This document shows positions 1-64,000 of a DNA stretch of 64,000 nt, one piece after another. Position 1 is the stretch's first letter; each line of letters opens with the position of its first letter. The DNA is taken from positions 97,916 through 161,915 of the forward strand of contig JADLHJ010000054.1 of NCBI GenBank assembly GCA_020848835.1, written 5' to 3'. Below the pieces are notes generated by a model. That model worked only from the letters and a program-made list of their open reading frames with translations. It made no database searches and was not told where the DNA came from. This DNA comes from Candidatus Hydrogenedentota bacterium (GTDB lineage: Bacteria > Hydrogenedentota > Hydrogenedentia > Hydrogenedentales > SLHB01). Both the position numbers and the translations under genes were made by a program.

Positions 1-11
1 TTCATGGCTAG

Positions 12-101
12 CATGTCAAAGAGATTCAGCGGGCGATGCAGCGCAAGTTTAGCGCGGAAATCAAGATTCGCATCGTTCTGCAATGAGGGTGAGAAACTGA
101 A
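12..101 (+). pseudogene. IS3-family transposase OrfA N-terminal remnant
   Basis: Frame 12-86 reads HVKEIQRAMQRKFSAEIKIRIVLQ* followed by gagggt/gagaa. This resembles the IS3 OrfA start RRKFSAEEKIRIVLEGLRGE. Stop at 84-86; no OrfB follows. Confidence 0.6.
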
Positions 102-286
102 CGGAGAAGATTTTTCCCGAAACAACTAGTCCGACATTCGAACTCGCCGTGCACAGAACCTGTACACGCATGCTCATTTTCTGTACACATTTCCTAGATA
201 CCATATAACCCCCGGCAAATTGCTAAATCCTCACAAGCTGCACATTGTGCTACATTTATAAATAATATCATAAGTGCGCATAACCT

Positions 287-302
287 TGGCACAGAATTTG
301 CG
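287..302 (+). promoter_or_regulatory. sigma-54 -24/-12 promoter
   Basis: TGGCACAGAATTTGCG matches TGGCAC-N5-TTGC with exact GG-N10-GC spacing, downstream of an AT-rich tract. Confidence 0.65.
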
Positions 303-562
303 ACAGCACGTCCAGTGATTTGATTTTTTGTGCGTATGGGGAAATTTACGTGTCGTGTCGTGGTTCACGCGCTCGCTCCGAATATCGGGCGGGGGAATAG
401 CGTCAGGGTATGCCCGCGAAACGCCGGAAACTCCTATCCTTTGCGGTGTGAAGTAGCATTTATTTGCCAAGCCCGCTCCCCGGAGGGGAGGCCAATATTG
501 TGTGGTTTCTCCTCTGGGAGCGATTGAATTAAACTGCTTCTATGCGAACTGGGGACAGTTTC

Positions 563-811
563 ATGAAGTATGAGGTACTGGTGGCAGACCAAAATTCTGA
601 TGTGCAGCAGATTGTACTGCCAGTATGTCGAATGGGACGATGGTGTGCGAGTGAAATTGAGGCTGCGGAGATGTTGAAGCGACTTCTGGAAAAGGGTTGG
701 AGTGGTTCGATGCGAAGCATCAGCGGCGGCTGGCATGTTGACGTCGTAAGGGAATTACGGGCCGAACATTGCCAAATCCAGCATACTTATAAGCAAGGCG
801 AATCAATCTAA
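563..811 (+). CDS. small hypothetical protein
   Basis: ORF 542..811; the second ATG (563) follows GGGGA; lies downstream of the sigma-54 motif; no family recognised. Confidence 0.3.
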   Translation: MKYEVLVADQNSDVQQIVLPVCRMGRWCASEIEAAEMLKRLLEKGWSGSMRSISGGWHVDVVRELRAEHCQIQHTYKQGESI

Positions 812-1208
812 TCTGTTGCCTCCTTGACGGGTATACTGCACTCCGAGCGGATGCCTGTGGGTCTTAATCATTCCTCACATGAGGTTACTTATCTCCGTTT
901 TCATTGTCCTGCTGCGACAAGGCGTTAGTAATCACGAACTCGCCTTGTGCTTTCGTCTATATTGGTAACCAAAAATCGCAACTATTCGGCCTGAGGCAGT
1001 TATCTTACAGGCCTCTTGGAAGACGGGAATGCAGGTCTAAGATAACGCCTGCTACATCTTGCGATTCCCGGATTTTGTGCCACGAACCACTTTGGACTGT
1101 AATCCTGTATTAGCGGCAAGCTTGTCATTGGTGGAGACACGAGTTGCGTCTGACTAGTTTGTGTATTTACGAACTGTTGTGAACATTAGTACTTTGAGGG
1201 GATAAAGA

Positions 1209-2531
1209 ATGGGGCGTTCTTTTGCAGAGAAGATCGATCGACGTGACATTACAATCGGTGTAATTGGCCTAGGTTATGTTGGTCTACCGTTGGTGCTCGC
1301 ATTCTGTCGGGAAGGTTTTCGTGTATTGGGCTTCGATATTGATGAGCACAAAACAAAACAGCTCGCAGCCGGCAAGTCGTACATTAAACACATTTGCTCC
1401 GATGAAATCTGCGAGATAAACAGGCTCGGCAGATTCGAAGCCACGACCGACTATTTACGCATGTCGGAGGCGGACGCACTACTAATCTGCGTGCCAACTC
1501 CACTGACACCCCAGCGCGAACCAGACCTGTCTTTTGTAATCGCCACAGCTGAAGCGATACGTGCAGGGTTACGCAAAGAGCAGTTAGTAATACTTGAGTC
1601 GACAACATATCCAGGTACAACACGAGAGGTACTCTTGCCAGTACTCGAATCGTCTGGACTTAAAGAAGGCGAGGATTTCTTCGTGGCGTATTCGCCCGAA
1701 CGCGAGGATCCGGGTAACAAGCAGTTCTCGACGACGGGCATCCCAAAAATCGTCGGCGGTTGTTCGGCGGAATCACGGATTCGTGCCGCACACCTGTATG
1801 CGCAGATCGTTCCGAGGGTCGTCGAAGTAACTTCCGCCGACACAGCGGAAGCGGTAAAACTGACGGAAAACATTTTTCGAGCGGTTAATATTGCGCTCGT
1901 GAACGAACTCAAGGTCGTTTTCCAACGTATGGGAATAGATGTGTGGGAGGTCGTGGACGCTGCGAAGACGAAACCATTCGGCTACATGCCTTTCTATCCA
2001 GGACCAGGACTCGGTGGCCACTGCATACCGATCGATCCGTTTTACCTGACTTGGAAGGCGCGGGAATATGGCTGTTCCACGCGGTTCATCGAGCTGGCCG
2101 GGGAGATCAACGTAGGCATGCCGGACTACGTTATTCGCCGTTTGATGGATGCGTTAAACGAGCGCGGCAAGTCCGTCAAGAACAGCCGCGTTCTCGTAAT
2201 GGGCGTGGCGTATAAGAACGACGTCGATGACTTGCGCGAAAGCCCGTCGCTAGTGCTAATGGAAGAGCTCATCCGTTATGGAGCGCAAGTCAGTTATCAC
2301 GACCCCTACGTCGAGTCGATTAAAGAGACGCGCAGCCACCCTGCCCTGTCCGGCATGCGTTCTGTATCGCTGAACGATGCAACATTGTCAGCATGCGACG
2401 CGGTGCTCATCGCGACAGCCCACTCGGAGATTGACTACGCCATGGTTGTCGAGCATGCAGCATTGGTCGTCGATACGCGAAACGCCGCGGCACGTGCCGG
2501 CGCGCCGCTCACCAAGGTCGTCAAGGCGTAA
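1209..2531 (+). CDS. nucleotide-sugar dehydrogenase (UDP-GlcNAc/ManNAc 6-dehydrogenase, WbpA/WecC/TviB family)
   Basis: Rossmann GLGYVG, LESTTYPGTT, YSPEREDPGN, catalytic GPGLGGHCIPIDP, DDLRESP; GAGGGG RBS. Confidence 0.93.
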   Translation: MGRSFAEKIDRRDITIGVIGLGYVGLPLVLAFCREGFRVLGFDIDEHKTKQLAAGKSYIKHICSDEICEINRLGRFEATTDYLRMSEADALLICVPTPLTPQREPDLSFVIATAEAIRAGLRKEQLVILESTTYPGTTREVLLPVLESSGLKEGEDFFVAYSPEREDPGNKQFSTTGIPKIVGGCSAESRIRAAHLYAQIVPRVVEVTSADTAEAVKLTENIFRAVNIALVNELKVVFQRMGIDVWEVVDAAKTKPFGYMPFYPGPGLGGHCIPIDPFYLTWKAREYGCSTRFIELAGEINVGMPDYVIRRLMDALNERGKSVKNSRVLVMGVAYKNDVDDLRESPSLVLMEELIRYGAQVSYHDPYVESIKETRSHPALSGMRSVSLNDATLSACDAVLIATAHSEIDYAMVVEHAALVVDTRNAAARAGAPLTKVVKA

Positions 2532-2777
2532 CACGCAATTGCCATGCGCCACTACTGCTGCGATTGATTACTCAACCAGGCGAAGTCTAGCACTGGTTGC
2601 CAGTGTGGACCAACAATGGATGAGTAAGACCATGTTAGGGTCGGACTAACCCGTCGAGAAACGAGGTGCACACTGGCGAAATCGGTTGAGGTAAAGCCTG
2701 TTTTTCGCTGATGGATGACCAACTCGATCATCTCGTACAATATTCGCGCTCAGACCGACGCGAAGCGATTATTATGC

Positions 2778-2807
2778 TTGCGTTTTCCTAAGCCCGTCAT
2801 GTAGCAT
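2778..2807 (+). promoter_or_regulatory. putative sigma-70-like promoter of PEP-CTERM gene 1
   Basis: TTGCGT-18-TAGCAT; the -10 lies in a block conserved upstream of gene 2. Confidence 0.3.
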
Positions 2808-2950
2808 CCCGTCTGTGGGTGGTACTTAGGGCGTTGGGCAGGTGCAATCACTCTCTGCGGTTCCGAGTGCCTCACGTAATTGGTACTTGTCTTAAGTGTG
2901 TTGTGCGCCTGACGTAGTGAGTTGCAACACATCCTGACAGTTACGTTCAC

Positions 2951-2976
2951 GTTTGCCGACGGGAGTGGGCGAACTG
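2951..2976 (+). promoter_or_regulatory. conserved 5'-UTR hairpin abutting the RBS (copy 1)
   Basis: GTTTGCC-G-AC-GGGA-GT-G-GGCGAAC-TG; 25/26 identical to 4154..4179. Confidence 0.6.
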
Positions 2977-2988
2977 AGGGAGAGTGCG

Positions 2989-3804
2989 ATGAAGTTGAGT
3001 AGAGTTTGTTGTGTGTTACTTTTTTTGGTGGGCGGTGTCGCTCACGCAACCCCGTTGTACTTCAACGGGTTCGAGGTGGATACGGCGAGTTGGACGGGCG
3101 CGACACGAGTGCCGTCGGGAACCAATGGAGTCACGTCTGCAGACGGGAGCTTCCACGCTGTGACGGGGTCGGGGGCATATACCCTACTTGGAGGATACAA
3201 CTACGGTGCAGGAGGCGGAGTTCCCACGGCTTTTCAAGAGTATTATACGTCCGTTGACATCTTCCTCGATGTAGATGGAGGCTGGGCGAACGACACGCGT
3301 TTTGATGTTGATTCCGCAATAAACAATTCAGCCGGAAACTTCCTGCAGGATTTCATTTTCAATGCGGGTTTCTACAACGATGCGACCGGTCCAGGTGCAG
3401 GCACGAACCGATTTATAATCAGCGCCAGCAATAACAGCTCGCCGGGCAGCGCTTACCCCAAAAATCCCGGCAGGGATCCCATCGCTATCGACACTACCGG
3501 TTGGTACACCTTCGAGCATCATTTCTATGAGAATGGCTCGGGAAACTTAGCGGTTGACATGAGCATTTACGATGCCTCAAACACCCTGATCCATACGTGG
3601 CAACTCGGCAATACAACTGCGATCGCGGGCGTTGGCGGCAACAGATACATGTGGTTCCCGGATCAGGATTTCAGCGCCTTGGCCTTTGATAACAGCACGC
3701 TAACATTGGCTGCCGCTCCGGTTCCCGAACCGGCGACGATCACGGTACTGGGTATGGGACTTGGCGCATTTGCGCTCAGCCGCATGCGGAAGCGTCGCGG
3801 ATAG
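2989..3804 (+). CDS. PEP-CTERM sorting domain protein 1
   Basis: Signal peptide MKLSRVCCVLLFLVGGVAHA-TP; C-terminus APVPEPATITVLGMGLGAFALSRMRKRRG; ATG 2989 after GAGGGAG (track start 2953). Confidence 0.92.
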   Translation: MKLSRVCCVLLFLVGGVAHATPLYFNGFEVDTASWTGATRVPSGTNGVTSADGSFHAVTGSGAYTLLGGYNYGAGGGVPTAFQEYYTSVDIFLDVDGGWANDTRFDVDSAINNSAGNFLQDFIFNAGFYNDATGPGAGTNRFIISASNNSSPGSAYPKNPGRDPIAIDTTGWYTFEHHFYENGSGNLAVDMSIYDASNTLIHTWQLGNTTAIAGVGGNRYMWFPDQDFSALAFDNSTLTLAAAPVPEPATITVLGMGLGAFALSRMRKRRG

Positions 3805-3845
3805 AGGCCCACTCCTCACTCCATACAAATTCTTGACTGCTACAG

Positions 3846-3882
3846 CAGGCCGCCCCGTCCCCGGGGCGGCCTGATTCTATTT
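3846..3882 (+). terminator. intrinsic terminator
   Basis: 12-bp stem CAGGCCGCCCCG/CGGGGCGGCCTG followed by ATTCTATTT. Confidence 0.7.
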
Positions 3883-3973
3883 CAGTGTTTTTCGCCAGGC
3901 CTACCGTCTCTCGTCCTGCTAGACTCGTAATCAGGCCACGCCGGGCGATTACTCACTCGCACATATTTTCCAC

Positions 3974-4002
3974 TTGCACAGTCGATGCCGGTGGTGTAGC
4001 AT
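3974..4002 (+). promoter_or_regulatory. putative sigma-70-like promoter of PEP-CTERM gene 2
   Basis: TTGCAC-17-TAGCAT. Confidence 0.4.
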
Positions 4003-4153
4003 CGAGGGTGCGGGTAATACTTGGAAGAGCACCGCGGGGAAAGGTGCGTCACTGTTGACGGAATCCGAATGATTCGGGTTGCTGGGTAAGTGACTGCTTT
4101 TAATGTGTGCTTGGTGTTTATCGCAAACCATATTCCATGTATTGCTGTGTCAT

Positions 4154-4179
4154 GTTTGCCAACGGGAGTGGGCGAACTG
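4154..4179 (+). promoter_or_regulatory. conserved 5'-UTR hairpin abutting the RBS (copy 2)
   Basis: GTTTGCC-A-AC-GGGA-GT-G-GGCGAAC-TG followed by GAGAGG. Confidence 0.6.
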
Positions 4180-4193
4180 GAGAGGATTGACAC

Positions 4194-4919
4194 ATGAAGA
4201 AATTGGTGTGGGGTCTTGTTGTTGCTTGCCTATTGGCTTCAGGAGGTGTTTCGGCCACTCCGATAACGCCAACCTATGATTCGTTTGGTGCGTTACCGGC
4301 TGCTACGTTCGGCGGCAGCGGTATTCCGAATGACGCGGTTGCGATTTCCACTTGGACCGATGGGACGGTCACGATCACCCTTGGACTAACCGCGACGGAG
4401 CGGTATGCCAATCCGCCCGTTACCGACGACGGTGCAGGCACCTACACCGCGCTTGCCGGTTCGGACGGCGGGAACGCGATGTGGAATTTTGACTACTATA
4501 TTGACATCGTAGGTGGGCAGTTCGACGACTTTCAGTTCGAACTTCTGTACGATTTCGACCCCGCAGCCGGTGCTGATTCTGCGGATCTTGGCGTGCTGGA
4601 TTTCAACGCCGCAATCGTCGCGGCGTTTGGCGCCGGCGCACTGAGCGCTGTGTCAAACCTCCAAGGTTCCGAAAACCTTGCTTTCGGGTACCTCGACACT
4701 CCGTCTGCGTTCATTAATGACCCTACCTACGGACCCTTTTCTCCCACTGCGTATGGTGAGTACAGCTTTGCATTGAACGTCTACGACGGCGCGACGCTGC
4801 TTGACACGGTGGCGATCAATGTGAACACCGTCCCCGTTCCTGAGCCAGCGACAATGACAATGCTGGGCATGGGACTCGGCGCGTTCGCGCTTACTCGCAT
4901 GCGGAAGCGTCGCGGATAA
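4194..4919 (+). CDS. PEP-CTERM sorting domain protein 2
   Basis: Signal peptide ending GGVSA-TP; C-terminus PVPEPATMTMLGMGLGAFALTRMRKRRG. Confidence 0.93.
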   Translation: MKKLVWGLVVACLLASGGVSATPITPTYDSFGALPAATFGGSGIPNDAVAISTWTDGTVTITLGLTATERYANPPVTDDGAGTYTALAGSDGGNAMWNFDYYIDIVGGQFDDFQFELLYDFDPAAGADSADLGVLDFNAAIVAAFGAGALSAVSNLQGSENLAFGYLDTPSAFINDPTYGPFSPTAYGEYSFALNVYDGATLLDTVAINVNTVPVPEPATMTMLGMGLGAFALTRMRKRRG

Positions 4920-4958
4920 CGAAGCACTTCCTGCGCCATACAATTTTGTGACCGCTTC

Positions 4959-4997
4959 ATCAGGCCGCCCCGCTTTCTGGGGCGGCCTGATTCTTTC
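4959..4997 (+). terminator. intrinsic terminator (paralogous to 3846)
   Basis: ATCAGGCCGCCCC/GGGGCGGCCTGAT stem followed by TCTTTC. Confidence 0.7.
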
Positions 4998-5366
4998 ACG
5001 CTATTTTTGGGGGGGGAGCAGACCATTCTTCCACCCTTGCGAGACACGTGAGGCGCTTTAGCTGCGTCGAACCTGCCGTGACCCCGATGCCAAGCCGTTA
5101 GCCGTTACCTGCCGCCACGTGGGGAATTTCGCTTCCCACTGCACGTCTGAAAGGCCGTATCATTTTTATATAATCTAATTATACATTTAACTATATAAGA
5201 TGAAAAATACACATCCCCCAGAGGTGCCCAAGATCTTGTCAATTCATTATCAACGATGACTATATTTGTGACCCGCTCAGCAATTTATATTAAACACGTG
5301 AAAATCCGCATGTTTAAAAACCCCTCAAATCCTGCTTTTTGATTGCAGGCTTTTATATAAAAACCG

Positions 5367-5382
5367 CGGCACGAGTTTTGCT
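5367..5382 (+). promoter_or_regulatory. sigma-54 -24/-12 promoter of PEP-CTERM gene 3
   Basis: CGGCACGAGTTTTGCT, near-consensus, 75 nt before ATG 5457, AT-rich upstream. Confidence 0.75.
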
Positions 5383-5456
5383 TCGCACAATTACTATCGG
5401 AACAGGTGCGCTGTGGTTACTTGGCTTTGGGGACATCCATCAGAAGGGGTTTTATT

Positions 5457-6212
5457 ATGTGTAATTCTCGAAAAACGAAGGTTCTTTCGCGCGTGGCAAA
5501 ATCGCCCGTGCAAACCCTGCTAAGCGTGTTTATTATCGCCACGTTTGTTGGATCCGGGTTTGCCTGTGCAACATCGATCAGCTACACCGTGGGGGGATGG
5601 TCTCAGCAGTTCCCAGGTCCAGTAACGCCACCGGCAAACGCTCCTTGGGGTCCCAACGGATATCCGGGTGACACGGTTGAATTCCAGACCTATACGGGTA
5701 TGCTCGATCTGTCAAACCCAGCCACTCAGATTCTCCAAATCAACGAATTGCTCTGGACGATAGATTACACGTATGCTGGAACTGCGACCGACCCGAACGC
5801 CTGGAGCGACTTGCAGTTCAATTTCAATGCGTTGCGCAATATATCTTTTGGCGGCGTACCCGCGGGCATGATCGGCCAAGCCGGCCAGCTTGACGTTACG
5901 TGGGAAAACGACTATCTATCTCTAGCCAACGGTGGCGCATTCGTGTTTACGAATGTAGACGGTGGTGATGGCTTCCTTTACGAAATCACAGTGGCACCGT
6001 TGGGCCTTGACGAAGTCGGTGGCAGCAATTTTAACGGATCGAACCCGTGGAGCCAGCCTAGCCGCGATGTAATGGCCGAGTTTACCGTGGTTAATCTCGG
6101 TCCGGCTCCCGCGCCGGTCCCCGAGCCTGCAACCGTTACGATGATGGGACTTGGTCTAGCGTCACTCGCTGCAGCCAGGAAAGTCCGTTCCAAGTTTGCA
6201 GGCAAAAAGTAA
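5457..6212 (+). CDS. PEP-CTERM sorting domain protein 3
   Basis: N-terminal hydrophobic signal; C-terminus APAPVPEPATVTMMGLGLASLAAARKVRSKFAGKK; ATG 5457 after AGAAGGGG (track start 5406). Confidence 0.9.
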   Translation: MCNSRKTKVLSRVAKSPVQTLLSVFIIATFVGSGFACATSISYTVGGWSQQFPGPVTPPANAPWGPNGYPGDTVEFQTYTGMLDLSNPATQILQINELLWTIDYTYAGTATDPNAWSDLQFNFNALRNISFGGVPAGMIGQAGQLDVTWENDYLSLANGGAFVFTNVDGGDGFLYEITVAPLGLDEVGGSNFNGSNPWSQPSRDVMAEFTVVNLGPAPAPVPEPATVTMMGLGLASLAAARKVRSKFAGKK

Positions 6213-6228
6213 CCGATTCTCTCTCTTT

Positions 6229-6270
6229 GAGCCTGTCATCTCCCCGGGAGATGGCAGGCTCCGTTTTTTT
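6229..6270 (+). terminator. intrinsic terminator
   Basis: GAGCCTGTCATCTCC/GGAGATGGCAGGCTC stem followed by a T7 tract. Confidence 0.8.
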
Positions 6271-6815
6271 CTCCGATACGCGTCGGTATAGTCGGCAGTA
6301 ACGAACAATTTAGTTGGCCAGCGCACCAAGCCAGTTTGACAACGGATTCTATTCTTTGCGACGTTGATCGAGGGCAACCCCTACGGTGGGTCTATTACTG
6401 GTGGGCAACATGGTCAAAGCGTGCAGCGCAACTTGAAGCATACTGGAAAGTATCCGGACGACGTGCTCGTTTAGGGGCCCTTTCGATACGAGTTCAACGC
6501 GCTGAAGTTGCACCCACTTATCCGCGTTATCGGCTTGACCATCATCGGGATGACGCAGTACGCACGTTGGGCCGCTACACGGGGCGGATGCGAGTGAGAA
6601 GTAATTCGGTGTGCGCGCTCACTTTCGCGGGTTCCAGTCCGGGTTTCTCACACGCACACAATGGCCATTACAGAAAGCAAGTGGACGTTGTTGTTTACGA
6701 GATTTCTGAGAGTCGCACATTTGAATAAGGTGCGCGCGAGAGAAATTCTCGGCAGTGAGGATGCAGGCTTTCTCGAGAGCATTTCTCACCGCTTCAAGTT
6801 CCTTTTCACGACCGG

Positions 6816-7277
6816 ATGATCGTGAAGCGGAGAAATGCCGTGGATATGGACGAGGTGAACACACGAATCAAGTGCTTGCGCTTCATGCGGGACATGGGCG
6901 ACGAACTACGAGAAAAGCTGGCCGATCTGTTTCAATCCGTCAGTACGCCGCGCGCAGTGCCCGCCGGGGGCGTTTTCATACGCGAGAATGAGCACATAAA
7001 CGACAAAGGATACATCCTCCTCGATGGTGCGCTGCTCATTCAGAAATATGGTTCTCCCAACGTGCAATGCGAAGCACCGCAGTTGATCGGAGAAGTCATG
7101 CAGTTCAATCCCGCCGGCGTTCGCACGGCTACTTGCGCCGGGGCTGTCCCAAGTCTCATTTTGCGCTTCACGTGGGACCAGTTCTGGTCTCGTGCAACGA
7201 TCGTACTCACTGAGACCGAGTTGTCAAACGTTAAAGATGCGCTGACAGCCCATGCCTTTGAAAATCGTGCTATGTAG
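6816..7277 (+). CDS. stand-alone cyclic-nucleotide-binding (CAP_ED-like) domain protein
   Basis: VPAGGVFIRENE...GYILLDG...IGEVMQFNPAGVRTATC fits the cNMP-binding fold with GE and RTA motifs; no HTH; start may be 6846. Confidence 0.7.
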   Translation: MIVKRRNAVDMDEVNTRIKCLRFMRDMGDELREKLADLFQSVSTPRAVPAGGVFIRENEHINDKGYILLDGALLIQKYGSPNVQCEAPQLIGEVMQFNPAGVRTATCAGAVPSLILRFTWDQFWSRATIVLTETELSNVKDALTAHAFENRAM

Positions 7278-7311
7278 CCTTAAATTCTGAGCGACAAGTC
7301 GCTAAGTACTT

Positions 7312-8103
7312 CTATCTCAGATTGACGTTGGTTGTAGCTATAGGCGAGTTCGCCGGACAGCCCAGCCTTGTAATGACGACAGTTATTATCGCGAGCAGCG
7401 CCACTAGGGCCGCCATTTCCACATTTTCATTGACACCGGAAAACACGCGGGCGACAACGGCGTCGGCGCCGTTTACACAACCGTGCAGCACAGCAAGAAC
7501 CCATAGGTTTCCGCCACTTGCATTGTAGAACCAGGTAAAAATGCATGACAACGCAATGCAGAGCAGGGTGACAAATACAATGTGTTGACCAGTGCTTGGG
7601 ACGAATCGCGCTGGCACATGCCAAACGCCCCAACAAACGCCCACGGCGATGCTGGCCCGAATCGGACCCCAGCGGTGTTGAAGCAGCGGCAACATATATC
7701 CCCGCCATCCAATTTCCTCTCCGAGTCCCCCTTGCAGCACTGGCCAGAAGAACGCAGTGAGAATTGCCAACGGGGCCATATACGCGGGCGTTAGCGGATT
7801 GTTATCCGTGACACGCGTTAGAGCAACCGAGATTGCGTAGACGATGAGCGTCCCGACAATCGCGGCAACGTACCAAATGGGACGCTGGCTCCAGCGTTTC
7901 AGCGGTTCGAGCAGGTGGGCGATGCCGCTCCGGCCCGCAAGAAGACCCGCTGCCACAATTGCCCCTAAGCTCGGCGCGTAGCCGATGAGCCCATAGCCGG
8001 AAAGAAAGGCCGCGTTTGCAAAGAGTACAGTGAGCACACCGGTCGCTACGAGAAACGTCAGGATGGGATATCGCGCCAGAGGGCCAATGATTGCACTGTT
8101 CAT
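7312..8103 (-). CDS. CPBP-family intramembrane metalloprotease (Abi/CAAX)
   Basis: EEIGWRGY, WGVWHVP, LHGCVN motifs; multiple TM helices. Confidence 0.9.
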   Translation of the reverse strand: MNSAIIGPLARYPILTFLVATGVLTVLFANAAFLSGYGLIGYAPSLGAIVAAGLLAGRSGIAHLLEPLKRWSQRPIWYVAAIVGTLIVYAISVALTRVTDNNPLTPAYMAPLAILTAFFWPVLQGGLGEEIGWRGYMLPLLQHRWGPIRASIAVGVCWGVWHVPARFVPSTGQHIVFVTLLCIALSCIFTWFYNASGGNLWVLAVLHGCVNGADAVVARVFSGVNENVEMAALVALLAIITVVITRLGCPANSPIATTNVNLR

Positions 8104-8331
8104 CAGGCTACTCCTGTTTAGCGCGGAACGGGCGCGGGAAACTCGAATTGCCTATCACCGCACGGCTGCGGATCCAGAAAGTAGCCGGCGCTAAACGCGG
8201 CTATGAGCGGCAACTATCCGACGCGGTTGTGGCCTTGCACAAATGGCAGTGGGTCTGGTCCGCCCTGCTGCTTTGAGAATCGTGTTCCGTGGGTAATCCA
8301 CGGAAAGTGGTGTTTGAGGCACGCAACGAGG

Positions 8332-10833
8332 TTAACGACATTCCGCGGAAAGACTCCGTGAAAGTTCCTCATCGTATTCCTGTCCCTTGGAGTCAACGAC
8401 CGGTTCGTTGGCGATATGGCACACATGGAAGGGGGCAGCTAGACGCGTCGGATATGGATTCAATGCCCAAAAGCGCGCGATGCCGCGCTCACCCTGTGAC
8501 ACCAGCATTCGGCCATCCTCGGTACAGGCAATAGGCGCGCGAGCTCGGATTATCCGCAGACATTGGCCCGTACTTGCCCTCCAGATTCTAGTCTTACCGT
8601 CTACATGTGCCGAAAAGACGAGGCGCCCCCCCTGCCCCAAACACACGAACACTACTTCACTATCGTGAGCACGAAAGGCTCGGATAAGTGTTCTCCTCTC
8701 CATGTCCCAAAGCGACACGTCGCGGCCGCCCCCAGTAACAACGAGCGGACTGTCATTGGAGACGGCCATCGAAACAATCCGACGCTTATGCGGCTCCCCC
8801 ACATTCACACAGTTGCCGGTGTTGACTTCCCACAGTCGAAGTTCTCCATCGTCTCCTCCGGAAAGTGCATACTTGCCATTCTGACTTATCGCGACGGTTC
8901 TGACCATTCCCTCATGACCGCAGAGCACACGGAGACACGTGCCGTACTTTGTGTCCCAGACTCGGACCGATCCATCTGCACTTCCGGTAACGGCAAGGAA
9001 GCCTTCTCCATTCAACGCTATTGACAGAACTTCGCCAGTGTGGCCACTCAGAACCTGGCGACACTTACCTGTGTGAATTCCCCACACCCGCGCCGTATTG
9101 TCTGCGCAAGCGGAAATAAGCGTCTGGCCATCTTTGCTCAAGCACAAAGAGCGAATCACTCCGCAATGTCCATCGAGCACGGAAATGCACGATCCGCTGC
9201 CTGCTTCCCAAACACAGATTTCACCATCAGAACTACCTGTCACATACCGTTGACCCTGATCATCCAAAGCGACTGCATGAATTGATCGATTGTGGGCGAT
9301 GGTTTCCTTGATCAATCGCGTGTCATTCTGTAAATGGTACCTAGCGAGTGCGGTGGCGAAGGAAATCTCTCTTCGATGTGCACCCAACCGTATGGCCTCC
9401 AAAACTTCGAGCGCGCCATGACAGTTTCCCGCCTCAATATAAAATCGCGCCAAAAAAAGCGCGTCCAGCCAGTTGGCTGTTTGCTTTTGGCATGCATCCC
9501 AGAGTTTTCCCCGCGTCTCACCGTATGAATCCATGCCTTTGTGCCAACGATATAGGGCCATGTTATTCATTGAGGCCTGATGGTCAGGTGTCATTGCCAA
9601 GGCCTCATTCCATAGTTCAACCGCCCTCTGGTCCTTGCCGATATCAAGGAAAGAGATCGCGCGATTATTAAGCGCTTCACCCGACGTCGCTGTAATTTGT
9701 GGATAGTTCCTCGGGTAGGGTTCTCCAACCACCTCCTCGTATGCCCCAATCAATACTTCGGAGATATCGAGCATCGACGCTGGGCGCTCCTCCGGTTCTA
9801 TGCGAAGACAAGTCTGTAGCAACGACGCAACCGTATTGGGCATCTTGGGAAGCGTTTTGTACCGAGAGCCATTTTGAATCAGGTCTTCAAGCGCGCTGTT
9901 AGCCTCTGTTCCATTCGCCCAAAAGATTTCCCCTGCAAACATCTCCATAATCGATACGGCCCAACTCCACACATCCGTCTTGTATGTGACGTCGCCAAAT
10001 CGTTCGAGATCCGGAGAACTGTACACGAGAGTTCCGCCTTTTGGTCCGCGCGCGTGGGGAGCGTTGCCGCTTTCGGACGAAGATACTTCCGTATAGTCTG
10101 GAGCATGTACGCGGGCCAAACTGAAATCTGTCACCTTTACACAACCGTCGCCACTAACGATCACGTTGCTGCATTTAACGTCTTGGTGAACGACGCCCGC
10201 ACAATGTGCATGGTACAGCCCCCAGGCAAACTGAATCGCAATATCGAGTATACGGCGAAGGGTTTCATCTTGAGAGTCGTCGTAGAGGCCTTTGCGGTGA
10301 ATGAGGTGCCAAAGATCGGAACCATCCACGTACTCCAAAAATACGCGCGGCACACCGCCTAATTGGCGCACGTAGTAGCAACTCACAGTATTCGGATGAG
10401 TGCTAAGGTTTACCCACGTTTCACACTCGTGTTGAAAGCTCCCCAGCCATCCAGCATATCGCAGGAGTTCGGCACGTGGGCTCTTAACTGCCAGCAGCTC
10501 TCCCCACCCCCGATGGTAAACCTCGTATACTACTCCACATCCACCCTCGCCGATTACGTCGCGAACCTCGTACAACTCCATGATTAAGTCCCCCTTCTTC
10601 CAAATCACGGGGACTGACGCTTCGTCAAAGATTCGGAATTTTCGCAAGTCTGCCAGGCTGATCTTCGGCGTGACATTGTCTGACGTGACATAGACGGGGG
10701 CTTGGCACTCGGTGCAGCGGCACATGCGGCCAAAGTGGTGTCGGTATGCGCGCATGCGATTACCGCATTGGCACGTGACAGAATACCGCGTCGATTTCGG
10801 CCGTTCATCGGCCTTGGTTATTCGCGAAGGCAC
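8332..10833 (-). CDS. Zn-ribbon / Ser-Thr kinase / TPR / WD40-repeat protein
   Basis: CQCG..CTEC; GEGGCG, AVK, HQDVKCSN, TDFSLA; about 7 GH...WD-like repeats at the C-terminus. Confidence 0.88.
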   Translation of the reverse strand: MPSRITKADERPKSTRYSVTCQCGNRMRAYRHHFGRMCRCTECQAPVYVTSDNVTPKISLADLRKFRIFDEASVPVIWKKGDLIMELYEVRDVIGEGGCGVVYEVYHRGWGELLAVKSPRAELLRYAGWLGSFQHECETWVNLSTHPNTVSCYYVRQLGGVPRVFLEYVDGSDLWHLIHRKGLYDDSQDETLRRILDIAIQFAWGLYHAHCAGVVHQDVKCSNVIVSGDGCVKVTDFSLARVHAPDYTEVSSSESGNAPHARGPKGGTLVYSSPDLERFGDVTYKTDVWSWAVSIMEMFAGEIFWANGTEANSALEDLIQNGSRYKTLPKMPNTVASLLQTCLRIEPEERPASMLDISEVLIGAYEEVVGEPYPRNYPQITATSGEALNNRAISFLDIGKDQRAVELWNEALAMTPDHQASMNNMALYRWHKGMDSYGETRGKLWDACQKQTANWLDALFLARFYIEAGNCHGALEVLEAIRLGAHRREISFATALARYHLQNDTRLIKETIAHNRSIHAVALDDQGQRYVTGSSDGEICVWEAGSGSCISVLDGHCGVIRSLCLSKDGQTLISACADNTARVWGIHTGKCRQVLSGHTGEVLSIALNGEGFLAVTGSADGSVRVWDTKYGTCLRVLCGHEGMVRTVAISQNGKYALSGGDDGELRLWEVNTGNCVNVGEPHKRRIVSMAVSNDSPLVVTGGGRDVSLWDMERRTLIRAFRAHDSEVVFVCLGQGGRLVFSAHVDGKTRIWRASTGQCLRIIRARAPIACTEDGRMLVSQGERGIARFWALNPYPTRLAAPFHVCHIANEPVVDSKGQEYDEELSRSLSAECR

Positions 10834-11036
10834 GAGCTAACTCCAAGCACCAGAATTTGAAGCAAGCCCGCTTCGACAACTGACACCTTCACCAGAAATC
10901 TGTTCTATGTACGCTAGGATATAAACGCTGGAGGGCGCTGTCAATCACGCGGTTTTACGAACTTAGCTGCGTAGTGTTTGAGCGCCCTCCAGACGATTGA
11001 GCACGACAATGCGGCGCGCGATACCACCCCAGCTAA

Positions 11037-12224
11037 TCACGCCACGCCGATCAACATCTGCTCTTCCGTCACAGAATCACAGGTATCAAGCAAATGGGTA
11101 AGCCGGTCGCGGATGTCCCGAATCGCTGCTACCCCCTCGTCGTGCTTAGGCTTGCGCTTGACCCATCGCAGAAAACACCGGCGCAAGTCGAAACTAATGT
11201 TCATAAATTCGTCATTGAATGTTGTTTGATCAGGCATGATCCGTTTAAATGCAATCATGCGCAGATCATAGGAGAGTTCTTCCAAGTTACGCCGATGAAA
11301 GTGGCGATTCTGCAGTTGGTCCATGTGCCAATCCAAGGCTTGGGATACCGCCGCGATTCGTTCAAGCAATTCGGCTCGGTAGCTTGGGTCGACTGCAAAA
11401 TGATGCCGTTCGGTGATCGTTAACACAGTCGTCATAGCGGATGAAACGTGTTCTCTGATCCTGGGCAAGTTTTCTTCGGTGACGGGAATGTTGGCCGCTC
11501 TTTCCAGCGAATGGGCGATACAGATTGCTCGCGCCCACATGTCGTCGGAGTCGAATGTCGTGCGCATGAGTTCTGGCAGACTCTGTGCTTGGACGTACAT
11601 ATTCTGAACTACGTTGGCAAGTTCGTCGATTCCGAACCATTCTTCGAATTCTGTCCCCAATAGCCAGATTCTGGAGAGTATGCGATGAATATCGAATACT
11701 CGCCGCTTCTGTTCCTCTTCCGATATGCCAAGACAATGGCCTATTGCATCGGCCAGATCGTCAACCAGCTGCTCCTTGGCCGAGGACTTGTCCTCGCCGA
11801 CGGTAAGGTCGTATTTCAACATTCGCCTAAGACGGAGTTCCACCGGCAACTCCTTCACATCTCCGTAGGCCGTATTAATGATGCCAATAACCGAGTCCGC
11901 GCCGATCAATCCCCATGCGCAGCCAACTTCGAAACTAACAGAAGGGTTGCATGCAGGCCACTCCCCGGGACGCCTCGTGGCCTTTGGGTTTACGATCGTA
12001 AGATCCGCGACGATGATCGCGGAGCCGGCCAGCTTATCCAACACTGACTTGCTTATGCCTGCCGAACCGTTAGCGCCGTTCGTGTCTCGGTGAACCACCG
12101 TATTGGCCAAGTCTTCGCGGTTCAGCTTTCGAATCGCCAGTCGCAGGCAATCGTCGATGAAGCTTCTGTTGAATCGGTCGTCGCTGTCCAATTGCCATGA
12201 ATAGAAGACGGTCCGACTTGTCAT
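11037..12224 (-). CDS. protein with N-terminal TIR-like / nucleoside-deoxyribosyltransferase-like domain
   Basis: VFYSWQ...RDT.G..GS..I...VADLT...NPSVSFEVGCA...LPVELR pattern; helical C-terminal region; ATG 12224 after GGAGG (track start 12353). Confidence 0.6.
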   Translation of the reverse strand: MTSRTVFYSWQLDSDDRFNRSFIDDCLRLAIRKLNREDLANTVVHRDTNGANGSAGISKSVLDKLAGSAIIVADLTIVNPKATRRPGEWPACNPSVSFEVGCAWGLIGADSVIGIINTAYGDVKELPVELRLRRMLKYDLTVGEDKSSAKEQLVDDLADAIGHCLGISEEEQKRRVFDIHRILSRIWLLGTEFEEWFGIDELANVVQNMYVQAQSLPELMRTTFDSDDMWARAICIAHSLERAANIPVTEENLPRIREHVSSAMTTVLTITERHHFAVDPSYRAELLERIAAVSQALDWHMDQLQNRHFHRRNLEELSYDLRMIAFKRIMPDQTTFNDEFMNISFDLRRCFLRWVKRKPKHDEGVAAIRDIRDRLTHLLDTCDSVTEEQMLIGVA

Positions 12225-12718
12225 TTGAGCTGGCCCTCCAAAGGGATGTATCGCCGCAACCGCCACCGCACCAATGCTGGCGCCCCGACAACATCCGCGT
12301 TTGATACTACCGCCCAAGTTCACATCGATAGCTTTTGCTAACTGCACCACCATCCGTCCGGCGACCGCAGAGAATAATCAAGTCGAGTTGTAAAACATCT
12401 TGTCCCCCAGCGCCGTGATTGGGGTCCGTGTTACGGAAGAGGCACATTAAAATCGTGGACGTTGTTCAAGTAGTGCAGCACTCTCTACAAGTAATTGTGT
12501 AGTCATAGATGATTTCTTGTCAAGATGTAAAAGATTTTGCACGAACAGGTCATTCTCACACATGCTTAAAAAGAATTTTATTCGCTCGCCGATGGAATCC
12601 ACTGTTCACCAGCCGCTGCACTTAGGTTCTCTAAAGGATGGTGACGGGAAGTGCGATCGGCCACGTCGCCTGGATGTTGACTGTCTTGCCATCTCCCCAA
12701 GTCTCGGCGATGGCGAAT

Positions 12719-13075
12719 TCAAGCGCCGGCGAGTGCATCTGCAAAGCCTTGGATACTCACCGGCCAACCGGAGGCTCGAAGCTTGACAACCTGGGCGCGG
12801 CTAAGTCGGGCGACAAACGACCAGACCGGCGCAACGACAACATATGGCTCCGCTCCCCCAACGGTCTCCACAACGTACCAAGGCACATAAACGTTGTCGC
12901 GAGGGATCTCTACGTAATCGGCGGCGCGCTTAAACACCACCGCATACCCTAATCGATACGTATTATTCTCTCCGCCTTCAACCATGAGGACATAGTCCCC
13001 CGGATTAAGGTCGGTCAGCCATGCGCCTGCCATTGGGAATGCAGTCGCGATTGGCCCCTTTCCAATGGCTGCCAT
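12719..13075 (-). CDS. hypothetical protein, possibly a fragment
   Basis: 118-aa ORF with protein-like composition; no family recognised. Confidence 0.35.
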   Translation of the reverse strand: MAAIGKGPIATAFPMAGAWLTDLNPGDYVLMVEGGENNTYRLGYAVVFKRAADYVEIPRDNVYVPWYVVETVGGAEPYVVVAPVWSFVARLSRAQVVKLRASGWPVSIQGFADALAGA

Positions 13076-13569
13076 ACAAGACCCCCTACGTAAGGCAGCC
13101 CGCGCCTTCCCGTTGTCGAGCAGTAGTCTGGATCGATGTAAGGCGATGTGTCAAGGGAAAACTCTTGCCACCTGCTGGCAGCATCGTAATTGTCGTGACA
13201 GCGCGTTCTCCTGGCGGACCCGTTCCGATTACTTCTGCGCGCGACAAGCGATAATTTGAGATTTGCTGTCAGAAGTCAACGGGGCGTGGCTGCCCCCCTC
13301 GAATGTTGCGTTCTCCAAAATGATTTTTGGCATGCAACCGTGGCGATGGGAGTTCTCGGGCTCTTTTGTTAATCGATTATATATAGGGTTAACTAAATTT
13401 GTAATATTCCGGGTTCCTTAAATAATTAAGAGTGGAAATATAAATTGCTTGTCACACGTGATTAAGTTTCGACAGATGAGTTCCCTGTACTTTCACAGGA
13501 ATTGCGTTTGTCTCTAATAATATCACGCTAAGCATGAAGTTGTTGCGGGATCTTCGGATTAAAACTGAA

Positions 13570-13585
13570 AGGCACAAATATTGCT
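13570..13585 (+). promoter_or_regulatory. sigma-54 -24/-12 promoter of PEP-CTERM gene 4
   Basis: AGGCACAAATATTGCT with exact GG-N10-GC spacing in an AT-rich intergenic region. Confidence 0.65.
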
Positions 13586-13821
13586 TAAAACTACCTAGTG
13601 GGTTGTGTCAAGTATTGGTGCATTTATCAGAACGACTGAATGACAGCAATTCAGTAACACTGTGAAAAACCTGTTTTTCTTGACCAATGTCACTTGAGTT
13701 ATTCGTGCACTGCGGAGGCCAACGTTACCTTTCGTTGAATTAAAGCGTGCACGCAGCGTAGTGCGGAACGGCTTGGTAAGTCGGGATTGGCTGCTGGGAG
13801 CGAGCGGCCGATTCGTGGGCG

Positions 13822-13843
13822 GGGTTTGGCCCATGCCGAACCC
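13822..13843 (+). promoter_or_regulatory. 5'-UTR hairpin abutting the RBS (variant copy 3)
   Basis: GGGTTTGGC-CCAT-GCCGAACCC followed by TGGAAAGGA; shares the GTTTGsC/GsCGAAC stem with copies 1-2. Confidence 0.5.
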
Positions 13844-13860
13844 TGGAAAGGAAGCCGAGC

Positions 13861-14769
13861 ATGTTGGTTCAAAAGAAGGGATGCGGTTACGGAAGAATTG
13901 TGACCTGCATCACAGTAATCCTGCTGGCCGCAGCGCCGGTCGCATTCGGGAACTCCCTCGCAGTCGCAACCGACCGATTTTCGTACGAAGGGTCCGTGAC
14001 GGTTTTTGCGTCACTCGCAGATTACTCGACCAACACGGGCGGGACCCTGTACGCGATTCCAAGTTTCACAGATGGAAGCACAACATATGATGGCAGAGAT
14101 CTCGGATTATTTGTTGTGCAAGACTATGCCAATTACTATACCGACGCGAACATTTTCCTGACGGCATGGTACTACACGACAAGCCCGAACGGTGCCGGTT
14201 GGGGAAATCCAAATAACACGAATACGGGCTTCGTCCAGGTGTACGATGCGGACTCGAGTACCGATACCTCGCTGACCGGTGGCTGGACTTCCCTGGATCA
14301 ATTTGTCTTGTCACTCACGGGTGTGAATGCCGACTACGCGAACGATTCCGCCCGATTCTGGCCTGCGCCGGCGGTCGGTGGTGCGGGCAGCCTCTCGGAT
14401 GGCACCTTCCTTAACTATGAACTCAGCCTAACTGCCAACTTTGCCAACTCAGCGACACTCAACGGAGATGGGTTATACGAACTCAATGAGGACCCCACCA
14501 GCGTGGCTGGCACTCTTAGCGGCGTATTTGTCAACCCCGACGATGGGCGTGTCTTCGTTTTTGATTACACGTTAAGCATGGACAGTTGGGTGTATGATCA
14601 GGATTTGGCAAGTTCACTTCAGGGGCCCTACCCGTACGTCGAAAGCTACTTTGCTGGAGAGTTGCTCGCTCCTGTCCCGGAGCCTGCGACGGTCACGCTG
14701 ATGGGTCTAGGTCTTGCCGGGATTGCAGCCGCTCGGGGCATTCGATCCCGGTTTGCGTCGAAGAAGTAG
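13861..14769 (+). CDS. PEP-CTERM sorting domain protein 4
   Basis: Signal ILLAAAPVAFG; C-terminus APVPEPATVTLMGLGLAGIAAARGIRSRFASKK. Confidence 0.92.
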   Translation: MLVQKKGCGYGRIVTCITVILLAAAPVAFGNSLAVATDRFSYEGSVTVFASLADYSTNTGGTLYAIPSFTDGSTTYDGRDLGLFVVQDYANYYTDANIFLTAWYYTTSPNGAGWGNPNNTNTGFVQVYDADSSTDTSLTGGWTSLDQFVLSLTGVNADYANDSARFWPAPAVGGAGSLSDGTFLNYELSLTANFANSATLNGDGLYELNEDPTSVAGTLSGVFVNPDDGRVFVFDYTLSMDSWVYDQDLASSLQGPYPYVESYFAGELLAPVPEPATVTLMGLGLAGIAAARGIRSRFASKK

Positions 14770-14785
14770 TTTACCTCCTTACTCT

Positions 14786-14830
14786 GGAGCCTGCCATTTC
14801 GCGTTGAAATGGCGGGCTCCTGTATGTTTA
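14786..14830 (+). terminator. terminator-like hairpin (paralogous to 6229)
   Basis: GGAGCCTGCCATTTC/GAAATGGCGGGCTCC stem with a weak U-tract; may allow read-through. Confidence 0.6.
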
Positions 14831-14836
14831 TGGGTA

Positions 14837-16057
14837 ATGCCGACCGACCAAGAACCAAAATCGGGTGACCTAGTATCGGCTGCGCCGGATTCGGTAACCG
14901 CACCGAAACCGCGCTGGGGCTTTGGAACCCGCATCTTGCTGCTTTCTCTTCCGACCCTCGTTACGCTTGCTATCGGATTGTGTAGCGCCGAGTGGTTCAC
15001 CCGGGACCGCGCGCTGGAGATCATGGGAAGCGACGCACTCGATCCCGGCCTGACCGTCCACGACGAAACCCTCGGCTGGCGGCTGGCCCCGCTCTGGTCG
15101 GGCCACCACCTTCACTACGATTACTCGGCGACCTACCACACATCTCGCCTCGGCTTTCGCAACGATTCGCCGGATCTGACAGTGGTGCGTCACCCGTGGT
15201 ATGCCGTGCTCGGTGACAGTTTCGTATTTGGGTTTGGCGTAAATGATGACCAGACTTTTGTTCATATCCTCAACGAACCGGAAACGCCAGCGCGGTCGTA
15301 CGTGAACTTCGGTGTACCGGGTTATAGCACAGACCAGCAATTGCTCCTGCTGGAAAGACAAGTGCTCGACTTCAAACCCGATGGTGTACTTTTTTTTGTG
15401 TACCTTGGGAACGACCTCTTTGACAATATGCGCCTCTACCCCATGCAAGCGCGGCGTGCAAAACCATATTTTGCGCTGTCCGGTAGTGAATTGGACTTGA
15501 GAAATACCCCGGTGCCACAAGCGCCATCCCCCACTCCTGATGCACGTTTAGAACTGCGCAAAACAGTACTGGGAGAAAGTTCTCCAACTGCAATTGACCA
15601 AGTGGTCGCACGCTCCGTTCTCCTCGCCGGCGTTTGGGAGCGATATAGCGGTATGGACCTATCCACTTCCGATATGCGCAGTCGATTTACTCCGGCCATC
15701 GAGCTCTTCAAACGGATTGCTGATCGTGCCCAGCACGTTGCAGTGCAGCGCGGCGCCTCCTTCACAGTCGTGGTTCTGGCGGGTCGCTCGTTTGTCGAAA
15801 CACCGAGAAGCATGTCGGCAACATATCAGCAGTACCTACGCGAAGAAATACTTGCGTGGGCCGACAAATCTCACGTCGGGGTTGTGGATCTGGCAGGCGA
15901 ATTACGAGAGGCATATGCGGATCGGAAAGAAAGTTGGTATTACAGGAACGACGGACATCTGAATCCCGAAGGGCATGCGAAAGTGGCTTCGATCCTTGCC
16001 GACAAACTGGATCAAACGACCGAACGCTTATCTATGCCCCCGCCTTCGGCGCGCTGA
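14837..16057 (+). CDS. membrane-anchored SGNH/GDSL hydrolase (AlgX/AlgJ-like, candidate O-acyl modification)
   Basis: N-terminal TM; blocks LGDSF, NFGVPGY, YLGND, NDGHLN; start 14837 chosen because the track start 14714 overlaps gene 4. Confidence 0.85.
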   Translation: MPTDQEPKSGDLVSAAPDSVTAPKPRWGFGTRILLLSLPTLVTLAIGLCSAEWFTRDRALEIMGSDALDPGLTVHDETLGWRLAPLWSGHHLHYDYSATYHTSRLGFRNDSPDLTVVRHPWYAVLGDSFVFGFGVNDDQTFVHILNEPETPARSYVNFGVPGYSTDQQLLLLERQVLDFKPDGVLFFVYLGNDLFDNMRLYPMQARRAKPYFALSGSELDLRNTPVPQAPSPTPDARLELRKTVLGESSPTAIDQVVARSVLLAGVWERYSGMDLSTSDMRSRFTPAIELFKRIADRAQHVAVQRGASFTVVVLAGRSFVETPRSMSATYQQYLREEILAWADKSHVGVVDLAGELREAYADRKESWYYRNDGHLNPEGHAKVASILADKLDQTTERLSMPPPSAR

Positions 16058-16236
16058 TCAAATGGTGGTCATTTATGCATAAGCATAAGGCAATAATAGC
16101 TCGATGGGCACTGCATTTGAAGTGCAAGAACCCTTGGAATTGCACGGCTTAGACTCTGCGTGCAATGAAACCGTGGCAATTATTGAACATTGGTATATGA
16201 CTTGCAATAAATCTTTCCAACTGAGACGGTTATAGC

Positions 16237-16800
16237 ATGTACACAAATGGTGAGTGGCATCCGGGAATCAACGATCCGACAGTATTTGGATGGGTCATTG
16301 CGGCGGAATACGTGATAGGCGCGGCCGTTTGCGGCATAAACGCCGGCCAGGCGGTCCATGCGGCATCACGCCGCTTCTGGATTACGCTTTCCGGGGTGAT
16401 GCTATTGCTTGGCATCAACAAGCAACTCGACTTTCAGACATTTGTCTGGCTTGAGGGACGCAAGATTGCGCGGTATCAGGGTTGGTACGAGGATCGGATC
16501 TGGGCACAGGGCGCGTTATCGATTGCGATAGCGTTATCTGGTATCGTGTTTATCTACCTATTGGTGCGGTTAAGCCGGTACGAGCGCATTGAGGCAAGGG
16601 TGACGATGCTGGGCATGGTGCTGCTGTGCGTTTTTGTACTGGTTCGCTCAATTAGCTATCATCCTGTGGACGTTTTTTTTGGGACGGTGTACGGAGGTTG
16701 GAAACTGCATCGCATCATTGAGATGGCTGGGGTGTGTACCGTTCTCGTCTCGGCCCTAATATCGTTGGCACGAACAAGATTTCGGGCACCGCGGACGTAG
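16237..16800 (+). CDS. conserved integral membrane protein
   Basis: WHPGINDPT..GW and LLLGINKQLDFQT motifs; about 5 TM helices; function unknown. Confidence 0.75.
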   Translation: MYTNGEWHPGINDPTVFGWVIAAEYVIGAAVCGINAGQAVHAASRRFWITLSGVMLLLGINKQLDFQTFVWLEGRKIARYQGWYEDRIWAQGALSIAIALSGIVFIYLLVRLSRYERIEARVTMLGMVLLCVFVLVRSISYHPVDVFFGTVYGGWKLHRIIEMAGVCTVLVSALISLARTRFRAPRT

Positions 16801-16891
16801 TTTGTAATAGACCGCTCAACAGTTACAAGTGAAGTCTGAGACGGATTACCCTTTTCAGGCGGGAAAAGCAGGTGTACCAAACTGAGTCTTC

Positions 16892-19800
16892 ATGCGAATA
16901 CGTAATGTAGTAGTAGGAACAATTCTTTTGGGACTCACCGCGGTTTCGCTCGGTGCGGTGCTCTGGTATTTCAAGGGCCGCGAGCTAGTAGCCTTCCGGC
17001 GGGCCGAACAGGCGTTCACGAACCAGGACTGGTCCGAAGCAAAGGCACAGTACGGGTGGTACCTAGCCCAGCAGCCGGATGATGTGGATGCCTTGGTGCG
17101 GTATGCCGAAACCTCCGCGAAGGTTCTATCAAACCGTACAATCAATGTGCGCGACGCTGCCCGAGCATACCGCAGGGTTGCCGTGCTCCGCCCAGAGGAC
17201 GAAGCGGCGGCGATTCGAGCGGCGACATTTTGCGAAGATCACGAATTGTGGCTGGATTTGCAGTCCTGCGGCCAACAGTTTTCCGAAAAGTTCCCGGGCA
17301 ACGCAGACTTCACGTTTTGGCGTGCGCTGGCAGAAGAGAAGCTGGGAAACGTCGATCTCGCGCTCACACAATACGAAGCGTTGCTTCAATCGCCCTCATA
17401 TCCGCTGAAGGCAATGTCAGCACTGGTGGCGTTGCTCACGCAGCGCGGACGTATGGAAGATGCCCAGGCACGGCTGGACGCTGCAATAGAGAGCAAACCC
17501 GACAGCGCCGTTCTGCGCGCATACCGGGGTGATCACTTCATTCAAAGAAATCAGCTTGTCGACGCCGAAAAGCAGATCGACGAAGCGCTGCGACTTGGAC
17601 GTGAACTACCGGAAGTCTTGCTGGCTGCAGGTCGGCTGCACATCGCGCGGCGCGACTGGAACAAAGCAAAGGAGTTCGCCGAGTCATATCTGAAATCGCG
17701 ACCCGATCTGGAAGCTTACCTCTTGTATTGTCAGGCCACAATTGGACGAGGCGCCGAGGGCGATGCGCAGGCGGCAAGTCTATTGAAGACGGCGGACCCG
17801 AAGTTCTTGGCGGACCATCCCCAATTGTACTTCATTCTGAGCGAAATCCAGTTTGGCCTGAATCAACTCGATGACGCCAGAGCGACCGCGGACGCCTATC
17901 GACTGGCCCATCCCGACCATGTCGCAGCGCTCGAATACTTTGACGCGCGTCTGTTGCACGCAGCCGGACAGGTCGACGAGGCGATTGTGAAACTCCGAAG
18001 AGTGGTGCAAGGTGCGCCCGACTTACGAGTAGCGGCACAGCGACTGGTAGCGATATGCTTGGAAACCCGAAGAGCTAGGGACCGCGAGTTAGCAAGGGAA
18101 ACCCTCGAGAGATATATGAGGGCAAACCCATCCGATGCGCAGGCGATTGCGCTTTGGAGAATGACGTTTGCCCAACCGACTCTCGAGGTAACGATTGAAA
18201 CAGCGAAATCCATCCACAGCGATGACGGTGTGCCCGCGGCGACAATGATTGACATCGCATCGAAACTACTGCGCGACGGAAAGGAGAATGCGCATAAGAC
18301 GGAAACCGTCGCCCTTGCGCAGGCACTGCTGGAGAAGGCCTATCAGGGCGATCCCGCGGTTCCCGATCTGCTTCTGGCGCGCGTTGAGTGCTACTTGGCA
18401 GGCGGGAACACAAGCCAGGCCGAGGAGGCCTTGGCGAATGTTCCCGAGAATGGAAATGCTGAGTCAGAATTGCGGCTCGCGCAAGCTCGGCTTGCTCTCG
18501 CCCAAGCGGACATGGACCGCGCGCAGGAGTTTGTGATGCAGGAGATGCAGCGCACGAATGCGACGGAAACCGATCGTATACGCTGGGCCCAGCTGTTCGC
18601 GGACAATGGCCAACTCGATATAGGTTTAACCATTCTGCGTGACGGTATTGGTCGCGAGAATTCTCCGGCGTCGGCTGCCGAAAGCGCTATCGAGCAGGTT
18701 GCGTTGGCGATACGGACGCGAAGCTATTCAAGAGCGCTCGAATTGATCGCTTCGTTGGCACCGCAATTCAGCGAGAATCCAGAAACCATCCAGCGACTCG
18801 TCATCCAACAATTGGCTGTGGCGGAAGCGCTTGCTTCGAGCGAAGACGACCGCGATCGGAAAGAGGCCGAAAGCATTGTTCTAGACGTTTGCCAACGACA
18901 CCCAGACAATACTCTTGCCAAGGCACTACACGCGCGTCTCAAGTTCGCTACAGATCCTCCCGACGTGGAAGGCGCCGAGGAACTCTGCGCGCAACTGCGC
19001 ACGAGTGGCGCGGCCGATTCGCGGGTTTACATGCTGTCTGCGGAAATTGCGGCAAGAAGTGGACAGGACGCTCTGGCGTATTCATTTGCGTCTAAAGCGG
19101 CCGAACTCGCCCCTTACGATAGCCACGCACTGTTCCTATCCGGCAAAGCGCAGCTTCAGCAAGGCCGATATGGAGAAGCCGCGGCAAGCTTGGCAAAGGC
19201 CTTGCGCATCGATCCTGCGACTATCGATATCTTGAGGCCGTTGGCTCGGGCATATGCTGGAGCGGGCCGATTTGCCGAATTTGACGCGACCTTGTCGAAA
19301 ATCGAAAGCGAGCAACCACTCTCCGCCTTGCAAGAAACGGAACTGCGCCTGTTGCGCAGTTGGGCGGCGATCTGCCGACGCGACTGGACCAACGCTGAAC
19401 AAATCAGTCGATCCGTAGTTGAACGAGACAACGCTAACACGGAGGCGTTGCGCTATCTTGTGATTGCGTTGGCGAGCACGGGCAAGATCGCAGACGCCGA
19501 AATATTGGTTTCAGAATCGGTCCCCGCATCAAGAGATGCGCAGGTATGGTGCGAGTTGGCCGTTCGGCACTTGGTTTCCGAGCGTCCGCCGAACATTCTC
19601 AAGGCAAGTACCGCGTTTACAAAGGCACTCGCAATCCGCCCCAATTATCCGCTTGCGCTGATTGGCTTGATCGAGATTGAGCAACAAACAGGGAATGCAG
19701 GACGTGCACTGGGCTTGTGCAATCGATTTATCGAAACTTCGCCGGATGATGTCGGTATTTTGCTAAAGAAGGCCCAAATTCTAGCAGGCTTGCCGGATCG

Positions 19801-20122
19801 CGAGGCCGAGTCCTTGCAGACCGTTAACGCAATCTTAACAAAGACTACCAATCCCGATGCAATGTACCTGCGCGGTACCTTGTTGTTGGCAAAGCAGCAG
19901 TACGGCGATGCACTGCGAGATTTTCAAAATTCGGCAAAGCTTACGGGAAATTCCTCGGCGCAACTACAGTTGCGGATGGCGGAGGCTTACTTTGGACTGA
20001 AAGAAACTAACGTCGCACGACTGTACGTGGAACAAGCTAAGCAGCAGGCAACAAATGGCGAACCGGTAGACCAACGTAGGCTTGCGGAATTGGCCGCGCA
20101 GCTGAACGGATCACCGCAATGA
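16892..20122 (+). CDS. large N-anchored TPR protein (PrsT-like)
   Basis: N-terminal TM followed by many helical TPR-like repeats; stop overlaps the exosortase start (ATGA). Confidence 0.85.
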   Translation: MRIRNVVVGTILLGLTAVSLGAVLWYFKGRELVAFRRAEQAFTNQDWSEAKAQYGWYLAQQPDDVDALVRYAETSAKVLSNRTINVRDAARAYRRVAVLRPEDEAAAIRAATFCEDHELWLDLQSCGQQFSEKFPGNADFTFWRALAEEKLGNVDLALTQYEALLQSPSYPLKAMSALVALLTQRGRMEDAQARLDAAIESKPDSAVLRAYRGDHFIQRNQLVDAEKQIDEALRLGRELPEVLLAAGRLHIARRDWNKAKEFAESYLKSRPDLEAYLLYCQATIGRGAEGDAQAASLLKTADPKFLADHPQLYFILSEIQFGLNQLDDARATADAYRLAHPDHVAALEYFDARLLHAAGQVDEAIVKLRRVVQGAPDLRVAAQRLVAICLETRRARDRELARETLERYMRANPSDAQAIALWRMTFAQPTLEVTIETAKSIHSDDGVPAATMIDIASKLLRDGKENAHKTETVALAQALLEKAYQGDPAVPDLLLARVECYLAGGNTSQAEEALANVPENGNAESELRLAQARLALAQADMDRAQEFVMQEMQRTNATETDRIRWAQLFADNGQLDIGLTILRDGIGRENSPASAAESAIEQVALAIRTRSYSRALELIASLAPQFSENPETIQRLVIQQLAVAEALASSEDDRDRKEAESIVLDVCQRHPDNTLAKALHARLKFATDPPDVEGAEELCAQLRTSGAADSRVYMLSAEIAARSGQDALAYSFASKAAELAPYDSHALFLSGKAQLQQGRYGEAAASLAKALRIDPATIDILRPLARAYAGAGRFAEFDATLSKIESEQPLSALQETELRLLRSWAAICRRDWTNAEQISRSVVERDNANTEALRYLVIALASTGKIADAEILVSESVPASRDAQVWCELAVRHLVSERPPNILKASTAFTKALAIRPNYPLALIGLIEIEQQTGNAGRALGLCNRFIETSPDDVGILLKKAQILAGLPDREAESLQTVNAILTKTTNPDAMYLRGTLLLAKQQYGDALRDFQNSAKLTGNSSAQLQLRMAEAYFGLKETNVARLYVEQAKQQATNGEPVDQRRLAELAAQLNGSPQ

Positions 20123-21036
20123 ACTCGTCGTCGGAACAAGCAAACAGCTTTCCAACTTTGGCTGACGATCGCTCGATGCCGAGTCGCCAGTCACTTTTAC
20201 TGTGCGCAGCGCTGGCCATCCTGCTCGGATTGATCTTCTGGGAAGCGATTCATGAAATGCTCTACAACTACGGCAAGAAAGACTCGTATTATTCGCACGG
20301 TTACATCGTTCCTTTCATCAGCCTGTATTTTGCATGGAAACAACGTGCGGAATTGCAGAACGCTGCTCGCAAACCAGCGACGTTGGGCTTGTGGATTATC
20401 GCCCTATCTTGTTTGATGGTAGTGCTAGGCGATTTTCTTGAGTTCTTCGTTATCCAGCAGTTCGCGTTGGTGTCGGCGATAGCGGGGATCGTGATGGCTA
20501 TCTGGGGCAAAGAGCATGCCCGAATTTTGTGGTTCCCGCTCGCATTTCTGCTCTTTATGATTCCAATGCCAGGGTCCATTACTCATGCGCTGGTGTTACA
20601 CGTAAAGATTCTGGCGATAGACTGCACAGTGTGGGTCGCGCGCTTGTTCTCCCTTCCAATGCTCCGCGATGGGTCTTACATAGCATTCGGAAACGACCGC
20701 CTGCTTGTCGGCGAAGTTTGTGGAGGTCTCCGATCGTTGATCGCCTTGCTCGCGTTGGGCTCTGTCATTGGATACATGAGTAAGGCGAGCAATTGGGCCC
20801 GCATTACTCTTTTTCTGGTATCGGCTCCGGTAGCGATCTTCGCGAATGTAGCGCGCATTTTCTTTCTTTGCATAGTCGGTTACATTTGGGGAAGTTCCGC
20901 AGCAACAGGAAAGGTGCACGACATCTCCGGTATCGCCATCTACGCGATAGCGGCTGTCGCCCTTTCTTGCGTCGAGTTTCTGTTCCGCGCGGCGGGCGGC
21001 CGTCAAGCAGCGGCCGAAACAGGTGATACGCAGTGA
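20119..21036 (+). CDS. xrt: exosortase (EpsH family), catalytic residues intact
   Basis: YYSHGYIVP, VGEVCGGLRSL (Cys), ANVARI (Arg), KVHDISG (His); about 8 TM. Confidence 0.93.
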   Translation: MNSSSEQANSFPTLADDRSMPSRQSLLLCAALAILLGLIFWEAIHEMLYNYGKKDSYYSHGYIVPFISLYFAWKQRAELQNAARKPATLGLWIIALSCLMVVLGDFLEFFVIQQFALVSAIAGIVMAIWGKEHARILWFPLAFLLFMIPMPGSITHALVLHVKILAIDCTVWVARLFSLPMLRDGSYIAFGNDRLLVGEVCGGLRSLIALLALGSVIGYMSKASNWARITLFLVSAPVAIFANVARIFFLCIVGYIWGSSAATGKVHDISGIAIYAIAAVALSCVEFLFRAAGGRQAAAETGDTQ

Positions 21037-21659
21037 AACCAGGCGCGAAAGTCTTGATTTTGCTGGCGCTTGGTGCCGCGGCCCATTTTGCGGTCGGAGC
21101 AGCACAGTCACGCCCAAGCACGAATGCGGCAATATCACCGCTCACTGACATACCGGCATCGGTCATGGGGTACCGTCAGACAGGTCCAGATATTCCGGTG
21201 GATCCTCACGTGTTCGAAATGTTGGACTTTCCGGACATACTAATGCGTGATTACACGTCGCAGAACGGTATTCCGGTGCAACTTACCGTGGTGCGGTCGG
21301 GTACGACCCGACGCAGCTTGCATTTTCCGGAGGTGTGCCTCACCGGCCAAGGATGGGAGGTCGAAAAACAGTATCGCTCTCCCGTGAGCGGCTCGTTCGT
21401 TGCAAATCGTCTGGAGATCTTTAAAGGTGAATACGAACAAGCGGTGTTGTACTGGTTCATGACCGGAGTTCGCCCCACGGACAGTTACGCGAAAAATTCT
21501 ATGTACTGGGCGAAGGAGCGCCTCCTGTTTCGTTCGCCGAGGACGATGATGGTGAAATTAAGCACGACGGTCGGCAGCGCAGGCGCCGAATCCGCGTTTG
21601 GATACCTTGAGGATTTTGCCCAAAACCTGACACCGATACTGCAGAAACGCTTCGAATAG
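21033..21659 (+). CDS. epsI: exosortase-associated EpsI protein
   Basis: N-terminal TM, LMRDY, SLHFPEVCLTGQGW, AVLYWF; coupled to xrt (GTGA overlap). Confidence 0.88.
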   Translation: MKPGAKVLILLALGAAAHFAVGAAQSRPSTNAAISPLTDIPASVMGYRQTGPDIPVDPHVFEMLDFPDILMRDYTSQNGIPVQLTVVRSGTTRRSLHFPEVCLTGQGWEVEKQYRSPVSGSFVANRLEIFKGEYEQAVLYWFMTGVRPTDSYAKNSMYWAKERLLFRSPRTMMVKLSTTVGSAGAESAFGYLEDFAQNLTPILQKRFE

Positions 21660-21668
21660 GAGTTTCTC

Positions 21669-24593
21669 ATGAGCACGCACGCCGGCACCAGAACACTTAT
21701 CACTTCCGCGCTAATCGTTTTCGCACTGTCCCTGCTACTAAACGCATGTGGTGGCGCAGGAAAGAGTCAAGAGTTAAAGGATGCAGACACCTATCTCAGT
21801 CTAGGCAAGACAAAGGAAGCGGCTGAGCTATATGCAAAAGCACGAGTTGCCGACCCATCTGACGCCACCGCGCTGGTCGGACTCGGGAAGTGCCTTGCCG
21901 TGGAAGGAAAGCTCGAGGAAGCGCTTAAGCAGTTTCAGCAGGTGATTAAAGAATCTCCAGCAACCGAGGAAGCATTCTGGCAAGCGTCAGACGTGCTCAC
22001 GTTGCTGGGCCGCGATAACGAAGCACTGGACCTGGCAAAGCAGTGTGTCTCGGTTAGCCCTGAGCCCGCCACACTGTTGCAAGGACAGGTTTTACTTCTG
22101 AGCGGTAAGCCGTCTGAAGCGGTCTCTGTCCTTGGAGCGGCCGCGGAACAACCCGGTAACTCGTCCGCGAGGCAAATCCTGATGGCGCTTGCGCAGTCTG
22201 CCCAAGGAGACCCTTCTGTGGCGGAGAAGAATCTGCGCGAGATGCTTCAGGACCAATCGGTTGCCACAGCCGCGCGCGCGGCTTTAATCGATATCAAATT
22301 TGGCGACGCGGTGGCGACTTCGCTGGTTGAGGAAACCGAGACCGTCGCCAAGGTACAGTCTGGCGATGATGACGCACAATCCACGCTGTCCCTCGCTTAT
22401 GCGGCTGCGGGCCAAATAGACAAGGCTGAGTCGTTGGCGCGAGAAATTACGATGCGGAGTCCCGGCTCAGGTTGGGCCAATTACGCGCTCGGACGCTGTA
22501 TGCTTGCAAAGGGAGACGCAAAGCAAGCTGTTGAGCCGCTCCGCAAGGCTGCGTTGATTTTGCCCCGCGAATACATCGTCCGGCGTGACTACACCGCAGC
22601 GCGTAAGGGGCAGACATCCGCGGGACAGGCAGTCGCGGCGCAAGCAACGGACAAAGCGCCGGATGGGCCAAAGTCTGATACCGCAAAAGAGCCGGAATGG
22701 CAATCGCTCTGGAAACGCGCATCACTGACGAGGCTGCTTCGTGATCGTGACCGATTCCTCCTGGAAGGTGGCGAGAACTTACGGGAGACGCTGGTGGCCG
22801 CTGCAGTGTTTCAAAACAACCTCGACCTCGCCGACCAACTTGCCGCCGAGTTACCAGACGACTCCCCTCTGAGGCTTTTTATTGCTGCACACCGCAAAGG
22901 CGACCCAGACGCAGTGATAGAAGCATTGAATCCATGGCTCAATCGGAAAGATGCGCTCGAGGTGATAGGACGAAATGCGCTTGCATTTTCGATGTCGGCC
23001 GCCGGCGTTCGTGCACGTGCTCTGCAGGTGTTATGGGCATGCAGAAGCAACTTTCCCGACGATGGGGTCAGCCTCCTAAATTCCGCGATGACCTTCCGGC
23101 AGGCGGGAATGCCAAAGTTTGCCGCGAAATCACTGGAGCAGCTGATCGCCCAATACCCGGATAGTTACGAAGCTTACATATTGCAGGGCATCGCGTTGCG
23201 GGAGTCGGGAGATCGCGACGAGGCGCTTCGCGCCGCCCAGGTGGCATCGGCAAGTTTTCCCGATGATTCGGAAATTGTCTTGAATCTTTCCCAGGCGTGC
23301 CTCGATGCGCGCCAACCTAAGGAAGCCGAAGATAACCTCACTCGAGCACTTGGCGCTAAGCCGGATGATCAAAAGCTCATTTCCGCACTCGCGCTCGTTC
23401 ACCTCCATACAGGAAAACCGCAGGATGCGCTGAGCCTCCTGGAAAAACTCCCCGCGACTGCAGAGGATCGTGAAGGGTCGGCCCTACTGCACGCGTTGGC
23501 GCTGGCAGCGACAGCGAATTGGAAATTGGCAGGGGAAAAAGCGCGTGCCCTGGAGACTGGCGGTGCGATGCCAATTGGATCGGTTCTGGCTGCGGCCTGT
23601 GCGCTCAAGACAAATGACCGGGACGCGGCCATCGCGTCGCTTGAGAGTATTTCCGATAAGAAGCACCCTGTTGTGAACTGGGCGACTACCGCGATGTTGC
23701 GGTCGCTCGGCAAACAGTCTGATGAGTCTTCTAATGAGGACTTCGACGCCCTGGTAAAGACCCTTGGCCAGAGCAACACCAGCCTCGCCGATTTCGCCTA
23801 CGGGACAGCATTTTCTTGGGCTGGCCTGCCGGATGAAGCGTTTGTCGCTTTTTCTCGCATCGAGAAAGATGCGCCCGAAACCACTAATGCCCTTTTACCG
23901 GTGCTTTTTGACAATCTTTCGAAATCGGTTCAAATCGCCGATCCTGTAGACCCGGTCAAAGAGGTTGTCAATCGACATCAGAACGCAAAGCAGGCCTGGC
24001 TCGGCGCGGCGCGCACCTATAAAGCGCGACGGCTCACGCAGGAGCAAGAGGTCTTTTTAAACAAAGCTGCCGAAGTCGCACCAAGCGATCCCGGTGTCTT
24101 TGTCGAACGGGGCATGTTCTACGAGAATACTCGAAAGCTCTACACCGCGATGGATGAATATCGAAAAGCGTTGGCGCTTGATGCTGCGAATCCCATCGCG
24201 CTCAACAATCTCGCGTATTGCATCATCTCCACCAAAGGCGACCCAAAAGAGGCCCGCGACCTCGCGCAAAAGGCGTTGACGACGCTTCGAAACGATACCA
24301 ACGTGATGCATACGCTTGGGGTGGCACTGCTGCGAATCGGCGAACTAGCCGAGAGCCAAAAACACTTGGAGAAGGCCCTCGAACGATCGCCGGGGGAACC
24401 CACAATCATGTTGGATTTTGGGCTCAATCTAATCGAGCAAGGTAAGGTGCAAGAGGGCCGGAGGCAGGTAGAAGCAGCGGTGCGCTTTTCCGAAATTTTC
24501 GGGCTTGAATTCCCGAGGCTGGCCGAAGCGGAGGATGTATTGGAAAAATATCCAGCGGAAAAACCGGCCGCACTAAACGAAAAGGCGGTGTGA
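21669..24593 (+). CDS. TPR-repeat lipoprotein (PrsT-like)
   Basis: Lipobox LLNA-C; TPR repeats including ALNNLAY and NVMHTLG. Confidence 0.87.
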   Translation: MSTHAGTRTLITSALIVFALSLLLNACGGAGKSQELKDADTYLSLGKTKEAAELYAKARVADPSDATALVGLGKCLAVEGKLEEALKQFQQVIKESPATEEAFWQASDVLTLLGRDNEALDLAKQCVSVSPEPATLLQGQVLLLSGKPSEAVSVLGAAAEQPGNSSARQILMALAQSAQGDPSVAEKNLREMLQDQSVATAARAALIDIKFGDAVATSLVEETETVAKVQSGDDDAQSTLSLAYAAAGQIDKAESLAREITMRSPGSGWANYALGRCMLAKGDAKQAVEPLRKAALILPREYIVRRDYTAARKGQTSAGQAVAAQATDKAPDGPKSDTAKEPEWQSLWKRASLTRLLRDRDRFLLEGGENLRETLVAAAVFQNNLDLADQLAAELPDDSPLRLFIAAHRKGDPDAVIEALNPWLNRKDALEVIGRNALAFSMSAAGVRARALQVLWACRSNFPDDGVSLLNSAMTFRQAGMPKFAAKSLEQLIAQYPDSYEAYILQGIALRESGDRDEALRAAQVASASFPDDSEIVLNLSQACLDARQPKEAEDNLTRALGAKPDDQKLISALALVHLHTGKPQDALSLLEKLPATAEDREGSALLHALALAATANWKLAGEKARALETGGAMPIGSVLAAACALKTNDRDAAIASLESISDKKHPVVNWATTAMLRSLGKQSDESSNEDFDALVKTLGQSNTSLADFAYGTAFSWAGLPDEAFVAFSRIEKDAPETTNALLPVLFDNLSKSVQIADPVDPVKEVVNRHQNAKQAWLGAARTYKARRLTQEQEVFLNKAAEVAPSDPGVFVERGMFYENTRKLYTAMDEYRKALALDAANPIALNNLAYCIISTKGDPKEARDLAQKALTTLRNDTNVMHTLGVALLRIGELAESQKHLEKALERSPGEPTIMLDFGLNLIEQGKVQEGRRQVEAAVRFSEIFGLEFPRLAEAEDVLEKYPAEKPAALNEKAV

Positions 24594-24596
24594 AAC

Positions 24597-24629
24597 CCAG
24601 AGTCCTTGCAAATAGTTTCAAGGACCTGG
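24597..24629 (+). terminator. hairpin after the TPR gene
   Basis: CCAG-A-GTCCTTG/CAAGGAC-CTGG; no U-tract. Confidence 0.3.
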
Positions 24630-25347
24630 CTAGGCGTCTGCTCAGCGCTCCATCGTTCCCGCGCGGATTGAAGATGACTGCGCGCGAGAAGAGTCTTCTT
24701 TGTGGGCAATTTACAGGGTATCCGTGTTCACCTTGCACCGGGTAAGGCGCCGTCGCACATTGTGCACTCAGGCAAGTCTGGAGCTATCCAATGGCTCCGT
24801 ACTAGCAGAGGTGGGGCCTCCGCGCGCGTAATACCGGCGGTTGGTGCTGGGGCGCATGATCGAGTTCGATGAAGTTTTCCGGCACTACGTTTGCCGCATA
24901 GTTCCAGCGGATCGCGGGCACCCAACGAACATAGCCATCATCTGTTTAGGCTTAACACCTCACTAATACACACGCGATATGTAAATTCCCAAAGTAGCAC
25001 GGATGATTTGCCTTTGGCCGGTGAAAGACGCGCAAATCAGCTTCGCATCTTTGACTCGGGGCATCCTTGACAGAATACCGCAAACCGTGCTACGTTGCTC
25101 CCGGGTTGCGGGCATTTTGGGGGGACCCAAGGTGCATTTCTTCTTTGATGATTTGACGTGTAACGGATGGGTGTCGTGCACCTATTCTGCGTCTTCTCGC
25201 CGTTCCAGTTTTATTCTTTCCTCCCCATCTTCCGACGAAGTCAACGGTTCCACCGGTCTGTCGCACTGCTGGACTTCGGTGATCAGCCATGTGTTAGGAA
25301 ACCAAACGAAATATGCCGGAGCAAGAAACTCGGGGTGAGGACAAGCA

Positions 25348-26013
25348 ATGGCCATTTACACACCGACGGGACTCAAGATCAGATTACCAGTTCCTTATGC
25401 ATTTGCTTTAATGTCACAGCTCGAACAACGTGTAACACCTTTCAGGCTACTCATGACTACTGAGGGCATCGAGTTGGTCCCTAATATGTTGCGCCTTGCT
25501 ACGGCACTGATGTGTTTCCACTTTCAGCAATCGTTTGCTGCAACCTTTCTTTGGTGTGTCTTGGCGACGATTGTGGGCATGCTGCTGAATGTGATTGGGG
25601 CACACCGGGTGCCAGGCCTAGTCCGGGCCAGCACGATCTATAGCTTCGTGAATGTGTGGGAAATTTGCACGGTTGCGGCCGTGCTACTCGGGTCAATTGT
25701 TGCTGGTTGGCAGGTCGCAGCAGCGTACTGCCTCAGTTGTGCTGCAGGCTGGGTTCTTGGCTTCCTCGAGGAGTACGTGGAAGAAGGCTTGCTGGCCGCC
25801 CACGTGCCACGAGTGATTGGAATTCCCTTGGTCGGAGCCGAAAGAAGCTTTATCAATGCATACCGGTATCACGCCACGCGTACTGGGCTCCGGAATCTTA
25901 TCCACGAGAATGACGCTTCAATCATCAACGAAGGCAATTGGAAGGATACGCTCGTGCGCTTTGATGCGTCGTGGCCACAGGTGGCAATGCAGTTCGACTT
26001 TGGAAACGACTAA
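25348..26013 (+). CDS. hypothetical membrane protein
   Basis: 221-aa ORF with 3-4 hydrophobic segments; no function recognised. Confidence 0.7.
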   Translation: MAIYTPTGLKIRLPVPYAFALMSQLEQRVTPFRLLMTTEGIELVPNMLRLATALMCFHFQQSFAATFLWCVLATIVGMLLNVIGAHRVPGLVRASTIYSFVNVWEICTVAAVLLGSIVAGWQVAAAYCLSCAAGWVLGFLEEYVEEGLLAAHVPRVIGIPLVGAERSFINAYRYHATRTGLRNLIHENDASIINEGNWKDTLVRFDASWPQVAMQFDFGND

Positions 26014-26183
26014 GAACAAGTTAAAGAATTGTTGTCAATACGCAGCAGTGGCTTATGAGATACCAGGGTGCTATGCGGAATATTCGGATCTGAAGTTTCA
26101 AGAAAAAGTCAATTCATGGGATATGTCAAGTAGGTGTACCCAGTGTACATAGTTATATATTAAATAATTTGACGTTTTTTAGC

Positions 26184-26212
26184 TTGACAGCACAGTATAT
26201 TGAAAGTAAAAT
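26184..26212 (+). promoter_or_regulatory. sigma-70 promoter of PEP-CTERM gene 5
   Basis: TTGACA-17-TAAAAT, 62 nt before the ATG. Confidence 0.75.
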
Positions 26213-26274
26213 GACTGTCGGTAGCGGTTCTTGGGGCAACAAAACTCGCGGGGAAAACAAAAAGGAGAGTGTGT

Positions 26275-27192
26275 ATGAAGAAACTGCTATCTTTTCGCAG
26301 CAGAGTAGGACCGAAATTGGCTTCGATGCTGGCGCTCACACTTGTGTGTGGGACCAGCGCCTTCGCGACGCCACTCGGCACCGACATCACGTATTACGAC
26401 AATGATCCCAATCCTGCCAATAGTAATGGGAATGCATGGTACGATGGGGATGCCGATACCCGTCCGGGCATACGTGAAGACCAAGAGACCGAACCCGGTA
26501 CCGTAACAACCCAGACTTGGGACCTTGAAGGCGTGTTTATCGGTGCCGGTGATATCCTCAGCATCGTAGGCCAATTCCCATTTGCAACGGGGATCGCAGG
26601 TGGTTCCGGCAGTGGTACCAATGGGATTTTCGACTCAGGGGATATCTTCCTCTCGGTCAACCCAAATCTGGCCGACGTCCAGAATCCGAATGGCGACGGC
26701 ACCGGTTATCAGTACGTAATCGATATCACGTCAACGAACACTGCTGACAGCGGGTTGGCGGCGACGTACACGATTTACAACGTTACGGGCCTGACGACGT
26801 CTACCGGGCTGATCGGCGTGACGGGTGGCCCGGACACCGGACCGAACCCGTATCGTTATGGTTCGGGTGGTACCGCCGTCGCAGGAGGCACCGGAGCCAT
26901 TCTTCTGACTAGCTATAATGGGAATGGTGGACCTGACGACCCGGACTTCCAGGGCACGACGCCGCACTATGTTCTAAGCGGTTTCGACCTGACAGTTCTC
27001 GGCCTCAGCAACTCCGACAATCTGTACGTCCATTACACGATGCAGTGTGGAAACGATCTATTGACCGGATATATGACCGGGTATAACCCTCCGCCACCAC
27101 CAGTTCCAGAACCGGCAACCATGCTCATCATGGGACTCGGTCTGGCGAGTGCAGCGCTTGGGAAGCGCAGTGTTAAACGGCTGATTTCGTAG
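26275..27192 (+). CDS. PEP-CTERM sorting domain protein 5
   Basis: AAGGAG RBS then ATG 26275; signal ..GTSAFA-TP; C-terminus PPPPPVPEPATMLIMGLGLASAALGKRSVKRLIS. Confidence 0.92.
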   Translation: MKKLLSFRSRVGPKLASMLALTLVCGTSAFATPLGTDITYYDNDPNPANSNGNAWYDGDADTRPGIREDQETEPGTVTTQTWDLEGVFIGAGDILSIVGQFPFATGIAGGSGSGTNGIFDSGDIFLSVNPNLADVQNPNGDGTGYQYVIDITSTNTADSGLAATYTIYNVTGLTTSTGLIGVTGGPDTGPNPYRYGSGGTAVAGGTGAILLTSYNGNGGPDDPDFQGTTPHYVLSGFDLTVLGLSNSDNLYVHYTMQCGNDLLTGYMTGYNPPPPPVPEPATMLIMGLGLASAALGKRSVKRLIS

Positions 27193-27218
27193 CAAAACCA
27201 GCCCTAGATATCTAGAGC

Positions 27219-27262
27219 GAGTGGGGATGAAGCTGGCTGGCTTCGTCCCCGCTCTTCATTTT
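27219..27262 (+). terminator. intrinsic terminator
   Basis: GAGTGGGGATGAAGC/GCTTCGTCCCCGCTC followed by TTCATTTT. Confidence 0.7.
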
Positions 27263-27647
27263 ATGCCACCCCACAAGACTGACACATGAAGGCTTGTCCC
27301 CCCCGCGATCTTCCTTGATCCGTCCCATGCGTTGCGTCCGGTTTAGCCAAACGGTACGATGCGCTGCTTTCTGACGAGGAATCGCACAAGATAGCTTTTG
27401 TTATGAAATTGGATTTCGTCCCTCGTAATCGCTCGATATGCTTCTTATCCAGCACGCCAATTCCCTTTGCGTAGTACAAACCTACACACGCGCAAATCTA
27501 GAATTTCTCTTATAAATTACAGACGCCGGCGCGTTTCTCTCTCCGTTGCGCGCATCCTTTGTGGAGTTAGTCCGTAAATATAGTTTTCATATAAAACACA
27601 GTATTTTGTAAAATATTTTCATCGAGAATTCGCCAAAAAATTAATTG

Positions 27648-27676
27648 TTGCGGTATTTGCGGACTTTATATACAAT
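27648..27676 (+). promoter_or_regulatory. putative sigma-70-like promoter
   Basis: TTGCGG-17-TACAAT at the end of an AT-rich tract. Confidence 0.4.
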
Positions 27677-27813
27677 TATTTCGCACGATTGGGCCTTTGG
27701 GGAAAAGCTGTATTTCTGATTTCCTCACAGGCTCGCTACATGAATGTCTTGTAGGGAGAGCGTTATTGGCAACCATCGCACGCTTTGGATGTACAGACGT
27801 AAGAGGAGAGGAC

Positions 27814-30800
27814 TTGCGTTTTGAGACGCGCGAATTTCAGCATGGATCGCAAATTCGTCATATGAACCACCCATATCACATTGGCCGTTTTCAACTCGGA
27901 TTTTTGGCGGGGCCTCCGGCTACCGCGAAATCGTCCTTTGTTATCTGCTTAATAGCGCTTCATTTTCTGAGCCTATGCAGTTTCGCGGGTATTGCCGGGC
28001 ACGCATCGTCGCGTCGTACAACGCCAGATGACCATAGGCAATACTGGCAGCTGGTCATTGGCTATGACGAAACCGCGATGACGATCTTGAGTGCGGCTGA
28101 AATTGCTCCCATGAAAAAGCAGGTCATAACGCCCGGACTGGACGGTGCTGTCGGCATTGTGCCGTATTCTGTCGACTGGTTGGATGCATCTGGCAAATCC
28201 TTGTACACGGGGTCCTTGGACCTCCCAATCGGCCAGAGGCTCTTTCTGGGTCCTGATATGCCCTGCAAGGGCTTGGTGCCAAAGCAAAGCGTAATCGTAG
28301 TTCGAATCGAAGGCCCCGCCGCCAAGGCAAACTTCACATCCCTTCGACTTCGCCGCAGTGCTGGGAAGGCACTAGACTACCTTTCTCCGGATATGCCATC
28401 AAGCCTTACGAAACACGAGGTGGTTCTTCCTGTAGGGAAGATTAAGCGTATTGGAGAGAAGGAGGCGCCACCGCCCGGGCCGCTGAGCGTGGCCAAGATT
28501 CAAGATACCGGCAGCGATACAAATCGGCTGGTCTTGGTCATTTTAGGTGATGGATATACAGCGGCAAATCTGTCCGCCGGCAGTTTTACTACCGCTGCCC
28601 AGAATGCGCTGACGGCATTCGGGAACAAGTCACCGTGGGACGTTCTATTCAACGGGACCAATGTGTACCGCGTCGACGTCGAAAGCAATCAACAGGGCGC
28701 TGACAGGGAGGATGGACAGAACGGCACCTTGGTTGATACCTATTTCAACTCAACCTTTTGGACATCCGGCATAGATCGCCTGCTCACGATTGATTTTACG
28801 GGGAGGAGCCGCGCGATTAGCGCTGCCGACGCGTATGTCGGCGTAGGGGTTTGGGATTACCTTTTCGTCCTGGTGAATTCGACGGTCTATGGCGGCTCAG
28901 GTGGGTCTATCGGAGTATCGTCGATCCACGCGTCGGCGAGCGAGGTAATCATCCACGAATTTGGCCACACGTTTGCTGGCCTTGCCGACGAATACACTAC
29001 GGCGTATCCGGGCTATCCAGCCGGCGACGGGGAACCCAACGTCGATTTCGACTATGCCCTCGCGAACTTGAAATGGAGCGCATGGGTGGATACGGGAACT
29101 CCACTTCCAACGCCTGATACATCCACGTACAACGGCGTAGTGGGGGCATTTCAAGGCGCCCGTTACCTCACGACTGGAATTTATCGGCCAACACGCAATT
29201 GTTTGATGAAAGCGCTCGGGACCGCGTTCTGTCCGGTGTGCAAAGAGGCTCATGTCGTTGATTACTTCGACATTGTTTCCCTTGCCGATACATTGCAGCC
29301 AACGGCGGGCACAACCGTCGATGTGCCGCCTGCAGGCACTCTCGTTTCGGTATCACCGCTCTCAATACCCGGGTTGACATATCAATGGTCAATTGACGGT
29401 TCTCCGCTGGGCGGAGCAACTGGTTCAAGCGTGACCGTCTACGCAACGGACCTGCCAACCCAGGCCGCAACATTACAACTCAATATTTCATATCCGACGA
29501 GCTTGGTTCGCTCGACAAGTTTTGCCGAGAATTACTCGTGGACGCTCAACAAAATTGGGGACATCACGGCGCCAACTGCCGGTATCACGCTCATTGATTC
29601 CAATCCGACTAACGCGAATGCAGTCCAATTTGGCGTTCAGTTCAGTGAAAATGTCTCCCCCACGTTTACGGCAGCCGACATAGCGGTTGCGGGCACGTTG
29701 GCTGCAGGAGCGTCGACCGCCGTCTCGGGTACGGACCCGAATTACGTCATCACGATAACTCCGGCAAACCCAACGGCTGATGGGACGATAGGCATCACGA
29801 TAGGATCGGCAGTGTCCGACGCCGCAGGTAATCCATACGCCGGTGGAAGTTCGCCCACCGTCTACGCCATCGACAACGCGGCCCCCACAATTTCAATCGG
29901 TTCACCGTCCTCTGCTATCACGCGTACCGGGCCGATATCTTACCCAGTTGCCTACGGTAACGCGGACGCTGTGACACTTTCGACCTCAGACGTCTCGTTG
30001 TTGACTACGGGAACGGCCACTGGAACGGTCTCGGTCTCGGGGAGTGGCACGACCACCCGGACCGTGACGATCGCGAGTATTTCCGGGAACGGCACATTGG
30101 CCATCGCGATCGCTGCCGGCACGGCCTCGGACCTCGCAGGCAACATGGCGCCGGCACCCGCGTCAAGCACGACGTTCAGCGTTGATAACATTGCGCCTAC
30201 CGCCACCGTCACCCTCGAAGATGCTAACCCAACGAACGCGGATTCAGTACACTTTGGCGTACGATTCAGTGAGAATGTGGCGCCTACCTTCACTGCAGCA
30301 GACCTGACAGTTACAGGATCGTTGGCGTCTGGCGCGACGACCTCCATCTCCGGCACAGACCCAGACTATACCGTTACAGTGACTCCGGCAAATCCTGCAA
30401 CTGACGGTACCATTGGCCTTACGGTGGGCAGTGGCATCACGGACGGGGCGGGAAACGCATACACGGGCGGCAGCGCACCTGCCATCTACACAATAGAGAA
30501 CATTGGCCCTACAATTTCGATCGGCTCACCCTCGGCGTCCGTGACGAGAAGCGGACCCGTGTCGTACGCCGTCACCTATGGCGGCGCGGACAGCATAACA
30601 TTGTCTCCTTCCGCGGTTAGTCTGATTGCTACGGGGACCGCGTCAGGTACCATCTCTGTCTCGGGGAGCGGGACGGTTACACGCACAGTCACCATATCCA
30701 GTATTGCTGGAAACGGCACTCTCCGAATCTCAATTGCCGCAGGCACAGCCGCCGATAACGCGGCGAATCTGGCGCCCGCGGCGCTTGCCAGTACCCCATT

Positions 30801-31776
30801 TACCGTGGACAACGTTGCGCCTACCGCCGCGATAGCCCTGTTGGATCCGAGCCCCACCAATGCGAACGCGGTGCGCTTCAGCGTGCAGTTTAGCGAAAAT
30901 GTCGCGCCATCATTCTCGACAGGGGACCTGACAGTTTCAGGAACCTTGGCGATCGGTGCAACGGTTGCCATGACGGGTTCGGACCCAACCTACACCGTTA
31001 CGGTGACTCCCTCGAATCCAACAGCCGATGGAACTATCGGTCTGACGATTGGATCCGGCATCGCGGACAGCGCAGGAAACGCGTACGCTGGCGGTAGCTC
31101 GCCGAGTTCCTACACAATCGAAAACGTTGGTCCATCTATCTCCATTGGAGCGCCTTCAGCAACCGCGACACGTACGGGCGCGGTTTCATATACGATCACC
31201 TATGGCGGAGCAGACTCAATTGGCCTGCTGGCCTCAAATGTATCTGTCGTTTCAACCGGCACGGCCTCCGGCACCGTCGCAGTTTCCGGGAGCGGGACGA
31301 TCGCCCGAACGGTAACAGTTTCCAGTATTTCCGGCGACGGAACGCTGCGAATCTCTATCGCGCCTGGGACCGCTTCCGATATTGCCGGGAACCTGGCACC
31401 TTCAGCGCCCTCGAGCAGCCCGTTCGACGTAGACAACACTGCGCCGACAATCACAGTAAACGGCTCGCTCATGGAGTACATTGAAGTTGGCACGCCGTAT
31501 ACCGACGCAGGTGCAACGGCGGTCGACAGCAGGGATGGCGACATCACGGCGCAAATCACCACAACCGGTGCCGTGAATTGCAACGTAGAGGGTGCACACT
31601 TTCTAACGTATAACGTTTCGGACAATGTGGGAAACGCAGCCGCGCCTGTTCAACGCACGGTAGTCGTTGTTCCACCGCTTCCCGATGACCTCCCTGTGGA
31701 CACGCGCTTCGTTTTGATCGCGCTTCTGCTAGTTGGAGTTGCGCAGGCGGGTCGACGCATTCGTCAGAGCCCGTAG
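27814..31776 (+). CDS. secreted M64 (IgA peptidase-like) metallopeptidase with Ig-like repeats, DUF5011-like domain and C-terminal anchor
   Basis: LVILGDGYT, IIHEFGHTFAGLADEY (28954), NCLMK, FCPVC. Start uncertain: TTG 27814 after AGGAGAGG, ATG 27862, or track start 27697. Confidence 0.88.
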   Translation: MRFETREFQHGSQIRHMNHPYHIGRFQLGFLAGPPATAKSSFVICLIALHFLSLCSFAGIAGHASSRRTTPDDHRQYWQLVIGYDETAMTILSAAEIAPMKKQVITPGLDGAVGIVPYSVDWLDASGKSLYTGSLDLPIGQRLFLGPDMPCKGLVPKQSVIVVRIEGPAAKANFTSLRLRRSAGKALDYLSPDMPSSLTKHEVVLPVGKIKRIGEKEAPPPGPLSVAKIQDTGSDTNRLVLVILGDGYTAANLSAGSFTTAAQNALTAFGNKSPWDVLFNGTNVYRVDVESNQQGADREDGQNGTLVDTYFNSTFWTSGIDRLLTIDFTGRSRAISAADAYVGVGVWDYLFVLVNSTVYGGSGGSIGVSSIHASASEVIIHEFGHTFAGLADEYTTAYPGYPAGDGEPNVDFDYALANLKWSAWVDTGTPLPTPDTSTYNGVVGAFQGARYLTTGIYRPTRNCLMKALGTAFCPVCKEAHVVDYFDIVSLADTLQPTAGTTVDVPPAGTLVSVSPLSIPGLTYQWSIDGSPLGGATGSSVTVYATDLPTQAATLQLNISYPTSLVRSTSFAENYSWTLNKIGDITAPTAGITLIDSNPTNANAVQFGVQFSENVSPTFTAADIAVAGTLAAGASTAVSGTDPNYVITITPANPTADGTIGITIGSAVSDAAGNPYAGGSSPTVYAIDNAAPTISIGSPSSAITRTGPISYPVAYGNADAVTLSTSDVSLLTTGTATGTVSVSGSGTTTRTVTIASISGNGTLAIAIAAGTASDLAGNMAPAPASSTTFSVDNIAPTATVTLEDANPTNADSVHFGVRFSENVAPTFTAADLTVTGSLASGATTSISGTDPDYTVTVTPANPATDGTIGLTVGSGITDGAGNAYTGGSAPAIYTIENIGPTISIGSPSASVTRSGPVSYAVTYGGADSITLSPSAVSLIATGTASGTISVSGSGTVTRTVTISSIAGNGTLRISIAAGTAADNAANLAPAALASTPFTVDNVAPTAAIALLDPSPTNANAVRFSVQFSENVAPSFSTGDLTVSGTLAIGATVAMTGSDPTYTVTVTPSNPTADGTIGLTIGSGIADSAGNAYAGGSSPSSYTIENVGPSISIGAPSATATRTGAVSYTITYGGADSIGLLASNVSVVSTGTASGTVAVSGSGTIARTVTVSSISGDGTLRISIAPGTASDIAGNLAPSAPSSSPFDVDNTAPTITVNGSLMEYIEVGTPYTDAGATAVDSRDGDITAQITTTGAVNCNVEGAHFLTYNVSDNVGNAAAPVQRTVVVVPPLPDDLPVDTRFVLIALLLVGVAQAGRRIRQSP
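29560..31431 (+). repeat. three tandem 624-bp (208-aa) A+B Ig-like units
   Basis: Units start at 29560, 30184 and 30808 (D(I/N)xAPTA..PTNA..V.F.V.FSENV ... TISIG.PS...TRTG...D.AGN.AP). Confidence 0.9.
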
Positions 31777-32126
31777 AATGCACAACTCAGCCTCTCTCGT
31801 TAACTGGCATAGCGCTACGATTGACCATGCCCGCCTTTGCACGCGGGGCGGTCTATCGGTTTGCGGTAGTTCTTCGCCTTAATGGTCTCAATCCATTGAG
31901 CCGCTTTTGGTAAGACGAGCGTCATTCATTATCAAAAGATCGGGCATGACGGCAGAAGCGCGCGTGTGGCCCGCCACCGGTATACGACTGCTCCGACATG
32001 CCCATACTCGAGGCACACCTGCGGCAGCGATTTTGCCTGCGTCGAAGTCCGTCTTTGCCTGCATGTACACTATCGTTCGCCCTGTTCATTGCTGTCCATG
32101 TGGAAAAACATGAAGTCTAGGTATGA

Positions 32127-33521
32127 GTGCGTATCATGAATCGGCTTTATCTGAGGACTGCTTGTGGGATCTCTTTGGTCATCGCTCTCTGGATCTGTCT
32201 TCATCAAGTGCGCGCGGAAGTACGTGCCCAAACTTGGACTGAACCGCGAACATTGGTATTTGCAGGTCAAGTACCCCCTGACGACTTTGGCGAAAACCCG
32301 AACGTCAGCTTAGACCCAAATAACAAGATGAATTGGGAGGATGAACCGCCTGCCTCAACCCCTTCGCTGCCGTTGAACTACGGCCGCTGGTCGGGTCCGT
32401 ACAACAACATGTATGGAAAGCGCTGGGTAAGCACCGTCAATAAGTGGTTTCGGCAGGGCACTGCGGCGGGACTTTGGCAGGACCGCTTTCGGAGTTTCGA
32501 CAAGGGTCATTCCAGTATCCCGCTAGCGCTATTCCCACAGCTTGAGGCAGAAGACCCTGTGACCGCATTTGGACCGTCGTTATCAAATGTCTTGGTACAA
32601 CACGTCACATTTGGCGTGCAGTCCTACGGTATGGGCGGACAAAGTGTTGCCGAATCTTTGTCTCGAAGTAGCCTTCGTGCGTACTACGAAAACGGGACGT
32701 TTAGGCGCGAGGGCCATCAGCACTTTCGAATGGTCCTGTATGAGCGAAACTTTCTCTTCGTCGCCCCAGCGGTAGACTCATATGGCGTTCGTGGTGACCA
32801 GTTTACATTTCTGAGTCCATTCTACTTGCATTCGGTGGGGCGTTCAGGAAGCGATGCGCGGCTTCTGCAACCCATCTTGCTGGCAGCGGCCGCTTTGCCT
32901 CCGAAACTGAAGACGCGCATGCTACGGTGCGGCGTCTATGTTCCAACCCTCATGCAGTTGTTCAAGGGCGCGATTGCCGGCGATATCTCCTCGGCCAATG
33001 CACACCTACCTGCATATTCGCTTCCAGACGAAGCCAAGGAAGGTAACACAGGACGGACACCTTTCCTTGACCGCCTCATTACCACCGCACATGATCTTAC
33101 GCATATACCGCCAGTCTGTCGCTTTGCAATAGAGCCAGTTTATGTGAAAGCGACTGGAAAGTTTCCGTATGGCGGCAAGGCATACTGGGAGAAAACACCG
33201 TATGCCTTTTTCGGCGCGCTCCGCGAAGGTCAGGAATTTCAGCTTGAAATCGACCTTCGCGACAGTTGGGTCGACGACGGATTTTCACTGAAAGATTTCT
33301 ACACCGCGGTGTTGCGCGGCCCGGGTACCATCGAGAAACAGAATAGTGAAGGCTCGAGATTGCGCATACATGTTCCATGGACTGTGATGGACATGGATAA
33401 AGACTATCGCACCGACATTCTGCTGCTGGTCTCTGACGGGACCTATTTTTCTGCGCCCGCGTACATCTCTATACGCCATGTCCACAAGCTCGATCCGATG
33501 GTACTTGGTTTGCGCCGATAA
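32127..33521 (+). CDS. secreted hypothetical protein
   Basis: N-terminal signal; D.GHS..FPQL, S.GRSGSD, PTLMQL segments resemble a conserved hypothetical family (recalled, not searched); start may be 32136. Confidence 0.75.
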   Translation: MRIMNRLYLRTACGISLVIALWICLHQVRAEVRAQTWTEPRTLVFAGQVPPDDFGENPNVSLDPNNKMNWEDEPPASTPSLPLNYGRWSGPYNNMYGKRWVSTVNKWFRQGTAAGLWQDRFRSFDKGHSSIPLALFPQLEAEDPVTAFGPSLSNVLVQHVTFGVQSYGMGGQSVAESLSRSSLRAYYENGTFRREGHQHFRMVLYERNFLFVAPAVDSYGVRGDQFTFLSPFYLHSVGRSGSDARLLQPILLAAAALPPKLKTRMLRCGVYVPTLMQLFKGAIAGDISSANAHLPAYSLPDEAKEGNTGRTPFLDRLITTAHDLTHIPPVCRFAIEPVYVKATGKFPYGGKAYWEKTPYAFFGALREGQEFQLEIDLRDSWVDDGFSLKDFYTAVLRGPGTIEKQNSEGSRLRIHVPWTVMDMDKDYRTDILLLVSDGTYFSAPAYISIRHVHKLDPMVLGLRR

Positions 33522-33537
33522 AGTGAAGCAATGCTTT

Positions 33538-36500
33538 CTACTGGGCGCTGTCCCCCCGTGCAAGTGACGAGTCGCGGCCCTCTTTCGTTGTTTCAGTACC
33601 CGTCTTGGCGTTTTGGATTTCGCGAAGTTCGGTGCGCCAGTGAAGTTCGCTCGGTTCCAAGTCAATTGCCTGAGTCAGGTACTTAATCGCGGAGGCTTGA
33701 TCACCCGTCGCGCCGTACGCTCTCGCCAGCGTCGCATAACATCGCGCATTCTTGGGCTCGGTAGTGACCGCCTTTTGGGCTAGGCTGACCGCCTCGTCCA
33801 ATCTCTTGCCTTGCTCGCAAAACGAACGTGCCAATCCAATTTGCGCGGCGGTCAGATTGGCGTCACGTTCAAGCGCATTCTGATAGTTCACTTCTGCAAG
33901 GGCATAATCCCGTTCCCCTTCGGCAATCGATGCGAGCGCAACAAACGCTTCAGGCTTGGCTGCCGGAAGCCGCACAACCGTCTCCAATTCCTCACGCGCT
34001 TTGGCACGATATTTTTCGTTCCCGGTTCGCATCGCCAGCGCCTGCCAGCTTAGAGCAAGCACCGTCCGCTCTTCTGTTGCGTTTTGCGGTATGAACGGCG
34101 TAACTCGCTCAAGCCAACCAGCGGAGTCCATTTCGTTTGGAAGTCTGAACGTCGCAATACACGCCCACAACATTCGAGACGCGGTGGAACTCTGTAGCTT
34201 TGGCGACAGCAACGAAGCGACGTCGTCTACACGGTTGGCCATCAACAGGCTTTGCGTTCGCGCTGCTTCACTTTGCCCATCCGCATCCTGACTAGTTTTG
34301 TCAGCTACGAGATAGGGCATGGTCGCGCGATTCCTACCCAATAAACGGCCAATGCGTTGCTTCGCCGCTACGTCGAGCAGATCACCTGCGTTGGGCAACG
34401 ATCGAGAACGTCGGAACGCCTCGCCAGCCGCTTCAAATGATTCGACCCACCGGCCCGCCGCAGCGAAGGATTCGGATGCCAGCTCGGCCGGTTCCACATC
34501 GGTCGGAAAATCCAACTGGGCTTGTGCAGCAACTTCGGCGGCTTCATCATGCTTACCCGCTTGCCCCAAAAGCCGAACGAGCAGCATCCTCACCGGCAAG
34601 TAGGTAGGATGGGCTTGAATGAGTTGCCGGAATTGTTCGACCCTGCGGAGGGGGTCATCCTGTGGTGTTTCATTCAATACTTCGAGCGTTTCTTTTGCTG
34701 CATCGAATCGACCAGCATCCTCCACGCCAGATATCATGATGGGCATCGCCAAAAAGCGCGTCACCAACTCCTCGAAGAGCGCGCGATCCCGCCGCATAGC
34801 GCGAAAGAGCGCTTCGCTCGGACAAGCGGCAAGGGCCTCTTCAGCGAGGTCCAGCGCGGCGCTCACATTCCCTGAACGCATCAGAAACGCCAAATACTTT
34901 CGCCACGCGTTGGGGTTTGCCTTGTTACCCTCGATCGCAGCCCGAAATAGTCTATCGGCGTCGTCTGCATTGCCGTAATAGCCATGGAACTCCGCCTCGA
35001 GGACCTCACGCGCTCCGGAATCGAGTTGCAATTGCCCCAGAACGTCGAAAGCAGCCTTCGCTTCGTCCAGTTTTCCCAGTGACCCAAATAAGTCTAGTGC
35101 AAAAACCACTTCTGCGATGGATGGATTGTCTTCAATCAGCGTCTTGGCGATCTCTTGCGCATTCGGAAGATCGTCGTTCATCCGATACAGCTCTGCCAAC
35201 AACAGATCCGCCGGTGGACCATCTCCACGTTTCGGATTCGCCGCAAGCAGCTTTTCGATTGCCGCGGCATAGCGACCCTCTTGCGCCGCGACCATTGCGG
35301 AAACCTCGTGAGACGCGCGATCAGAAACTTCACCGTTCGCCAGTATCGCCGCCAATTCATCGTACGCTCTCGATATATCGCCGCGGCTGTACAATATTCG
35401 CGCCAAATCGAGTCGCGCACTATTGTTCTTGGGCGCCAATCGAACGGCGTTTTGCAGATTGGAGAGTGCGCCTTCCGAATTGCCGATCCGTTCAAGTGCC
35501 GTGGCGATGAGCAAGTATTGCTTGATGTCGAGAAATCCTGCTGCGGTGGAAGTGTCCTGTAACAACACCACTGCTTCGGCCGCGGCCTTTTCTGAATGAT
35601 CGTTTTGGAGTAGCCAACGCGCTCGCGCGGTCCGCCACGTGTAACCAGACTCGCCCGTCAACTCTTTCAATGCGCTGATCGAACTGTCTATAAGCGCGGC
35701 ATTCTCCCACGCCGCCTCGGATTCCAACACGCGCGTGAGTACCATCGCATTCTTCGGTTCAACACTCGTGACATAATCCGACCAGGCCAAAGCAGCCTCG
35801 GCGGATCCACTTCGTTCGAGGTACTGCGCAATCGCAAACTTCCAATCCGGTCCCTCCCCCGCTACCTTGGCTGCCCCAGTTAGAAGTTCCAATCCACGCT
35901 GGGGATCTCCTTCCGCATTCGCAGCGAGCGCCTGTTCCAGCGCAAGATTAGGAGTAGAGCCGAATGAGCGCAAAGCGTACGCGTAGCATGCATCGGTCTG
36001 CCCGAGGCTGAAATCTCTGCTGATTCGAGCTAGACGAAGCACCGTAGGTTCGGGCAGTGCCTCCTCTCCCGCCAAAGCTGCACCGAGTTTCTCCCCCGCC
36101 AAAGTGGTGTCGCCACGTCGAGCAAGAAACTCTATCAGTAAGGGAAGCGTTCTAGGTTCCATGGGCCGGATGGATTGAATCTTCTCCACAAGGTCCCATA
36201 GCCGGCTCCGCTCCGCGTCCGATAATAGTTCGAGGTCAACGCCAGGGATTTCCGCCGCCGCTGCTGCGAGATAAACGTCTTGAGGTGAACGAAATAGCGC
36301 TTGCTGCGCCAGCGCAGTTGCGGCCGTCACGTTGCCGCGCGCTGAAAGTACTTGGGCGGCAAGCAACAGCGGTTCACCCCAAAGGGGGGACATCTGCGCC
36401 GCAAGGCTGCAGGTCCGCAGCGCCAGGTCGCTCTCACCGTTTCGCTCGTATGCCCTCCCCAAGTAGTAGGTGAAATACGGATTCCGCCCATCCAACTCGG

Positions 36501-37659
36501 CGTACTTCTTGCAGTTTTCAACGAGATCCCGCGCCGGAATTTCTTTATCTAGGTAGAACACGCTTAGAATTTCCCGCCAGGCAATCGCAGCTCGGTCGTC
36601 GCGCTTTTCCAGGTGCTCAACGACTCCTTTAACCTGCTCCCACTTCTCAAGCTTTACGTGCGTCAAGCCAAGGATTCCTAACATCTCGGAGTCGCCAACA
36701 TCCGCTGGTACCTGATCCATCAATTTCACCACTGCGCGAGTGTTTCCCGACTCGAAAAGCCGGCGCATTAGAAGTCGTTTCAGTTCTATCTCCGAAAATC
36801 GTCCAGCGGATTTTGCGAGCATATCGAGGTTCAGACGCTGAAGCTCGAATCTATCGCCGGAGAATACAGAGAGGCGTGACAATAGGTTGTCGATGAGTTC
36901 AACAGTTTTCGTATTTGTAGAGTTTGTAACGGGGATCGCGGCGGCCCGCTTCGTCCAGTCCACCGTCTCGTCACGCTTTCCGGCGAACTCATGGGCAATG
37001 GCTTGCACGATGTGATATTCGGCAGAACCCCGGTCAAATCCAGGCACTGTGTCTGGATACCTAAGAATCTCGTCCACCGGCTTTTTCATTGACCGAATCA
37101 CGGAAAGCGCAAGAATGTGATTCTCCACGTCAGCAGGTTCCAATGCCGCGACTTTCTTGGCATCTCCTAACGCCGCATCATACTTTTGCATTCGCATGTA
37201 GGCTTTTGCTCTTGCCTTCAACGCGTCAACATCGTCAGGCTTTTTTGCCAGTATGTCCTCTGCCAGGGAGATAGTCTCGACGCCGTAGCCGATGTCGGAG
37301 TACACACCGACCAGCTCACGCTGAGCATCGCTGTTGTCAGGTTGTATACTGAGAATCTGGCGAAGATGGGAAATAGTCTGCTCAAAGTGCTTTCCATTTG
37401 GAAGGGGGACCTCGCGGCGGGCCTTCGCATATTCAAGCATTGCTTCTACGTCGGTATCCAACCCAAATCGCTGCAAGTAGCGTCCAATTTGGTCCAACGC
37501 GACCTCATGGTCACCAACCTTCGCCGCATCCATTCCACGCTGACGACACTCTAGCGCTCGCTGCTTTAATACATATTGGCGCACGAGCAAGGCTGCCCCC
37601 CCCGCAGCGAGGAGAACTACGAAAGCACTTGCGACGATTATGAGACGACGATAACGCAC
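33538..37659 (-). CDS. giant N-anchored TPR protein
   Basis: GTG start, N-terminal TM, TPR repeats throughout 1373 aa; last gene of the - strand operon. Confidence 0.87.
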   Translation of the reverse strand: MRYRRLIIVASAFVVLLAAGGAALLVRQYVLKQRALECRQRGMDAAKVGDHEVALDQIGRYLQRFGLDTDVEAMLEYAKARREVPLPNGKHFEQTISHLRQILSIQPDNSDAQRELVGVYSDIGYGVETISLAEDILAKKPDDVDALKARAKAYMRMQKYDAALGDAKKVAALEPADVENHILALSVIRSMKKPVDEILRYPDTVPGFDRGSAEYHIVQAIAHEFAGKRDETVDWTKRAAAIPVTNSTNTKTVELIDNLLSRLSVFSGDRFELQRLNLDMLAKSAGRFSEIELKRLLMRRLFESGNTRAVVKLMDQVPADVGDSEMLGILGLTHVKLEKWEQVKGVVEHLEKRDDRAAIAWREILSVFYLDKEIPARDLVENCKKYAELDGRNPYFTYYLGRAYERNGESDLALRTCSLAAQMSPLWGEPLLLAAQVLSARGNVTAATALAQQALFRSPQDVYLAAAAAEIPGVDLELLSDAERSRLWDLVEKIQSIRPMEPRTLPLLIEFLARRGDTTLAGEKLGAALAGEEALPEPTVLRLARISRDFSLGQTDACYAYALRSFGSTPNLALEQALAANAEGDPQRGLELLTGAAKVAGEGPDWKFAIAQYLERSGSAEAALAWSDYVTSVEPKNAMVLTRVLESEAAWENAALIDSSISALKELTGESGYTWRTARARWLLQNDHSEKAAAEAVVLLQDTSTAAGFLDIKQYLLIATALERIGNSEGALSNLQNAVRLAPKNNSARLDLARILYSRGDISRAYDELAAILANGEVSDRASHEVSAMVAAQEGRYAAAIEKLLAANPKRGDGPPADLLLAELYRMNDDLPNAQEIAKTLIEDNPSIAEVVFALDLFGSLGKLDEAKAAFDVLGQLQLDSGAREVLEAEFHGYYGNADDADRLFRAAIEGNKANPNAWRKYLAFLMRSGNVSAALDLAEEALAACPSEALFRAMRRDRALFEELVTRFLAMPIMISGVEDAGRFDAAKETLEVLNETPQDDPLRRVEQFRQLIQAHPTYLPVRMLLVRLLGQAGKHDEAAEVAAQAQLDFPTDVEPAELASESFAAAGRWVESFEAAGEAFRRSRSLPNAGDLLDVAAKQRIGRLLGRNRATMPYLVADKTSQDADGQSEAARTQSLLMANRVDDVASLLSPKLQSSTASRMLWACIATFRLPNEMDSAGWLERVTPFIPQNATEERTVLALSWQALAMRTGNEKYRAKAREELETVVRLPAAKPEAFVALASIAEGERDYALAEVNYQNALERDANLTAAQIGLARSFCEQGKRLDEAVSLAQKAVTTEPKNARCYATLARAYGATGDQASAIKYLTQAIDLEPSELHWRTELREIQNAKTGTETTKEGRDSSLARGDSAQ

Positions 37660-37678
37660 GGATTGCTGACGTCCTTAC

Positions 37679-40108
37679 TTAACTTAGCGTGGCGGGAAGA
37701 GTACCCACCCCATATTTTGACAGGTGTGATGACAGCCAGACGGCTCTGGCGAGCGGGCCAAACTTGGCATACTCTTCTGGACAATTCGAAAAATGCTGCC
37801 CGTCGGCGTCCGCGTCTTCTGGGTGCAAGTCACGGTACCCACCTACCGACACTGAGGTCACTGAGAAAACCGAACGAATAATGTCTTCCTTGCGTGCCCG
37901 GTTAAAAATCACCCCCATCGGAAGCGCGTTGAGCAATTCAAGATGGTGCATCGCCTGCCGGATGACACCGCTCGGATCATCCCGCGAAACCACCATGATG
38001 ACACCATCCGTGCTGGACGCGAAAATGGATGAATCGTGGGGACCCGGTACTGGACCGGTATCCACCAAAATGACGTCGTATCCTGGTCTAAGTCGCTCTA
38101 TAAGTGCTCGAACAGACGCTGGCGAAAGCGAGCTAGTCGGTGCGTGCCCGTTACCAAACGTCGGCATGACATGCAGGTTCGTGATGCCAATATCTGCAAC
38201 ACAGTTCTCCACATTTTCACCCCGCAGTGCATCAGCCAGTCCGAGCCCGTATTCACTCTGCAATGCCAGGCCGTCTTCAAGGTCCTGTTCATTGATATAC
38301 CCCAGACGCAGCAGACTTTGTCCAAGGCGTATGTTGGAATCTTGAGCAAGCGCAAGAGCCCGTGTGAATTCCGCGTCTGTAATAACGTTGTACTCTCGAA
38401 ATACGTGTCCAAGCTTTCTCCGGCCCACAGCGTCCGTGCTTCGCGTTAATCCTCGTCCGATTAGGTCACCATCGATAAGGAGCGTTCGTGCGCCTGCGGA
38501 GGCAAATGATATGCCCATCGCAAGCGCAACACTGGTCTTACCGGTCTGACTTGTGCCTCCTGTGATTGTGAGTGCAAGACCACTGTTCGACACGATCTGC
38601 GTTTGGAGCATCATCCGAATGCTGTGCACGCAGTGAGCGGCACGGGCAATGTCGGCGGCATCAGACAATTCAATGGACAATTCAGGGAGTGCGCCAAGAA
38701 GTCTCGGGCGAACGGCTTCCGCATCCACAATATCGCGGATCCTCGGATTTAAGAGACCAAGCAACATCACGAACCCGATTCCTAAGCCACTACCCGCCAA
38801 CCCGCCAAGTATCGTAACTTGGGCTTTCCGGCTGGAGTTGGAAGGTTCGATTGGCATAACCGCATCGTTTACTACAATTACACGCCCTTTCAAATTCTGG
38901 GTAAGTAGCGATTCCGTGGTAATTTGTTCTAATCGCGATTTCACCAAATTCAAGTTGTCCTGAATTCGGGACTTCTCCGCCTGTTGTTTCCCGACCTCCA
39001 AATTCTTCTGTCCGAGTTCAAGAACTCTAGGCTTGGCATCGTCCATCAGCTTCTGCAGCTGTCGCACTCGCATCTCGGCGCGCTGCGGATCCAGAATTGC
39101 AATGCGTCCGGATACCGGGTCACCCGCCGTCAACGTGGCGCCCCCGACAGGGCTTTTGCGATAGACCTCGGCATACTTTTCGATCTCTTGCTCTTGCGTC
39201 TTTAACTGCTGAACGGCAGTTCGATACTCCTTGTTGCTTTCGGTACCGACGTAACGAGCGGCGTATTGGTCGACGAGTCGTTGCAGGCGTCCCTTCTCAT
39301 CGACGAGTTGCTGCATGCGGGGGTCTGTTGCGGCGATCTGTTCGACAGTTAGTGATGATGCATCATCCGATTCCTTCGTGCTGGACTTTCCTAATGCCTG
39401 TGCCGTAGCCAGGTCAATTTTCGCGCTTTCTAATTCTATTTCGAGTTCCTGAAGCCTTGAGAGTGCAAAGGCATGCATCTCGCCAAGATTCTCGCTGCCA
39501 AATTCAGTTGCAATATTAGAAATTTTTGTTTCAATATCTACCATTTGGATATTCAAATCGTTGATTCTCTTCTCCAAAGCCTCTAACCGTTCACCGCTTG
39601 TCGTCGTGTCAATTTCGCTATACAAGATGAGATATGCATCAACAAGAGACTTCGCCGCCGCTTGAGCAAGTTTGGGGATCTTGTTTTCGCACGAAACGAA
39701 AATCAGCTGACTTCCCTTGGGTGAAGTCACGGTTATGTTCTTCATAAACTCCACAATATCTTCCAGCGAGGCCTTTCCGCCCGCATTCTTCCAGGTCTCG
39801 CTGCCAATCGCTTCCTCGACGACGCGGCGGCTTTTCACCAGCGAAATCTGCGTTTGGATGAACGAATCGAACATTGGCATCATGGCGTTTTGCTCGTTTT
39901 CGTACAGCACTTTCGGAAGGACCGGGGCGACTCGAATTATCGTCTCGCTCGCGTATTCCGGTTGTATTGCAAAATAGCCAACGGCTGCACCCATCCCACC
40001 CAAAAAGACGCCGAGTACTGTCGCGAGCAGGTAGCGTCCGCGTAACAGCCTGTGTACCAAGAGCAGTGGGTTTTGGTCTGATTGTGGGGCAGGATTCTTT
40101 GACAGCAT
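37679..40108 (-). CDS. wzc: Wzc-like polysaccharide co-polymerase / BY-kinase with MshEN-like insertion
   Basis: TM-coiled coil-TM; Walker A GGTSQTGKTS, A' LLIDGDL, B ILVDTGP; ATG 40108 (the track start 40228 overlaps epsI). Confidence 0.88.
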   Translation of the reverse strand: MLSKNPAPQSDQNPLLLVHRLLRGRYLLATVLGVFLGGMGAAVGYFAIQPEYASETIIRVAPVLPKVLYENEQNAMMPMFDSFIQTQISLVKSRRVVEEAIGSETWKNAGGKASLEDIVEFMKNITVTSPKGSQLIFVSCENKIPKLAQAAAKSLVDAYLILYSEIDTTTSGERLEALEKRINDLNIQMVDIETKISNIATEFGSENLGEMHAFALSRLQELEIELESAKIDLATAQALGKSSTKESDDASSLTVEQIAATDPRMQQLVDEKGRLQRLVDQYAARYVGTESNKEYRTAVQQLKTQEQEIEKYAEVYRKSPVGGATLTAGDPVSGRIAILDPQRAEMRVRQLQKLMDDAKPRVLELGQKNLEVGKQQAEKSRIQDNLNLVKSRLEQITTESLLTQNLKGRVIVVNDAVMPIEPSNSSRKAQVTILGGLAGSGLGIGFVMLLGLLNPRIRDIVDAEAVRPRLLGALPELSIELSDAADIARAAHCVHSIRMMLQTQIVSNSGLALTITGGTSQTGKTSVALAMGISFASAGARTLLIDGDLIGRGLTRSTDAVGRRKLGHVFREYNVITDAEFTRALALAQDSNIRLGQSLLRLGYINEQDLEDGLALQSEYGLGLADALRGENVENCVADIGITNLHVMPTFGNGHAPTSSLSPASVRALIERLRPGYDVILVDTGPVPGPHDSSIFASSTDGVIMVVSRDDPSGVIRQAMHHLELLNALPMGVIFNRARKEDIIRSVFSVTSVSVGGYRDLHPEDADADGQHFSNCPEEYAKFGPLARAVWLSSHLSKYGVGTLPATLS
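38258..38416 (-). other. MshEN-like c-di-GMP-binding domain inside Wzc
   Basis: KLGHVFREYNVITDAEFTRALALA (24 aa) + QDSNI (5 aa) + RLGQSLLRLGYINEQDLEDGLALQ (24 aa). Confidence 0.75.
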
Positions 40109-40127
40109 ATTACAACGCTCGCTCTGG

Positions 40128-40823
40128 TTACGCTTCGGGTACCGATTCGATTCCAGACTCAACCACTGAAATCCAAGGCAACGCTGCCTTGAGCAAAAAC
40201 TCATACTCAACGTTTCGCTCTGCATCACTTAGTGCAGCATCCACAATAAACTGAATACTCGCGGCGCCGAGATACTTTGACGACCCCTCGCGCGCTGCAA
40301 TTTCCAACGAACTCATGTCGGGCGACGTTTTTCGGTTCGGAAGTACTGTGAAATGAAGCACTGCCAACTGCGCACTGTCCCCCGCTGACTCATAAGTAAA
40401 TCCATATTCGGTGGCGTCTACCGCACTCCCGTCCACTGCAAGCGAGACAGGTCGGGCGGTGCGCTGCGTCCATCCCTGGTTGTGATAGCACACGGGAGGA
40501 TAATGACCTAGCAGGCTCCTCACGTCGCTGCCGTGAACGATCAGCAATGTCGCCGACCGCCCTGTTTCGAGATTGCGATAGGTTCTACTTAACGATACAT
40601 TCGCATCGAGTATGCGAAGCGCACCCGCGGAGATCTCGCGGTCAACGCCGACCCAAGGACCAAGACCATAGGGAACGCTGGCGATCGCTTCGCGGATTCT
40701 GGCGTGATATGCGGCAACGCCGGCAGGCACTTGCTCACGATGGACTCTTCCAAGATACACCCCTGTTAGCATTAGCAGGAGGATCAGGGGTGTTACTATC
40801 TTAAACATAGCAATTGCTCTCAA
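40128..40823 (-). CDS. epsI: second exosortase-associated EpsI-like protein
   Basis: N-terminal TM, LSRTY, LGHYPPVCYHNQGW; directly follows the exosortase-like fusion. Confidence 0.82.
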   Translation of the reverse strand: MRAIAMFKIVTPLILLLMLTGVYLGRVHREQVPAGVAAYHARIREAIASVPYGLGPWVGVDREISAGALRILDANVSLSRTYRNLETGRSATLLIVHGSDVRSLLGHYPPVCYHNQGWTQRTARPVSLAVDGSAVDATEYGFTYESAGDSAQLAVLHFTVLPNRKTSPDMSSLEIAAREGSSKYLGAASIQFIVDAALSDAERNVEYEFLLKAALPWISVVESGIESVPEA

Positions 40824-40838
40824 AATATTCGTGCCGAC

Positions 40839-43454
40839 CTAGCCCGCAGAAGCTGGGCTGGCCGCCTCCTCAATTCCGGACTTCGCGGTAAAGTCTGAAC
40901 CCGCGATCCATCTGGCTACGTGCACCATTGCTGCTAGTCCACATACCACCGCGGGTAGCGTGGCAACATCACTCAGTCGGCTTACCCGATTTGCAGACTC
41001 AAGGGACAGATAACCATATATCGCCGCAGTGGGGATTAGCCGGACTGTGTTCAGCGCAAACGCCAGGACTGGACTTGTGAGGACCAGGAAGACTCTCATT
41101 CGCGTACCTACCCGCGCACTGAACGCAAAGGTCAGGCAGACCAGCGTCAAGGCGAATATGATTCCGACTCCGCCAAACGCTTGCGCGACGTCAACCGATA
41201 CACCGTTAATCTGCATGACCCTACTATCCAAACTCACAGACTCACCAACGAAATGCAAGACAACAGCAGTGGAGCGTGCCGTGAAATCTTGTATTGGCTG
41301 GAGAATTCGCAACTGAATGAGTCCTGGTATGGGTATGGCGAACATCAATACGAGAAGCGCTGGCCATAGTCGCCGTGGAAGCTCCGTACCAAGCACAGAG
41401 ACGGCACAAGCTATCGTGATGGTGACTGCACCCATATACCAAAACGATTGAATGAGCTGCGCATCCCCGATCGAGTATAGAATCCAACCCGCCGCGGCGA
41501 TTATTGGGGCGAATATCGTTCCTGACCTTCGTGATAAAAGCGCGCTCTCCCTCCTCGTCCATATCAACCAGGCGGCGGCAGGAATCGCGATCAGACCGAA
41601 GCTGGACTGCAGATCCCGCGTAAGCAAACGCCAGACGTCCCAATATGCATCAGAGGTTATCCACATCGACGCAAGTACCAATGCACACGCGGCGATAAAA
41701 TAGCGTGGCCGCCAATACTGCCTTGCATCGAGCTGCCTCGTTCCAGGATTCTGTGGCTTTACCCGTGCGGGCTTTAAGACCGCGTCGCGACCCGCCCGGG
41801 TCGGTACTGCTTCTTTTCTAAAGCCAACACCAGCCTGTTGAACTCCCTCAACCACAGATGCCGCCTTCACAGACCACGTTTCCTGCTTGACACGCGCACG
41901 GCGCGGAGCGGGATCACCGGGATTCTCGAGCACCCGTTGTATATGCGCGACAAATTGCTGTGCGTCCTCTGCGATCTCGACGTGCGCTTCATACTTAGAC
42001 AGCTCATCAAACGGCGTGCTTACAATCGGGCGGCCAACAGCGAGGTATTCCTTTAGTTTCACGGGATTACATGCCTTGATCCACGCATTTTGATTCCACG
42101 GCATAATCAGCACATCGCACGCCGCCATATATGCTGCCACTTCGGTGTATGGTTTGCGGCCAAGCATGTACACATTCGATAAATCGCACCATTCCTCTGG
42201 CAAAGAGCAGCCACCGACTAGCACAAATGAGCAATTCGGCATCGCGCGAGCAACACTTAGAAAAAGCTCAGGATCAAACGTGTGCGCATCGATTCCGCCG
42301 ACAAATCCAATTCTTGGTCTGGGAATGTCCCGCACGTCATTGGGTTCGGTCGTAGCGCCACGCCCCGCGGCCTCGAACTGATCGAAATCAACCCCATGAT
42401 CAACGAATAACGCCGACCGGCATTCGGAAGTTTCGCTTTCATACACAGAGGTAGAACAGAAAAGCGTTACGTCTGCGCTCTGCTTAAGCGTCAAATCGTA
42501 AGCGCGAATGCGAGCGGGATCGACGCCGGGATAATGCTCAAAACGGTCCGTGCGCTGATACACGAGCCCCGCGGCAGGTATCTTCTCGAAGACTTCTGCG
42601 GCCGGTGGGCATGCGACCCACAACAATGGGGAGGAAATGCCCATGTATTCCGCCGCGTCGCGGACTTGCTCGATTAATAGGGCCCTTGCCAAGGAGGTCT
42701 GGTGGAACTTGGGGATGGATACGGGACTCAATACGGCAAAGTTTTCGGAAACTACCTTGAGTCCTCTCCCCCAACTCTTTACTTTGCGAGCTACCCGCCC
42801 AATAAAAACGCGACCTTCACCGACACGAGGAGTACGCATGCCTATGGAGTTCACATACACCACCGGCATGTCCCGGCTAAGTTCCCGCATCATTTGGACG
42901 TCATAGTGACCGCGGTTGTGGTACCACCAGTCCACGCCACCAAAACAAACGATGCCATCAACTTTGCCTTTGCGTGGCCGTTCGATGAAGTCGGAAATCG
43001 CTCTGCACAATTCTGGCGACGCCTGTCGTGAAATCCTGTCCGTAGCCTTGAGTCGATTCAGTTCGGTATCGAGACGAAGCGCCAGTTCGTGCTCGTCCCA
43101 GGCAACGGATATAAGTCCACGGTCGCCAAATTGACGTGCCGTCGCGACTTGGTGATCATTTCGCGTCTCGCGAAGTACGCCGCGACGAGGCATGACAACG
43201 ATTGGCTTACCCAATTCGAGCGCCGTCAATATGGTGCCCATACCAGCATGGGCAACAATTACGTCAGCCGCCTCAACGAGTTCGCGAAGCTTCTCGGGAG
43301 CGACAAACTTCTCGAACTCAATGTGTTTCGGGAGGTATGCTGTATTCCCCACCTGCGCAAAGATACCGGTCGCATTACGCTCGCCAGCCCACTGATCGAC
43401 TGCTGCCACCAATCGGTCAAATGGCATCTGAGCGCCTACAGTAACCAGGATCAT
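40839..43454 (-). CDS. triple fusion: PssE/Alg13-like GT28-C + GT4-type glycosyltransferase + degenerate exosortase-like domain
   Basis: aa1-158 MILVTVGAQMPFDRL..HAGMGT..RNDHQ; aa~165-545 PRIGFVGG..PVKLKEYLAVGRPIVST; aa580-871 about 8 TM with NTVR but AFGG in place of the xCxG motif. Confidence 0.88.
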   Translation of the reverse strand: MILVTVGAQMPFDRLVAAVDQWAGERNATGIFAQVGNTAYLPKHIEFEKFVAPEKLRELVEAADVIVAHAGMGTILTALELGKPIVVMPRRGVLRETRNDHQVATARQFGDRGLISVAWDEHELALRLDTELNRLKATDRISRQASPELCRAISDFIERPRKGKVDGIVCFGGVDWWYHNRGHYDVQMMRELSRDMPVVYVNSIGMRTPRVGEGRVFIGRVARKVKSWGRGLKVVSENFAVLSPVSIPKFHQTSLARALLIEQVRDAAEYMGISSPLLWVACPPAAEVFEKIPAAGLVYQRTDRFEHYPGVDPARIRAYDLTLKQSADVTLFCSTSVYESETSECRSALFVDHGVDFDQFEAAGRGATTEPNDVRDIPRPRIGFVGGIDAHTFDPELFLSVARAMPNCSFVLVGGCSLPEEWCDLSNVYMLGRKPYTEVAAYMAACDVLIMPWNQNAWIKACNPVKLKEYLAVGRPIVSTPFDELSKYEAHVEIAEDAQQFVAHIQRVLENPGDPAPRRARVKQETWSVKAASVVEGVQQAGVGFRKEAVPTRAGRDAVLKPARVKPQNPGTRQLDARQYWRPRYFIAACALVLASMWITSDAYWDVWRLLTRDLQSSFGLIAIPAAAWLIWTRRESALLSRRSGTIFAPIIAAAGWILYSIGDAQLIQSFWYMGAVTITIACAVSVLGTELPRRLWPALLVLMFAIPIPGLIQLRILQPIQDFTARSTAVVLHFVGESVSLDSRVMQINGVSVDVAQAFGGVGIIFALTLVCLTFAFSARVGTRMRVFLVLTSPVLAFALNTVRLIPTAAIYGYLSLESANRVSRLSDVATLPAVVCGLAAMVHVARWIAGSDFTAKSGIEEAASPASAG

Positions 43455-43981
43455 AGGACGGCTCCACGGTAATATGGCCCAGAATCAAGCTCTAGGTGGG
43501 GCCATTGGGTAAGCCAAAGATCGGCATATAACTCGACCTTTTGGCCGGCTTTGGACAGGCGCTCCACATTTGCGATGCTGTCAATCCAAACGGTGTGGGC
43601 GCCGAGAAGTTTACCCAAGCGTATAGCAAAGAAACCGGGGGCTGCACCGGTCGAGACGACAAAGTCTGGTCGTTCGCGGATGAGAATCACTAGCAACTGA
43701 AAAGCCTGAACGATCAGCTTGAGTTTGTTCCATTCCGTGGCGTCCGCAACGGCATATAGCCGCATACCCGGAACGTCTGACGCGTACATTTTATCAACGG
43801 TCACAAACGTGACATCTTGGCCGCGGAAGACATGCGCGATGCGCAACATCTGCACCCAATGGCCGCCTCCGGAGGACACGGCCAGAAACTTCTTCTTGCG
43901 CTGAGGCAAGCCAGCCTCTGGAGGTGGATTTATAAAGCTTGTCGAAAGCGTACGCTCTACGTCTCGCTCGGTCTGCAACAT
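43451..43981 (-). CDS. pssD: PssD/Cps14F (Alg14-like) glycosyltransferase subunit
   Basis: SSGGGHW, VSTGAAPG, IDSIAN, LTQWPHL; stop overlaps the fusion gene start; ATG 43981 after GGAG preferred over track start 44200. Confidence 0.88.
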   Translation of the reverse strand: MLQTERDVERTLSTSFINPPPEAGLPQRKKKFLAVSSGGGHWVQMLRIAHVFRGQDVTFVTVDKMYASDVPGMRLYAVADATEWNKLKLIVQAFQLLVILIRERPDFVVSTGAAPGFFAIRLGKLLGAHTVWIDSIANVERLSKAGQKVELYADLWLTQWPHLELDSGPYYRGAVL

Positions 43982-44904
43982 TCTTCGGTACTCCGCCGGA
44001 TTCCCCGCAGTCTCAAGAAAATTCTGCTTCGCGTGCACCGCACCCCACGAAGAGGGACAGACGCACGAAAACGCGGTAATCCTTGCCGCAGGAACCTGAC
44101 AGAGTGCAGCCTTAAAGTCGCACGCAATCAATTCGCCTAATGGGCCAATTAGCGACTCGATGTTGTAGGGCCTACAGATCCCATCTCCGCGCAAAAACAT
44201 ATCGGAGATCGCGAACGTAACCAGTCGAGCCGAAAGCTAACCCTCTTACCCCAAGGATTACTACGACATTTATCCAAGCAAGCGCACCCGACAAGAGTAT
44301 AACTCATTACTTCCCGTTCGGCAATCGCTAAATTCTTACCTTGCTGAGCTTAGCCTGACCAACCAATGTTCCGCAGCCGCACCATACCTTGTCATGACTC
44401 GCCAAACCTCATGGCGTATACAAAGCTCAAGATCGATGTTCGGAACCGCCCGGGCTCGTACGCTTTCTCAACCACATATTTAGTGTGCAATTTTCGATCC
44501 AGTTCTTCGAATTATGCAAGCAATCGCAATCAGGAAAGTTATGGTGCCATTACGAAGTAAAGCCACATCTAGCCATAGTCAGGGGTGAGTAATTACTTGT
44601 CGATAATGAGTAACTCTTTTCCGCGCGAATACCGGGGGGGCTCTACGCGTTCCGAGCACTAGGGAAGTTTTGCAAGTATTTGGGGTAAAACGTTGTTGTC
44701 CATAGACTAACGCGCAAGGGAAATCAGCACCAAGAGGCCGCGCCAATCGTGCGTAAAGCGCGGGATTTTCTGCTGAAATAACCGATGCGTCACTCATGTT
44801 GCCGATATCAACTAGAGTACGATAACATACAGGTAGGAAAGAGGTTCCGCCACTGTGTGCGAAATTTTCGGCTGTGAATACCTCTGGTTGGCTGTTGGAT
44901 ATTA

Positions 44905-45780
44905 ATGGACAAATTGCGATCACAATTCATCGAGCGCTGGCACCGAGAAGCTGAAGAAGAGGGCAATCTGCCAGCCAAATACCGGCTTGGTGTGCGTTAT
45001 CACTCGGGAATTGGCGTGCCGGTCGACTTTGACAAGGCCTTCGAGCTTTTGCACGAGGCTGCGGAAAATGGTCACGTGGAGGCGCAGTACAAGGTCGGCA
45101 TGATGTGCGCTGGAGGTCAGGGTACGGCCAAAGATGAAGGCGCCGCGATAAACTGGCTGCTTCGAGCAGCGCACCAAGGCGAGCCTCAAGCCCAATATGA
45201 ACTCGGTAAAATGTACTCGAACGGTTCTCGCGTTGCCCACGATCCCGATGCCGCGGCAAACTGGATGAAGAATGCTGCCGAGCACGGCGTGCCAGAAGCC
45301 CAATACCGGCTTAGCCAAATGTATGCTGCTGGCGCAGGCATCGGCATCGATTCCAGCGCTGCATATGAGTGGTTATCGCGCGCTGCTGCCAATGGTGTCG
45401 GTAACGCGCAGTTTGAGCTCGCATTGAAGTACCTGTCGGGCGATGCCAAGCAGCGCGACCTGGAGCAGGCGATGACATGGCTTCGGACGGCGGCAAACAA
45501 TGGGCACTGCGAGGCACAGCACAAGTTGGGTATCTGCTACAGGGACGGTACAGGTCTAGTTCAGAATTTTGTCGAAGCGTATGCGTGGCTGACTGCTGCC
45601 TCAGTTGTGAGTGACGAGGCAATTGAGGATCGAAACGCACTCGCCGAAACTCTCACGCCCGATCAAATCGCGGAAGGTCAAAATCGAGCAGCGGACATCC
45701 TTGCAGCGCCACACCCCAATCCCAATAGCTCGTCGGCAGAAGCCTTAGCTTCCAAAACTAGCGCGACTGAGCAACCCTGA
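44905..45780 (+). CDS. Sel1-like repeat protein
   Basis: About 6 repeats of AQY.LG.MY..G.G...D...A..W...AA..G. Confidence 0.92.
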   Translation: MDKLRSQFIERWHREAEEEGNLPAKYRLGVRYHSGIGVPVDFDKAFELLHEAAENGHVEAQYKVGMMCAGGQGTAKDEGAAINWLLRAAHQGEPQAQYELGKMYSNGSRVAHDPDAAANWMKNAAEHGVPEAQYRLSQMYAAGAGIGIDSSAAYEWLSRAAANGVGNAQFELALKYLSGDAKQRDLEQAMTWLRTAANNGHCEAQHKLGICYRDGTGLVQNFVEAYAWLTAASVVSDEAIEDRNALAETLTPDQIAEGQNRAADILAAPHPNPNSSSAEALASKTSATEQP

Positions 45781-46197
45781 AACACTGCCTCGTGAGCTTC
45801 ACGAATCCCTAGTCTCTTTCTTTCCACGTGCTCCTCGAAATTCCCGAATCAACGTTGGATTCAATATGGGGGTTGCCTTTCTCTCGAATACGGTACCGTG
45901 CCATTTACAGTGACAAAACTTGTCGCAAGTAGGCTCGATGTGCACATAAAGGTACTAATAGGCATCTTGAGCGCGGTTTTAATTTCAATCCAAATCCTTT
46001 AGCAATAGACGGTTATGGGCATTCGCGCCGCACGGCGTGATAATTGCTCTTCTCCCTTTGGCATACTATGGTACCGCCACGGCAATTGGCGGGCGAGTGT
46101 CCCGTTTGCTCGGGAGTAGGCTATGTGTCGCCTCCTCCAAACGGATTTCATCAAGTGGACGACAAGCGAAAATTTAGTTCGGCTGGAGTACAGAGCC

Positions 46198-48792
46198 ATG
46201 ATCCGTCTGCGAAACAGCTCTCTTGTCTACACCACCGCCGTGGTTCTGCTGGCCGTGGTATCCGGCTGCCCGTGGGCGAGTACGCCGAAGGCCATCAAAT
46301 CGGATAGCGACCATGATCGCGCAACCAAATTCTCCGCGACTGCTTCGACCAACGCCTCTGCTGAACTACCAGCGATAGTATCAGAGGCTCGCATAAAAGT
46401 GCCGACGGCAATCAACGCTCCCTTCCACTCAACCGTCCTCGCTTCAGACAGTACGCAAGAAAAGGGAGCCGCCGGACGAGGCAGGTCGCGTGGCTTAAGC
46501 TCGGGCCCGGACACAACGCCACCAACCGTGGTGATCGGTTCACCCTCTCCTACCAGCACGGCCACAGGGCCGGTCACGTACCTGGTTTCCTATAGCGGAG
46601 CCGACTCCATTACCCTACGAAAAAGGGACGTGACACTGACGACCACCGGAACCGCCGCAGGTAGCATCACGGTATCCGAATCGGGAGCAAAAAGCCGCAC
46701 TATCGCGATATCGAACATCACTGGGAACGGTACCTTGGGGATATCGATTGCCCCCGGTACCGCCGTCGATGCCGCAGGCAACATTGCTACAGCAGCAGGT
46801 CCGAGCACAACAGTCCAAGTCGAGAATCCAGCCCCGACACTAGCCATCGGCGAACCGTCGGACATCCTAACCAACACCGGCCCCGTATCGTTCACTGTTA
46901 CATACACAAACGCCAGCGCGGTATCGCTCGCGGAACAGGACATTACGTTGAGCAGTGACGAAGGCGTAACGGGTTCCGTCACTGTGACCGGCACAGGAAC
47001 GACTGAACGCACCGTTACCGTCGACAACTTGACCGGGATCGGAATGTTTGCCATTTCCGTTGCGGCTGGAACAGCGGGCAATACGGGAGGCGCGACAGCG
47101 CTTGGTGCTGGCCCCAGCGCATCGGTTGATGTGCTTGGCCCGCAACCCACGCTAGAACCTGGCCCTGGCTTCGACGGCCCCACGCCAGAACCTCCGGCCA
47201 TTGGCACCGGCCCAGGCTCGGACGCCAAAGCAATCGCCCGTTGGGACGTCGTCCCCTACCAGACCTTCGACGGCATATTCCAAATCGGCGTAGTGGCGTT
47301 TCACATTAACGGCATCGACCGCGTCGAATTCTCCCTCGAAGGCGGCCCCTGGACCGCCGCCATGCCTGTGATGACACGCAACCCGCTCACCGACGTCGTA
47401 GAGTATTGGGTCAATCTCGACGCCAGTCTGCTACCCGACGGACCCATTGAGATAAGGGCCATCGCCTATCCTACGGTCGGCATTCCAAGGGTCTTGGACG
47501 GACCAATGAACCGCTCCACACTGCGCGGGAACGGCGAATTTTCACTCTGTCTAAACTCAAACGGTAATGGCACTCAAAACGGCCCAATACGTTATGTTTC
47601 AGTGAATGGCGATGATGTTTCAGGAACCGGCTCTCCCCAAGCCCCTTTTCAAACTATCTTTCGCGCAGCGCATTCCATGGTTAGCGGCACTGGTAGTGCA
47701 GATGGGGGCATTGTATACTTGTATCCAGGAGAGTATCTATATGGAACTGAATCTGGACAGATTCGCAATCATAATCGCTGGCTCACGATTATGCCATATC
47801 CGGGTACACCCCAAGGTTCAGCAAAAATAATTGGTTACGGGACACGGCTTGGACTGCGAACAGCATTGGTTCACTTGAAAGATTTAGAGATTCGCCCCTC
47901 GATTCAGGAATTCGAATTACTCGGCTCGGACGATTCTGATGATTATCTTTGGATTGACAGGTGTAGCTTGATCGGCCATAATCGAATGGGGTGGTGGTCC
48001 CAAAGAACCTCTTGGTCTGGACAATTCATGACCGACACCACGGTGAAAGATTTCAGGGATGGAATTGTATATCATGATTTCGCACGCAATTGCAGAGTAC
48101 AAACGATAGCAAGTGACGCATATACGGGCACTCCGGTCGTCATAAACTGCACGGCAGAAGACGTAGATAGGCAGGGCGATACCGATATTCACCCCGACAT
48201 ATACCAAGTCCATATGGATGGAAGCAGCTTAGAAAATGGCGTAGTTTATGGCCTTAGAGCACACAATTTTGTTGCGCAGGGAATCTTCGCGGCGGGCGTG
48301 CCGCTTGTACAAGATACCGCGTTTGTGAATATTATTATAGATTTTGCAGATAACGATCTTACGCCTCTCCTCAGTCAGTGGAACGTTACCAGCGAACATG
48401 TTTTGCTTTGGTATATCACTTTCCACAATCAAGTGTTTTTGTGGCGTCATGACGTGTCGCAAATTAATAACTTCTCTATTAAAGGCTGTGTCTTTGAAAA
48501 ACTTCAAGTCAATGCTGGCGCTACCTTTGACGACAACTGGTTTCAATCAAACCACTACATAGATGCAGCTTCATGGCTGGCAATAACTCCTGGCTATGAT
48601 GCCTCTACGGGTTACCCAGATTATATGAACGTCCAGCAGCACGACTTTCGTCCCCGGAAATCATCGCCACTTGCACAAAGGATAGCGGAGCCTAACATTC
48701 TCGTTGACGCAATGGGTGCGACACGATCTCGATTGACATCTGTGGGAGCGCTCGCCGCTGAGGGCGAGTGCAATGACCCGCCTTCCAAATGA
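46198..48792 (+). CDS. lipoprotein with two Ig-like modules and a C-terminal beta-helix-like (pectin-lyase-like) domain
   Basis: Lipobox VVSG-C; Ig modules 46510..47133; RYVSVNGDDVSGTGSPQAPFQTI..A..GGIVYLYPGEY is a typical beta-helix N-terminus; ATG 46198 after GGAG. Confidence 0.75.
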   Translation: MIRLRNSSLVYTTAVVLLAVVSGCPWASTPKAIKSDSDHDRATKFSATASTNASAELPAIVSEARIKVPTAINAPFHSTVLASDSTQEKGAAGRGRSRGLSSGPDTTPPTVVIGSPSPTSTATGPVTYLVSYSGADSITLRKRDVTLTTTGTAAGSITVSESGAKSRTIAISNITGNGTLGISIAPGTAVDAAGNIATAAGPSTTVQVENPAPTLAIGEPSDILTNTGPVSFTVTYTNASAVSLAEQDITLSSDEGVTGSVTVTGTGTTERTVTVDNLTGIGMFAISVAAGTAGNTGGATALGAGPSASVDVLGPQPTLEPGPGFDGPTPEPPAIGTGPGSDAKAIARWDVVPYQTFDGIFQIGVVAFHINGIDRVEFSLEGGPWTAAMPVMTRNPLTDVVEYWVNLDASLLPDGPIEIRAIAYPTVGIPRVLDGPMNRSTLRGNGEFSLCLNSNGNGTQNGPIRYVSVNGDDVSGTGSPQAPFQTIFRAAHSMVSGTGSADGGIVYLYPGEYLYGTESGQIRNHNRWLTIMPYPGTPQGSAKIIGYGTRLGLRTALVHLKDLEIRPSIQEFELLGSDDSDDYLWIDRCSLIGHNRMGWWSQRTSWSGQFMTDTTVKDFRDGIVYHDFARNCRVQTIASDAYTGTPVVINCTAEDVDRQGDTDIHPDIYQVHMDGSSLENGVVYGLRAHNFVAQGIFAAGVPLVQDTAFVNIIIDFADNDLTPLLSQWNVTSEHVLLWYITFHNQVFLWRHDVSQINNFSIKGCVFEKLQVNAGATFDDNWFQSNHYIDAASWLAITPGYDASTGYPDYMNVQQHDFRPRKSSPLAQRIAEPNILVDAMGATRSRLTSVGALAAEGECNDPPSK

Positions 48793-48913
48793 AAAAAGGC
48801 ACGAGTCAACAAGAATTCCCCGAGTGTAGAGCGTTTGCCATCTTTCGGAGCTCACTGCAATTATTTGGAATCATGCTGTCATAGACACAATGTGTATGTG
48901 ATAAAATACAAAT

Positions 48914-49675
48914 ATGTTTCTTACAAATCCCATAAAAATGATGGCGAGACGGCTCGGCCTGCATGTTATTCGAGAGCGTAACATACCATTTGGGGTTGAA
49001 TGGCTCCTTGACGTTCGCTGGTGCTTGGAAAACAAATCCCCTCGCATAGCTTTCGACATTGGCGCAAATACAGGCCAAACTGCTCTCGCAATTGCACGCG
49101 AATTTCCAAATTGCAAAGTCTGGTCCTTTGAACCGGTCCCCTCAACTTACGACATATTGTGCAAAAACATTCGCCGGTTTACTAATATCAAGTCGGTACG
49201 CTGCGGACTGGGATCGTCATCTCGATCGGCAATGATCACTTCATCTCCTTTGGGCCAACGAAATCGGATTCTTAACAATTTCATCAAATCCGCTGATCGA
49301 ACCCTAGAAGTGTCGGAAGTTGAGATTCTTTCCATCGCTGACTTCGTCGCCTCTAACAATATCGACAATATCGATTTGCTAAAGATTGATACAGAAGGCT
49401 ACGAGATCGAAGTCCTAGAAGGTGCGAGCAACTTGCTTAAGGAAAAAAAAATTGGCGTTATCCTAGCTGAATGCGAATTCATAGCTAATCCTGAAGAACC
49501 CCATGGAAATTTCTTTGATCTATACGAATTTATGAGAAGATTTGGCTATACCTTGGTTGCTTTTTATTCTGCCGGAGTTGATCACAATGGGTGGCGTTGG
49601 GGTAATGCACTTTTTTGCGCGTCCCATGCTCAAAAGGTTCGCCGTCTGTGCATGTCGCCACGTGATGTTCAATAA
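48914..49675 (+). CDS. FkbM-family methyltransferase
   Basis: FDIGANTG, FEPVP, LLKIDTEGYE. Confidence 0.92.
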   Translation: MFLTNPIKMMARRLGLHVIRERNIPFGVEWLLDVRWCLENKSPRIAFDIGANTGQTALAIAREFPNCKVWSFEPVPSTYDILCKNIRRFTNIKSVRCGLGSSSRSAMITSSPLGQRNRILNNFIKSADRTLEVSEVEILSIADFVASNNIDNIDLLKIDTEGYEIEVLEGASNLLKEKKIGVILAECEFIANPEEPHGNFFDLYEFMRRFGYTLVAFYSAGVDHNGWRWGNALFCASHAQKVRRLCMSPRDVQ

Positions 49676-49875
49676 TTCAGAATTTCTGAGGGGCGTGCGT
49701 GCGCAATGCAGCTTCCAGCATAAAGCCGTTAAGTATATTTTACTCGCATACCTTACAGATAAGACAGTCGATGGCTGATTATTTATAGAATGGATATCCA
49801 CTCCTTTAGTGTGCATTAAAACAATTGGCCACATTATTCCATGCCACTCAGTGCAAGCAAACGATTAAACCCAAG

Positions 49876-51396
49876 ATGGCATCAATCATCAAAAACAATC
49901 CAAGCAACGACCTCAAGGGTGATTCGATCCGAGGAGGGTTCTACACTTTTGTATCTCAAGGAACTAAGTTTCTTGTAAATATTGCATCCACAATGATTCT
50001 AGCACGTCTACTCTTGCCAAGTGACTTTGGGCTCATAGCCATGGTCACGTCTTTTACCGGCTTCTTCGCGCTCTTAACTGACGCTAGCTTATCAATTGCC
50101 ACCATCCAACGCCCAGATATCACTCATAGTCAAATTTCCGCTTTGTTCTGGATAAACGTTCTGTTATCGATCATCCTGACGATTGCCATGTGCGCATTAG
50201 GCCCATTGATCGCATGGCTTTACGGACAAACTCAACTCGTTGGAATTACCGTCGCACTAAGCTTCACGTTTATAATGACAGGGCTAACAATTCAACATCA
50301 AGCTCTATTGCAGCGCAATATGCGCTTCAAGATACTTGCAGGTATCGACATTATTTCCCTCATATGCGGCAACGCTTTTGCAATCGTACTTGCGCAATAT
50401 GATTGTGGGTACTGGTCTTTATTGGGGGGAACTTTCGTAACTACAATAGTCAATTGCTCGCTGGCATGGGCTTACTCTGGCTGGCGCCCTGGCCCCCCTA
50501 ATTTTCAAGAAAGCATCCGTCCAATGTTGTGTTTTGGCGGGACGTTGACCGGGTTCAACATCTTGACATATCTTGTTCGCAATTCGGACAATGTAATCAT
50601 AGGATACACCAATGGAGATTTGGCTCTGGGTATCTATTCCAAAGCTTACAATTTGCTAATGATGCCTGTTCGTCAGTTCGCGACCCCAGTTGGTAATGTC
50701 CTACTACCGACCCTCAGTGCATTACAGAACGATCCCGTGAGGTTTCAAAACGTATATCTAAAGGCAATCGGAATGTTAGCGCTTGTTGGAATGTCACTCG
50801 TTGCATACTTGTTTGTAGTTGCGAATGAGGCGGTGTTAATTGTTCTAGGCCCAAATTGGATGTCGGCCGCAGACGTATTTAGGTGGTTGGCACCTGCTGC
50901 CTGGATTGGTGTATTGAATGTAGCCCCGATGTGCCTGTGCAATTCGCTTGGAAAAGCCAAAATTCCGCTTGTTTGGGCTGCGGTAGCGACCCCGCTACAA
51001 ATCATAGCCATGCTATTAGGTTCTCTTTGGGGCGCAACAGGAGTCGCGGCCGCGCTCAGTATCACAACTTGCCCTTTAATCTTAATATTTATAGCAATTG
51101 CATGCATCGGAAGTCCTGTGTCATTTAAGCAAGTTGTTGCATGGCTAGCACCAATCTGTATAGCGTCTTCTGGCTCTTCGTGCCTAGTGTTGATACTTAT
51201 TTGGTTTTCGGGCTTATCCAATGCAACAATACTCGTTCGAATCTTTCTTTACTCCGCTGCCTATTGGTTGCTCTATTTTCTTATATTATCGGCCTTTCGC
51301 CAGGGCCGCGTGCAAATTCATTCTTTTATTCACGACGGAGTACTTACCTTGCTATATAAAAAGAACGGTTTCGCTGCGTCAAGGCGCACACTATAA
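49876..51396 (+). CDS. wzx: Wzx flippase (WzxC-like)
   Basis: LARLLLPSDFGLIAM, D.VIIG..LG.YSKAY; about 12-14 TM; track start 49825. Confidence 0.9.
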   Translation: MASIIKNNPSNDLKGDSIRGGFYTFVSQGTKFLVNIASTMILARLLLPSDFGLIAMVTSFTGFFALLTDASLSIATIQRPDITHSQISALFWINVLLSIILTIAMCALGPLIAWLYGQTQLVGITVALSFTFIMTGLTIQHQALLQRNMRFKILAGIDIISLICGNAFAIVLAQYDCGYWSLLGGTFVTTIVNCSLAWAYSGWRPGPPNFQESIRPMLCFGGTLTGFNILTYLVRNSDNVIIGYTNGDLALGIYSKAYNLLMMPVRQFATPVGNVLLPTLSALQNDPVRFQNVYLKAIGMLALVGMSLVAYLFVVANEAVLIVLGPNWMSAADVFRWLAPAAWIGVLNVAPMCLCNSLGKAKIPLVWAAVATPLQIIAMLLGSLWGATGVAAALSITTCPLILIFIAIACIGSPVSFKQVVAWLAPICIASSGSSCLVLILIWFSGLSNATILVRIFLYSAAYWLLYFLILSAFRQGRVQIHSFIHDGVLTLLYKKNGFAASRRTL

Positions 51397-51411
51397 CACT
51401 GCTGATATTAT

Positions 51412-52356
51412 ATGCCATTGGTATCTATAGTAATATGCGTTTACAATGCGGGAGATTTTTTTGCCGCAGCGCTTCATAGTGCTCTCGCTCAAACATACGA
51501 GAATATCGAGATAATTATTATCGACGACGGCAGCACGGACAGTGCGCTCGAAGCGCTCGCGCACGTATCCGATAGAAGAATAAGATTTCTAAGTCAGCAG
51601 AACGCGGGAAAACCTGTGGCCTTAAATCGGGCTTTGGGCCTTCTGAAGGGGGACTTCTATTGTGTTCTGGACGCAGATGACGAAATGCATCCAGAGCGTG
51701 TTTTAAAGCAAGCCCATACTCTTCAAGAGAATCGAGATCTCGCCGCAGTGTTTAGTGGTCACCACCTTATTATGGGTAGCAAGCGTATTGCCCCAAGGGC
51801 GCGGCATGTAGATCGCACGCAATGCCGGAATCTGATTAACCAATTTGCAATGCCTGCCCATGATCCTACCGCGATGTTTCGCATTGAGATGGTGAAGAAC
51901 ATCCAATATGAGCCGTCGCTCCGCATTGGCCATGGTGTGGACTATGTGATCCGCGTAGGCGAGCAGTTTCCAATGCTCGTCTTAGGAGAATGTCTATACG
52001 GATACAGGATCCACATGAGCTCGCTAACAAAACAAGATCCTTACGCGAGGATCGCTGAAGTTGAGACAATTATTAAACGGGCGTGCAACCGCCGGGGCCT
52101 TTCCGTTGAAGATTATGTTTTTAAACACAGATCCTCATTAAAAAGAATCGGAAAGAATGCCTTGCGCGACAATAACCTCGCTGCGGATTTCATTGAAAGC
52201 ACCCTCGATCAAATACGGATGAATCATCGATGGGGTGCCATGAAGACCGGAGCATATTGTGCGATGCTACACCCTCTAGACATACACTATTATAAACCAC
52301 TAATATACTCCATCTTACCCGACAACTTTGTGTCCTATATAAGAAACTCGAATTGA
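51412..52356 (+). CDS. GT2 glycosyltransferase
   Basis: VSIVICVYN, IDDGSTD, LDADD. Confidence 0.93.
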   Translation: MPLVSIVICVYNAGDFFAAALHSALAQTYENIEIIIIDDGSTDSALEALAHVSDRRIRFLSQQNAGKPVALNRALGLLKGDFYCVLDADDEMHPERVLKQAHTLQENRDLAAVFSGHHLIMGSKRIAPRARHVDRTQCRNLINQFAMPAHDPTAMFRIEMVKNIQYEPSLRIGHGVDYVIRVGEQFPMLVLGECLYGYRIHMSSLTKQDPYARIAEVETIIKRACNRRGLSVEDYVFKHRSSLKRIGKNALRDNNLAADFIESTLDQIRMNHRWGAMKTGAYCAMLHPLDIHYYKPLIYSILPDNFVSYIRNSN

Positions 52357-52501
52357 ACAATCGAACAACAAGACTGCCGCATGTCCGTAAGCGCGATCGA
52401 TAGATTGCTTTGTCGCCCCATCCGGTAAAATGAAGGAGATATATCCGCGGCACAATATACAATACATATGCTGAGGGGTCTGTCGGAAGGATTCCTTCTG
52501 C

Positions 52502-53140
52502 GTGCGGGACCGCATACCAAAACAAGGACTTAGTGACTTGCCTGTCAATCTTCGAGCGAAGGTATATAATTACATGCGCAGAGCTTACTGGCGTTACTTG
52601 CGAGCCGTAGGCCATGAGGAGCTTTCCTGGAACCTCCAATTCCAGAGCGGACGATGGGGTGCCGAAGTTCGCAGTCGGGAAATAACTGAAAGGGTTCAAT
52701 TACTCTGCAACGGCGGAAGGCTCGTTGAATTTGGTTGCGGTTTTGGAGATCTGCCGCGCAGCCTTCCCACAGGAACATTCTCTAGTTATCTTGGAATTGA
52801 TATATCGTCCTATGCGATAAGTGTGGCTCAAGAAAAAATAAAGGCTCAAAATCTACATCACTGTACCTTCCAAGCTATGGATATGGCGCGCTGGCAAGGG
52901 GACAAGGATATAACTCTAATCGTCATTGAAGAGTGTCTTATGTATCTCAAGGGGCAAGAGCTTGTTGAATTCCTTCACCGATGCTGTGAAAGCTTGGCTA
53001 AGGAAGGTTCAATCTTGGTAACCGTATTTTCGGCAAAGAAACACTATGATACTATTGAGGCATGTCGACATACCTGCCAAGTCCAAAAAGAAGAACTAGT
53101 CGGAACTCGGACTTTTCTAGTCTTGAAAAGACCAGCTTAG
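52502..53140 (+). CDS. class I SAM-dependent methyltransferase (copy 1)
   Basis: LVEFGCGFG, LGIDIS, EECLMYL. Confidence 0.85.
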   Translation: MRDRIPKQGLSDLPVNLRAKVYNYMRRAYWRYLRAVGHEELSWNLQFQSGRWGAEVRSREITERVQLLCNGGRLVEFGCGFGDLPRSLPTGTFSSYLGIDISSYAISVAQEKIKAQNLHHCTFQAMDMARWQGDKDITLIVIEECLMYLKGQELVEFLHRCCESLAKEGSILVTVFSAKKHYDTIEACRHTCQVQKEELVGTRTFLVLKRPA

Positions 53141-53176
53141 GGATCGCTTTGCAATGACAAATGTGAGTGTAGCAAT

Positions 53177-53782
53177 ATGAGAGCTGCCATCCATCGACGT
53201 TTACTTTGGCGAATCCAGAGGGTGCTGGGTAACGCGAGGCTGGCTTGGAATGAGCAGTTTCGCTTGGGGGTGTGGGACCGCACTGATTGCTGTGAAGAAG
53301 TTGTGCGCAAAGTGGCGGGCCTAGCCAAAGGCGGAAAAATAGTCGAGTTTGGATGCGGCCCAGGTATGTTGCCCCGACGGTTACCGGCAGGTGCCTTTAC
53401 TTCATACACTGGTATAGACATCGCGGACTACGCTATTGACGAGGCCAAGCGCCTTTGCGCCGAGGCGGGCCTCGAAAACTGTAGTTTTCTACATGGGGAT
53501 ATGGCCTCGTGGGCCGGGGGGCGAGATATTGACGTTATTGTGCTGGAGGAATGTTTATACTACCTTCGAGGCAAACAACTCCTCAGATTTTGTGAGATTT
53601 GCCGCGACAGCCTGGCAGTCCCTCATGGGGTCGCACTTGTTATTGTGCACTCCCATCATAAACACCGCAGTACGATACGAACTTGTCGTAAAGTATTTCC
53701 AAAGTCAGTCCATGAATTTTATGGTTCCAGGACCTTTCTCACTCTTCATCGCTGTGCCTCGGACGACCCTTCGTTAATCTAA
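53177..53782 (+). CDS. class I SAM-dependent methyltransferase (copy 2)
   Basis: IVEFGCGPG, TGIDIA, EECLYYL. Confidence 0.85.
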   Translation: MRAAIHRRLLWRIQRVLGNARLAWNEQFRLGVWDRTDCCEEVVRKVAGLAKGGKIVEFGCGPGMLPRRLPAGAFTSYTGIDIADYAIDEAKRLCAEAGLENCSFLHGDMASWAGGRDIDVIVLEECLYYLRGKQLLRFCEICRDSLAVPHGVALVIVHSHHKHRSTIRTCRKVFPKSVHEFYGSRTFLTLHRCASDDPSLI

Positions 53783-53797
53783 GCATGACTGACAGAG

Positions 53798-55204
53798 ATG
53801 GAAGACGCACACTTTGCAGTTGAAGGCGCTGGAACAACCGTAGTTCATCCAGTGGGTCTTATCATGCTCTTGCTCTGTGGCGGGCTATTTATTCTCCTGC
53901 CCCGCCGGCAGGCGATCTGGCCATTCATACTACTACTCTGTGTGATTTCTCCTAGGCAGGCAGTCGCGATCGGCGGCTTTAATCTGTATTTTGCGCGTTT
54001 TGTTGTGTTGCTACTCGGTCCTTTGAGGGGGCTGCTCCGCGGAGAACTTAATGGCTCACGGTGGAATCGGCTTGACTTACTCGTTGTTCTTTTCGGGCTT
54101 TGGTCATTTTTCGCTGGTGCGCTGAATTTCGATTTTAGCGCAGCGGTCATGAAGCAGCGGTCAGGCTACTTTTCTGAGATGTTAGGGACATACTTCTTGT
54201 GCCGAATGCTCCTACGCGATATTGATGATGTTAAGTCTGCTGTCTCTGCACTATCTTTGATATCACTACCCATATTAATGTTCTTTTTAGTTGAATACTC
54301 AACCGGCAGAAATATGTTCTCAGCATTCGGTGGAGTGCCAGAGATTACGACAACCCGAGAAGGCCGTATGCGCTGCCAAGGCGCCTTTGGCCATCCGATA
54401 ATGGCTGGTGTATTTTGGGCAACTATGCTGCCGCTAATACTAGCGGGCGTTGTTGGCCGATGGCGCGGACACTACTGGTACATCATAGGCAGTGTAGCCG
54501 GTATAGGAGCTATTCTCCTGACCGCCTCTAGCACCCCATTGCTCGGCATTGCTGTTTTCATCGTCGCCTGGTGTCTATTTCCGGTGCGACGATATGCAAA
54601 GTACTGGTTTATGGCACTTGGATTGCTTATTCTACTTCTTCACCTAATAATGAAATCGCCTGTATGGTCGCTGATACAGAGGATTGACGTAACGCCAGGA
54701 AACTCTGCCTATCATCGATACATTATTGTTGATGCGTTCATGACACATGCACATGAGTGGTGGCTAATGGGGTCACGCGTTGGCACGGAGCATTGGGGTC
54801 ATTTTACGTTCGATACCGCAAACCAGTTTGTGTCGACTGGAGTATCATCTGGCATTCTTGGACTGTGCCTCCTCTTCATGATAATTAGTGTAGCCATGAG
54901 AGCGTCCGGTCGCATGCAGATTGAGTGCCCAGAACTCGGGTGGGGCACTGGCGTATCAATCTTCGTTTTGTCGGTATGTTTCTTCGGTATATCAATTTGG
55001 GCGCAAATGCATTTCGCATGGGCGTTCCCTATCGCAATCGCAGGAAGTCTTGGGTTTAAATCAGTCGAGCCCGTAGACGACGAAGAACAAATAGTTGGTA
55101 CCGTTGGTGTGAATGTGCCTTGGCGCCAAAAGATCGGGCAACTGAATCGGTCCCCCGGTCAGAAGCGCAATCTTGTTCCGAACGATAGTCAAGAGTATAA
55201 CTGA
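53798..55204 (+). CDS. Wzy/O-antigen-ligase-like membrane protein
   Basis: About 11 TM; [18 protein letters not shown]; located in a Wzx-dependent cluster. Confidence 0.8.
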
Positions 55205-55206
55205 GT

Positions 55207-55665
55207 ATGCCTAGTTTAAATAGAATTCGTTGGCTTTGGGATATTTTAAATCGATCGCAATTGTTCATCTACAACCGGTTTTGGGGCATGGATATCCATC
55301 CCAGCGCGCTTGTGTCACTTAAAGCCAAGCTTGATCGAACTCACCCGGCGGGCGTGCATATTGGTGCCGAGAGTATGATTACACTTGGGGTTACCATATT
55401 GGCGCATGATATGTCGCGTACGCTTCGAACTCATACACGGATAGGCGCGCGATGCTTCGTGGGCGCCAATGCGATAATCATGCCTGGCGTAAGTGTGGGT
55501 GATGGAAGTATTGTGGCGGCGGGAGCCGTCGTAACGAAAGACGTACCGCCGGCAAGCATCGTGGCGGGCAACCCGGCTAAAGTGATTCGTGCGGGGATTA
55601 CTGTCCGGGAATTCGGCATACTATCCCCTCGCCCTCAGATTGATTCAAACCTGTTGCCAAAGTGA
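55207..55665 (+). CDS. hexapeptide-repeat (LbH) acyltransferase
   Basis: [41 protein letters not shown]. Confidence 0.92.
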
Positions 55666-55708
55666 ATCATGAATCTCACCACGTTTCACGGGAACGGAAG
55701 GCGACAAG

Positions 55709-56638
55709 TTGCGCGTGACACATCTATCAATCGTCGTAATCAGTTACAATACCCGAGACATGACGATCCCCTGCATTGTTTCAGCGCTATCGGAAGCGGT
55801 GCAATACGGTATCCAATTAATCGTGTTGGACAATGCATCGACCGATGGGTCAGCTACTGAAATACGTAATCGCTTCCCAGATCTTTTGTTTATCGAGAGC
55901 CCCACAAACATCGGTTTTGCAGCGGCGAACAATCTTGCGGCGAAAAGCGCGACCGGTGAGTATTTGCTGCTCCTAAATCCAGATACAGTTGTCCGTGATC
56001 ATGCCATCGACAAACTTGTGGCGTTCGCAGATAAACACGCAGACTTCGGCATCTTCGGCGGACGAACTGTCTTCGGTGACGGATCCCTTAATCCAAAGTC
56101 ATGTTGGCGAGAACCGTCATTGTGGGGCCTTTTTTGCCGCGCCATTTACTTGGATAACCTCTTTCCCAACTCCGGTTTCTTCAACCGAGACAGTTACGGC
56201 GGTTGGAAGCGCGACTCCGTTCGCGAGGTCGACATCGTCAGTGGGTGTTTCCTGTTAATCCGGCGCGAGGTGTGGGAACAATTGGGTGGATTTGCGCCGG
56301 ACTTTTTCATGTACGCGGAGGATTTCGACCTATGTATGCGCGCGCGTAGGCAAGGGATACGCGCGCTGATTTGTCCCGATGCGCAGATCGTCCATTACGG
56401 TGGTGCTTCAGAGCCAGTTCTCCAAGGGAAAATGATACGGCTACTCGAAACAAAGGCGAAACTATGTCGCAAGCATTGGTCCCCTCTCCGGGCGTGGTTT
56501 GCGGAGCGGCTACTCGATTTGTGGGTCATCATTCGCATGATTGGATATGGGACCCTTTCCTTGGTTCGGATATCTGCGCGAGACAAGTATGATTGCTGGC
56601 GAGGGGTTTGGCGTGAGCGAAGCAGATGGCATTTCTAG
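55709..56638 (+). CDS. GT2 glycosyltransferase
   Basis: SIVVISYN, DNASTDGS, LLNPDT, FFMYAEDFD. Confidence 0.93.
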   Translation: MRVTHLSIVVISYNTRDMTIPCIVSALSEAVQYGIQLIVLDNASTDGSATEIRNRFPDLLFIESPTNIGFAAANNLAAKSATGEYLLLLNPDTVVRDHAIDKLVAFADKHADFGIFGGRTVFGDGSLNPKSCWREPSLWGLFCRAIYLDNLFPNSGFFNRDSYGGWKRDSVREVDIVSGCFLLIRREVWEQLGGFAPDFFMYAEDFDLCMRARRQGIRALICPDAQIVHYGGASEPVLQGKMIRLLETKAKLCRKHWSPLRAWFAERLLDLWVIIRMIGYGTLSLVRISARDKYDCWRGVWRERSRWHF

Positions 56639-56722
56639 CGTCGGTCAATGTGACGTGTTGTAAAGGTAACGTGACAAGGACTCGCGCATCCCGGACCGTG
56701 ACGAAATCATGAAGCTCTATCA

Positions 56723-57418
56723 ATGAGATTAAGTATTGGCAATCTATTCTCGCTGCCCGCCAACTATGCTTTCCGATACTTGGCAAGGGAAAAACTCCGC
56801 AGTGTTTGCCACAATAGCCGTGCGATCGTATTGACCTACGACGACGGCCCGGGTACTCGCCTGTCACGATCTTTATCTGAAATGCTCTTGTCCCATGGTG
56901 TGCGTGGCACGTTTTTCTTGCTCGGCAGGCGGGTGGCGTTGGATACGGAGACGGTCGATATGCTCGCTCGGGAGGGACACGAGCTGGGGTCTCATTCTTA
57001 CGATCATCTCCACGCGTGGAAGTCAGACACAGGGCGCGTGCTGGAAGATATTGACGCGGGATTCAATTCGGTTTCCAGATGGGTGAAACCAGACGGCCTG
57101 TTTCGACCTCCACACGGCAAGGTAACGTTCACCACATGGCGCGCGTTGCGTAAACGAGGCTCTCGAATCTGCTGGTGGACCGTGGATTCCGGCGACACGT
57201 GGCCTGTACTCCCAACACCCCAATCGATCGTGGACAGAGTCCTTAGGGCTGGCGGCGGCGTTGTTTTGATGCACGACTTTGATCGGGGTCCCGACCGCGA
57301 AGAATTCGTCCTTAAGACAACCGAGGCGCTGCTCGTCGCCGCTAAGTCGGAGGGGTTTCGCATACTGAAGTTTTCAGATCTTATCACCCCCGATGCGTTC
57401 TCCCCGAAACAAGGATGA
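56723..57418 (+). CDS. polysaccharide deacetylase (NodB / CE4)
   Basis: LTYDDGP, HSYDH, FRPPHG, VLMHD. Confidence 0.92.
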   Translation: MRLSIGNLFSLPANYAFRYLAREKLRSVCHNSRAIVLTYDDGPGTRLSRSLSEMLLSHGVRGTFFLLGRRVALDTETVDMLAREGHELGSHSYDHLHAWKSDTGRVLEDIDAGFNSVSRWVKPDGLFRPPHGKVTFTTWRALRKRGSRICWWTVDSGDTWPVLPTPQSIVDRVLRAGGGVVLMHDFDRGPDREEFVLKTTEALLVAAKSEGFRILKFSDLITPDAFSPKQG

Positions 57419-57568
57419 CGTACGTGGTGGGTGGCAGGCGGCGCTGCCATAGAGAATATCGAGCCATTGGCAGGCGATGGATGATTGAGGCCCAGGCGCC
57501 GTACGAACATTAGAACGCAAATTTCGACCGGATTCAGCTGCTCGCGCGACAACCCCGACGCGCGTCAC

Positions 57569-58078
57569 TCATTCCGTGCCGCGGCCAATTGAATGCTCAT
57601 CTCCGACCAAGGCAATCGGGGAGTTTTGTATCCTTCCTTGCCGTTGCTTCCCGTCAAACATCCCCAGGTGCACGCCGAGGGCTTTCAAGGCACTTAATTT
57701 ATTGTGCAACGTTATGGTAACGTGTTTCTTGTTCACCCTGATACTCTTGATGGCAGCCCATTTATGTTCCGGGACGGTTCGCAAGTCTTTTCCACGAAGT
57801 GTTTTGCCATCGAAGTCGTAGAAATCGGTGAGATTCGTGAATGCAATTGCCAAGAGGTTGCGCAGTGTGTTGTCTAGTTCAACCTGGTAGCGCTCGAAAT
57901 GAGCATGGCGCTTTTCTTCCAACAAATTGCGGACCTTGGGGTTTGCCGCGACTTCTTGCGCTTTCCGCGCGATTGTCCTCGGGTTCATATTACGGCAATC
58001 GTACGTGCGCCGATACGCCTCGACACGGTTTCCGGTCCGGAGGTACTCCAACACAAATTTGTACTGCTTTTGAGTCAT
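57569..58078 (-). CDS. terS: phage terminase small subunit, orphan
   Basis: KQYKFVLEY...EAYRR.Y...A..NPKV...L..IAF...DF...K..ALK.LG.HLGMF; no other phage genes in the window. Confidence 0.75.
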   Translation of the reverse strand: MTQKQYKFVLEYLRTGNRVEAYRRTYDCRNMNPRTIARKAQEVAANPKVRNLLEEKRHAHFERYQVELDNTLRNLLAIAFTNLTDFYDFDGKTLRGKDLRTVPEHKWAAIKSIRVNKKHVTITLHNKLSALKALGVHLGMFDGKQRQGRIQNSPIALVGDEHSIGRGTE

Positions 58079-58358
58079 TTATCCCTAAATTATGCCGTAA
58101 ATATGCCGTTGTTTGCAATCAGTTGCGGCACATAACATTCGTAGCTGCAAAAAGATAGCTCCAGTATTGTTGCGCTCGATATGGATAAGGTCAATTCTTG
58201 GCTCGGCTTACCGTGTTTTATGCAAGAAGCTTAAGCATAACAATGTTAATATGTTTATATATCTAAGACAATCTGTATTCAGCTTGATCTATTGTTCAGT
58301 CCTTGTGTAAATTCTTTGCAGATTCGCGGGGGGCGGCCATGTAGAGAAATAGCTGCAA

Positions 58359-60167
58359 ATGCCTCTATCTGTGTTTGAATATGATCGCGGGAGCAGTGTG
58401 GCGCGCCAGTTTGAGCGTGTTGCGTTGCACTTTGGAGAGATCACAGCCTTATCGTCCGCCGGCGACTCCCTCACCTATGACGCCGTAAACAGCCATGCAA
58501 ACCGAATAGCGCACGCCCTTACCACCTTTGGAGTCGGGCGCGGCAATCGTGTAGCACTATGCACTGAACGGTCTATCGAAACCATTGCAGTCCTCCTGGC
58601 CATCCTGAAATGCGGCGCAGCATACGTGCCACTGGACCCCGCCTATCCCCCTTCGCGTCTCGCAATGATGCTGCAAGACATTTCTGCAACGCTATGTGTG
58701 GTCCAGGATTCCCATCTACCACTCACTAACTGGACGGGTGAGCACTGTATTTCTCTACAAGAATTGCTTCGATTGGCCGAACGCCAACCGGACCATAACG
58801 TGAACGTCGAAGTGGCGCCAGACGACCTCGCCTACATCATGTACACGTCAGGGTCGACGGGTGCGCCAAAAGGTGTCTGCGTTGATCACCGCAACATTTT
58901 GCGGCTAGTGTGCGGCACGGACTATGCCTCGTTTGGTCCAGACGAGGTATTTCTTTTGCTCGCGCCGCTCTCATTTGATGCCTCGACATTTGAAGTCTGG
59001 GGCGCGCTGCTGACTGGAGCACGACTGGCCATTGCACCCGCCGGCTATGGAGCACTAGATGACTTGGGCAGTTTGATACGAAATGAAAATGTGACGACGC
59101 TCTGGTTAACCGCAGGACTGTTTCATCAACTTGTCGACGCAGATGTCAACCAGTTTCGCGGCGTGCGTCAATTGTTGGCAGGGGGCGATGTACTTTCCGC
59201 CGTCCACGTGAAACGGGTACTGGATGCTATCCCTGATTTACGGGTCATCAATGGCTACGGCCCTACCGAATGCACTACGTTTACATGTTGCCATACAATG
59301 CAATCCGCAAAAGACGTGTCCGATCCGGTTCCAATCGGGCGCGTTATCGCAAATACAACCGCATATATCCTTAACGATCACCTGTGTCCTGTCCCGGATG
59401 GCACCCCGGGTGAACTGTTTGTGGGCGGTGATGGGGTGGCCCGGGGATACTGGAACCGTCCGGAACTCTCGCAAGAGAAGTTTCTCGTCGATCCATTCGC
59501 CAATCAACTGTGCTCGCGCATGTACCGTACCGGCGACCGTGTCGTACGCGATGAATCGGGCGTATTCGCTTTCTTGGGCCGAGTAGATCGACAGGTTAAG
59601 GTACGGGGTTATCGCATCGAGCCCGGGGAAATCGAGCGCACATTAATCAAGTCCGGAGAAATCGGACAGGCCGTCGTGATTGCCACAGGGGATAAAGTTC
59701 ACGAGAAGCGACTCATCGCCTATATTACGCCAACGAACAATTCTAGTCGCGATACACAAAAGGTAAGCGCTTGGCTGCAAGGTGAGCTCCCTCCGTTCAT
59801 GGTGCCAAGTGCCCTAATTTGGATCGATTCTCTGCCACTCGATGCCAATGGTAAGGTCGACCGTGCAGCGCTACTCTCGGTTTTGCCGGTTACGGAATCA
59901 GGATTCGTGGCCCCGGAATCCGAACTTGAGGAAAACCTTTCGGAAATATGGTCGGAGATTCTAGGGGTCGACCGCGTGGGGCGTTACCAAGAGTTTATCG
60001 CGTTAGGAGGCCATTCACTCGCTGCGATGCGTGTGATTGCGCGCGTCAGCGATTCCTTTGGCGTTCGGCTTCCGTTGCTTGCCCTGCTTGAGAATTCTAC
60101 AATCGAGTCCTTCGGAGAGGCTGTGGAAGAAGCCATACTACTGCAGGTTGAACAACTTGATGCCTAA
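58359..60167 (+). CDS. NRPS initiation module (A-PCP)
   Basis: YTSGSTGAPKG, NGYGPTE, YRTGD, NGKVDR, carrier LGGHSL; manually read code DAFWLGGTFK. Confidence 0.95.
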   Translation: MPLSVFEYDRGSSVARQFERVALHFGEITALSSAGDSLTYDAVNSHANRIAHALTTFGVGRGNRVALCTERSIETIAVLLAILKCGAAYVPLDPAYPPSRLAMMLQDISATLCVVQDSHLPLTNWTGEHCISLQELLRLAERQPDHNVNVEVAPDDLAYIMYTSGSTGAPKGVCVDHRNILRLVCGTDYASFGPDEVFLLLAPLSFDASTFEVWGALLTGARLAIAPAGYGALDDLGSLIRNENVTTLWLTAGLFHQLVDADVNQFRGVRQLLAGGDVLSAVHVKRVLDAIPDLRVINGYGPTECTTFTCCHTMQSAKDVSDPVPIGRVIANTTAYILNDHLCPVPDGTPGELFVGGDGVARGYWNRPELSQEKFLVDPFANQLCSRMYRTGDRVVRDESGVFAFLGRVDRQVKVRGYRIEPGEIERTLIKSGEIGQAVVIATGDKVHEKRLIAYITPTNNSSRDTQKVSAWLQGELPPFMVPSALIWIDSLPLDANGKVDRAALLSVLPVTESGFVAPESELEENLSEIWSEILGVDRVGRYQEFIALGGHSLAAMRVIARVSDSFGVRLPLLALLENSTIESFGEAVEEAILLQVEQLDA

Positions 60168-60197
60168 GCCGTCGAGTCGACAGTAAGCCGTGCGCCA

Positions 60198-63100
60198 ATG
60201 AGCGAGAAACGAGCAGACTTAGATCGGCGACGGGCAAACCTACCCTCGGAAAAGCGTGCGTTGCTGCTAAAGCGCCTTCAGGGCGCCAAGAATCACCCTG
60301 AACGCCGTCCCGCCGCGCCCGACACACCAAGAGCGGGATCCGATTCAGGCCCAGTATCGTTTCAGCAAGAAGGTCTCCTGTTTCTCGAAACGTATTATCC
60401 TGGGCTGCCCCAGTACAACGTTCCGGTTCTACTACGACTCCGCGGCAACCTCAGACCTGAGGTTTTGTCGGCCTCTCTTGACAACGTGGTAGCGCGGCAC
60501 GATGCGCTGCGGACTCGCTTTTCTGCAACTGAAGTGGGAATGTGCCAAACAGTGACCACATTCACTGAAGGCTTATTGCATGAGGTAGACCTCAGCGGCC
60601 TGCCTGAGTCGAGACGTGAGGAAAAGGCGATGTCGCTCGTCCTCCAACATGCACAGCGTCCTGCAAACTTCGCGTCCGGCCCACTGATATCGGCTGTCTT
60701 GTACAAGATCAGCGCTAATGAGCACTTTTTATCCATCGTGATTCATCATGTGATTTTCGACGGTTGGTCTGTATCGATTCTCCTTCGAGATTTATTCGAA
60801 TGTTACAAAGCGCAACTCGACGGCAAAGCTTGGCGCCCGAAAGAGTTCCCGATTCAATATGTCGATTATTGCGCTGGTCAGCGAACACTCGCTGAACAAG
60901 GCGCGTTTCATGAGGATCTCGCATATTGGCAGAAAACACTGCATGGACGAGTGCCGGAATTGGCGTTCCTACATTGCTCCTCGGACAAGCGCTCGACAGA
61001 GCCCATCGGAAACGTAGTGATGTCCAATCTTTCCCAAGAATCTGCCAATAAACTATTTGCCTTCTGCCGAATGCAACGCGTAACGCTCTATGCCACCTTG
61101 CTGGCAACATGGAAAGCGCTTCTCTACAGATACTCTGGCGAAGAAGACATTTGGGTTGGGTCAGCTTCGGCGGGAAGGAATTCAGTTGATCTCGAACCGC
61201 TGATTGGGTACTTCGTCAATACGCTGGTCATCCGGACTTCGGTATCCTCAGACCTATCTTTCGCGCAACTGGTGAACCGCGTCGGTCAGGGCGCGATAGA
61301 AGCGTTAGAACACCGGTCATTGCCGTTTGAAATACTGGTTCATCACTTGGCGCCTCACCGTACTCCCGGGAGGGTTCCGCTGGTGGAAACGATGTTTGTT
61401 GTGCAGAATACTCCTTCAATTGACGCACGGTTCAACGGACTCGATATTGAGCAAGTCCATGTTCATAACGGCACTTCGAAGTTCCGGCTAACACTTCAAG
61501 TCTTCGAAGAGCGCGATCGTATCCGCCTGGAACTGGAACACGATACGCAAGTCGTCGACGCGAATATTGCTAGCCGTTTGCTTGTGCATTTCCAACAGCT
61601 CCTGAAAGACGGCGTCACATTTCCTGATAAGTCGATTTCTGAGCTCTCCATGCTCACAGAAAATGAAAAACATCTTCTGCTACACAAATGGAACTCCACC
61701 GAGAGCGACTATCCCCGCGACTCAACCGTCGTAAGAGTTTTCGAAGGAAATGTATCAAAGACTCCCAAAGCGCCAGCGATTGAGAACTGTGGCGAATGTA
61801 AAACCTACGAAGAAGTGAACACCCAGGCAAACCGATTGGGAAATTACCTCATAAGCGAGGGAATGACTCCAGGAAGCATCATCGCGGTCTGTACAGACGA
61901 CATCGTCGACTACATAACGGTAGTGCTCGGAATCTTGAAGGCAGGATGCGCGTATCTGCCGTTGGATCCAACGGTTCCCCGGCGGCGCAATGCCGAGATT
62001 ATACAGAATGCCAAACCGGCGCTACTGCTCGCGTCGAAGCGAGTATCGAATACACTCACGGATTGCGGTGTCCGCAACATAACGATAGAGGATGCAAAGA
62101 ATACCTCCGTCGCTCATTCCAGCGAGAACCTGCAAATCAACGGTATACCGTCAACTTCCGTTGCATATGTGATGTATACGTCCGGTTCTACCGGTGAGCC
62201 CAAAGGGGTATGCGTTCCACACCGGGCAATTTTGCGCCTCGTACTTAGTACAAATTACATCTTAATATTGCCGGAGCATCGTGTTGCGCAAAGTTCCAAC
62301 CTTGCATTTGATGCGTCCACCTTCGAAATTTGGGGACCATTGCTCAATGGTGCGTGCATTGTCTGCATTCCGCGTACGGTACTCCTCTCCCCAAAGGACC
62401 TGAAAGAGTTCTTAGAGCAGAAGCGCGTAGACGCAATGTGGGTCACGGTGGGCTTGTTCAATCGAATCATAGCCAGGCAACCCGACGCATTCGCCTGTGT
62501 CGGTACACTTATTTCGGGCGGAGACGTGCTGTCCCCAACACGGGCCAGACAAATGCTAGCCGCGGGCCCTCCGAAAAGATTCCTGAATGGATACGGACCA
62601 ACAGAATGCACGACATTCTCGACATGGCACGAAGTCCAAAGCGTATCGGACAATGCACTTTCAATTCCCATCGGTTTGCCCATTTCGAACTCCAAGGCAC
62701 ACGTGCTTGGACCCGACATGGGCCTCTTACCAATAGGAATTCCGGGAGAACTCTTTGTGGCGGGAGACGGCCTTGCCGTCGGGTACTTAGGAGATCCGGA
62801 TCTCACACAGAAAAAGTTTGTCTCCGTCACTACTGAAGACTTGCGCGGATCCGTGATATACGCGACGGGCGACATGGTGGTGCGAGGAGAGAACGGCGTC
62901 CTGGAATTTCTCGGCCGCGTCGATGGTCAAACCAAGTTGCGTGGCTTTCGGATTGAGCTGGAAGAAATTGAGAAGGCATTGCGAGCAGTTCATGGAGTTA
63001 GAGATGCGATCGTCATTGTGAGGCAACTCGATGACGAAGCGAAGGAACTCGTGGCCTATTTCATCGCAGATGTTGAGGACAAGTCTGACCTTGAACAAAT

Positions 63101-64000
63101 TCGAGGGGAACTCTCCGGTCGCCTTCCAGACTATATGGTACCCGCACTATTTGTCCGCATGACGGATTTTCCGCTGAATGTTAATGGTAAGGTCGATAAA
63201 TGTGCACTTCCCGAACCCAGTCAAAGTCGTGCGGCGTTCAGCCGTTCACATTCCGCGCCCGAGACCGACAAAGAAAAGCAACTCGCTGCTACGTGGACAA
63301 ATGTGCTCGGTCGGCGCGATCTTAGCCGCACTGACAACTTTTTTGATGTAGGTGGAGATTCGCTGCTCGCCATGCGCCTGCAGCAAAAGATCGAAGAGAA
63401 TTTTCATGTGCAACTTTCCGTGCGCGAGCTTTTTGAGTACCCCAGACTCTATTCCCAAGCACTGCGTATCCAGCAAATTCTTACGGGCGATTCGCGTGAA
63501 ACTACAGACCCCGTAGACACCCAGTTCATGGTACCCCTCCGGTCAGAGGGATCCAGACCACCGCTGTTCTTCATAACCGGTGCAGGCGACGTAATGGGAA
63601 TCTACGGGACGCTCGTGAGCTTACTCGATCAAGACCTACCGTTTTTCGGCTTCCCTGACCCCATGTATACGAGCCTGTCCGATGAGGAACTAACAGTAGA
63701 GCGCTTGGCAGAAACCTACTTAAAGGAAGTCCGAATCAAACAGCCGAAAGGCCCCTACTATCTGGGAGGCTACTCTGTAGGCGGAATCGTGGCCTTCGAG
63801 ATGGCTCGGCGCTTATACGAAACCGGCGAGCAAGTTGCAAAATTAGTTGTACTGGATTCGGCCCCGCCAGAATACCGCCGGCAACAGGGAACCCGTCGTT
63901 GGTTTGGAAGCACAGGCTCGTTCCCAAGGTTGGTATCTACTTTGGCTTTGCTCAATCGCCGGCGAAAGACCGTAGCCTTGGACTCGCGCATTCTGCTTAG
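60198..64000 (+). CDS. NRPS C-A-PCP-TE (3' end outside the window; not in the ORF track)
   Basis: Read manually: MSEKRADLDRRRANLPSEKRALLLKRL, IHHVIFDGWS (60741), YTSGSTGEPKG, FFDVGGDSLL (63339), TE GGYSVGG (~63765); all motifs in one frame, open to 64000. Confidence 0.93.
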   Translation, partial: MSEKRADLDRRRANLPSEKRALLLKRLQGAKNHPERRPAAPDTPRAGSDSGPVSFQQEGLLFLETYYPGLPQYNVPVLLRLRGNLRPEVLSASLDNVVARHDALRTRFSATEVGMCQTVTTFTEGLLHEVDLSGLPESRREEKAMSLVLQHAQRPANFASGPLISAVLYKISANEHFLSIVIHHVIFDGWSVSILLRDLFECYKAQLDGKAWRPKEFPIQYVDYCAGQRTLAEQGAFHEDLAYWQKTLHGRVPELAFLHCSSDKRSTEPIGNVVMSNLSQESANKLFAFCRMQRVTLYATLLATWKALLYRYSGEEDIWVGSASAGRNSVDLEPLIGYFVNTLVIRTSVSSDLSFAQLVNRVGQGAIEALEHRSLPFEILVHHLAPHRTPGRVPLVETMFVVQNTPSIDARFNGLDIEQVHVHNGTSKFRLTLQVFEERDRIRLELEHDTQVVDANIASRLLVHFQQLLKDGVTFPDKSISELSMLTENEKHLLLHKWNSTESDYPRDSTVVRVFEGNVSKTPKAPAIENCGECKTYEEVNTQANRLGNYLISEGMTPGSIIAVCTDDIVDYITVVLGILKAGCAYLPLDPTVPRRRNAEIIQNAKPALLLASKRVSNTLTDCGVRNITIEDAKNTSVAHSSENLQINGIPSTSVAYVMYTSGSTGEPKGVCVPHRAILRLVLSTNYILILPEHRVAQSSNLAFDASTFEIWGPLLNGACIVCIPRTVLLSPKDLKEFLEQKRVDAMWVTVGLFNRIIARQPDAFACVGTLISGGDVLSPTRARQMLAAGPPKRFLNGYGPTECTTFSTWHEVQSVSDNALSIPIGLPISNSKAHVLGPDMGLLPIGIPGELFVAGDGLAVGYLGDPDLTQKKFVSVTTEDLRGSVIYATGDMVVRGENGVLEFLGRVDGQTKLRGFRIELEEIEKALRAVHGVRDAIVIVRQLDDEAKELVAYFIADVEDKSDLEQIRGELSGRLPDYMVPALFVRMTDFPLNVNGKVDKCALPEPSQSRAAFSRSHSAPETDKEKQLAATWTNVLGRRDLSRTDNFFDVGGDSLLAMRLQQKIEENFHVQLSVRELFEYPRLYSQALRIQQILTGDSRETTDPVDTQFMVPLRSEGSRPPLFFITGAGDVMGIYGTLVSLLDQDLPFFGFPDPMYTSLSDEELTVERLAETYLKEVRIKQPKGPYYLGGYSVGGIVAFEMARRLYETGEQVAKLVVLDSAPPEYRRQQGTRRWFGSTGSFPRLVSTLALLNRRRKTVALDSRILL

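Follow-up and report, generated by a model that had tools for sequence, protein, structure and literature searches.

A locus within a 64-kb stretch of Candidatus Hydrogenedentota DNA (the whole stretch analysed, hereafter the window) is a variant exosortase/EPS system beyond those known. It is organized as a cassette of five co-directional, tightly packed minus-strand genes encoding a PssD-like protein, an 871-aa fusion of sugar transferase and exosortase-like domains, an EpsI-like protein, a Wzc-like ATPase, and a TPR protein. Wherever a relative locus from Candidatus Hydrogenedentota is long enough, it has this fusion and this gene order, and the same gene set, unfused, is found in Planctomycetota. 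In the species group of the window, the exosortase-like domain has lost its catalytic triad; judged by its sequence, it is a retained pseudoenzyme rather than a product of decay. The cassette probably represents one conserved polysaccharide-assembly unit built around an exosortase-type protein, in which the triad-less domain seen here would most likely serve as an anchor or scaffold; this reading is preferred with modest confidence.

Organization of the cassette

The cassette comprises the following features:

44296-44324, minus strand: promoter-like site (TTGCCG, 17 nt, TATACT), about 310 nt upstream of pssD (consensus scan)
43451-43981, minus strand: PssD/Alg14-like glycosyltransferase partner subunit, 176 aa (NCBIfam, Pfam)
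40839-43454, minus strand: PssE-like, GT-B, and exosortase-like fusion, 871 aa (Pfam, NCBIfam)
43050-43454, minus strand: PssE/Alg13-like domain of the fusion, aa 1-135 (PssE, 101.9 bits)
41820-42962, minus strand: GT-B/GT4-like transferase domain of the fusion, aa 165-545 (Glyco_trans_1_4, 59.5 bits)
40902-41726, minus strand: exosortase-like multi-pass TM domain of the fusion, aa 577-851 (Exosortase_EpsH, 99.5 bits)
40128-40823, minus strand: EpsI/DUF3485-like protein with an N-terminal membrane anchor (PF11984)
37679-40108, minus strand: PCP with a BY-kinase-like P-loop ATPase (Wzc-like), 809 aa (NCBIfam, Pfam)
38255-38422, minus strand: MshEN-like four-helix insert of the Wzc-like protein, aa 563-618, candidate c-di-GMP site (NF053729)
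33538-37659, minus strand: membrane-anchored TPR protein, 1373 aa (TPR Pfam)

The five open reading frames and their close spacing are as described in the first-pass annotation of this DNA. The pssD-like gene and the fusion overlap by 4 nt (43451/43454), the fusion is followed by the EpsI-like gene after 15 nt, and gaps of 19 nt each separate the EpsI-like, Wzc-like, and TPR genes. Since EpsI orthologues are 226 aa long, the true start of the EpsI-like gene is likely the ATG at 40808 (226 aa), which would extend the first gap to 30 nt. The pssD start at 43981 agrees with orthologues of 175-188 aa and with a conserved GGAG-containing block just upstream. Further upstream, the block GATTGCCGAACGG.AAGTAATG..(A/T)TATACT is conserved with the close relative L087 while its surroundings diverge (alignment A3), and a putative promoter of pssD may be placed here. 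A terminator scan gave matches at chance level, and the four contigs of 151-253 nt that one RNA-type run contributes to the region are too sparse to read the operon structure.

The synteny search called for by the first-pass annotation has shown the five-gene order to be conserved, the opposite of the outcome named there as a refutation. In ten loci, all parts are present in order, with GT1 and Xrt in one frame; nine truncated fusion loci agree with this order and none disagrees, and two loci whose sequence begins inside Xrt (L075 and L077) also fit. The same order in 19 other fusion-carrying loci is far beyond chance. Moreover, the same type of Xrt is found with other sugar enzymes fused to its N-terminus, namely PssE-Xrt in L080 and hexapeptide/LbH-Xrt in L046. 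In 84 relative loci, a search for PEP-CTERM tails reaching 10 kb from the cassette yielded spurious matches only. Four cassette loci have VPxP[AG]-type tails nearby, a possible lead, but these tails fit none of the known sorting-domain models.

The PssD-like protein scores 67.1 bits with NCBIfam PssD (under the cut-off of 110) and 27.1 bits with Pfam Alg14 (cut-off 27), and no TM helix is predicted in it. The PssE-like domain likewise remains under the NCBIfam PssE cut-off of 120 and exceeds that of Pfam Glyco_tran_28_C (42 versus 22). The best NCBIfam matches of the pair are PssD, PssE, and the WelK beta-1,4-glucuronosyltransferase. As in PssD/PssE, Cps14F/Cps14G, and Alg14/Alg13, the genes of the two halves are neighbours that overlap by 4 nt, with the Alg14-like half ahead of the Alg13-like one; unlike those split glycosyltransferases, the pair scores under the equivalog cut-offs, its Alg14-like half is devoid of a membrane helix, and its catalytic half is fused onward.

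The fusion has 24 full-length homologues. Its AF2 model (pLDDT 78.9) contains three confident domains joined by low-confidence linkers, and Foldseek returns GT-B matches such as MshA, GumK, and PimA. The exosortase-like domain matches PF09721 over aa 599-821 (99.5 bits, cut-off 25.7) and is modelled as a confident helical bundle (about 75-93 pLDDT); the model was relied on for the TM helices of this domain because simple hydropathy under-calls them. According to TM prediction, the transferase domains have no TM helix of their own.

In every cassette locus, the gene after the fused Xrt is an EpsI orthologue. The protein in the window has a predicted N-terminal TM segment and scores 44 bits with PF11984 (DUF3485/EpsI; cut-off 26.1) and 25 bits with TIGR02914 (under the cut-off of 42.8). 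The TPR protein, whose orthologues of 1354-1409 aa close the cassette in relatives, has a plain N-terminal membrane anchor without a lipobox; with 136 bits on TIGR02917 (PrsT), under the cut-off of 312, it is PrsT-like and not an equivalog.

The Wzc-like protein shows Wzz and CbiA domain matches, two TM helices (26-44 and 431-449), a periplasmic coiled-coil region, and a cytoplasmic ATPase domain whose Walker motifs (GKT, LLIDGD, VILVDTGP) align with CapB. Sequence matches in the PDB are CapAB, Etk, VpsO, and BceF, and the AF2 model (pLDDT 82) finds CapAB, Wzc, and Etk as top Foldseek matches, with TM-scores on target of 0.7-0.78 for CapAB and Etk. The designation of this protein as Wzc thus holds for its two-TM topology, its fold, and its Walker A, A', and B motifs, all features of PCP-2a proteins (Wzc/Etk/CapAB), but not for its C-terminus, where there is no tyrosine cluster, only three scattered Tyr in a tail that is Ser-rich in the orthologue consensus. 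Another difference from these proteins is a 58-aa helical insert after Walker A'.

This insert, described earlier as an MshEN domain, separates Walker A' from the remainder of the ATPase domain, and the distance from Walker A to Walker B is 151 aa versus 93 aa in insert-less relatives. It scores 34.6 bits (E 1.2e-8) with NF053729, a model of the MshE-related c-di-GMP motif, under the cut-off of 38, and matches PDB 5HTL (MshE) with E 0.0086. The published MshEN motif consists of two 24-residue stretches, RLGxxhhxxGhhxxxxLxxxLxxQ, with a 5-residue spacer (PMC5013675). Motif 2 of the insert, RLGQSLLRLGYINEQDLEDGLALQ, fits it in full, while motif 1 is degenerate, failing positions 7, 10, and 24; the spacer QDSNI is of the proper length, and the predicted model has four helices. 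The likeness to MshE and NfrB (PMC5013675, PMC8669469) therefore includes the tandem motifs, spacer, helices, the strict fit of motif 2, and weak direct matches to 5HTL and an NfrB model; the differences are the degenerate motif 1 and the placement inside a BY-kinase-like ATPase, a protein type absent from the MshEN partners of Wang et al. (PMC5013675). In the closest relative, Pro takes the place of the key Arg of motif 2, and the UBA2224 clade has lost this motif. An MshEN-like insert is thus present, with a canonical half-motif in only one of two positions, and the c-di-GMP control proposed in the first-pass annotation is plausible but rests on this near-threshold motif. The insert may make assembly respond to c-di-GMP, with slightly less than even probability. 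Rfam gives no match, c-di-GMP riboswitches included, on the whole window or on the 920-nt leader upstream of pssD.

The window also carries a UDP-glucose dehydrogenase gene and, at 49.8-57.4 kb, a flippase, a Wzy-like protein, and further transferases. Domain searches found no OPX gene in the 64 kb, and the Wzc-like gene of the cassette is the sole PCP/Wzc-like gene there.

Loss of the catalytic triad

The exosortase invariants according to Haft are C-x-G, N-x-x-R, and H-x-x-x-G (PMC1569441). The corresponding positions of the fused domain (alignment A1) are as follows:

41598-41600, minus strand: F619, at a mostly conserved His
41175-41177, minus strand: Phe760 (codon TTT), at the catalytic Cys position (AQAFGG)
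41040-41042, minus strand: Arg805, retained (NTVR)
40980-40982, minus strand: S825, at the His position (VSRLSD; D829 also changed)

The domain fails on C-x-G, having Phe760 where 16 of 18 fusions and the intact exosortase of the window have Cys, and on H-x-x-x-G, having S825/D829 where orthologues read FHDxSGW; N802 and R805 lie in invariant columns. It scores 17.3 bits with TIGR04178, under the cut-off of 23 (orthologues, 45-54 bits), and 73.7 bits with TIGR02602, under 105.55. Every named Xrt subtype model falls below its cut-off on the fused domain; the best of them, XrtA, gives 73.1 bits against 208, and intact orthologues, at 104-124 bits, also stay under this value. A PDB sequence search found no exosortase structure. 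From the invariant residues alone, we infer that the fused domain of this species group has lost catalytic activity, in line with the earlier description of it as dead in this window. As a description of GT-fused exosortases in general, that term does not apply: Cys, Arg, and His are all kept in 16/18 aligned family members. Among the fusions, the triad is lost only in the window, P0002, L005, and L087-L089, and the changes are absent from L090. In loci from species-representative genomes (L006-L084), the triad is intact in every cassette-type locus, and 68 of the 77 Xrt reading frames tabulated are CRH. Since most family members have an intact triad, the cassette is ancestrally a complete exosortase system and not a glycan-only paralogue.

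The change is restricted to one domain and one branch. Identity between the window and the other fusions is 42.7% in the exosortase domain, versus 62.9% among the others themselves, while the values for the PssE domain (60% and 57.5%) and the GT1 domain (68.6% and 70.0%) are similar. A burst of change has thus occurred in the exosortase domain alone, on the branch of this species group alone. Since then, the triad-less domain has been held under purifying selection: against a relative with identical triad changes, at a dS of about 0.65 from the window, dN/dS is 0.17 for the Xrt domain, 0.10 for the transferase domains, and 0.165 for EpsI. This makes a non-catalytic role beside an active Xrt reasonable. 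The Phe760 codon is covered by contigs of three independent metagenome runs, with no difference listed there. Triad-less exosortase-like genes are also found in four unrelated loci (L095, L097, L098, L099), in the context Xrt-(EpsI)-Wzc-(Bac_transf-TPR), i.e., in the same cassette type; no second exosortase lies within 10 kb of those in L097 and L098. A scan of metagenomes for the triad-less P0342 gave no matches.

The second exosortase system

On the plus strand, domain searches identify a second exosortase system with an intact triad (16892-24593), and C-terminal tails reveal five scattered PEP-CTERM (VPEPAT) genes:

16892-20122, plus strand: TPR protein
20119-21036, plus strand: Xrt1 (EVCGG, NVAR, VHDISG)
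21033-21659, plus strand: EpsI1
21669-24593, plus strand: TPR lipoprotein
2953-3804, plus strand: PEP-CTERM gene
4194-4919, plus strand: PEP-CTERM gene
5406-6212, plus strand: PEP-CTERM gene
13861-14769, plus strand: PEP-CTERM gene
26269-27192, plus strand: PEP-CTERM gene

The first-pass annotation had recognized an active TPR-xrt-epsI-TPR region with five PEP-CTERM substrates and two Xrt/EpsI pairs at the locus. Gene order and triad residues bear out the first point, tails and Pfam PEP-CTERM matches the second (TIGR02595, 18.9 bits; cut-off 16), and the third is correct in that one pair has an intact triad and the other does not. The statement that the two operons face each other is accurate as to the existence of the second operon, though 8.9 kb and four genes lie between them. 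TIGR04178 gives 58.5 bits on Xrt1 versus 17.3 on the fused domain. Identity is 22% between Xrt1 and the fused Xrt and 34% over 62 aa between the EpsI proteins; given these low values, the pairs are old paralogues from separate subfamilies, which answers the question raised earlier about their origin, and a recent duplication is rejected.

The Xrt1 four-gene order is conserved in the Hydrogenedentota loci L085, L086, and L091, and OPX and Wzc-like genes also form part of these loci. Many Xrt1-type homologues are Xrt-EpsI fusions of about 520 aa. In other cassette loci, no Xrt1 operon was seen in the 2.6-5.6 kb past the TPR gene, and no cassette was seen within 10 kb on either side of the Xrt1-type loci of relatives. 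The match lists for fused Xrt and Xrt1-type proteins have no contigs in common, and the flanks are short. A link between the triad loss of the fusion and the presence of Xrt1 is a conjecture. The neighbouring Xrt1-EpsI pair, with its triad intact, would be the one that processes the five VPEPAT proteins.

Possible function and comparison with known systems

By analogy with Alg14/Alg13, Cps14F/G, and PssD/E, the PssD-like subunit would pair with the PssE-like catalytic half, and this pair, together with the adjoining GT-B domain, would add sugars to a lipid-linked oligosaccharide on the cytoplasmic side. As PssD is without a membrane helix, the exosortase-like domain would tether the transferase module to the membrane. 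On the periplasmic side, its partners may be the membrane-anchored EpsI-like protein, the Wzc-like ATPase, and the giant TPR protein; in XrtA-type loci, the domain and these partners would correspond to EpsH, EpsI, the chain-length determinant/kinase, and PrsT. The intact triad of most family members implies that cleavage of a C-terminal sorting signal is a further activity of the ancestral machine; without a triad, the domain now most likely serves to anchor and scaffold the transferases and the periplasmic partners, with no catalysis of its own.

The division of labour proposed in the first-pass annotation, with Xrt1 cleaving PEP-CTERM proteins and a dead complex building or attaching glycan under c-di-GMP control as two halves of one machine, receives partial support as a derived state, since a triad-less domain is kept under selection beside an active Xrt, but the cassette is ancestrally complete. 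As a full account it is rather unlikely. The two systems are close (8.9 kb), and the window, lacking OPX and having one PCP/Wzc-like gene, differs from the Xrt1 loci of relatives in a way compatible with complementary loss following juxtaposition of the systems; however, an OPX gene and a second Wzc may simply be encoded elsewhere in the genome. Within the available DNA, the juxtaposition recurs in no other cassette or Xrt1-type locus, the cassette is catalytically self-sufficient in most relatives, and triad-less L097 and L098 have no second exosortase nearby. It is still less probable that the domain is only a passive anchor for the PssE/GT module, having no specific partner and an unrelated neighbour in Xrt1. 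Such a role would suit the absence of TM helices from PssD and the transferase domains, the latter being the most conserved part, but about 275 residues under selection, with many family-specific positions conserved, are more than an anchor needs. Moreover, the EpsI-like partner is kept adjacent and under selection, and stand-alone triad-less homologues, which anchor nothing, persist in the same cassette.

Continued enzymatic activity through another nucleophile or chemistry is very improbable. Asn802 and Arg805 are kept, selection persists, and the family as a whole conserves a second Cys 13 residues downstream (LVCL), but this Cys sits within a predicted TM helix; Cys and His are both replaced (Phe, Ser) with altered C-x-G and H-x-x-x-G contexts, and the signature score has dropped from 45-54 bits in orthologues to 17.3. 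A pseudogene in progress, or a sequencing or assembly artefact, has hardly any probability left: although the domain has lost catalytic residues and evolves faster than the rest of the protein, the frame is open over 871 codons. As the source of the lost Cys, decay and artefact are ruled out by the dN/dS of 0.17, the identical changes in a relative at a dS of about 0.65, and the Phe codon in three independent runs.

The anchor and scaffold reading, preferred here, places the cassette near the XrtA/EpsH EPS loci (PMC1569441), which likewise combine an exosortase, EpsI, a chain-length determinant/tyrosine-kinase-like ATPase, a large TPR protein (PrsT), and glycosyltransferases, with PEP-CTERM substrates in the genome. 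In contrast to them, the exosortase is N-terminally fused to two transferase domains and has lost its triad in this lineage, the ATPase lacks a Tyr cluster and contains an MshEN-like insert, and no PrsK/PrsR genes accompany the cassette. Exosortase fusions with functionally linked domains (EpsH-CAAX protease, Xrt-EpsI) were read by Haft as Rosetta stones (PMC1569441). In those fusions (EpsH-CAAX protease; Xrt-EpsI in XrtD and others), the partners are C-terminal and membrane or periplasmic, whereas here they are N-terminal cytoplasmic sugar-transfer enzymes, namely PssE, GT-B, or, in Planctomycetota, LbH; a literature search found no paper on cytoplasmic sugar enzymes fused in this way. The conserved sugar transferase-exosortase fusion is thus Rosetta-stone evidence for direct physical coupling, strengthened by the variants with other cytoplasmic sugar enzymes.

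The attachment target of exosortases and their constant polysaccharide-locus setting have been open questions since 2006 (PMC1569441). It is tentatively suggested, as a possibility on the doubtful side, that exosortase-type proteins have a second, protease-independent role and form the hub, in the inner membrane, of a Wzx/Wzy-type polysaccharide machine. If so, the N-terminal PssE, GT-B, and LbH fusions would mean that a lipid-linked glycan is made at the exosortase itself, this glycan would be the long-sought acceptor for PEP-CTERM-type proteins, and the repeated independent loss of the triad (this species group and at least four other lineages) would indicate that the hub role alone suffices for retention. 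The natural triad-less versions kept by selection represent a ready-made separation-of-function allele and predict a structural role of the membrane domain in polysaccharide assembly, separable from protein sorting. The MshEN-like insert, in turn, suggests a possible new point of c-di-GMP action on Wzx/Wzy-type export.

The organisms are uncultured bacteria of wastewater and activated sludge, and these systems may thus matter for the formation of flocs and biofilms.

Cassette architecture and its order in relatives

The region is best read as a conserved cassette with a transferase-fused exosortase domain that, in the window's species group, has turned into a pseudoenzyme under selection; the cassette adjoins an independent intact exosortase system. 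The five co-directional genes recognized here by the first-pass annotation (33538-43981) and their domain assignments are upheld by Pfam and NCBIfam:

43451-43981, minus strand, PssD/Alg14-like protein, 176 aa
40839-43454, minus strand, PssE-GT-B-exosortase fusion, 871 aa, overlapping the PssD-like gene by 4 nt
40128-40823, minus strand, EpsI/DUF3485-like protein (EpsI2), with the likely start at the ATG at 40808
37679-40108, minus strand, Wzc-like protein, 809 aa
33538-37659, minus strand, TPR protein, 1373 aa

The spacings from the fusion to the EpsI-like, Wzc-like and TPR genes are 15-30, 19 and 19 nt. According to Pfam and NCBIfam, the 871-aa protein combines PssE/Alg13-like, GT-B (Glyco_trans_1_4, hereafter GT1) and Exosortase_EpsH domains; its AF2 model has three confident domains with two disordered linkers between them, and the predicted structure of the transferase part resembles MshA, GumK, PimA and similar GT-B enzymes.

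The 920-nt intergenic region (43982-44904) between pssD and a divergent Sel1-repeat gene has mostly diverged from that of the close relative L087 but retains sharply conserved blocks, one of which contains a promoter-like site (TTGCCG-17 nt-TATACT, 44324-44296); no Rfam family matches this region. Small exact contigs from one RNA-type run lie inside the Wzc-like gene and the leader (two in 43982-44904), which is weak evidence that the cassette region is expressed; they do not bear on operon structure.

Past the promoter side lie genes for the Sel1 protein, an 889-aa protein without assignment, methyltransferases, a Wzx flippase and GT2 enzymes, as well as a weak Wzy-like protein, an acetyltransferase and a deacetylase; thus, the region is a Wzx/Wzy-type polysaccharide locus. 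At its edge, the gene for an AMP-binding enzyme that includes a carrier-protein domain (58359-60167, plus strand) adjoins an isolated gene similar to those for terminase small subunits (57569-58078, minus strand), which may be left over from a phage. A UDP-glucose/GDP-mannose dehydrogenase gene (1209-2531, plus strand) is consistent with a polysaccharide that contains uronic acid and with the glucuronosyltransferase-like matches of PssD and PssE. Two proteins without a family match, one of 464 aa with a signal-peptide-like N-terminus (32127-33521, plus strand) and that of 889 aa (46123-48792, plus strand), flank the cassette in L087 too (69% and 51% identity, respectively).

A protein search has recovered 24 full-length fusions with 50-83% identity, which, where the source is named, originate from Candidatus Hydrogenedentes. 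Gene order was checked on contigs and on one genome per species. The order PssD, PssE-GT1-Xrt in one reading frame, EpsI, Wzc-like, giant TPR is kept in 10 loci, nine more fusion loci ended by contig edges are consistent with it, and none of the fused-type loci checked has a contrary order; the first-pass annotation's refuting condition, an order not kept in relatives, therefore does not apply. In Planctomycetota, the same genes are unfused and arranged differently (GT1, PssD, PssE, Xrt, Wzc). Two other N-terminal fusions to this exosortase type occur there; after the second come genes for Wzc and a sugar transferase of the initiating kind:

L080:9938-11491, Planctomycetota MAG, PssE-Xrt fusion without the GT-B domain, 517 aa
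L046:3016-4989, Candidatus Brocadiia MAG, hexapeptide/LbH-Xrt fusion, 657 aa

Like an XrtA-type PEP-CTERM/EPS locus, the cassette has an exosortase, EpsI, a chain-length determinant/kinase, a PrsT-like TPR protein and transferases, but it differs in the N-terminal transferase fusion, in an MshEN-like insert and, in the window's lineage, in the loss of the catalytic triad. The literature search has found no paper describing any of these three features; the nearest precedent for Rosetta-stone reasoning is provided by EpsH-CAAX fusions (Haft et al., PMC1569441). Among named exosortase subtypes, XrtA gives the best score for the intact fused orthologues (104-124 bits, cut-off 208), and since no subtype cut-off is reached, the subtype is undescribed in that model library.

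Loss of the triad in the fused exosortase

As had been proposed, the window holds two xrt/epsI pairs, the triad-less fused pair and one with the full Cys-Arg-His triad, which belongs to a tight four-gene unit:

16892-20122, plus strand, TPR protein
20119-21036, plus strand, exosortase Xrt1
21033-21659, plus strand, EpsI1
21669-24593, plus strand, TPR protein

The invariant motifs of the exosortase family are C-x-G, N-x-x-R and H-x-x-x-G (Haft et al., PMC1569441). All three are present in Xrt1 (EVCGG, NVAR, VHDISG), while the corresponding motifs of the fused domain are AQAFGG, NTVR and VSRLSD, with Phe760 in place of Cys, Arg805 kept, and Ser825 and Asp829 in place of His and Gly; moreover, Phe619 stands where His is mostly conserved in the alignment of fusions. 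With the exosortase/archaeosortase signature model (cut-off 23 bits), the fused domain scores 17.3 bits and Xrt1 58.5 bits. An assembly error as the source of the Phe760 codon (TTT, 41175-41177) is ruled out by contigs of three independent wastewater/sludge runs, which span the codon with no difference listed.

The designation of the exosortase as dead holds for the window protein's species group but not for the fusion family. The motifs AEACNG, NVxRL and FHDxSGW are present in 16 of the 18 aligned fusions, and the triad is lost only in P0002 and the window protein, which are 83% identical. The window's three changes are carried by L005 and L087-L089, relatives from four samples, and L090, from the clade that branches next, is intact. 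In the unbiased species-representative loci (L006-L084), all cassette-type Xrt genes keep the triad and none is triad-less; overall, Cys, Arg and His are found in 68 of 77 tabulated Xrt ORFs.

The fused domain has changed faster than its neighbors: its identity to other fusions is 42.7%, against 62.9% among the others themselves, while the respective values are 60% and 57.5% for the PssE domain and 68.6% and 70.0% for GT1. The deficits of the other cassette genes are smaller (TPR 10.8 points, EpsI 7.3, Wzc 5.9, PssD 2.6). Between the window and the close relative L005 (dS about 0.65), the Xrt domain has a dN/dS of 0.17; the transferase domains have 0.10, EpsI 0.165, Wzc 0.11 and PssD 0.065. 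On one branch, then, the domain underwent fast change and triad loss, after which it was conserved. The AF2 fold of the domain is still confident. Judged by its sequence, the fused exosortase domain is a pseudoenzyme, and pseudogene status is rejected.

With the dead domain as query against 1.84 billion representative proteins, 1070 matches were obtained at E <=0.001. At least one triad residue is absent in 20 of the 101 near-full-length proteins among the best 150 of these matches, a share that the use of a triad-less query may have inflated. The triad-less proteins are mostly each other's nearest neighbors; those of the window protein are intact. Four triad-less proteins, stand-alone and of about 295-310 aa, were placed in contigs (L095, L097, L098, L099) with a common layout of WecG, an LbH-like protein, the triad-less Xrt and a Wzc-like protein. 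An EpsI-like gene lies between Xrt and Wzc in L095 and L097, Bac_transf follows Wzc in L097 and L098, and a TPR gene ends L097; no second exosortase occurs within 10 kb of the triad-less Xrt in L097 or L098. Triad loss recurs among cassettes of this type, and this supports a role of the membrane protein that is independent of protease activity.

The Wzc-like ATPase and its insert

The Wzc-like protein has a predicted PCP transmembrane topology. Its P-loop domain has sequence matches to CapAB, Etk, VpsO and BceF, and its AF2 model (pLDDT 82, pTM 0.80) resembles CapAB, Wzc and Etk in fold. The C-terminal tyrosine cluster is absent, so that autokinase activity is doubtful.

Walker A' is followed by a helical insert (about 58 aa), which extends the Walker A-Walker B distance to 151 aa, versus 93 aa in insert-less relatives. 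It scores 34.6 bits with an MshE-related c-di-GMP motif model (cut-off 38) and matches the MshE structure 5HTL with E 0.0086. When scored against the published MshEN motif (PMC5013675), the second half-site, RLGQSLLRLGYINEQDLEDGLALQ, is canonical and the spacer has the published length of 5 residues; the first one is degenerate. Hydrogenedentota cassettes, L080 and L084 carry the insert; the unfused Planctomycetota versions lack it. In the closest relative, the motif-2 Arg is replaced by Pro, and the UBA2224-like clade (L001, L006, L007, L015) keeps the insert with the second half-motif swapped for unrelated sequence. Binding of c-di-GMP by the insert, and hence the control by this messenger suggested in the first-pass annotation, is plausible; if the insert does bind it, the UBA2224-like clade has probably lost binding.

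Relation to the intact exosortase system

The fused Xrt domain is 22% identical to Xrt1, and EpsI1 and EpsI2 share 34% identity over only 62 aligned residues, and for each of them, orthologues that are far closer exist in other genomes; the two pairs are old paralogues of separate subfamilies. The two units are convergent, as described before, but face each other only across 8.9 kb that hold genes for a 221-aa membrane protein, a PEP-CTERM protein, a 1359-aa M64-type peptidase and the 464-aa secreted protein. The TPR-Xrt-EpsI-TPR unit is kept in other Hydrogenedentota (L085, L086, L091), each locus having its own Wzc-like gene. OPX exporter and sigma-54 activator genes are present in L086 and L091, and Wzx and a weak Wzy-like gene in L091; VPEPAT PEP-CTERM genes lie near the L085 unit and one at the edge of L091. 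Within the stretches examined in relatives, no cassette lies near an Xrt1-type locus or vice versa, and therefore their juxtaposition in the window is not a general feature.

The division of labor proposed by the first-pass annotation is borne out in part: its observations stand, with an intact Xrt1 system adjoining a triad-less, selected fused Xrt, but the juxtaposition is not seen in the other loci examined, and the two systems may be functional partners. No Wzc-like gene other than that of the cassette occurs in the 64-kb window, which contains no OPX gene; this is compatible with sharing of parts between the systems.

Five of the window's proteins carry a C-terminal PEP-CTERM signal of the VPEPAT type. 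Among their genes lie those for an Rce1/CAAX-protease-like membrane protein (7312-8103, minus strand; cf. the EpsH-CAAX protease fusions of Haft 2006) and for an 833-aa protein that joins a Ser/Thr protein kinase to a WD40 beta-propeller (8332-10833, minus strand). The M64-type peptidase, which has Ig-like domains (27697-31776, plus strand), ends in a tail of three parts that is not of the PEP type, with VVPPLPDDLP before a TM helix and RRIRQSP after it. Tails composed of VP(L/V)P(A/G/S), a TM segment and an Arg cluster, matching no known sorting-domain model, are found near other cassette loci:

L081:18477-20376, two tail-bearing proteins
L083:4396-5358, minus strand, tail-bearing protein
L090:952-1857, minus strand, tail-bearing protein

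Tails of this type could represent the cognate signal of the cassette exosortase.

Follow-up and report, generated by a model that had tools for sequence, protein, structure and literature searches.

An MshEN_N-type insert nested in the ATPase domain of a polysaccharide co-polymerase: a candidate c-di-GMP receptor in Hydrogenedentota and Phycisphaerae

A co-polymerase gene in an exosortase-linked locus

The analysed stretch of DNA (64 kb; hereafter the window) encodes, by ORF translation, a putative PCP-2a-like polysaccharide co-polymerase of 809 aa at positions 37679–40108 of the minus strand, stop codon included; all features described below lie on this strand. The gene call starts at M41 of a longer enclosing ORF (37679–40228), and the plus-strand entries of the ORF list over the same bases were rejected as shadows of this gene. 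In the layout of the product, an N-terminal transmembrane (TM) helix, a periplasmic coiled-coil domain and a second TM helix precede a cytoplasmic P-loop ATPase domain. Predicted TM helix 1 (YLLATVLGVFLGGMGAAVGYFAI; 39965–40033) is a hydrophobic stretch of the translation where the Wzz match begins, and predicted TM helix 2 (VTILGGLAGSGLGIGFVMLLGLL; 38750–38818), before the cytoplasmic domain, is a G-rich hydrophobic segment that is conserved in relatives. With the TM helices thus read by eye, the PCP-2a layout, that is, two TM helices around a helical periplasmic domain plus a fused cytoplasmic P-loop domain, is present. Pfam matches were Wzz (25.5 bits, at the cut-off) and CbiA, and the NCBIfam models TIGR03007 (residues 130–529; E=2e-16), TIGR01007 and TIGR03018 each matched below cut-off. 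The product names now in use are ‘hypothetical protein', ‘AAA family ATPase' or ‘tyrosine autokinase'.

The upstream neighbour (40128–40823) is an EpsI-like exosortase-associated protein (NCBIfam NF045609, E=1e-6, below cut-off), with a fusion of a PssE/Alg13-like glycosyltransferase (GT) half, a GT4-like GT and an exosortase at 40839–43454 (NF041548, TIGR02602 and TIGR03109, all below their cut-offs); the downstream neighbour (33538–37659) is a PrsT-like TPR protein of 1373 aa (TIGR02917, E=1e-39, below cut-off). The window holds exosortase, EpsI, co-polymerase, PrsT-like TPR protein and PEP-CTERM substrates together, the NCBIfam matches being all below cut-off and the three PEP-CTERM Pfam matches above theirs. 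The loci examined in relatives are likewise exosortase/EpsI/TPR polysaccharide loci. For example, the gene order of the window is repeated in loci L082 and L083, both of which have a Pfam EpsI match at the equivalent position; the same GT/GT/exosortase fusion is found in the Hydrogenedentes locus L082; the giant TPR protein follows the co-polymerase gene in L002, L082 and L083; and in L081, too, the gene has exosortase and TPR genes at its flanks. The synteny of exosortase, EpsI, co-polymerase and TPR protein is common to both phyla in which the family was found (see below).

A BY-kinase-fold ATPase domain with a 53-residue insert

The cytoplasmic domain (37682–38701; 340 aa including the insert) was assigned to the BY-kinase-type P-loop fold by AlphaFold2, Foldseek and phmmer against PDB; its model reached a pLDDT of 87.6 and a pTM of 0.85, and the best PDB matches by Foldseek were CapB, Wzc, Etk and BceF. 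Walker A (GGTSQTGKTS, with Lys524 in the 809-aa numbering; 38531–38560) was located by alignment to the P-loops of CapB and Etk, the Walker A′ strand (LLIDGD; 38465–38482) by alignment to ‘lividgdmrk' of CapB and ‘lfidadlrrgy' of Etk, and Walker B (DVILVDTGP; 38051–38077) by alignment to ‘fviidtppv' and ‘lvivdtppm', respectively. Among 56 relatives, G54 and K55 of Walker A, D77 and D79 of Walker A′ and D214 of Walker B are invariant, with T56, S57, G216 and P217 nearly so. Since Walker A, the Walker A′ Asp pair and Walker B are all intact, ATP binding and hydrolysis should be retained, and this co-polymerase family is, to judge by its Walker motifs, probably an active ATPase.

The preliminary description had placed the insert in a Wzc kinase domain; the fold was borne out, but the hallmarks of a canonical tyrosine autokinase were missing. 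In canonical tyrosine autokinases, the arginines of the ExxRxxR and DxDxR motifs serve ring formation and trans-phosphorylation. ExxRxxR was not found in the host domain, where E-x2-R-x2-R of Etk aligns to an H-x2-H-x2-R that recurs family-wide; both Walker A′ Asp are kept, yet the DxDxR Arg is absent, with Ile in its place (DGDLI) and Ile or Val at that position across the family. At the position of the canonical Tyr-rich tail lies a Ser-rich linker (SVFSVTSVSVGGYRD; 37829–37873) of low model confidence (pLDDT <50; residues 282–290 of the domain model), and the corresponding region of relatives is also Ser-rich and Tyr-poor. No Tyr-rich tail was found in the host domain: Tyr residues are few and unconserved, and absent from the tail in several relatives. 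Toward the C terminus, a conserved helix motif (FGPLARAVW; 37736–37762; block pLDDT 93) was recognized by its family conservation, F314, G315, P316 and V321 being invariant in the five closest sequences and the latter three nearly invariant in the 56.

Conceivably, the host could still act as a genuine tyrosine autokinase of the Wzc type, with autophosphorylation tuned by c-di-GMP. The fold and Walker motifs do match Wzc, CapB and Etk, PGAP names the Fontivita pretiosa orthologue (WP_428937818.1) ‘polysaccharide biosynthesis tyrosine autokinase', and three scattered Tyr occur within the C-terminal 60 residues of the window copy. However, these three form no cluster and are unconserved, HxxHxxR stands for ExxRxxR and Ile/Val for the DxDxR Arg, and every tyrosine-autokinase model of NCBIfam stays far below cut-off (TIGR01007, 68.7 versus 108; TIGR03018, 45.5 versus 231; TIGR03029, 58.7 versus 313.8; Wzc NF008568, 27 versus 1068). 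Phosphorylation-independent PCP-2/BY-pseudokinase systems are, moreover, documented (PMC12004946). A true autokinase is thus improbable, and the host domain, as judged from its sequence, is of BY-kinase fold but not a canonical tyrosine autokinase.

Between Walker A′ (TLLIDGD) and Walker B (DVILVDTGP) lies the 53-residue insert (38258–38416; residues 565–617), which translates as KLGHVFREYNVITDAEFTRALALAQDSNIRLGQSLLRLGYINEQDLEDGLALQ and is predicted to form a four-helix bundle. Segment, flanks and 24+5+24 geometry are as first described: motif I (KLGHVFREYNVITDAEFTRALALA; 38345–38416), a five-residue spacer QDSNI (38330–38344) and motif II (RLGQSLLRLGYINEQDLEDGLALQ; 38258–38329) align in gapless register with residues 9–59 of V. 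cholerae MshE (6–62 with the family profile), and 12 family members have inserts free of indels. By direct reading, motif II keeps six of six key residues (R, L, G, L, L and Q), with Tyr at position 11 as the sole departure from the strict consensus, in agreement with the preliminary description. Motif I was compared with the consensus (PMC5013675) and its extended form (PMC11731258); K1, L2, G3 and L21 are kept, whereas four of 11 key positions are off consensus (Arg at 7, Asn at 10, Phe for L17 and Ala for Q24). Its earlier description as degenerate (R>K, G10>N, Q24>A) holds for all three residues seen and is extended by Arg7 and Phe17, yet R>K is not a defect, as T. thermophilus PilF GSPII-B binds more tightly with Lys at position 1 than with Arg (PMC11731258).

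The insert was matched over its full length (1–53 of 53) by NF053729, the 53-position c-di-GMP motif model of NCBIfam, at E=1.2e-8 (34.6 bits) in the full protein and at E=6e-16 (57.9 bits as the sum of two stretches; cut-off 38) when isolated; in whole-protein context the score of 34.6–36.1 bits is slightly under that curated cut-off. The same model matches 51 of the 56 relatives (best E=4e-16), and the isolated insert also matches the NfrB and PRK15489-type NCBIfam models at their MshEN regions. In PDB, a profile of 12 inserts found V. cholerae MshE (5HTL) at E=2.1e-14 and PilF at E=5e-19, so that a chance resemblance to MshEN was rejected. The check proposed earlier, PF05157 (Pfam T2SSE_N), gave no match in the protein, the isolated insert or the 56 relatives, because this model spans the whole T2SSE_N domain, of which the protein has just the 53-residue N-subdomain; the silence of PF05157 was for this reason not taken as a refutation of MshEN identity. 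With no Pfam domain call for it, the MshEN_N-type insert escapes current annotation.

Structural modelling led to the same assignment. In the AlphaFold2 domain model, the insert helices span residues 97–103, 109–122, 126–132 and 138–150 (block pLDDT 89–98). For a model of the insert only, the best Foldseek match in PDB was c-di-GMP-bound MshE 5HTL (rmsd 0.6 Å over 54 columns, 31% identity), and 16 of the 17 best matches were MshEN/GSPII-type N-terminal domains, including PilB N-domains with PilZ; the predicted insert lies at 0.6–1.2 Å rmsd from the MshE and PilF N-subdomain structures. On sequence and model matches, the insert is an MshEN_N homologue.

Its position was equally well defined. 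After in silico deletion of the 53 residues, CapB and Etk each gave one contiguous alignment with better E-values, whereas before it CapB matched in two pieces and Etk without a significant stretch. Furthermore, natural relatives of ~740 aa lack the insert at exactly the same point. Alignments and models thus agree with the comparison to Wzc/CapB structures suggested at the outset, in that the insert is a discrete surface-loop insertion in a Wzc/CapB-fold domain. The insertion point is ~10 residues beyond the position aligned with Tyr574 of Etk, at which proteobacterial BY-kinases are known to be regulated. In Etk, a Tyr574/His576/Arg614 network in the Walker A′ segment regulates the kinase (PMC4007543). 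The idea that the insert replaces the Tyr tail was rejected, since insert-less relatives of the same clade are also without a Tyr tail.

Conservation of the insert and candidate ligand binding

Relatives were gathered by profile search, and genome contigs were scanned with an alignment-based query, which found relatives where a single-protein query against the contigs found none. Protein clusters with the insert number at least 150 (at 50% identity); the family itself comprises >190 proteins, and the named matches fall in Hydrogenedentota and Phycisphaerae. Residue conservation was counted in alignments of 5, 12, 24 and 56 sequences, the 12-sequence alignment of inserts being limited to Gly-retaining members from both phyla that are 32–60% identical to the window copy. 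In these 12 inserts, invariance is limited to Gly3 in both motifs, Gln24 in motif II and one core Leu; Gln24 of motif I is absent throughout, as it is in four further representatives. Of 24 sequences, 17 keep both Gly3 and seven have lost both. Those seven relatives still have the insert, suggesting that the bundle also has a ligand-independent role.

What such residue changes mean for binding can be gauged from characterized modules. The isolated MshEN_N binds c-di-GMP at 0.35 μM; MshE G11L and G40I abolish binding while both variants stay folded, and changes at R9 or Q32 cost <5-fold (PMC5013675). Losing a single Gln lowers binding without abolishing it, and motif II tolerates Pro at its first position (PMC11731258). 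PilF GSPII-A, which has one good and one degenerate motif, does not bind c-di-GMP, and restoring its consensus did not rescue binding (PMC12002112). Because motif I is weakened, c-di-GMP binding by the window copy can only be called plausible from its sequence, with the odds roughly even.

Alternatively, the insert may be an MshEN_N-derived bundle that has lost c-di-GMP binding and serves as a structural or docking element, for example, toward the exosortase/GT fusion, EpsI or neighbouring protomers. Non-binding GspE/XpsE N-domains dock GspL, and the Xanthomonas PilB N-domain docks PilZ. The degenerate motif I of the window copy, the family-wide lack of its Gln24, the seven of 24 relatives with neither key glycine, the precedent of a good and degenerate motif pair that does not bind (PilF GSPII-A, PMC12002112), the PilB-N/PilZ complexes among the structural matches and the high pTM, which suggests firm packing of the modelled bundle on the core, are all consistent with such a role. 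On the other hand, the residues invariant in the two phyla (both Gly3 and Gln24 of motif II) are documented chiefly as ligand contacts rather than for folding, as illustrated by MshE G11L and G40I, which are folded yet binding-dead (PMC5013675). Moreover, none of the eight changes blamed for the lost binding of XpsE is found in the window copy, and the 12-insert profile fits the binders far better than the non-binder XpsE (E of only 0.37). A purely non-binding bundle is therefore considered possible but somewhat unlikely.

Could the module read a nucleotide messenger other than c-di-GMP (cGAMP, for instance, or a further cyclic dinucleotide), its asymmetric half-sites reflecting an asymmetric ligand? 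One canonical plus one altered half-site is indeed consistent across the family, and MshEN is reported to bind cGAMP as well (PMC5013675). Yet neither of the Gly3 backbone sites that read guanine is lost, nor either hydrophobic cluster, as would suit a ligand with two guanines; within the window, neither a CD-NTase nor any other cyclase was seen, and no positive evidence for another messenger was found, making this reading very improbable. As for c-di-GMP itself, a GG[DE]EF back-translation search found no diguanylate cyclase signature in the 64-kb window, and no GGDEF domain came up when 30 neighbouring products were scanned with Pfam and NCBIfam, results that are uninformative for such a genome slice.

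Proposed mechanism, related systems and implications

The best explanation, to which a probability of about 0.5 is given, is a c-di-GMP-responsive MshEN_N module nested in the presumably active ATPase of a PCP-2a-like co-polymerase that would belong to an exosortase/PEP-CTERM-linked exopolysaccharide pathway. In the proposed mechanism, c-di-GMP would bind the nested module with motif II as a full half-site and motif I, without its Gln, as a weaker one; binding would shift the conformation of the adjacent switch-like segment, and this shift would alter the ATP turnover of the co-polymerase, its oligomeric state or both. In this way, c-di-GMP levels would be coupled post-translationally to polymer assembly and export. 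As for the direction of the effect, we infer activation, by analogy with NfrB and with c-di-GMP-activated synthases such as BcsA. More tentatively, c-di-GMP binding may, in this Tyr-tail-less clade, replace the tyrosine phosphorylation cycles of Wzc and gate either assembly and disassembly of the co-polymerase ring or its ATPase cycle, a scenario we consider rather doubtful.

Several known systems share parts of this design. The insert family, V. cholerae MshE (5HTL) and T. thermophilus PilF GSPII-B/C have in common the 24+5+24 arrangement, gapless alignment, a four-helix bundle, conserved Gly3, Leu2, Leu17 and Leu21 and Gln24 of motif II, and Lys at position 1 is shared with PilF GSPII-B. Unlike MshE and PilF, however, the window protein has the N-subdomain only, without MshEN_C/T2SSE_N1, its host is not a hexameric ATPase of type II secretion or type IV pili, and Gln24 of motif I is missing family-wide. 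E. coli NfrB (NCBIfam name, ‘cyclic di-3′,5′-guanylate-activated glycosyltransferase') and the PRK15489-type GTs (GT2 plus MshEN) also place MshEN on a polysaccharide-producing machine; in these proteins the module is a C-terminal appendage of the synthase, whereas here it is nested in a co-polymerase ATPase, at a different step and in a Wzx/Wzy-type pathway. With Wzc, Etk and CapAB (PCP-2a/2b) the window protein shares two TM helices, a periplasmic helical domain and a cytoplasmic P-loop fold with Walker A, A′ and B; it differs from them in the kinase features described above (it lacks the Tyr-rich tail and the DxDxR Arg and has HxxHxxR instead of ExxRxxR) and in carrying a Ser-rich linker, the 53-residue insert and, at the C terminus, a conserved FGPLxxAV helix. 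M. xanthus EpsV-EcpK and C. crescentus HfsA-HfsB (PMC12004946) likewise have BY-kinase-fold partners without a Tyr-rich tail or Tyr phosphorylation cycles, but in EcpK and HfsB the Walker motifs are gone as well, while the window family keeps them and adds a candidate second-messenger input.

A close precedent is EpsG (TIGR03029) of Methylobacillus sp. 12S, in which, as in the window protein, MshEN_N is joined to a BY-kinase-type P-loop ATPase acting as partner to a chain-length determinant. The eps cluster of Methylobacillus, to which EpsG belongs, is where the names of the exosortase EpsH and of EpsI come from. In EpsG, found in beta- and gamma-proteobacteria, the module is N-terminal on a stand-alone ATPase of 274 positions whose partner is EpsF; in Hydrogenedentota and Phycisphaerae it is nested after Walker A′, and the ATPase is fused to the TM/periplasmic part. 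The window protein does not have the EpsG-type N-terminal arrangement, its insert matching TIGR03029 at N-terminal positions 4–59 and its ATPase part at 157–247, for the below-cut-off total given above. ‘MshEN_N - AAA_31' had already been listed for Methylobacillus EpsG (Wang et al. 2016, Suppl. Table 4; PMC5013675), so the preliminary remark of being unaware of an MshEN within a Wzc stands for the internal position but not for the pairing with a BY-kinase-type ATPase. What is new here is the internal insertion within a fused co-polymerase.

Post-translational action of c-di-GMP is known for synthase-dependent systems, namely cellulose (BcsA), alginate (Alg44), Pel (PelD) and NfrB. In the literature searched, no direct c-di-GMP receptor on a Wzx/Wzy-type co-polymerase is described. 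The present data suggest that the second messenger may act directly on a membrane machine that governs how exopolysaccharide chains are put together in two poorly studied phyla. If c-di-GMP does stand in for phosphorylation, a second-messenger-gated PCP-2 subfamily would be defined, with the first direct c-di-GMP input to a Wzx/Wzy-type pathway at the co-polymerase step, and the N-terminal arrangement of EpsG and the nested one would be two solutions for one need. The insert is also a natural case of a small candidate ligand-binding module nested in a loop of a P-loop ATPase beside its switch region, an arrangement useful for understanding and engineering allosteric control. The idea can be tested, since Fontivita pretiosa B-254, whose orthologue is the better conserved, is a cultured carrier. 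If the module binds c-di-GMP, it would represent a new effector class and a control point for biofilm matrix production, explain how Tyr-tail-less Wzc-like proteins are regulated, and give Hydrogenedentota and Phycisphaerae, two groups in which hardly any work on signalling exists, an output for c-di-GMP.

Host protein of the insert

The 53-residue insert, KLGHVFREYNVITDAEFTRALALAQDSNIRLGQSLLRLGYINEQDLEDGLALQ, is the minus-strand translation of window positions 38258-38416 and lies inside a long ORF (37679..40228, minus strand). As the product start is called at Met41 in an 809-aa database protein that is 100% identical (P0029), the gene was placed at 37679-40108 (minus strand). The plus-strand ORFs overlapping the insert bases were rejected as genes, being shadows of this co-polymerase gene.

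Pfam models identified a Wzz domain at the N terminus of the product and a CbiA/ParA-type P-loop domain at its C terminus, while NCBIfam matched it, below the model's cut-off, to the chain-length determinant of XrtA systems (TIGR03007, residues 130-529). For the 340-residue cytoplasmic domain, AlphaFold2 gave a confident model (pLDDT 87.6; pTM 0.85), with CapB, Wzc, Etk and BceF as its top PDB matches. Based on these family matches and on the PDB matches of the model, the protein is a PCP-2a-like co-polymerase with a predicted BY-kinase-fold ATPase domain; here and below, every structural statement refers to predicted models. Walker A (GGTSQTGKTS), the aspartates of Walker A′ (LLIDGD) and Walker B (DVILVDTGP), all encoded on the minus strand, are intact and conserved in the family, which sets it apart from the BY-pseudokinases EcpK and HfsB (PMC12004946).

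The domain had been labelled a Wzc kinase in the preliminary description, yet it is not a canonical tyrosine autokinase. Beyond the last core strand, its tail is rich in Ser and modelled with low confidence (residues 282-290, pLDDT <50), with tyrosines that are few and unconserved across relatives; in the insert-deleted alignment the Etk ExxRxxR motif pairs with HxxHxxR, and DxDxR reads DGDLI. The Ser-rich disordered linker (37829-37873, minus strand) occupies the site of the BY-kinase Tyr-rich tail and is followed on its C-terminal side by a conserved FGPLxxAV helix (37736-37762, minus strand), both being present in family members with and without the insert. Since these Tyr-less traits are common to the insert-less relatives, loss of the tyrosine system either predates the insert or is independent of it. 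That the host is nonetheless a true tyrosine autokinase, with c-di-GMP tuning its activity, is improbable: several tyrosine-autokinase NCBIfam models do match the window protein, all far under their cut-offs. The orthologue in cultured Fontivita pretiosa B-254 (WP_428937818.1) carries the product name 'polysaccharide biosynthesis tyrosine autokinase', and other members of the family are annotated 'hypothetical protein', 'AAA family ATPase', 'Mrp family ATPase' or 'ExoP'.

Boundaries, identity and distribution of the inserted module

With the insert present, phmmer aligned CapB as two pieces flanking it and Etk without any individually significant stretch. After in silico deletion of the 53 residues, CapB (42-219) and Etk (20-215) each gave one contiguous alignment, with E-values moving from 2e-9 to 1e-10 and from 2e-6 to 2e-9, respectively. 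Natural counterparts of this deletion were found in Tepidisphaeraceae relatives of ~740 aa, which are without the insert, read ...GLTSRMNVSAPEGVLEAI... at the insertion point and keep all other family features. In the domain model the Walker A′ strand (73-77) is followed by a short helix (84-89), the insert and a helix at 155-159. Etk RRGY574 stands opposite IGRGL of the window protein, so the insert begins about ten residues past Etk Tyr574, which with His576 and Arg614 forms a regulatory network described in one BY-kinase subgroup (PMC4007543). Thus the translation and the CapB/Etk alignments agree with the original placement of the three Walker motifs around the insert, and the same alignments, together with the insert-less relatives, uphold the proposed loop insertion between Walker A′ and Walker B.

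The insert was matched end to end by NF053729, the NCBIfam model 'cyclic di-GMP-binding domain-containing protein, MshE-related' (53 positions; cut-off 38 bits), which scored 34.6 bits (E 1.2e-8) in the full window protein, 36.1 bits in the 340-aa domain and 57.9 bits (two stretches summed; E 6e-16) on the insert alone. It also matches the MshEN regions of the NfrB and PRK15489 glycosyltransferase models and, in the EpsG model TIGR03029, positions 4-59. Against PDB sequences, the single 53-mer found MshE (5HTL) as its best, gapless match (E 0.003), and a profile of 12 inserts recovered MshE (E 2.1e-14), PilF (four stretches; E 4.7e-19) and a number of PilB proteins, but the non-binding XpsE at an E-value of only 0.37. 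In the domain model the insert forms four helices (block pLDDT 89-98). When modelled alone (pLDDT 77), its best structural match was c-di-GMP-bound MshE (rmsd 0.6 Å over 54 columns, 31% identity) and its second PilF GSPII-B, likewise with c-di-GMP bound; 16 of the 17 best matches were MshEN/GSPII-type N-terminal domains, PilB N-domains bound to PilZ among them, with Foldseek E-values that are weak owing to the short query. Judged by profiles and predicted fold, the insert is an MshEN_N module, as its first description as MshEN-like had it. The PF05157 search suggested at that stage matched neither the window protein nor a single one of 56 relatives, because that model describes the complete T2SSE_N domain, of which the window protein has the N-subdomain only.

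Among the 56 relatives, NF053729 was matched in 51 (E ≤1e-3; lowest 4e-16). When 1.84 billion representatives (clusters at 50% identity) were scanned in full with HMMER, 1103 proteins reached E 1e-30 or lower; the spans of the best 150 of these (>400 bits, mostly ~800 aa) all equal that of the profile including the insert columns, and the insert is thus present in at least 150 such clusters. Carriers in named genomes belong to Candidatus Hydrogenedentota (~48-50% identical to the window protein) and to Phycisphaerae (Tepidisphaeraceae and Phycisphaerales), including F. pretiosa, and metagenome proteins reach 59-94% identity.

Predicted ligand-contact residues in the window copy and its relatives

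The module consists of two 24-residue motifs, within which positions are numbered here, and a five-residue spacer. In MshE, the Hoogsteen edge of guanine is read by the Gly3 backbone amides, Leu2 and the other motif's Leu17/Leu21 form a hydrophobic cluster on each guanine, and Gln24 bonds to ribose and phosphate; G11L and G40I abolish binding in a domain that still folds, changes of R9 or Q32 cost <5-fold, and isolated MshEN_N (1-62) binds at 0.35 μM (PMC5013675). In the window copy, motif II is complete, and motif I keeps Leu2, Gly3 and Leu21, with Phe17 as a conservative change. None of the eight changes by which XpsE lost binding (G11V, I19R, L29R, R38G, G40L, L54H, L58C and Q61V; PMC5013675) is found in it. 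Motif I had been called degenerate, which is correct for Asn10 and Ala24 (and also Arg7) but not for Lys1, as PilF GSPII-B binds more tightly with Lys than with Arg at this position (6 nM vs 150 nM; PMC11731258). Moreover, PilF GSPII-C binds despite Pro at position 1 of motif II, and single Gln-to-Glu changes in PilF weaken binding ~80- to 160-fold, abolition requiring the double change (PMC11731258). Set against these published data, the motifs predict c-di-GMP binding by the window copy at marginally better than even odds, and the likelihood is higher for the Fontivita protein, with its more consensus-like motifs, or the relatives L013 and L012. Binding of another dinucleotide ligand instead is very improbable.

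The alignment of 12 inserts, restricted to sequences that keep both Gly3 and drawn from both phyla (32-60% identical to the window copy), is gap-free. Gly3 of motif I and Gly3, Leu6 and Gln24 of motif II are invariant, and an upstream Arg, motif I Ala20, and motif II Gly10 and Leu21 nearly so. In the 24-sequence family alignment, both Gly3 are kept in 17 sequences, all 17 of which keep Gln24 of motif II, and both are lost in seven (L014-L019 and L030); this joint retention or loss is the pattern expected from a single shared function. Gln24 of motif I is missing in all members inspected, with A, S, G, T or I in its place. With these caveats, conservation points to ligand binding by the insert.

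The main rival, a non-binding bundle for docking or structure, is less likely than binding but has precedent in PilF GSPII-A, a non-binder with one good and one degenerate motif for which the causes reach beyond the motif (PMC12002112). The bundle is also kept in the Gly-less members, so that it has a ligand-independent role as well. This sub-clade (for example, L015, 9775-10590), in which motif I is partly lost while the insert is kept, looks like a set of natural non-binding variants.

Gene neighbourhood, precedent and proposed function

The co-polymerase gene stands in the order PssD/Alg14-like, PssE-GT-exosortase fusion, EpsI-like, co-polymerase and 1373-aa PrsT-like TPR protein. The 871-aa fusion (40839-43454, minus strand) joins a PssE/Alg13-like GT half (aa 2-130), a GT4/TuaH-like GT (aa 342-523) and an exosortase (aa 587-846), and recurs in the Hydrogenedentes locus L082 (6611-9232), where a separate Alg14/PssD-like gene precedes it. 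The exosortase-EpsI-co-polymerase-TPR order is also found in Hydrogenedentes L002 and L082 and in the relative L083; in Phycisphaerales L081 the co-polymerase gene likewise lies downstream of an exosortase and upstream of TPR proteins. Also encoded in the window are a UDP-glucose dehydrogenase, glycosyltransferases, a Wzx-type flippase and three PEP-CTERM proteins with C-terminal sorting signals (2953-3804, 5406-6212 and 13861-14769, plus strand), on which the exosortase probably acts. The 64-kb window showed no diguanylate cyclase, which says little about the whole genome.

No Wza/OPX outer-membrane polysaccharide export gene was recognised among the scanned window products, so one of four large ORFs (438-889 aa) without a Pfam match (46123-48792, 32127-33521 and 53798-55204, plus strand; 11037-12353, minus strand), the first two of which have no NCBIfam match either, may encode the exporter. 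A fusion of an AMP-binding enzyme with a phosphopantetheine carrier domain (58359-60167, plus strand) adjoins GT2 glycosyltransferases and the flippase (49825-51396, 51412-52356 and 55709-56638), which hints at an acylated polysaccharide. Other products include two more giant TPR proteins (1076 and 974 aa; 16892-20122 and 21669-24593, plus strand), an 833-aa fusion of a Ser/Thr protein kinase with a WD40 beta-propeller (8332-10833, minus strand), and a 1359-aa protein that combines an M64 (IgA-peptidase-type) metalloprotease domain with several bacterial Ig-like domains (27697-31776, plus strand).

As partners of MshEN, Wang et al. 2016 name ATPase, glycosyltransferase, REC, HD-GYP, CheA, CheX, cyclase and Ser/Thr kinase in their main text, and in their supplement an 'MshEN_N - AAA_31' architecture in beta-/gamma-proteobacteria, exemplified by Methylobacillus sp. 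EpsG (BAC55137), a proposed chain-length-determinant tyrosine kinase (PMC5013675). In EpsG the module is N-terminal (TIGR03029 positions 4-59), whereas in the window protein it is nested in the ATPase domain. Full-text literature searches surfaced neither a nested MshEN in a co-polymerase nor a binding test of EpsG. The preliminary description knew of no MshEN within a Wzc; this stands for the nested form in the literature searched, but the EpsG pairing was already catalogued. The association is thus known in outline; new are the module's nested position, its fused host protein, the phyla that carry it and the Tyr-less state of the host domain.

The reading we favour, at a probability of about one in two, is that the window protein would be an active P-loop ATPase co-polymerase in which a switch-adjacent loop of the ATPase carries a c-di-GMP sensor, and that this sensor would couple polymer assembly to the messenger.

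Follow-up and report, generated by a model that had tools for sequence, protein, structure and literature searches.

A glycosyltransferase-fused exosortase with a degenerate active site in an exopolysaccharide locus of a Hydrogenedentota bacterium

The window, a stretch of 64,000 nucleotides from a Candidatus Hydrogenedentota bacterium, encodes a three-module inner-membrane protein that is an orthologue of glycosyltransferase-linked exosortases (Table 1). Two of the three invariant motifs are missing from its exosortase module, which, judged by this motif loss, has almost certainly no activity as a Cys protease or transpeptidase. It appears fairly likely that a lineage-specific pseudo-exosortase has been kept here to serve as the membrane part of a glycosyltransferase complex for exopolysaccharide. 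Among the relatives found, the loss of the active site is confined to the window lineage, and the fusion was not built around a dead domain. The dead state is a peculiarity of one lineage and its general significance is therefore moderate.

Table 1. Features of the fused gene, its cassette and the intact exosortase region (positions in the window).
Feature	Position	Strand	Basis
Fused gene: PssE/Alg13-like + GT4 + linker + exosortase-type domain	40839..43454	(-)	one continuous 871-aa ORF
PssE/Alg13-like (GT28 C-terminal type) half-glycosyltransferase, residues 1-160	42975..43454	(-)	PF04101, NCBIfam PssE
GT4-type (GT-B, TuaH-like) glycosyltransferase, residues 161-545	41820..42974	(-)	PF13692, PF00534 above cut-offs
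Variable-length linker into first membrane helix, residues 546-590	41685..41819	(-)	poorly conserved
Pseudo-exosortase, membrane domain with degenerate active site, residues 591-871 + stop codon	40839..41684	(-)	PF09721
Phe760, codon TTT, replacing invariant catalytic Cys of C-x-G	41175..41177	(-)	alignment, codon check
Ser825, codon AGC, replacing invariant His of H-x-x-x-G	40980..40982	(-)	alignment, codon check
Asn802-x-x-Arg805 motif, kept (N802-T-V-R805)	41040..41051	(-)	alignment, codon check
Phe619 (YS-H-G to SS-F-G)	41598-41600	(-)	alignment, codon check
PssD/Alg14-like partner of split glycosyltransferase	43451..44200	(-)	NCBIfam PssD (NF041549)
EpsI-like (DUF3485) exosortase partner, directly downstream	40128..40823	(-)	PF11984, E 2.7e-11
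Wzz chain-length determinant fused to tyrosine autokinase	37679..40228	(-)	profile matches, synteny
TPR protein, 1373 aa, last conserved cassette gene	33538..37659	(-)	synteny
XrtA-like exosortase with intact Cys, Arg, His	20119..21036	(+)	TIGR02602 179 bits vs cut-off 105.55
EpsI partner of intact exosortase	21033..21659	(+)	adjoins 20119 exosortase
PEP-CTERM protein, VPEPAT tail	13861..14769	(+)	PF07589 + tail scan
Four more VPEPAT PEP-CTERM proteins	2953-3804, 4194-4919, 5406-6212, 26269-27192		PF07589, tail scan

The preliminary description had read the gene as a single ORF joining a half-glycosyltransferase, a GT4 enzyme and an exosortase-like domain. This was confirmed: the frame is continuous and Pfam and NCBIfam profiles match along it, Glyco_tran_28_C and GT4 among them. 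Glyco_tran_28_C (PF04101) was found at residues 1-128 (E 1.3e-10), and the NCBIfam PssE profile (NF041548) covered residues 2-130 (E 2.9e-29) with a score of 101.9 against an equivalog cut-off of 120. In the GT4 module, Glyco_trans_1_4 (PF13692) matched residues 380-511 (E 5.6e-16) with 59.5 bits against a gathering score of 27, and Glycos_transf_1 (PF00534) reached 41.8 bits against 26.4. The expected match to exosortase profiles was obtained with Exosortase_EpsH (PF09721) at residues 599-821 (E 2.6e-28), where 99.5 bits lie above the cut-off of 25.7, and not with the generic exosortase model TIGR02602 at residues 612-825 (E 1.6e-20), where 73.7 lie below 105.55. The signature model TIGR04178 was below its cut-off as well (17.3 vs 23). 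The best score on a named subtype was 73.1 bits for XrtA, with a cut-off of 208, and the fused copy reached none of the subtype cut-offs (XrtA, B, C, D, H, J, N, Q, T, V, W, X, Y and the cyanoexosortases).

The linker differs in length between orthologues and shares 9-31% identity; its pLDDT is <50 in the AF2 model. The model of residues 547-871 (pLDDT 79, pTM 0.70) shows a multi-helix membrane fold with residues 760, 805 and 825 at the start, end and start, respectively, of three consecutive helices. This fits the layout of exosortases, which are polytopic membrane proteins with about 8 helices and carry their three motifs at helix ends. By hydropathy, the strongly hydrophobic windows are at the same positions as in the intact P0002. 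No exosortase was found in the PDB, either by sequence or by fold. Metatranscriptomes contained a few short fragments of the fused gene, too few for a claim of expression and possibly DNA carry-over.

The invariant motifs of the exosortase family are Cys-x-Gly, Asn-x-x-Arg and His-x-x-x-Gly (PMC1569441), and for the archaeosortase ArtA, conserved residues are described as critical for catalysis (Abdul Halim et al. 2018, as cited in PMC6098224). The fused copy has lost the Cys and His motifs, and Asn-x-x-Arg remains. Compared with the intact exosortase at 20119, VGEV-C-GG has become VAQA-F-GG and KV-H-DISG has become RV-S-RLSD. These exchanges, the change at YS-H-G and the kept NxxR had all been listed before and are all present in the alignments and codons. 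Cys, which is reportedly among the ArtA residues critical for catalytic activity, occupies the position of Phe760 (AQAFGG) in 37/37 comparison sequences. The Gly of the His motif was also exchanged, for Asp829, and the motif now reads S825-R-L-S-D829. Altogether, 12 of the 32 family positions with at least 90% conservation are altered, while members of the same subfamily alter 0-3. Ten of these changes come on top of C760F and H825S and, with the exception of E616Q and A836V, they lie inside the Cys and His motifs or immediately upstream of these. The Gly and Pro residues that define the fold were kept, as were N-x-x-R and the membrane-helix pattern.

A different picture was obtained for the relatives. 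It had been asked whether Cys/His loss is conserved in other fusions, and it is not: 36/36 other members of the glycosyltransferase-linked exosortase group (26 genomic loci plus 10 proteins from databases, fused orthologues included) retain Cys, Arg and His. Their motifs read AEAC(N/D)G, NVxRLxPT and FH(D/T)xSGW or close variants; the same sites of the window copy read AQAFGG, NTVRLIPT and VSRLSDV. The architecture itself does occur elsewhere, namely in six other Hydrogenedentota assemblies with four complete ORFs and two cut by a contig end. Among 71 loci, these six Hydrogenedentota loci are fused and about 17 Phycisphaerales loci have separate adjacent genes; in L011 and P0158, GT4 is fused to the exosortase. 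The shared cassette order is PssD, PssE, GT4, exosortase, EpsI, Wzz/tyrosine kinase and a giant TPR protein. Intact orthologues exceed the cut-offs of all three exosortase models (TIGR02602 with 116-141 bits, TIGR04178 with 50-60 bits), but they match no named subtype from XrtA to XrtY (XrtA 115-147 bits vs 208).

An exhaustive representative search returned one full-length three-domain cluster (P0002) and one fragment (P0015). A search limited to the C-terminal domain returned one weak match, since the divergence of this domain exceeds what the word index can handle. An exact-protein lookup in the gene-position index gave no match for the fused protein, and a scan of JGI metagenomes with dead-domain patterns revealed no relative, and hence no sister lineage in which the loss is shared or has yet to occur. 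No sister lineage more than about 45% identical in the exosortase domain was present among the relatives found. The preliminary description knew of no such fusion, and no paper describing a glycosyltransferase-exosortase fusion was found in the literature searched; in that literature, glycosyltransferase-linked exosortases with the fused form are a group without earlier description. The window copy was also considered as a distant paralogue. This was rejected because seven genes stand in identical synteny and the distances of GT4, PssE, PssD, EpsI and the kinase equal those among other Hydrogenedentota lineages.

PssD orthologues lie immediately upstream in each of the related loci that were examined. 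In the window, the stop codon of pssD and the start codon of the fused gene overlap (ATGA), and the PssD profile matched residues 106-236 (E 2.1e-18; 67.1 vs an equivalog cut-off of 110). This ORF is probably over-long at its 5' end, with homology beginning at about residue 95. Apart from L064 and L052, EpsI follows downstream in the related exosortase-linked cassettes that were examined, and a flippase and glycosyltransferases are also found in the locus. The intact exosortase is a paralogue 20 kb from the fused gene. It scored 187.5 bits with the XrtA model, below the cut-off of 208, and lies in a TPR-Xrt-EpsI-TPR module conserved in L072 and L073; P0272-P0275 are XrtA relatives at the 72-92% level. 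It is probably the working sortase for the predicted PEP-CTERM proteins of the host genome. Compensation of the fused copy by this XrtA-like system is putative and is read from the presence of both in the window.

Near-identical sequence was detected in at least 20 wastewater and sludge metagenome runs from 12 studies. Nine runs from nine studies were compared with the gene, and their contigs together extend over the two domain junctions and every key codon. These runs contained 0 indels, 0 joints and 0 stops, the key codons were unchanged, and codon 760 showed no variant in any run covering it. Stops or frameshifts at the junctions, which had been named before as the mark of an artefact, were not seen in the independent metagenome contigs that span them. 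The fused ORF and the Cys/His losses are not an assembly artefact. The host lineage is a Hydrogenedentota-like bacterium recurring in activated sludge and wastewater.

The exosortase domain of the window copy is 41-45% identical to its orthologues, while these share 55-85% among themselves. For GT4, the values are 66-70% and 66-83%, respectively, and the PssE module is 62-66% identical to its orthologues without rate asymmetry. In Tajima relative-rate tests with L015 and L008 as outgroups, the exosortase domain evolved 2-3x faster than those of the orthologues, with 43-51 window-unique against 15-22 orthologue-unique changes (p 1e-3 to 4e-5). No comparable or consistent asymmetry was found in PssD, PssE, GT4, EpsI or Wzz/kinase. 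Polymorphisms in the exosortase domain comprise 11 synonymous and 9 non-synonymous changes, and all nine of the latter are conservative. With a pN/pS of 0.29 (binomial p = 0.006 vs neutrality; a small sample of 20 SNPs), the domain is under purifying selection. The pN/pS of the glycosyltransferase part was 0.12, a difference that is not significant (Fisher p = 0.24). The dead exosortase fusion of the preliminary description was upheld in so far as the domain is dead by its motifs, in frame and has a pN/pS of about 0.29; deadness as part of the design was not.

These data bear on plain decay, in which the module was made redundant by the XrtA-like exosortase and is now a functionless leftover with neither scaffold nor recognition role. 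In-frame survival would then be owed to shortness, to harmful misfolding or to truncation disturbing the expression of downstream epsI/wzz. The signs that had been proposed for simple decay were largely there, with intact relatives, separate genes in Phycisphaerales and the faster window domain, but the polymorphisms speak for purifying selection. The uniqueness of the loss to the window lineage, the acceleration limited to the exosortase domain, the existence of the glycosyltransferase modules as separate proteins in relatives and the not significantly higher pN/pS agree with decay, and a pN/pS <1 could come from selection that removes misfolding variants of a still-translated membrane domain and not from a positive function. 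Against it, 281 codons are without stop or indel in all nine runs compared, non-synonymous polymorphisms are significantly depleted, structural Gly/Pro residues and N-x-x-R persist while the changes cluster in two catalytic motifs, and the partner gene epsI is not accelerated. Plain decay is rated as fairly unlikely.

Retention of a pseudo-exosortase as a membrane module, the reading that we favour, takes up these observations as follows. After destruction of the active site in the window lineage, the C-terminal module is to be classed as a pseudoenzyme; catalytic residues are lost, homology to intact exosortases is evident and purifying selection was seen (20 SNPs). The cytoplasmic PssE module may pair with PssD, as Alg13 does with Alg14, and PssE/PssD and GT4 would add sugars, on the inner side of the membrane, to an exopolysaccharide repeat unit carried on undecaprenyl pyrophosphate. 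The dead exosortase fold would serve as a membrane-embedded module only and keep the glycosyltransferases together with EpsI and the export machinery of Wzz/kinase. The XrtA-like exosortase and EpsI at 20119-21659 would probably be left to cleave and sort the PEP-CTERM proteins. A covalent membrane anchor is not needed by these glycosyltransferases, as GT4 and PssE are separate in Phycisphaerales and the GT4 homologues checked there have no strongly hydrophobic stretch beside the GT4 domain, and this weakens the anchor argument. The idea of a GT4 family that always needs a fused membrane anchor was rejected on the separate Phycisphaerales genes, and it is also contradicted by the largely soluble C-terminal extensions of P0004-P0011.

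A more active role was considered in which the dead exosortase is an adaptor that binds PEP-CTERM tails (via N-x-x-R and EpsI) or lipid-linked glycan and presents them to the attached glycosyltransferases. The retained N-x-x-R and fold, the normal rate of EpsI and the purifying selection on the domain would suit it. However, the glycosyltransferases are cytoplasmic and nucleotide-sugar-dependent and predictions place the exosortase motifs on the outer side of the membrane (PMC1569441), which makes direct glycosylation of a bound PEP-CTERM tail topologically awkward. Furthermore, no relative shares the dead state, which is thus not an evolved design of the family, and neither the window nor the Hydrogenedentota loci have a dedicated substrate gene beside the cassette. 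We regard the adaptor as improbable. For the active orthologues, it is a reasonable hypothesis that the glycosyltransferases are held where sorting takes place; recognition or glycosylation of PEP-CTERM proteins by the window copy is speculation. Equally doubtful is a wider proposal that the cassette builds the lipid-linked glycan that accepts exosortase-cleaved substrates, with the dead domain as an iRhom-like adaptor that would bind EpsI and PEP-CTERM tails and pass acceptor or substrate to XrtA.

Catalysis by another chemistry, e.g. with a Ser nucleophile or as a non-peptidase activity, is very improbable. Ser744 and Ser825 occupy formerly invariant positions and the domain is under selection, but the nucleophile was replaced by Phe, the nearby E758, N761, R764, D826, G829 and W830 have all gone too, which looks like pocket collapse and not re-tooling, and the pattern occurs in no other family member. 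A fusion or Cys/His losses produced by mis-assembly, a chimera or sequencing errors are next to impossible, given contigs from nine runs and nine studies that repeat sequence, junctions and key codons without gaps, the fusion in six other assemblies and an inactivation by at least 12 separate substitutions, of which H825S alone needs two nucleotide changes.

The window copy shares fold, HMM family and multi-helix layout with exosortases (EpsH; PF09721, TIGR02602; XrtA and the EpsI-fused XrtD/XrtW). As in exosortase systems, EpsI is directly downstream, the exopolysaccharide locus has a chain-length determinant/kinase and TPR genes, and the genome encodes PEP-CTERM proteins. Unlike known exosortases, it has two N-terminal glycosyltransferase modules, lacks Cys and His and is below the NCBIfam cut-offs. 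An Alg14-like gene upstream of an N-terminal Alg13-like half resembles PssD/PssE of Rhizobium, Cps14F/Cps14G of Streptococcus pneumoniae and Alg14/Alg13, enzymes of a type that adds the second sugar to a lipid-linked precursor. HMM matches also extended to both halves of the fused WelK glucuronosyltransferase. In the window, by contrast, PssE is fused to GT4 and a membrane domain and not to PssD, and both PssE and PssD score below the equivalog cut-offs for PssE/Cps14G and PssD/Cps14F.

Membrane protease folds without catalytic residues that are retained under selection are known from the rhomboid family with iRhoms and Derlins; the iRhoms form old, conserved families of pseudoenzymes whose functions have been shown. 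The window copy is likewise a membrane-embedded protease fold with lost catalytic residues that is retained under selection. It differs from them in its unrelated fold, in a loss confined to one lineage and in a function that is putative. For an active coupling of exosortase and glycosyltransferases, and for this only, PorU/PorZ-type systems offer a possible analogy: they combine a C-terminal sorting-signal peptidase with dedicated glycan synthesis genes, and type IX secretion cargo is attached to lipid-linked glycan (PMC7468200). The PorU/PorZ proteins are unrelated to exosortases.

Exosortases occur widely among bacteria that form biofilms and flocs, and PEP-CTERM systems matter for flocculation in activated sludge (PMC9850573). 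According to a review of 2018, exosortases had at that time not been characterised by experiment, and their chemistry is unsettled: the literature has established neither the acceptor to which the cleaved PEP-CTERM protein is attached nor a one-step transpeptidation. The product of the glycosyltransferases in fused or operon-linked exosortases may be this acceptor or a required partner, which is a testable lead, and if the cassette glycan were indeed the acceptor, the exosortase acceptor question would be answered. The window copy is a natural separation-of-function allele with conserved glycosyltransferases and EpsI, a lost sortase site and an intact paralogue nearby, and thereby an entry point to non-catalytic roles of the exosortase fold.

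Pfam matched all three domains that the preliminary description had assigned to the fused gene, a half-glycosyltransferase, a GT4-type glycosyltransferase (GT) and an exosortase, on one reading frame (Table). Its N-terminus was recognised as PssE-like by NCBIfam (E 2.9e-29). The C-terminus scored below the cut-offs of the NCBIfam generic exosortase model TIGR02602 (73.7 vs 105.55) and signature model TIGR04178 (17.3 vs 23). In the Wzz/kinase of the same cassette, an MshEN-like cyclic-di-GMP-binding motif is apparently inserted at residues 605-657, between the Walker-A region (~553-590) and the remaining kinase domain (662-780). It reached 34.6 bits with NF053729, slightly below the cut-off of 38; if real, it would give cyclic-di-GMP a direct influence on the control of chain length and export.

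Exosortases have three invariant motifs, Cys-x-Gly, Asn-x-x-Arg and His-x-x-x-Gly (Haft et al. 2006, PMC1569441). When the fused C-terminal domain was aligned with the window's intact exosortase (20119..21036), every previously listed substitution was borne out: Cys is replaced by Phe at codon 760 (TTT, 41175-41177), His by Ser at codon 825 and His by Phe at codon 619, while N802-x-x-R805 is kept. With the Cys and His motifs replaced, two of the three invariant motifs are therefore destroyed. Among 32 alignment columns conserved in at least 90% of 37 intact sequences, the window copy departs from 12 and same-subfamily members from 0-3. Changes surround the Cys motif (G744S, E758Q, C760F, N761G, R764G, M765I) and the His motif (H825S, D826R, G829D, W830V, A836V), and E616Q lies close to the N-terminal motif; the conserved columns kept include G656, G663, G689, P708, P710, Q722, N802, R805 and L806.

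An assembly artefact was rejected, as the sequence, junctions and key codons recur without indels in nine runs of nine studies. At least 20 public runs, belonging to 12 studies, contain near-identical sequence; those with a label are wastewater, activated-sludge, digester and biofilm metagenomes. The contigs of the nine runs compared with the fused gene span all key codons and both domain junctions; they contained no indels or joints across the gene and no change at codons 619, 760 and 825. Wherever run X5 covers the gene, it does not differ from the window, and a variant contig of run X11 (94% local identity) keeps Phe760 and adds the adjoining G761S.

Relatives were sought in one genome per species, followed by ORF extraction and mapping of the window's cassette proteins. 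They are encoded at 71 loci, and the order PssD, PssE, GT4, exosortase, EpsI, Wzz/kinase, giant TPR protein is kept in two groups. PssE, GT4 and exosortase form one ORF in the Hydrogenedentota MAGs L001, L002, L003 and L009 (909-916 codons from stop to stop, 55-58% identity to the window protein); the Hydrogenedentota loci L004 and L005 are interrupted by contig ends. The three are separate neighbouring genes in about 17 Phycisphaerales/Planctomycetota loci. The fusion is limited to GT4 and exosortase in locus L011 and database protein P0158, and other loci, e.g. from Sneathiella, carry PssD-PssE-GT4 without exosortase. In an exhaustive search of 1.84 billion representatives, P0002 (883 aa, 55%) was the sole full-length cluster with all three domains, accompanied by a single fragment (P0015). 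Seven more fused fragments (P0152-P0158) came from a word-index search; some of them bear the bare name 'exosortase' at NCBI or JGI.

The Cys, Arg and His motifs (AEAC(N/D)G, NVxRLxPT and FH(D/T)xSGW, or near variants) are intact in all 36 other members of the glycosyltransferase-linked group, comprising 26 locus sequences and ten database proteins (P0001, a generic exosortase, included). The fusion recurs in Hydrogenedentota MAGs, the loss of Cys and His in none of these members. The intact orthologues scored above the cut-offs of the generic exosortase and signature models and below those of every named Xrt subtype and are, by these profiles, an unnamed exosortase group.

Other fusions were also observed. 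MAGs of Sedimentisphaerales and Pirellulales encode an intact exosortase that bears, at its N-terminus, a sugar-1-phosphate nucleotidyltransferase domain resembling mannose-1-P guanylyltransferase; the gene adjoins PssD, PssE and Wzz/kinase genes. The near GT4 homologues P0004-P0011 (627-822 aa) carry C-terminal extensions of ~200-400 aa, mostly without Pfam match and with few strongly hydrophobic stretches; several have the motif (I/V)LL(A/S/D)GG...SPL...LDLW(L/I/V) in common. In P0009, GT4 is fused instead to a Poly_export/SLBB (Wza-like) domain.

The PssE and GT4 parts of the window protein are 62-70% identical to those of other Hydrogenedentota lineages, as close as these are among themselves, whereas its exosortase domain reaches 41-45% where the others mutually share 55-85%. 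Tajima relative-rate tests with Phycisphaerales outgroups gave 43-51 window-unique against 15-22 orthologue-unique changes in the exosortase domain (p 1e-3 to 4e-5 with L015 and L008, weaker with L023), and no comparable or consistent asymmetry in PssD, PssE, GT4, EpsI and Wzz/kinase. As neither identities nor tests were shifted in the fused partners and EpsI, the acceleration is confined to the exosortase module. Judged from these sequences, it is a single module of a single protein in one lineage that combines 2-3-fold acceleration with loss of catalytic motifs.

Across the runs, codons 591-871 carry 20 polymorphic events; 11 are synonymous, and the nine non-synonymous ones are all conservative (L/V, G/S, M/L, A/V, T/A, I/V three times, M/I). 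With a non-synonymous share of sites of 73.7%, pN/pS is ~0.29 on these 20 events (binomial p = 0.006 against neutrality); the GT part has ~0.12 among the polymorphisms listed, which does not differ significantly (Fisher p = 0.24). For residues 547-871, AlphaFold2 with a 10-sequence alignment gave a confident prediction of a membrane domain with multiple helices (pLDDT 79, pTM 0.70). A small beta hairpin stands ahead of what was the Cys motif, and three consecutive helices have positions 760, 805 and 825 at their ends, in agreement with the topology predicted by Haft (PMC1569441). Strongly hydrophobic windows coincide with those of the intact P0002. The low pN/pS, the predicted fold and the retained hydrophobic pattern argue against free drift of the dead domain, although part of the selection signal could be selection against misfolding of a still-translated membrane segment. 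Since Phycisphaerales have working GT modules in the form of separate proteins, plain decay is still a rival to be taken seriously.

As a whole, the window forms a large island of exopolysaccharide and PEP-CTERM genes, which also encodes UDP-glucose dehydrogenase, a Wzx-type flippase, GT2 glycosyltransferases, methyltransferases and a deacetylase. The most evident candidate for this genome's working sortase is the exosortase of its TPR-Xrt-EpsI-TPR module. Relatives of this exosortase are plentiful in the Hydrogenedentes phylum, and L072 and L073, other contigs from Hydrogenedentes, keep the module. PEP-CTERM genes and an AlgX/SGNH-like gene often lie near it.

At the end of the Phycisphaerales cassette, a ~250-aa protein has the C-terminus (A/H/P)IPLP(G/S)AG, a hydrophobic helix and RRRR, a variant sorting signal that no curated model matches. 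This protein could be a substrate dedicated to the glycosyltransferase-linked exosortase; nothing equivalent adjoins the Hydrogenedentota cassettes or occurs within the window. Three Phycisphaerales loci carry a spondin-domain protein upstream of the cassette.

Features of the fused gene, its island and related loci (L numbers; other positions refer to the window or to fused-protein residues)
Feature	Position	Strand	Remarks
Fused ORF	40839..43454	-	uninterrupted, 871 aa
Glyco_tran_28_C	residues 1-128		Pfam
GT4-type, Glyco_trans_1_4 + Glycos_transf_1	residues ~380-523		Pfam
Exosortase_EpsH	residues 599-821		Pfam, E 2.6e-28, 99.5 bits
PssD/Alg14-like ORF	43451..44200	-	upstream of fused gene; stop overlaps its start (ATGA)
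EpsI/DUF3485	40128..40823	-	downstream of fused gene
Wzz-tyrosine kinase	37679..40228	-	downstream of fused gene
TPR protein	33538..37659	-	downstream of fused gene; 1373 aa
TPR-exosortase-EpsI-TPR module	16892-24593	+	four genes: ~1075-aa TPR, XrtA-like exosortase (intact, TIGR02602 179 bits), EpsI, ~975-aa TPR
Five proteins with VPEPAT-type PEP-CTERM tails	2953-3804, 4194-4919, 5406-6212, 13861-14769, 26269-27192		
Rce1/CAAX-type intramembrane protease	7312-8103	-	PF02517 E 3.8e-16; beside three PEP-CTERM genes; family includes myxosortases
Ser/Thr protein kinase-WD40 beta-propeller fusion	8332-10833	-	833 aa; within the island
M64 (IgA-peptidase-like) protein, several bacterial Ig-like domains	27697-31776	+	1359 aa, secreted-type; between the two exosortase systems
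NRPS-like genes	58359-62200	+	adenylation-PCP, then condensation-adenylation; directly after exopolysaccharide glycosyltransferase, methyltransferase and deacetylase genes
Nucleotidyltransferase-exosortase fusions	L064:14030-16021, L052:16015-18012		
IPLP-tail proteins	L023:19229-20035, L011:19470-20228, L024:13518-14270, L025:18021-18767, L067:21228-22055, L068:19275-20024, L008:22427-23227, L036:22516-23298		
Spondin-domain proteins	L011:4712-5608, L023:4843-5727, L067:6744-7679		NF038123, E 1.5e-34; IVPAP(S/G)...RRRR tail

The most economical reading of the sequences is that the fused copy is a lineage-specific pseudo-exosortase. The ancestor would have been a bifunctional fusion in which an active exosortase was tied to two cytoplasmic lipid-sugar glycosyltransferases. 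Sortase chemistry would then have been lost in the window lineage, a loss that the XrtA-like paralogue probably made tolerable, and the exosortase fold would have been retained as membrane module of a GT-EpsI-Wzz assembly. The earlier idea of a dead exosortase as scaffold therefore holds in part for this copy, but the dead state is not the purpose of the fusion, since all 36 relatives are intact. The suggested recognition or glycosylation of PEP-CTERM proteins is topologically awkward because the GT modules are cytoplasmic and the exosortase motifs are predicted to face the periplasm. A literature search brought up nothing on a glycosyltransferase-exosortase fusion, Hydrogenedentes exosortases or a pseudo-exosortase, and no exosortase structure was found in the PDB. 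With its dead copy, the window offers a natural separation-of-function allele; the wider glycosyltransferase-linked family is worth more as a lead, since in it an exosortase is physically linked to lipid-linked glycan synthesis.
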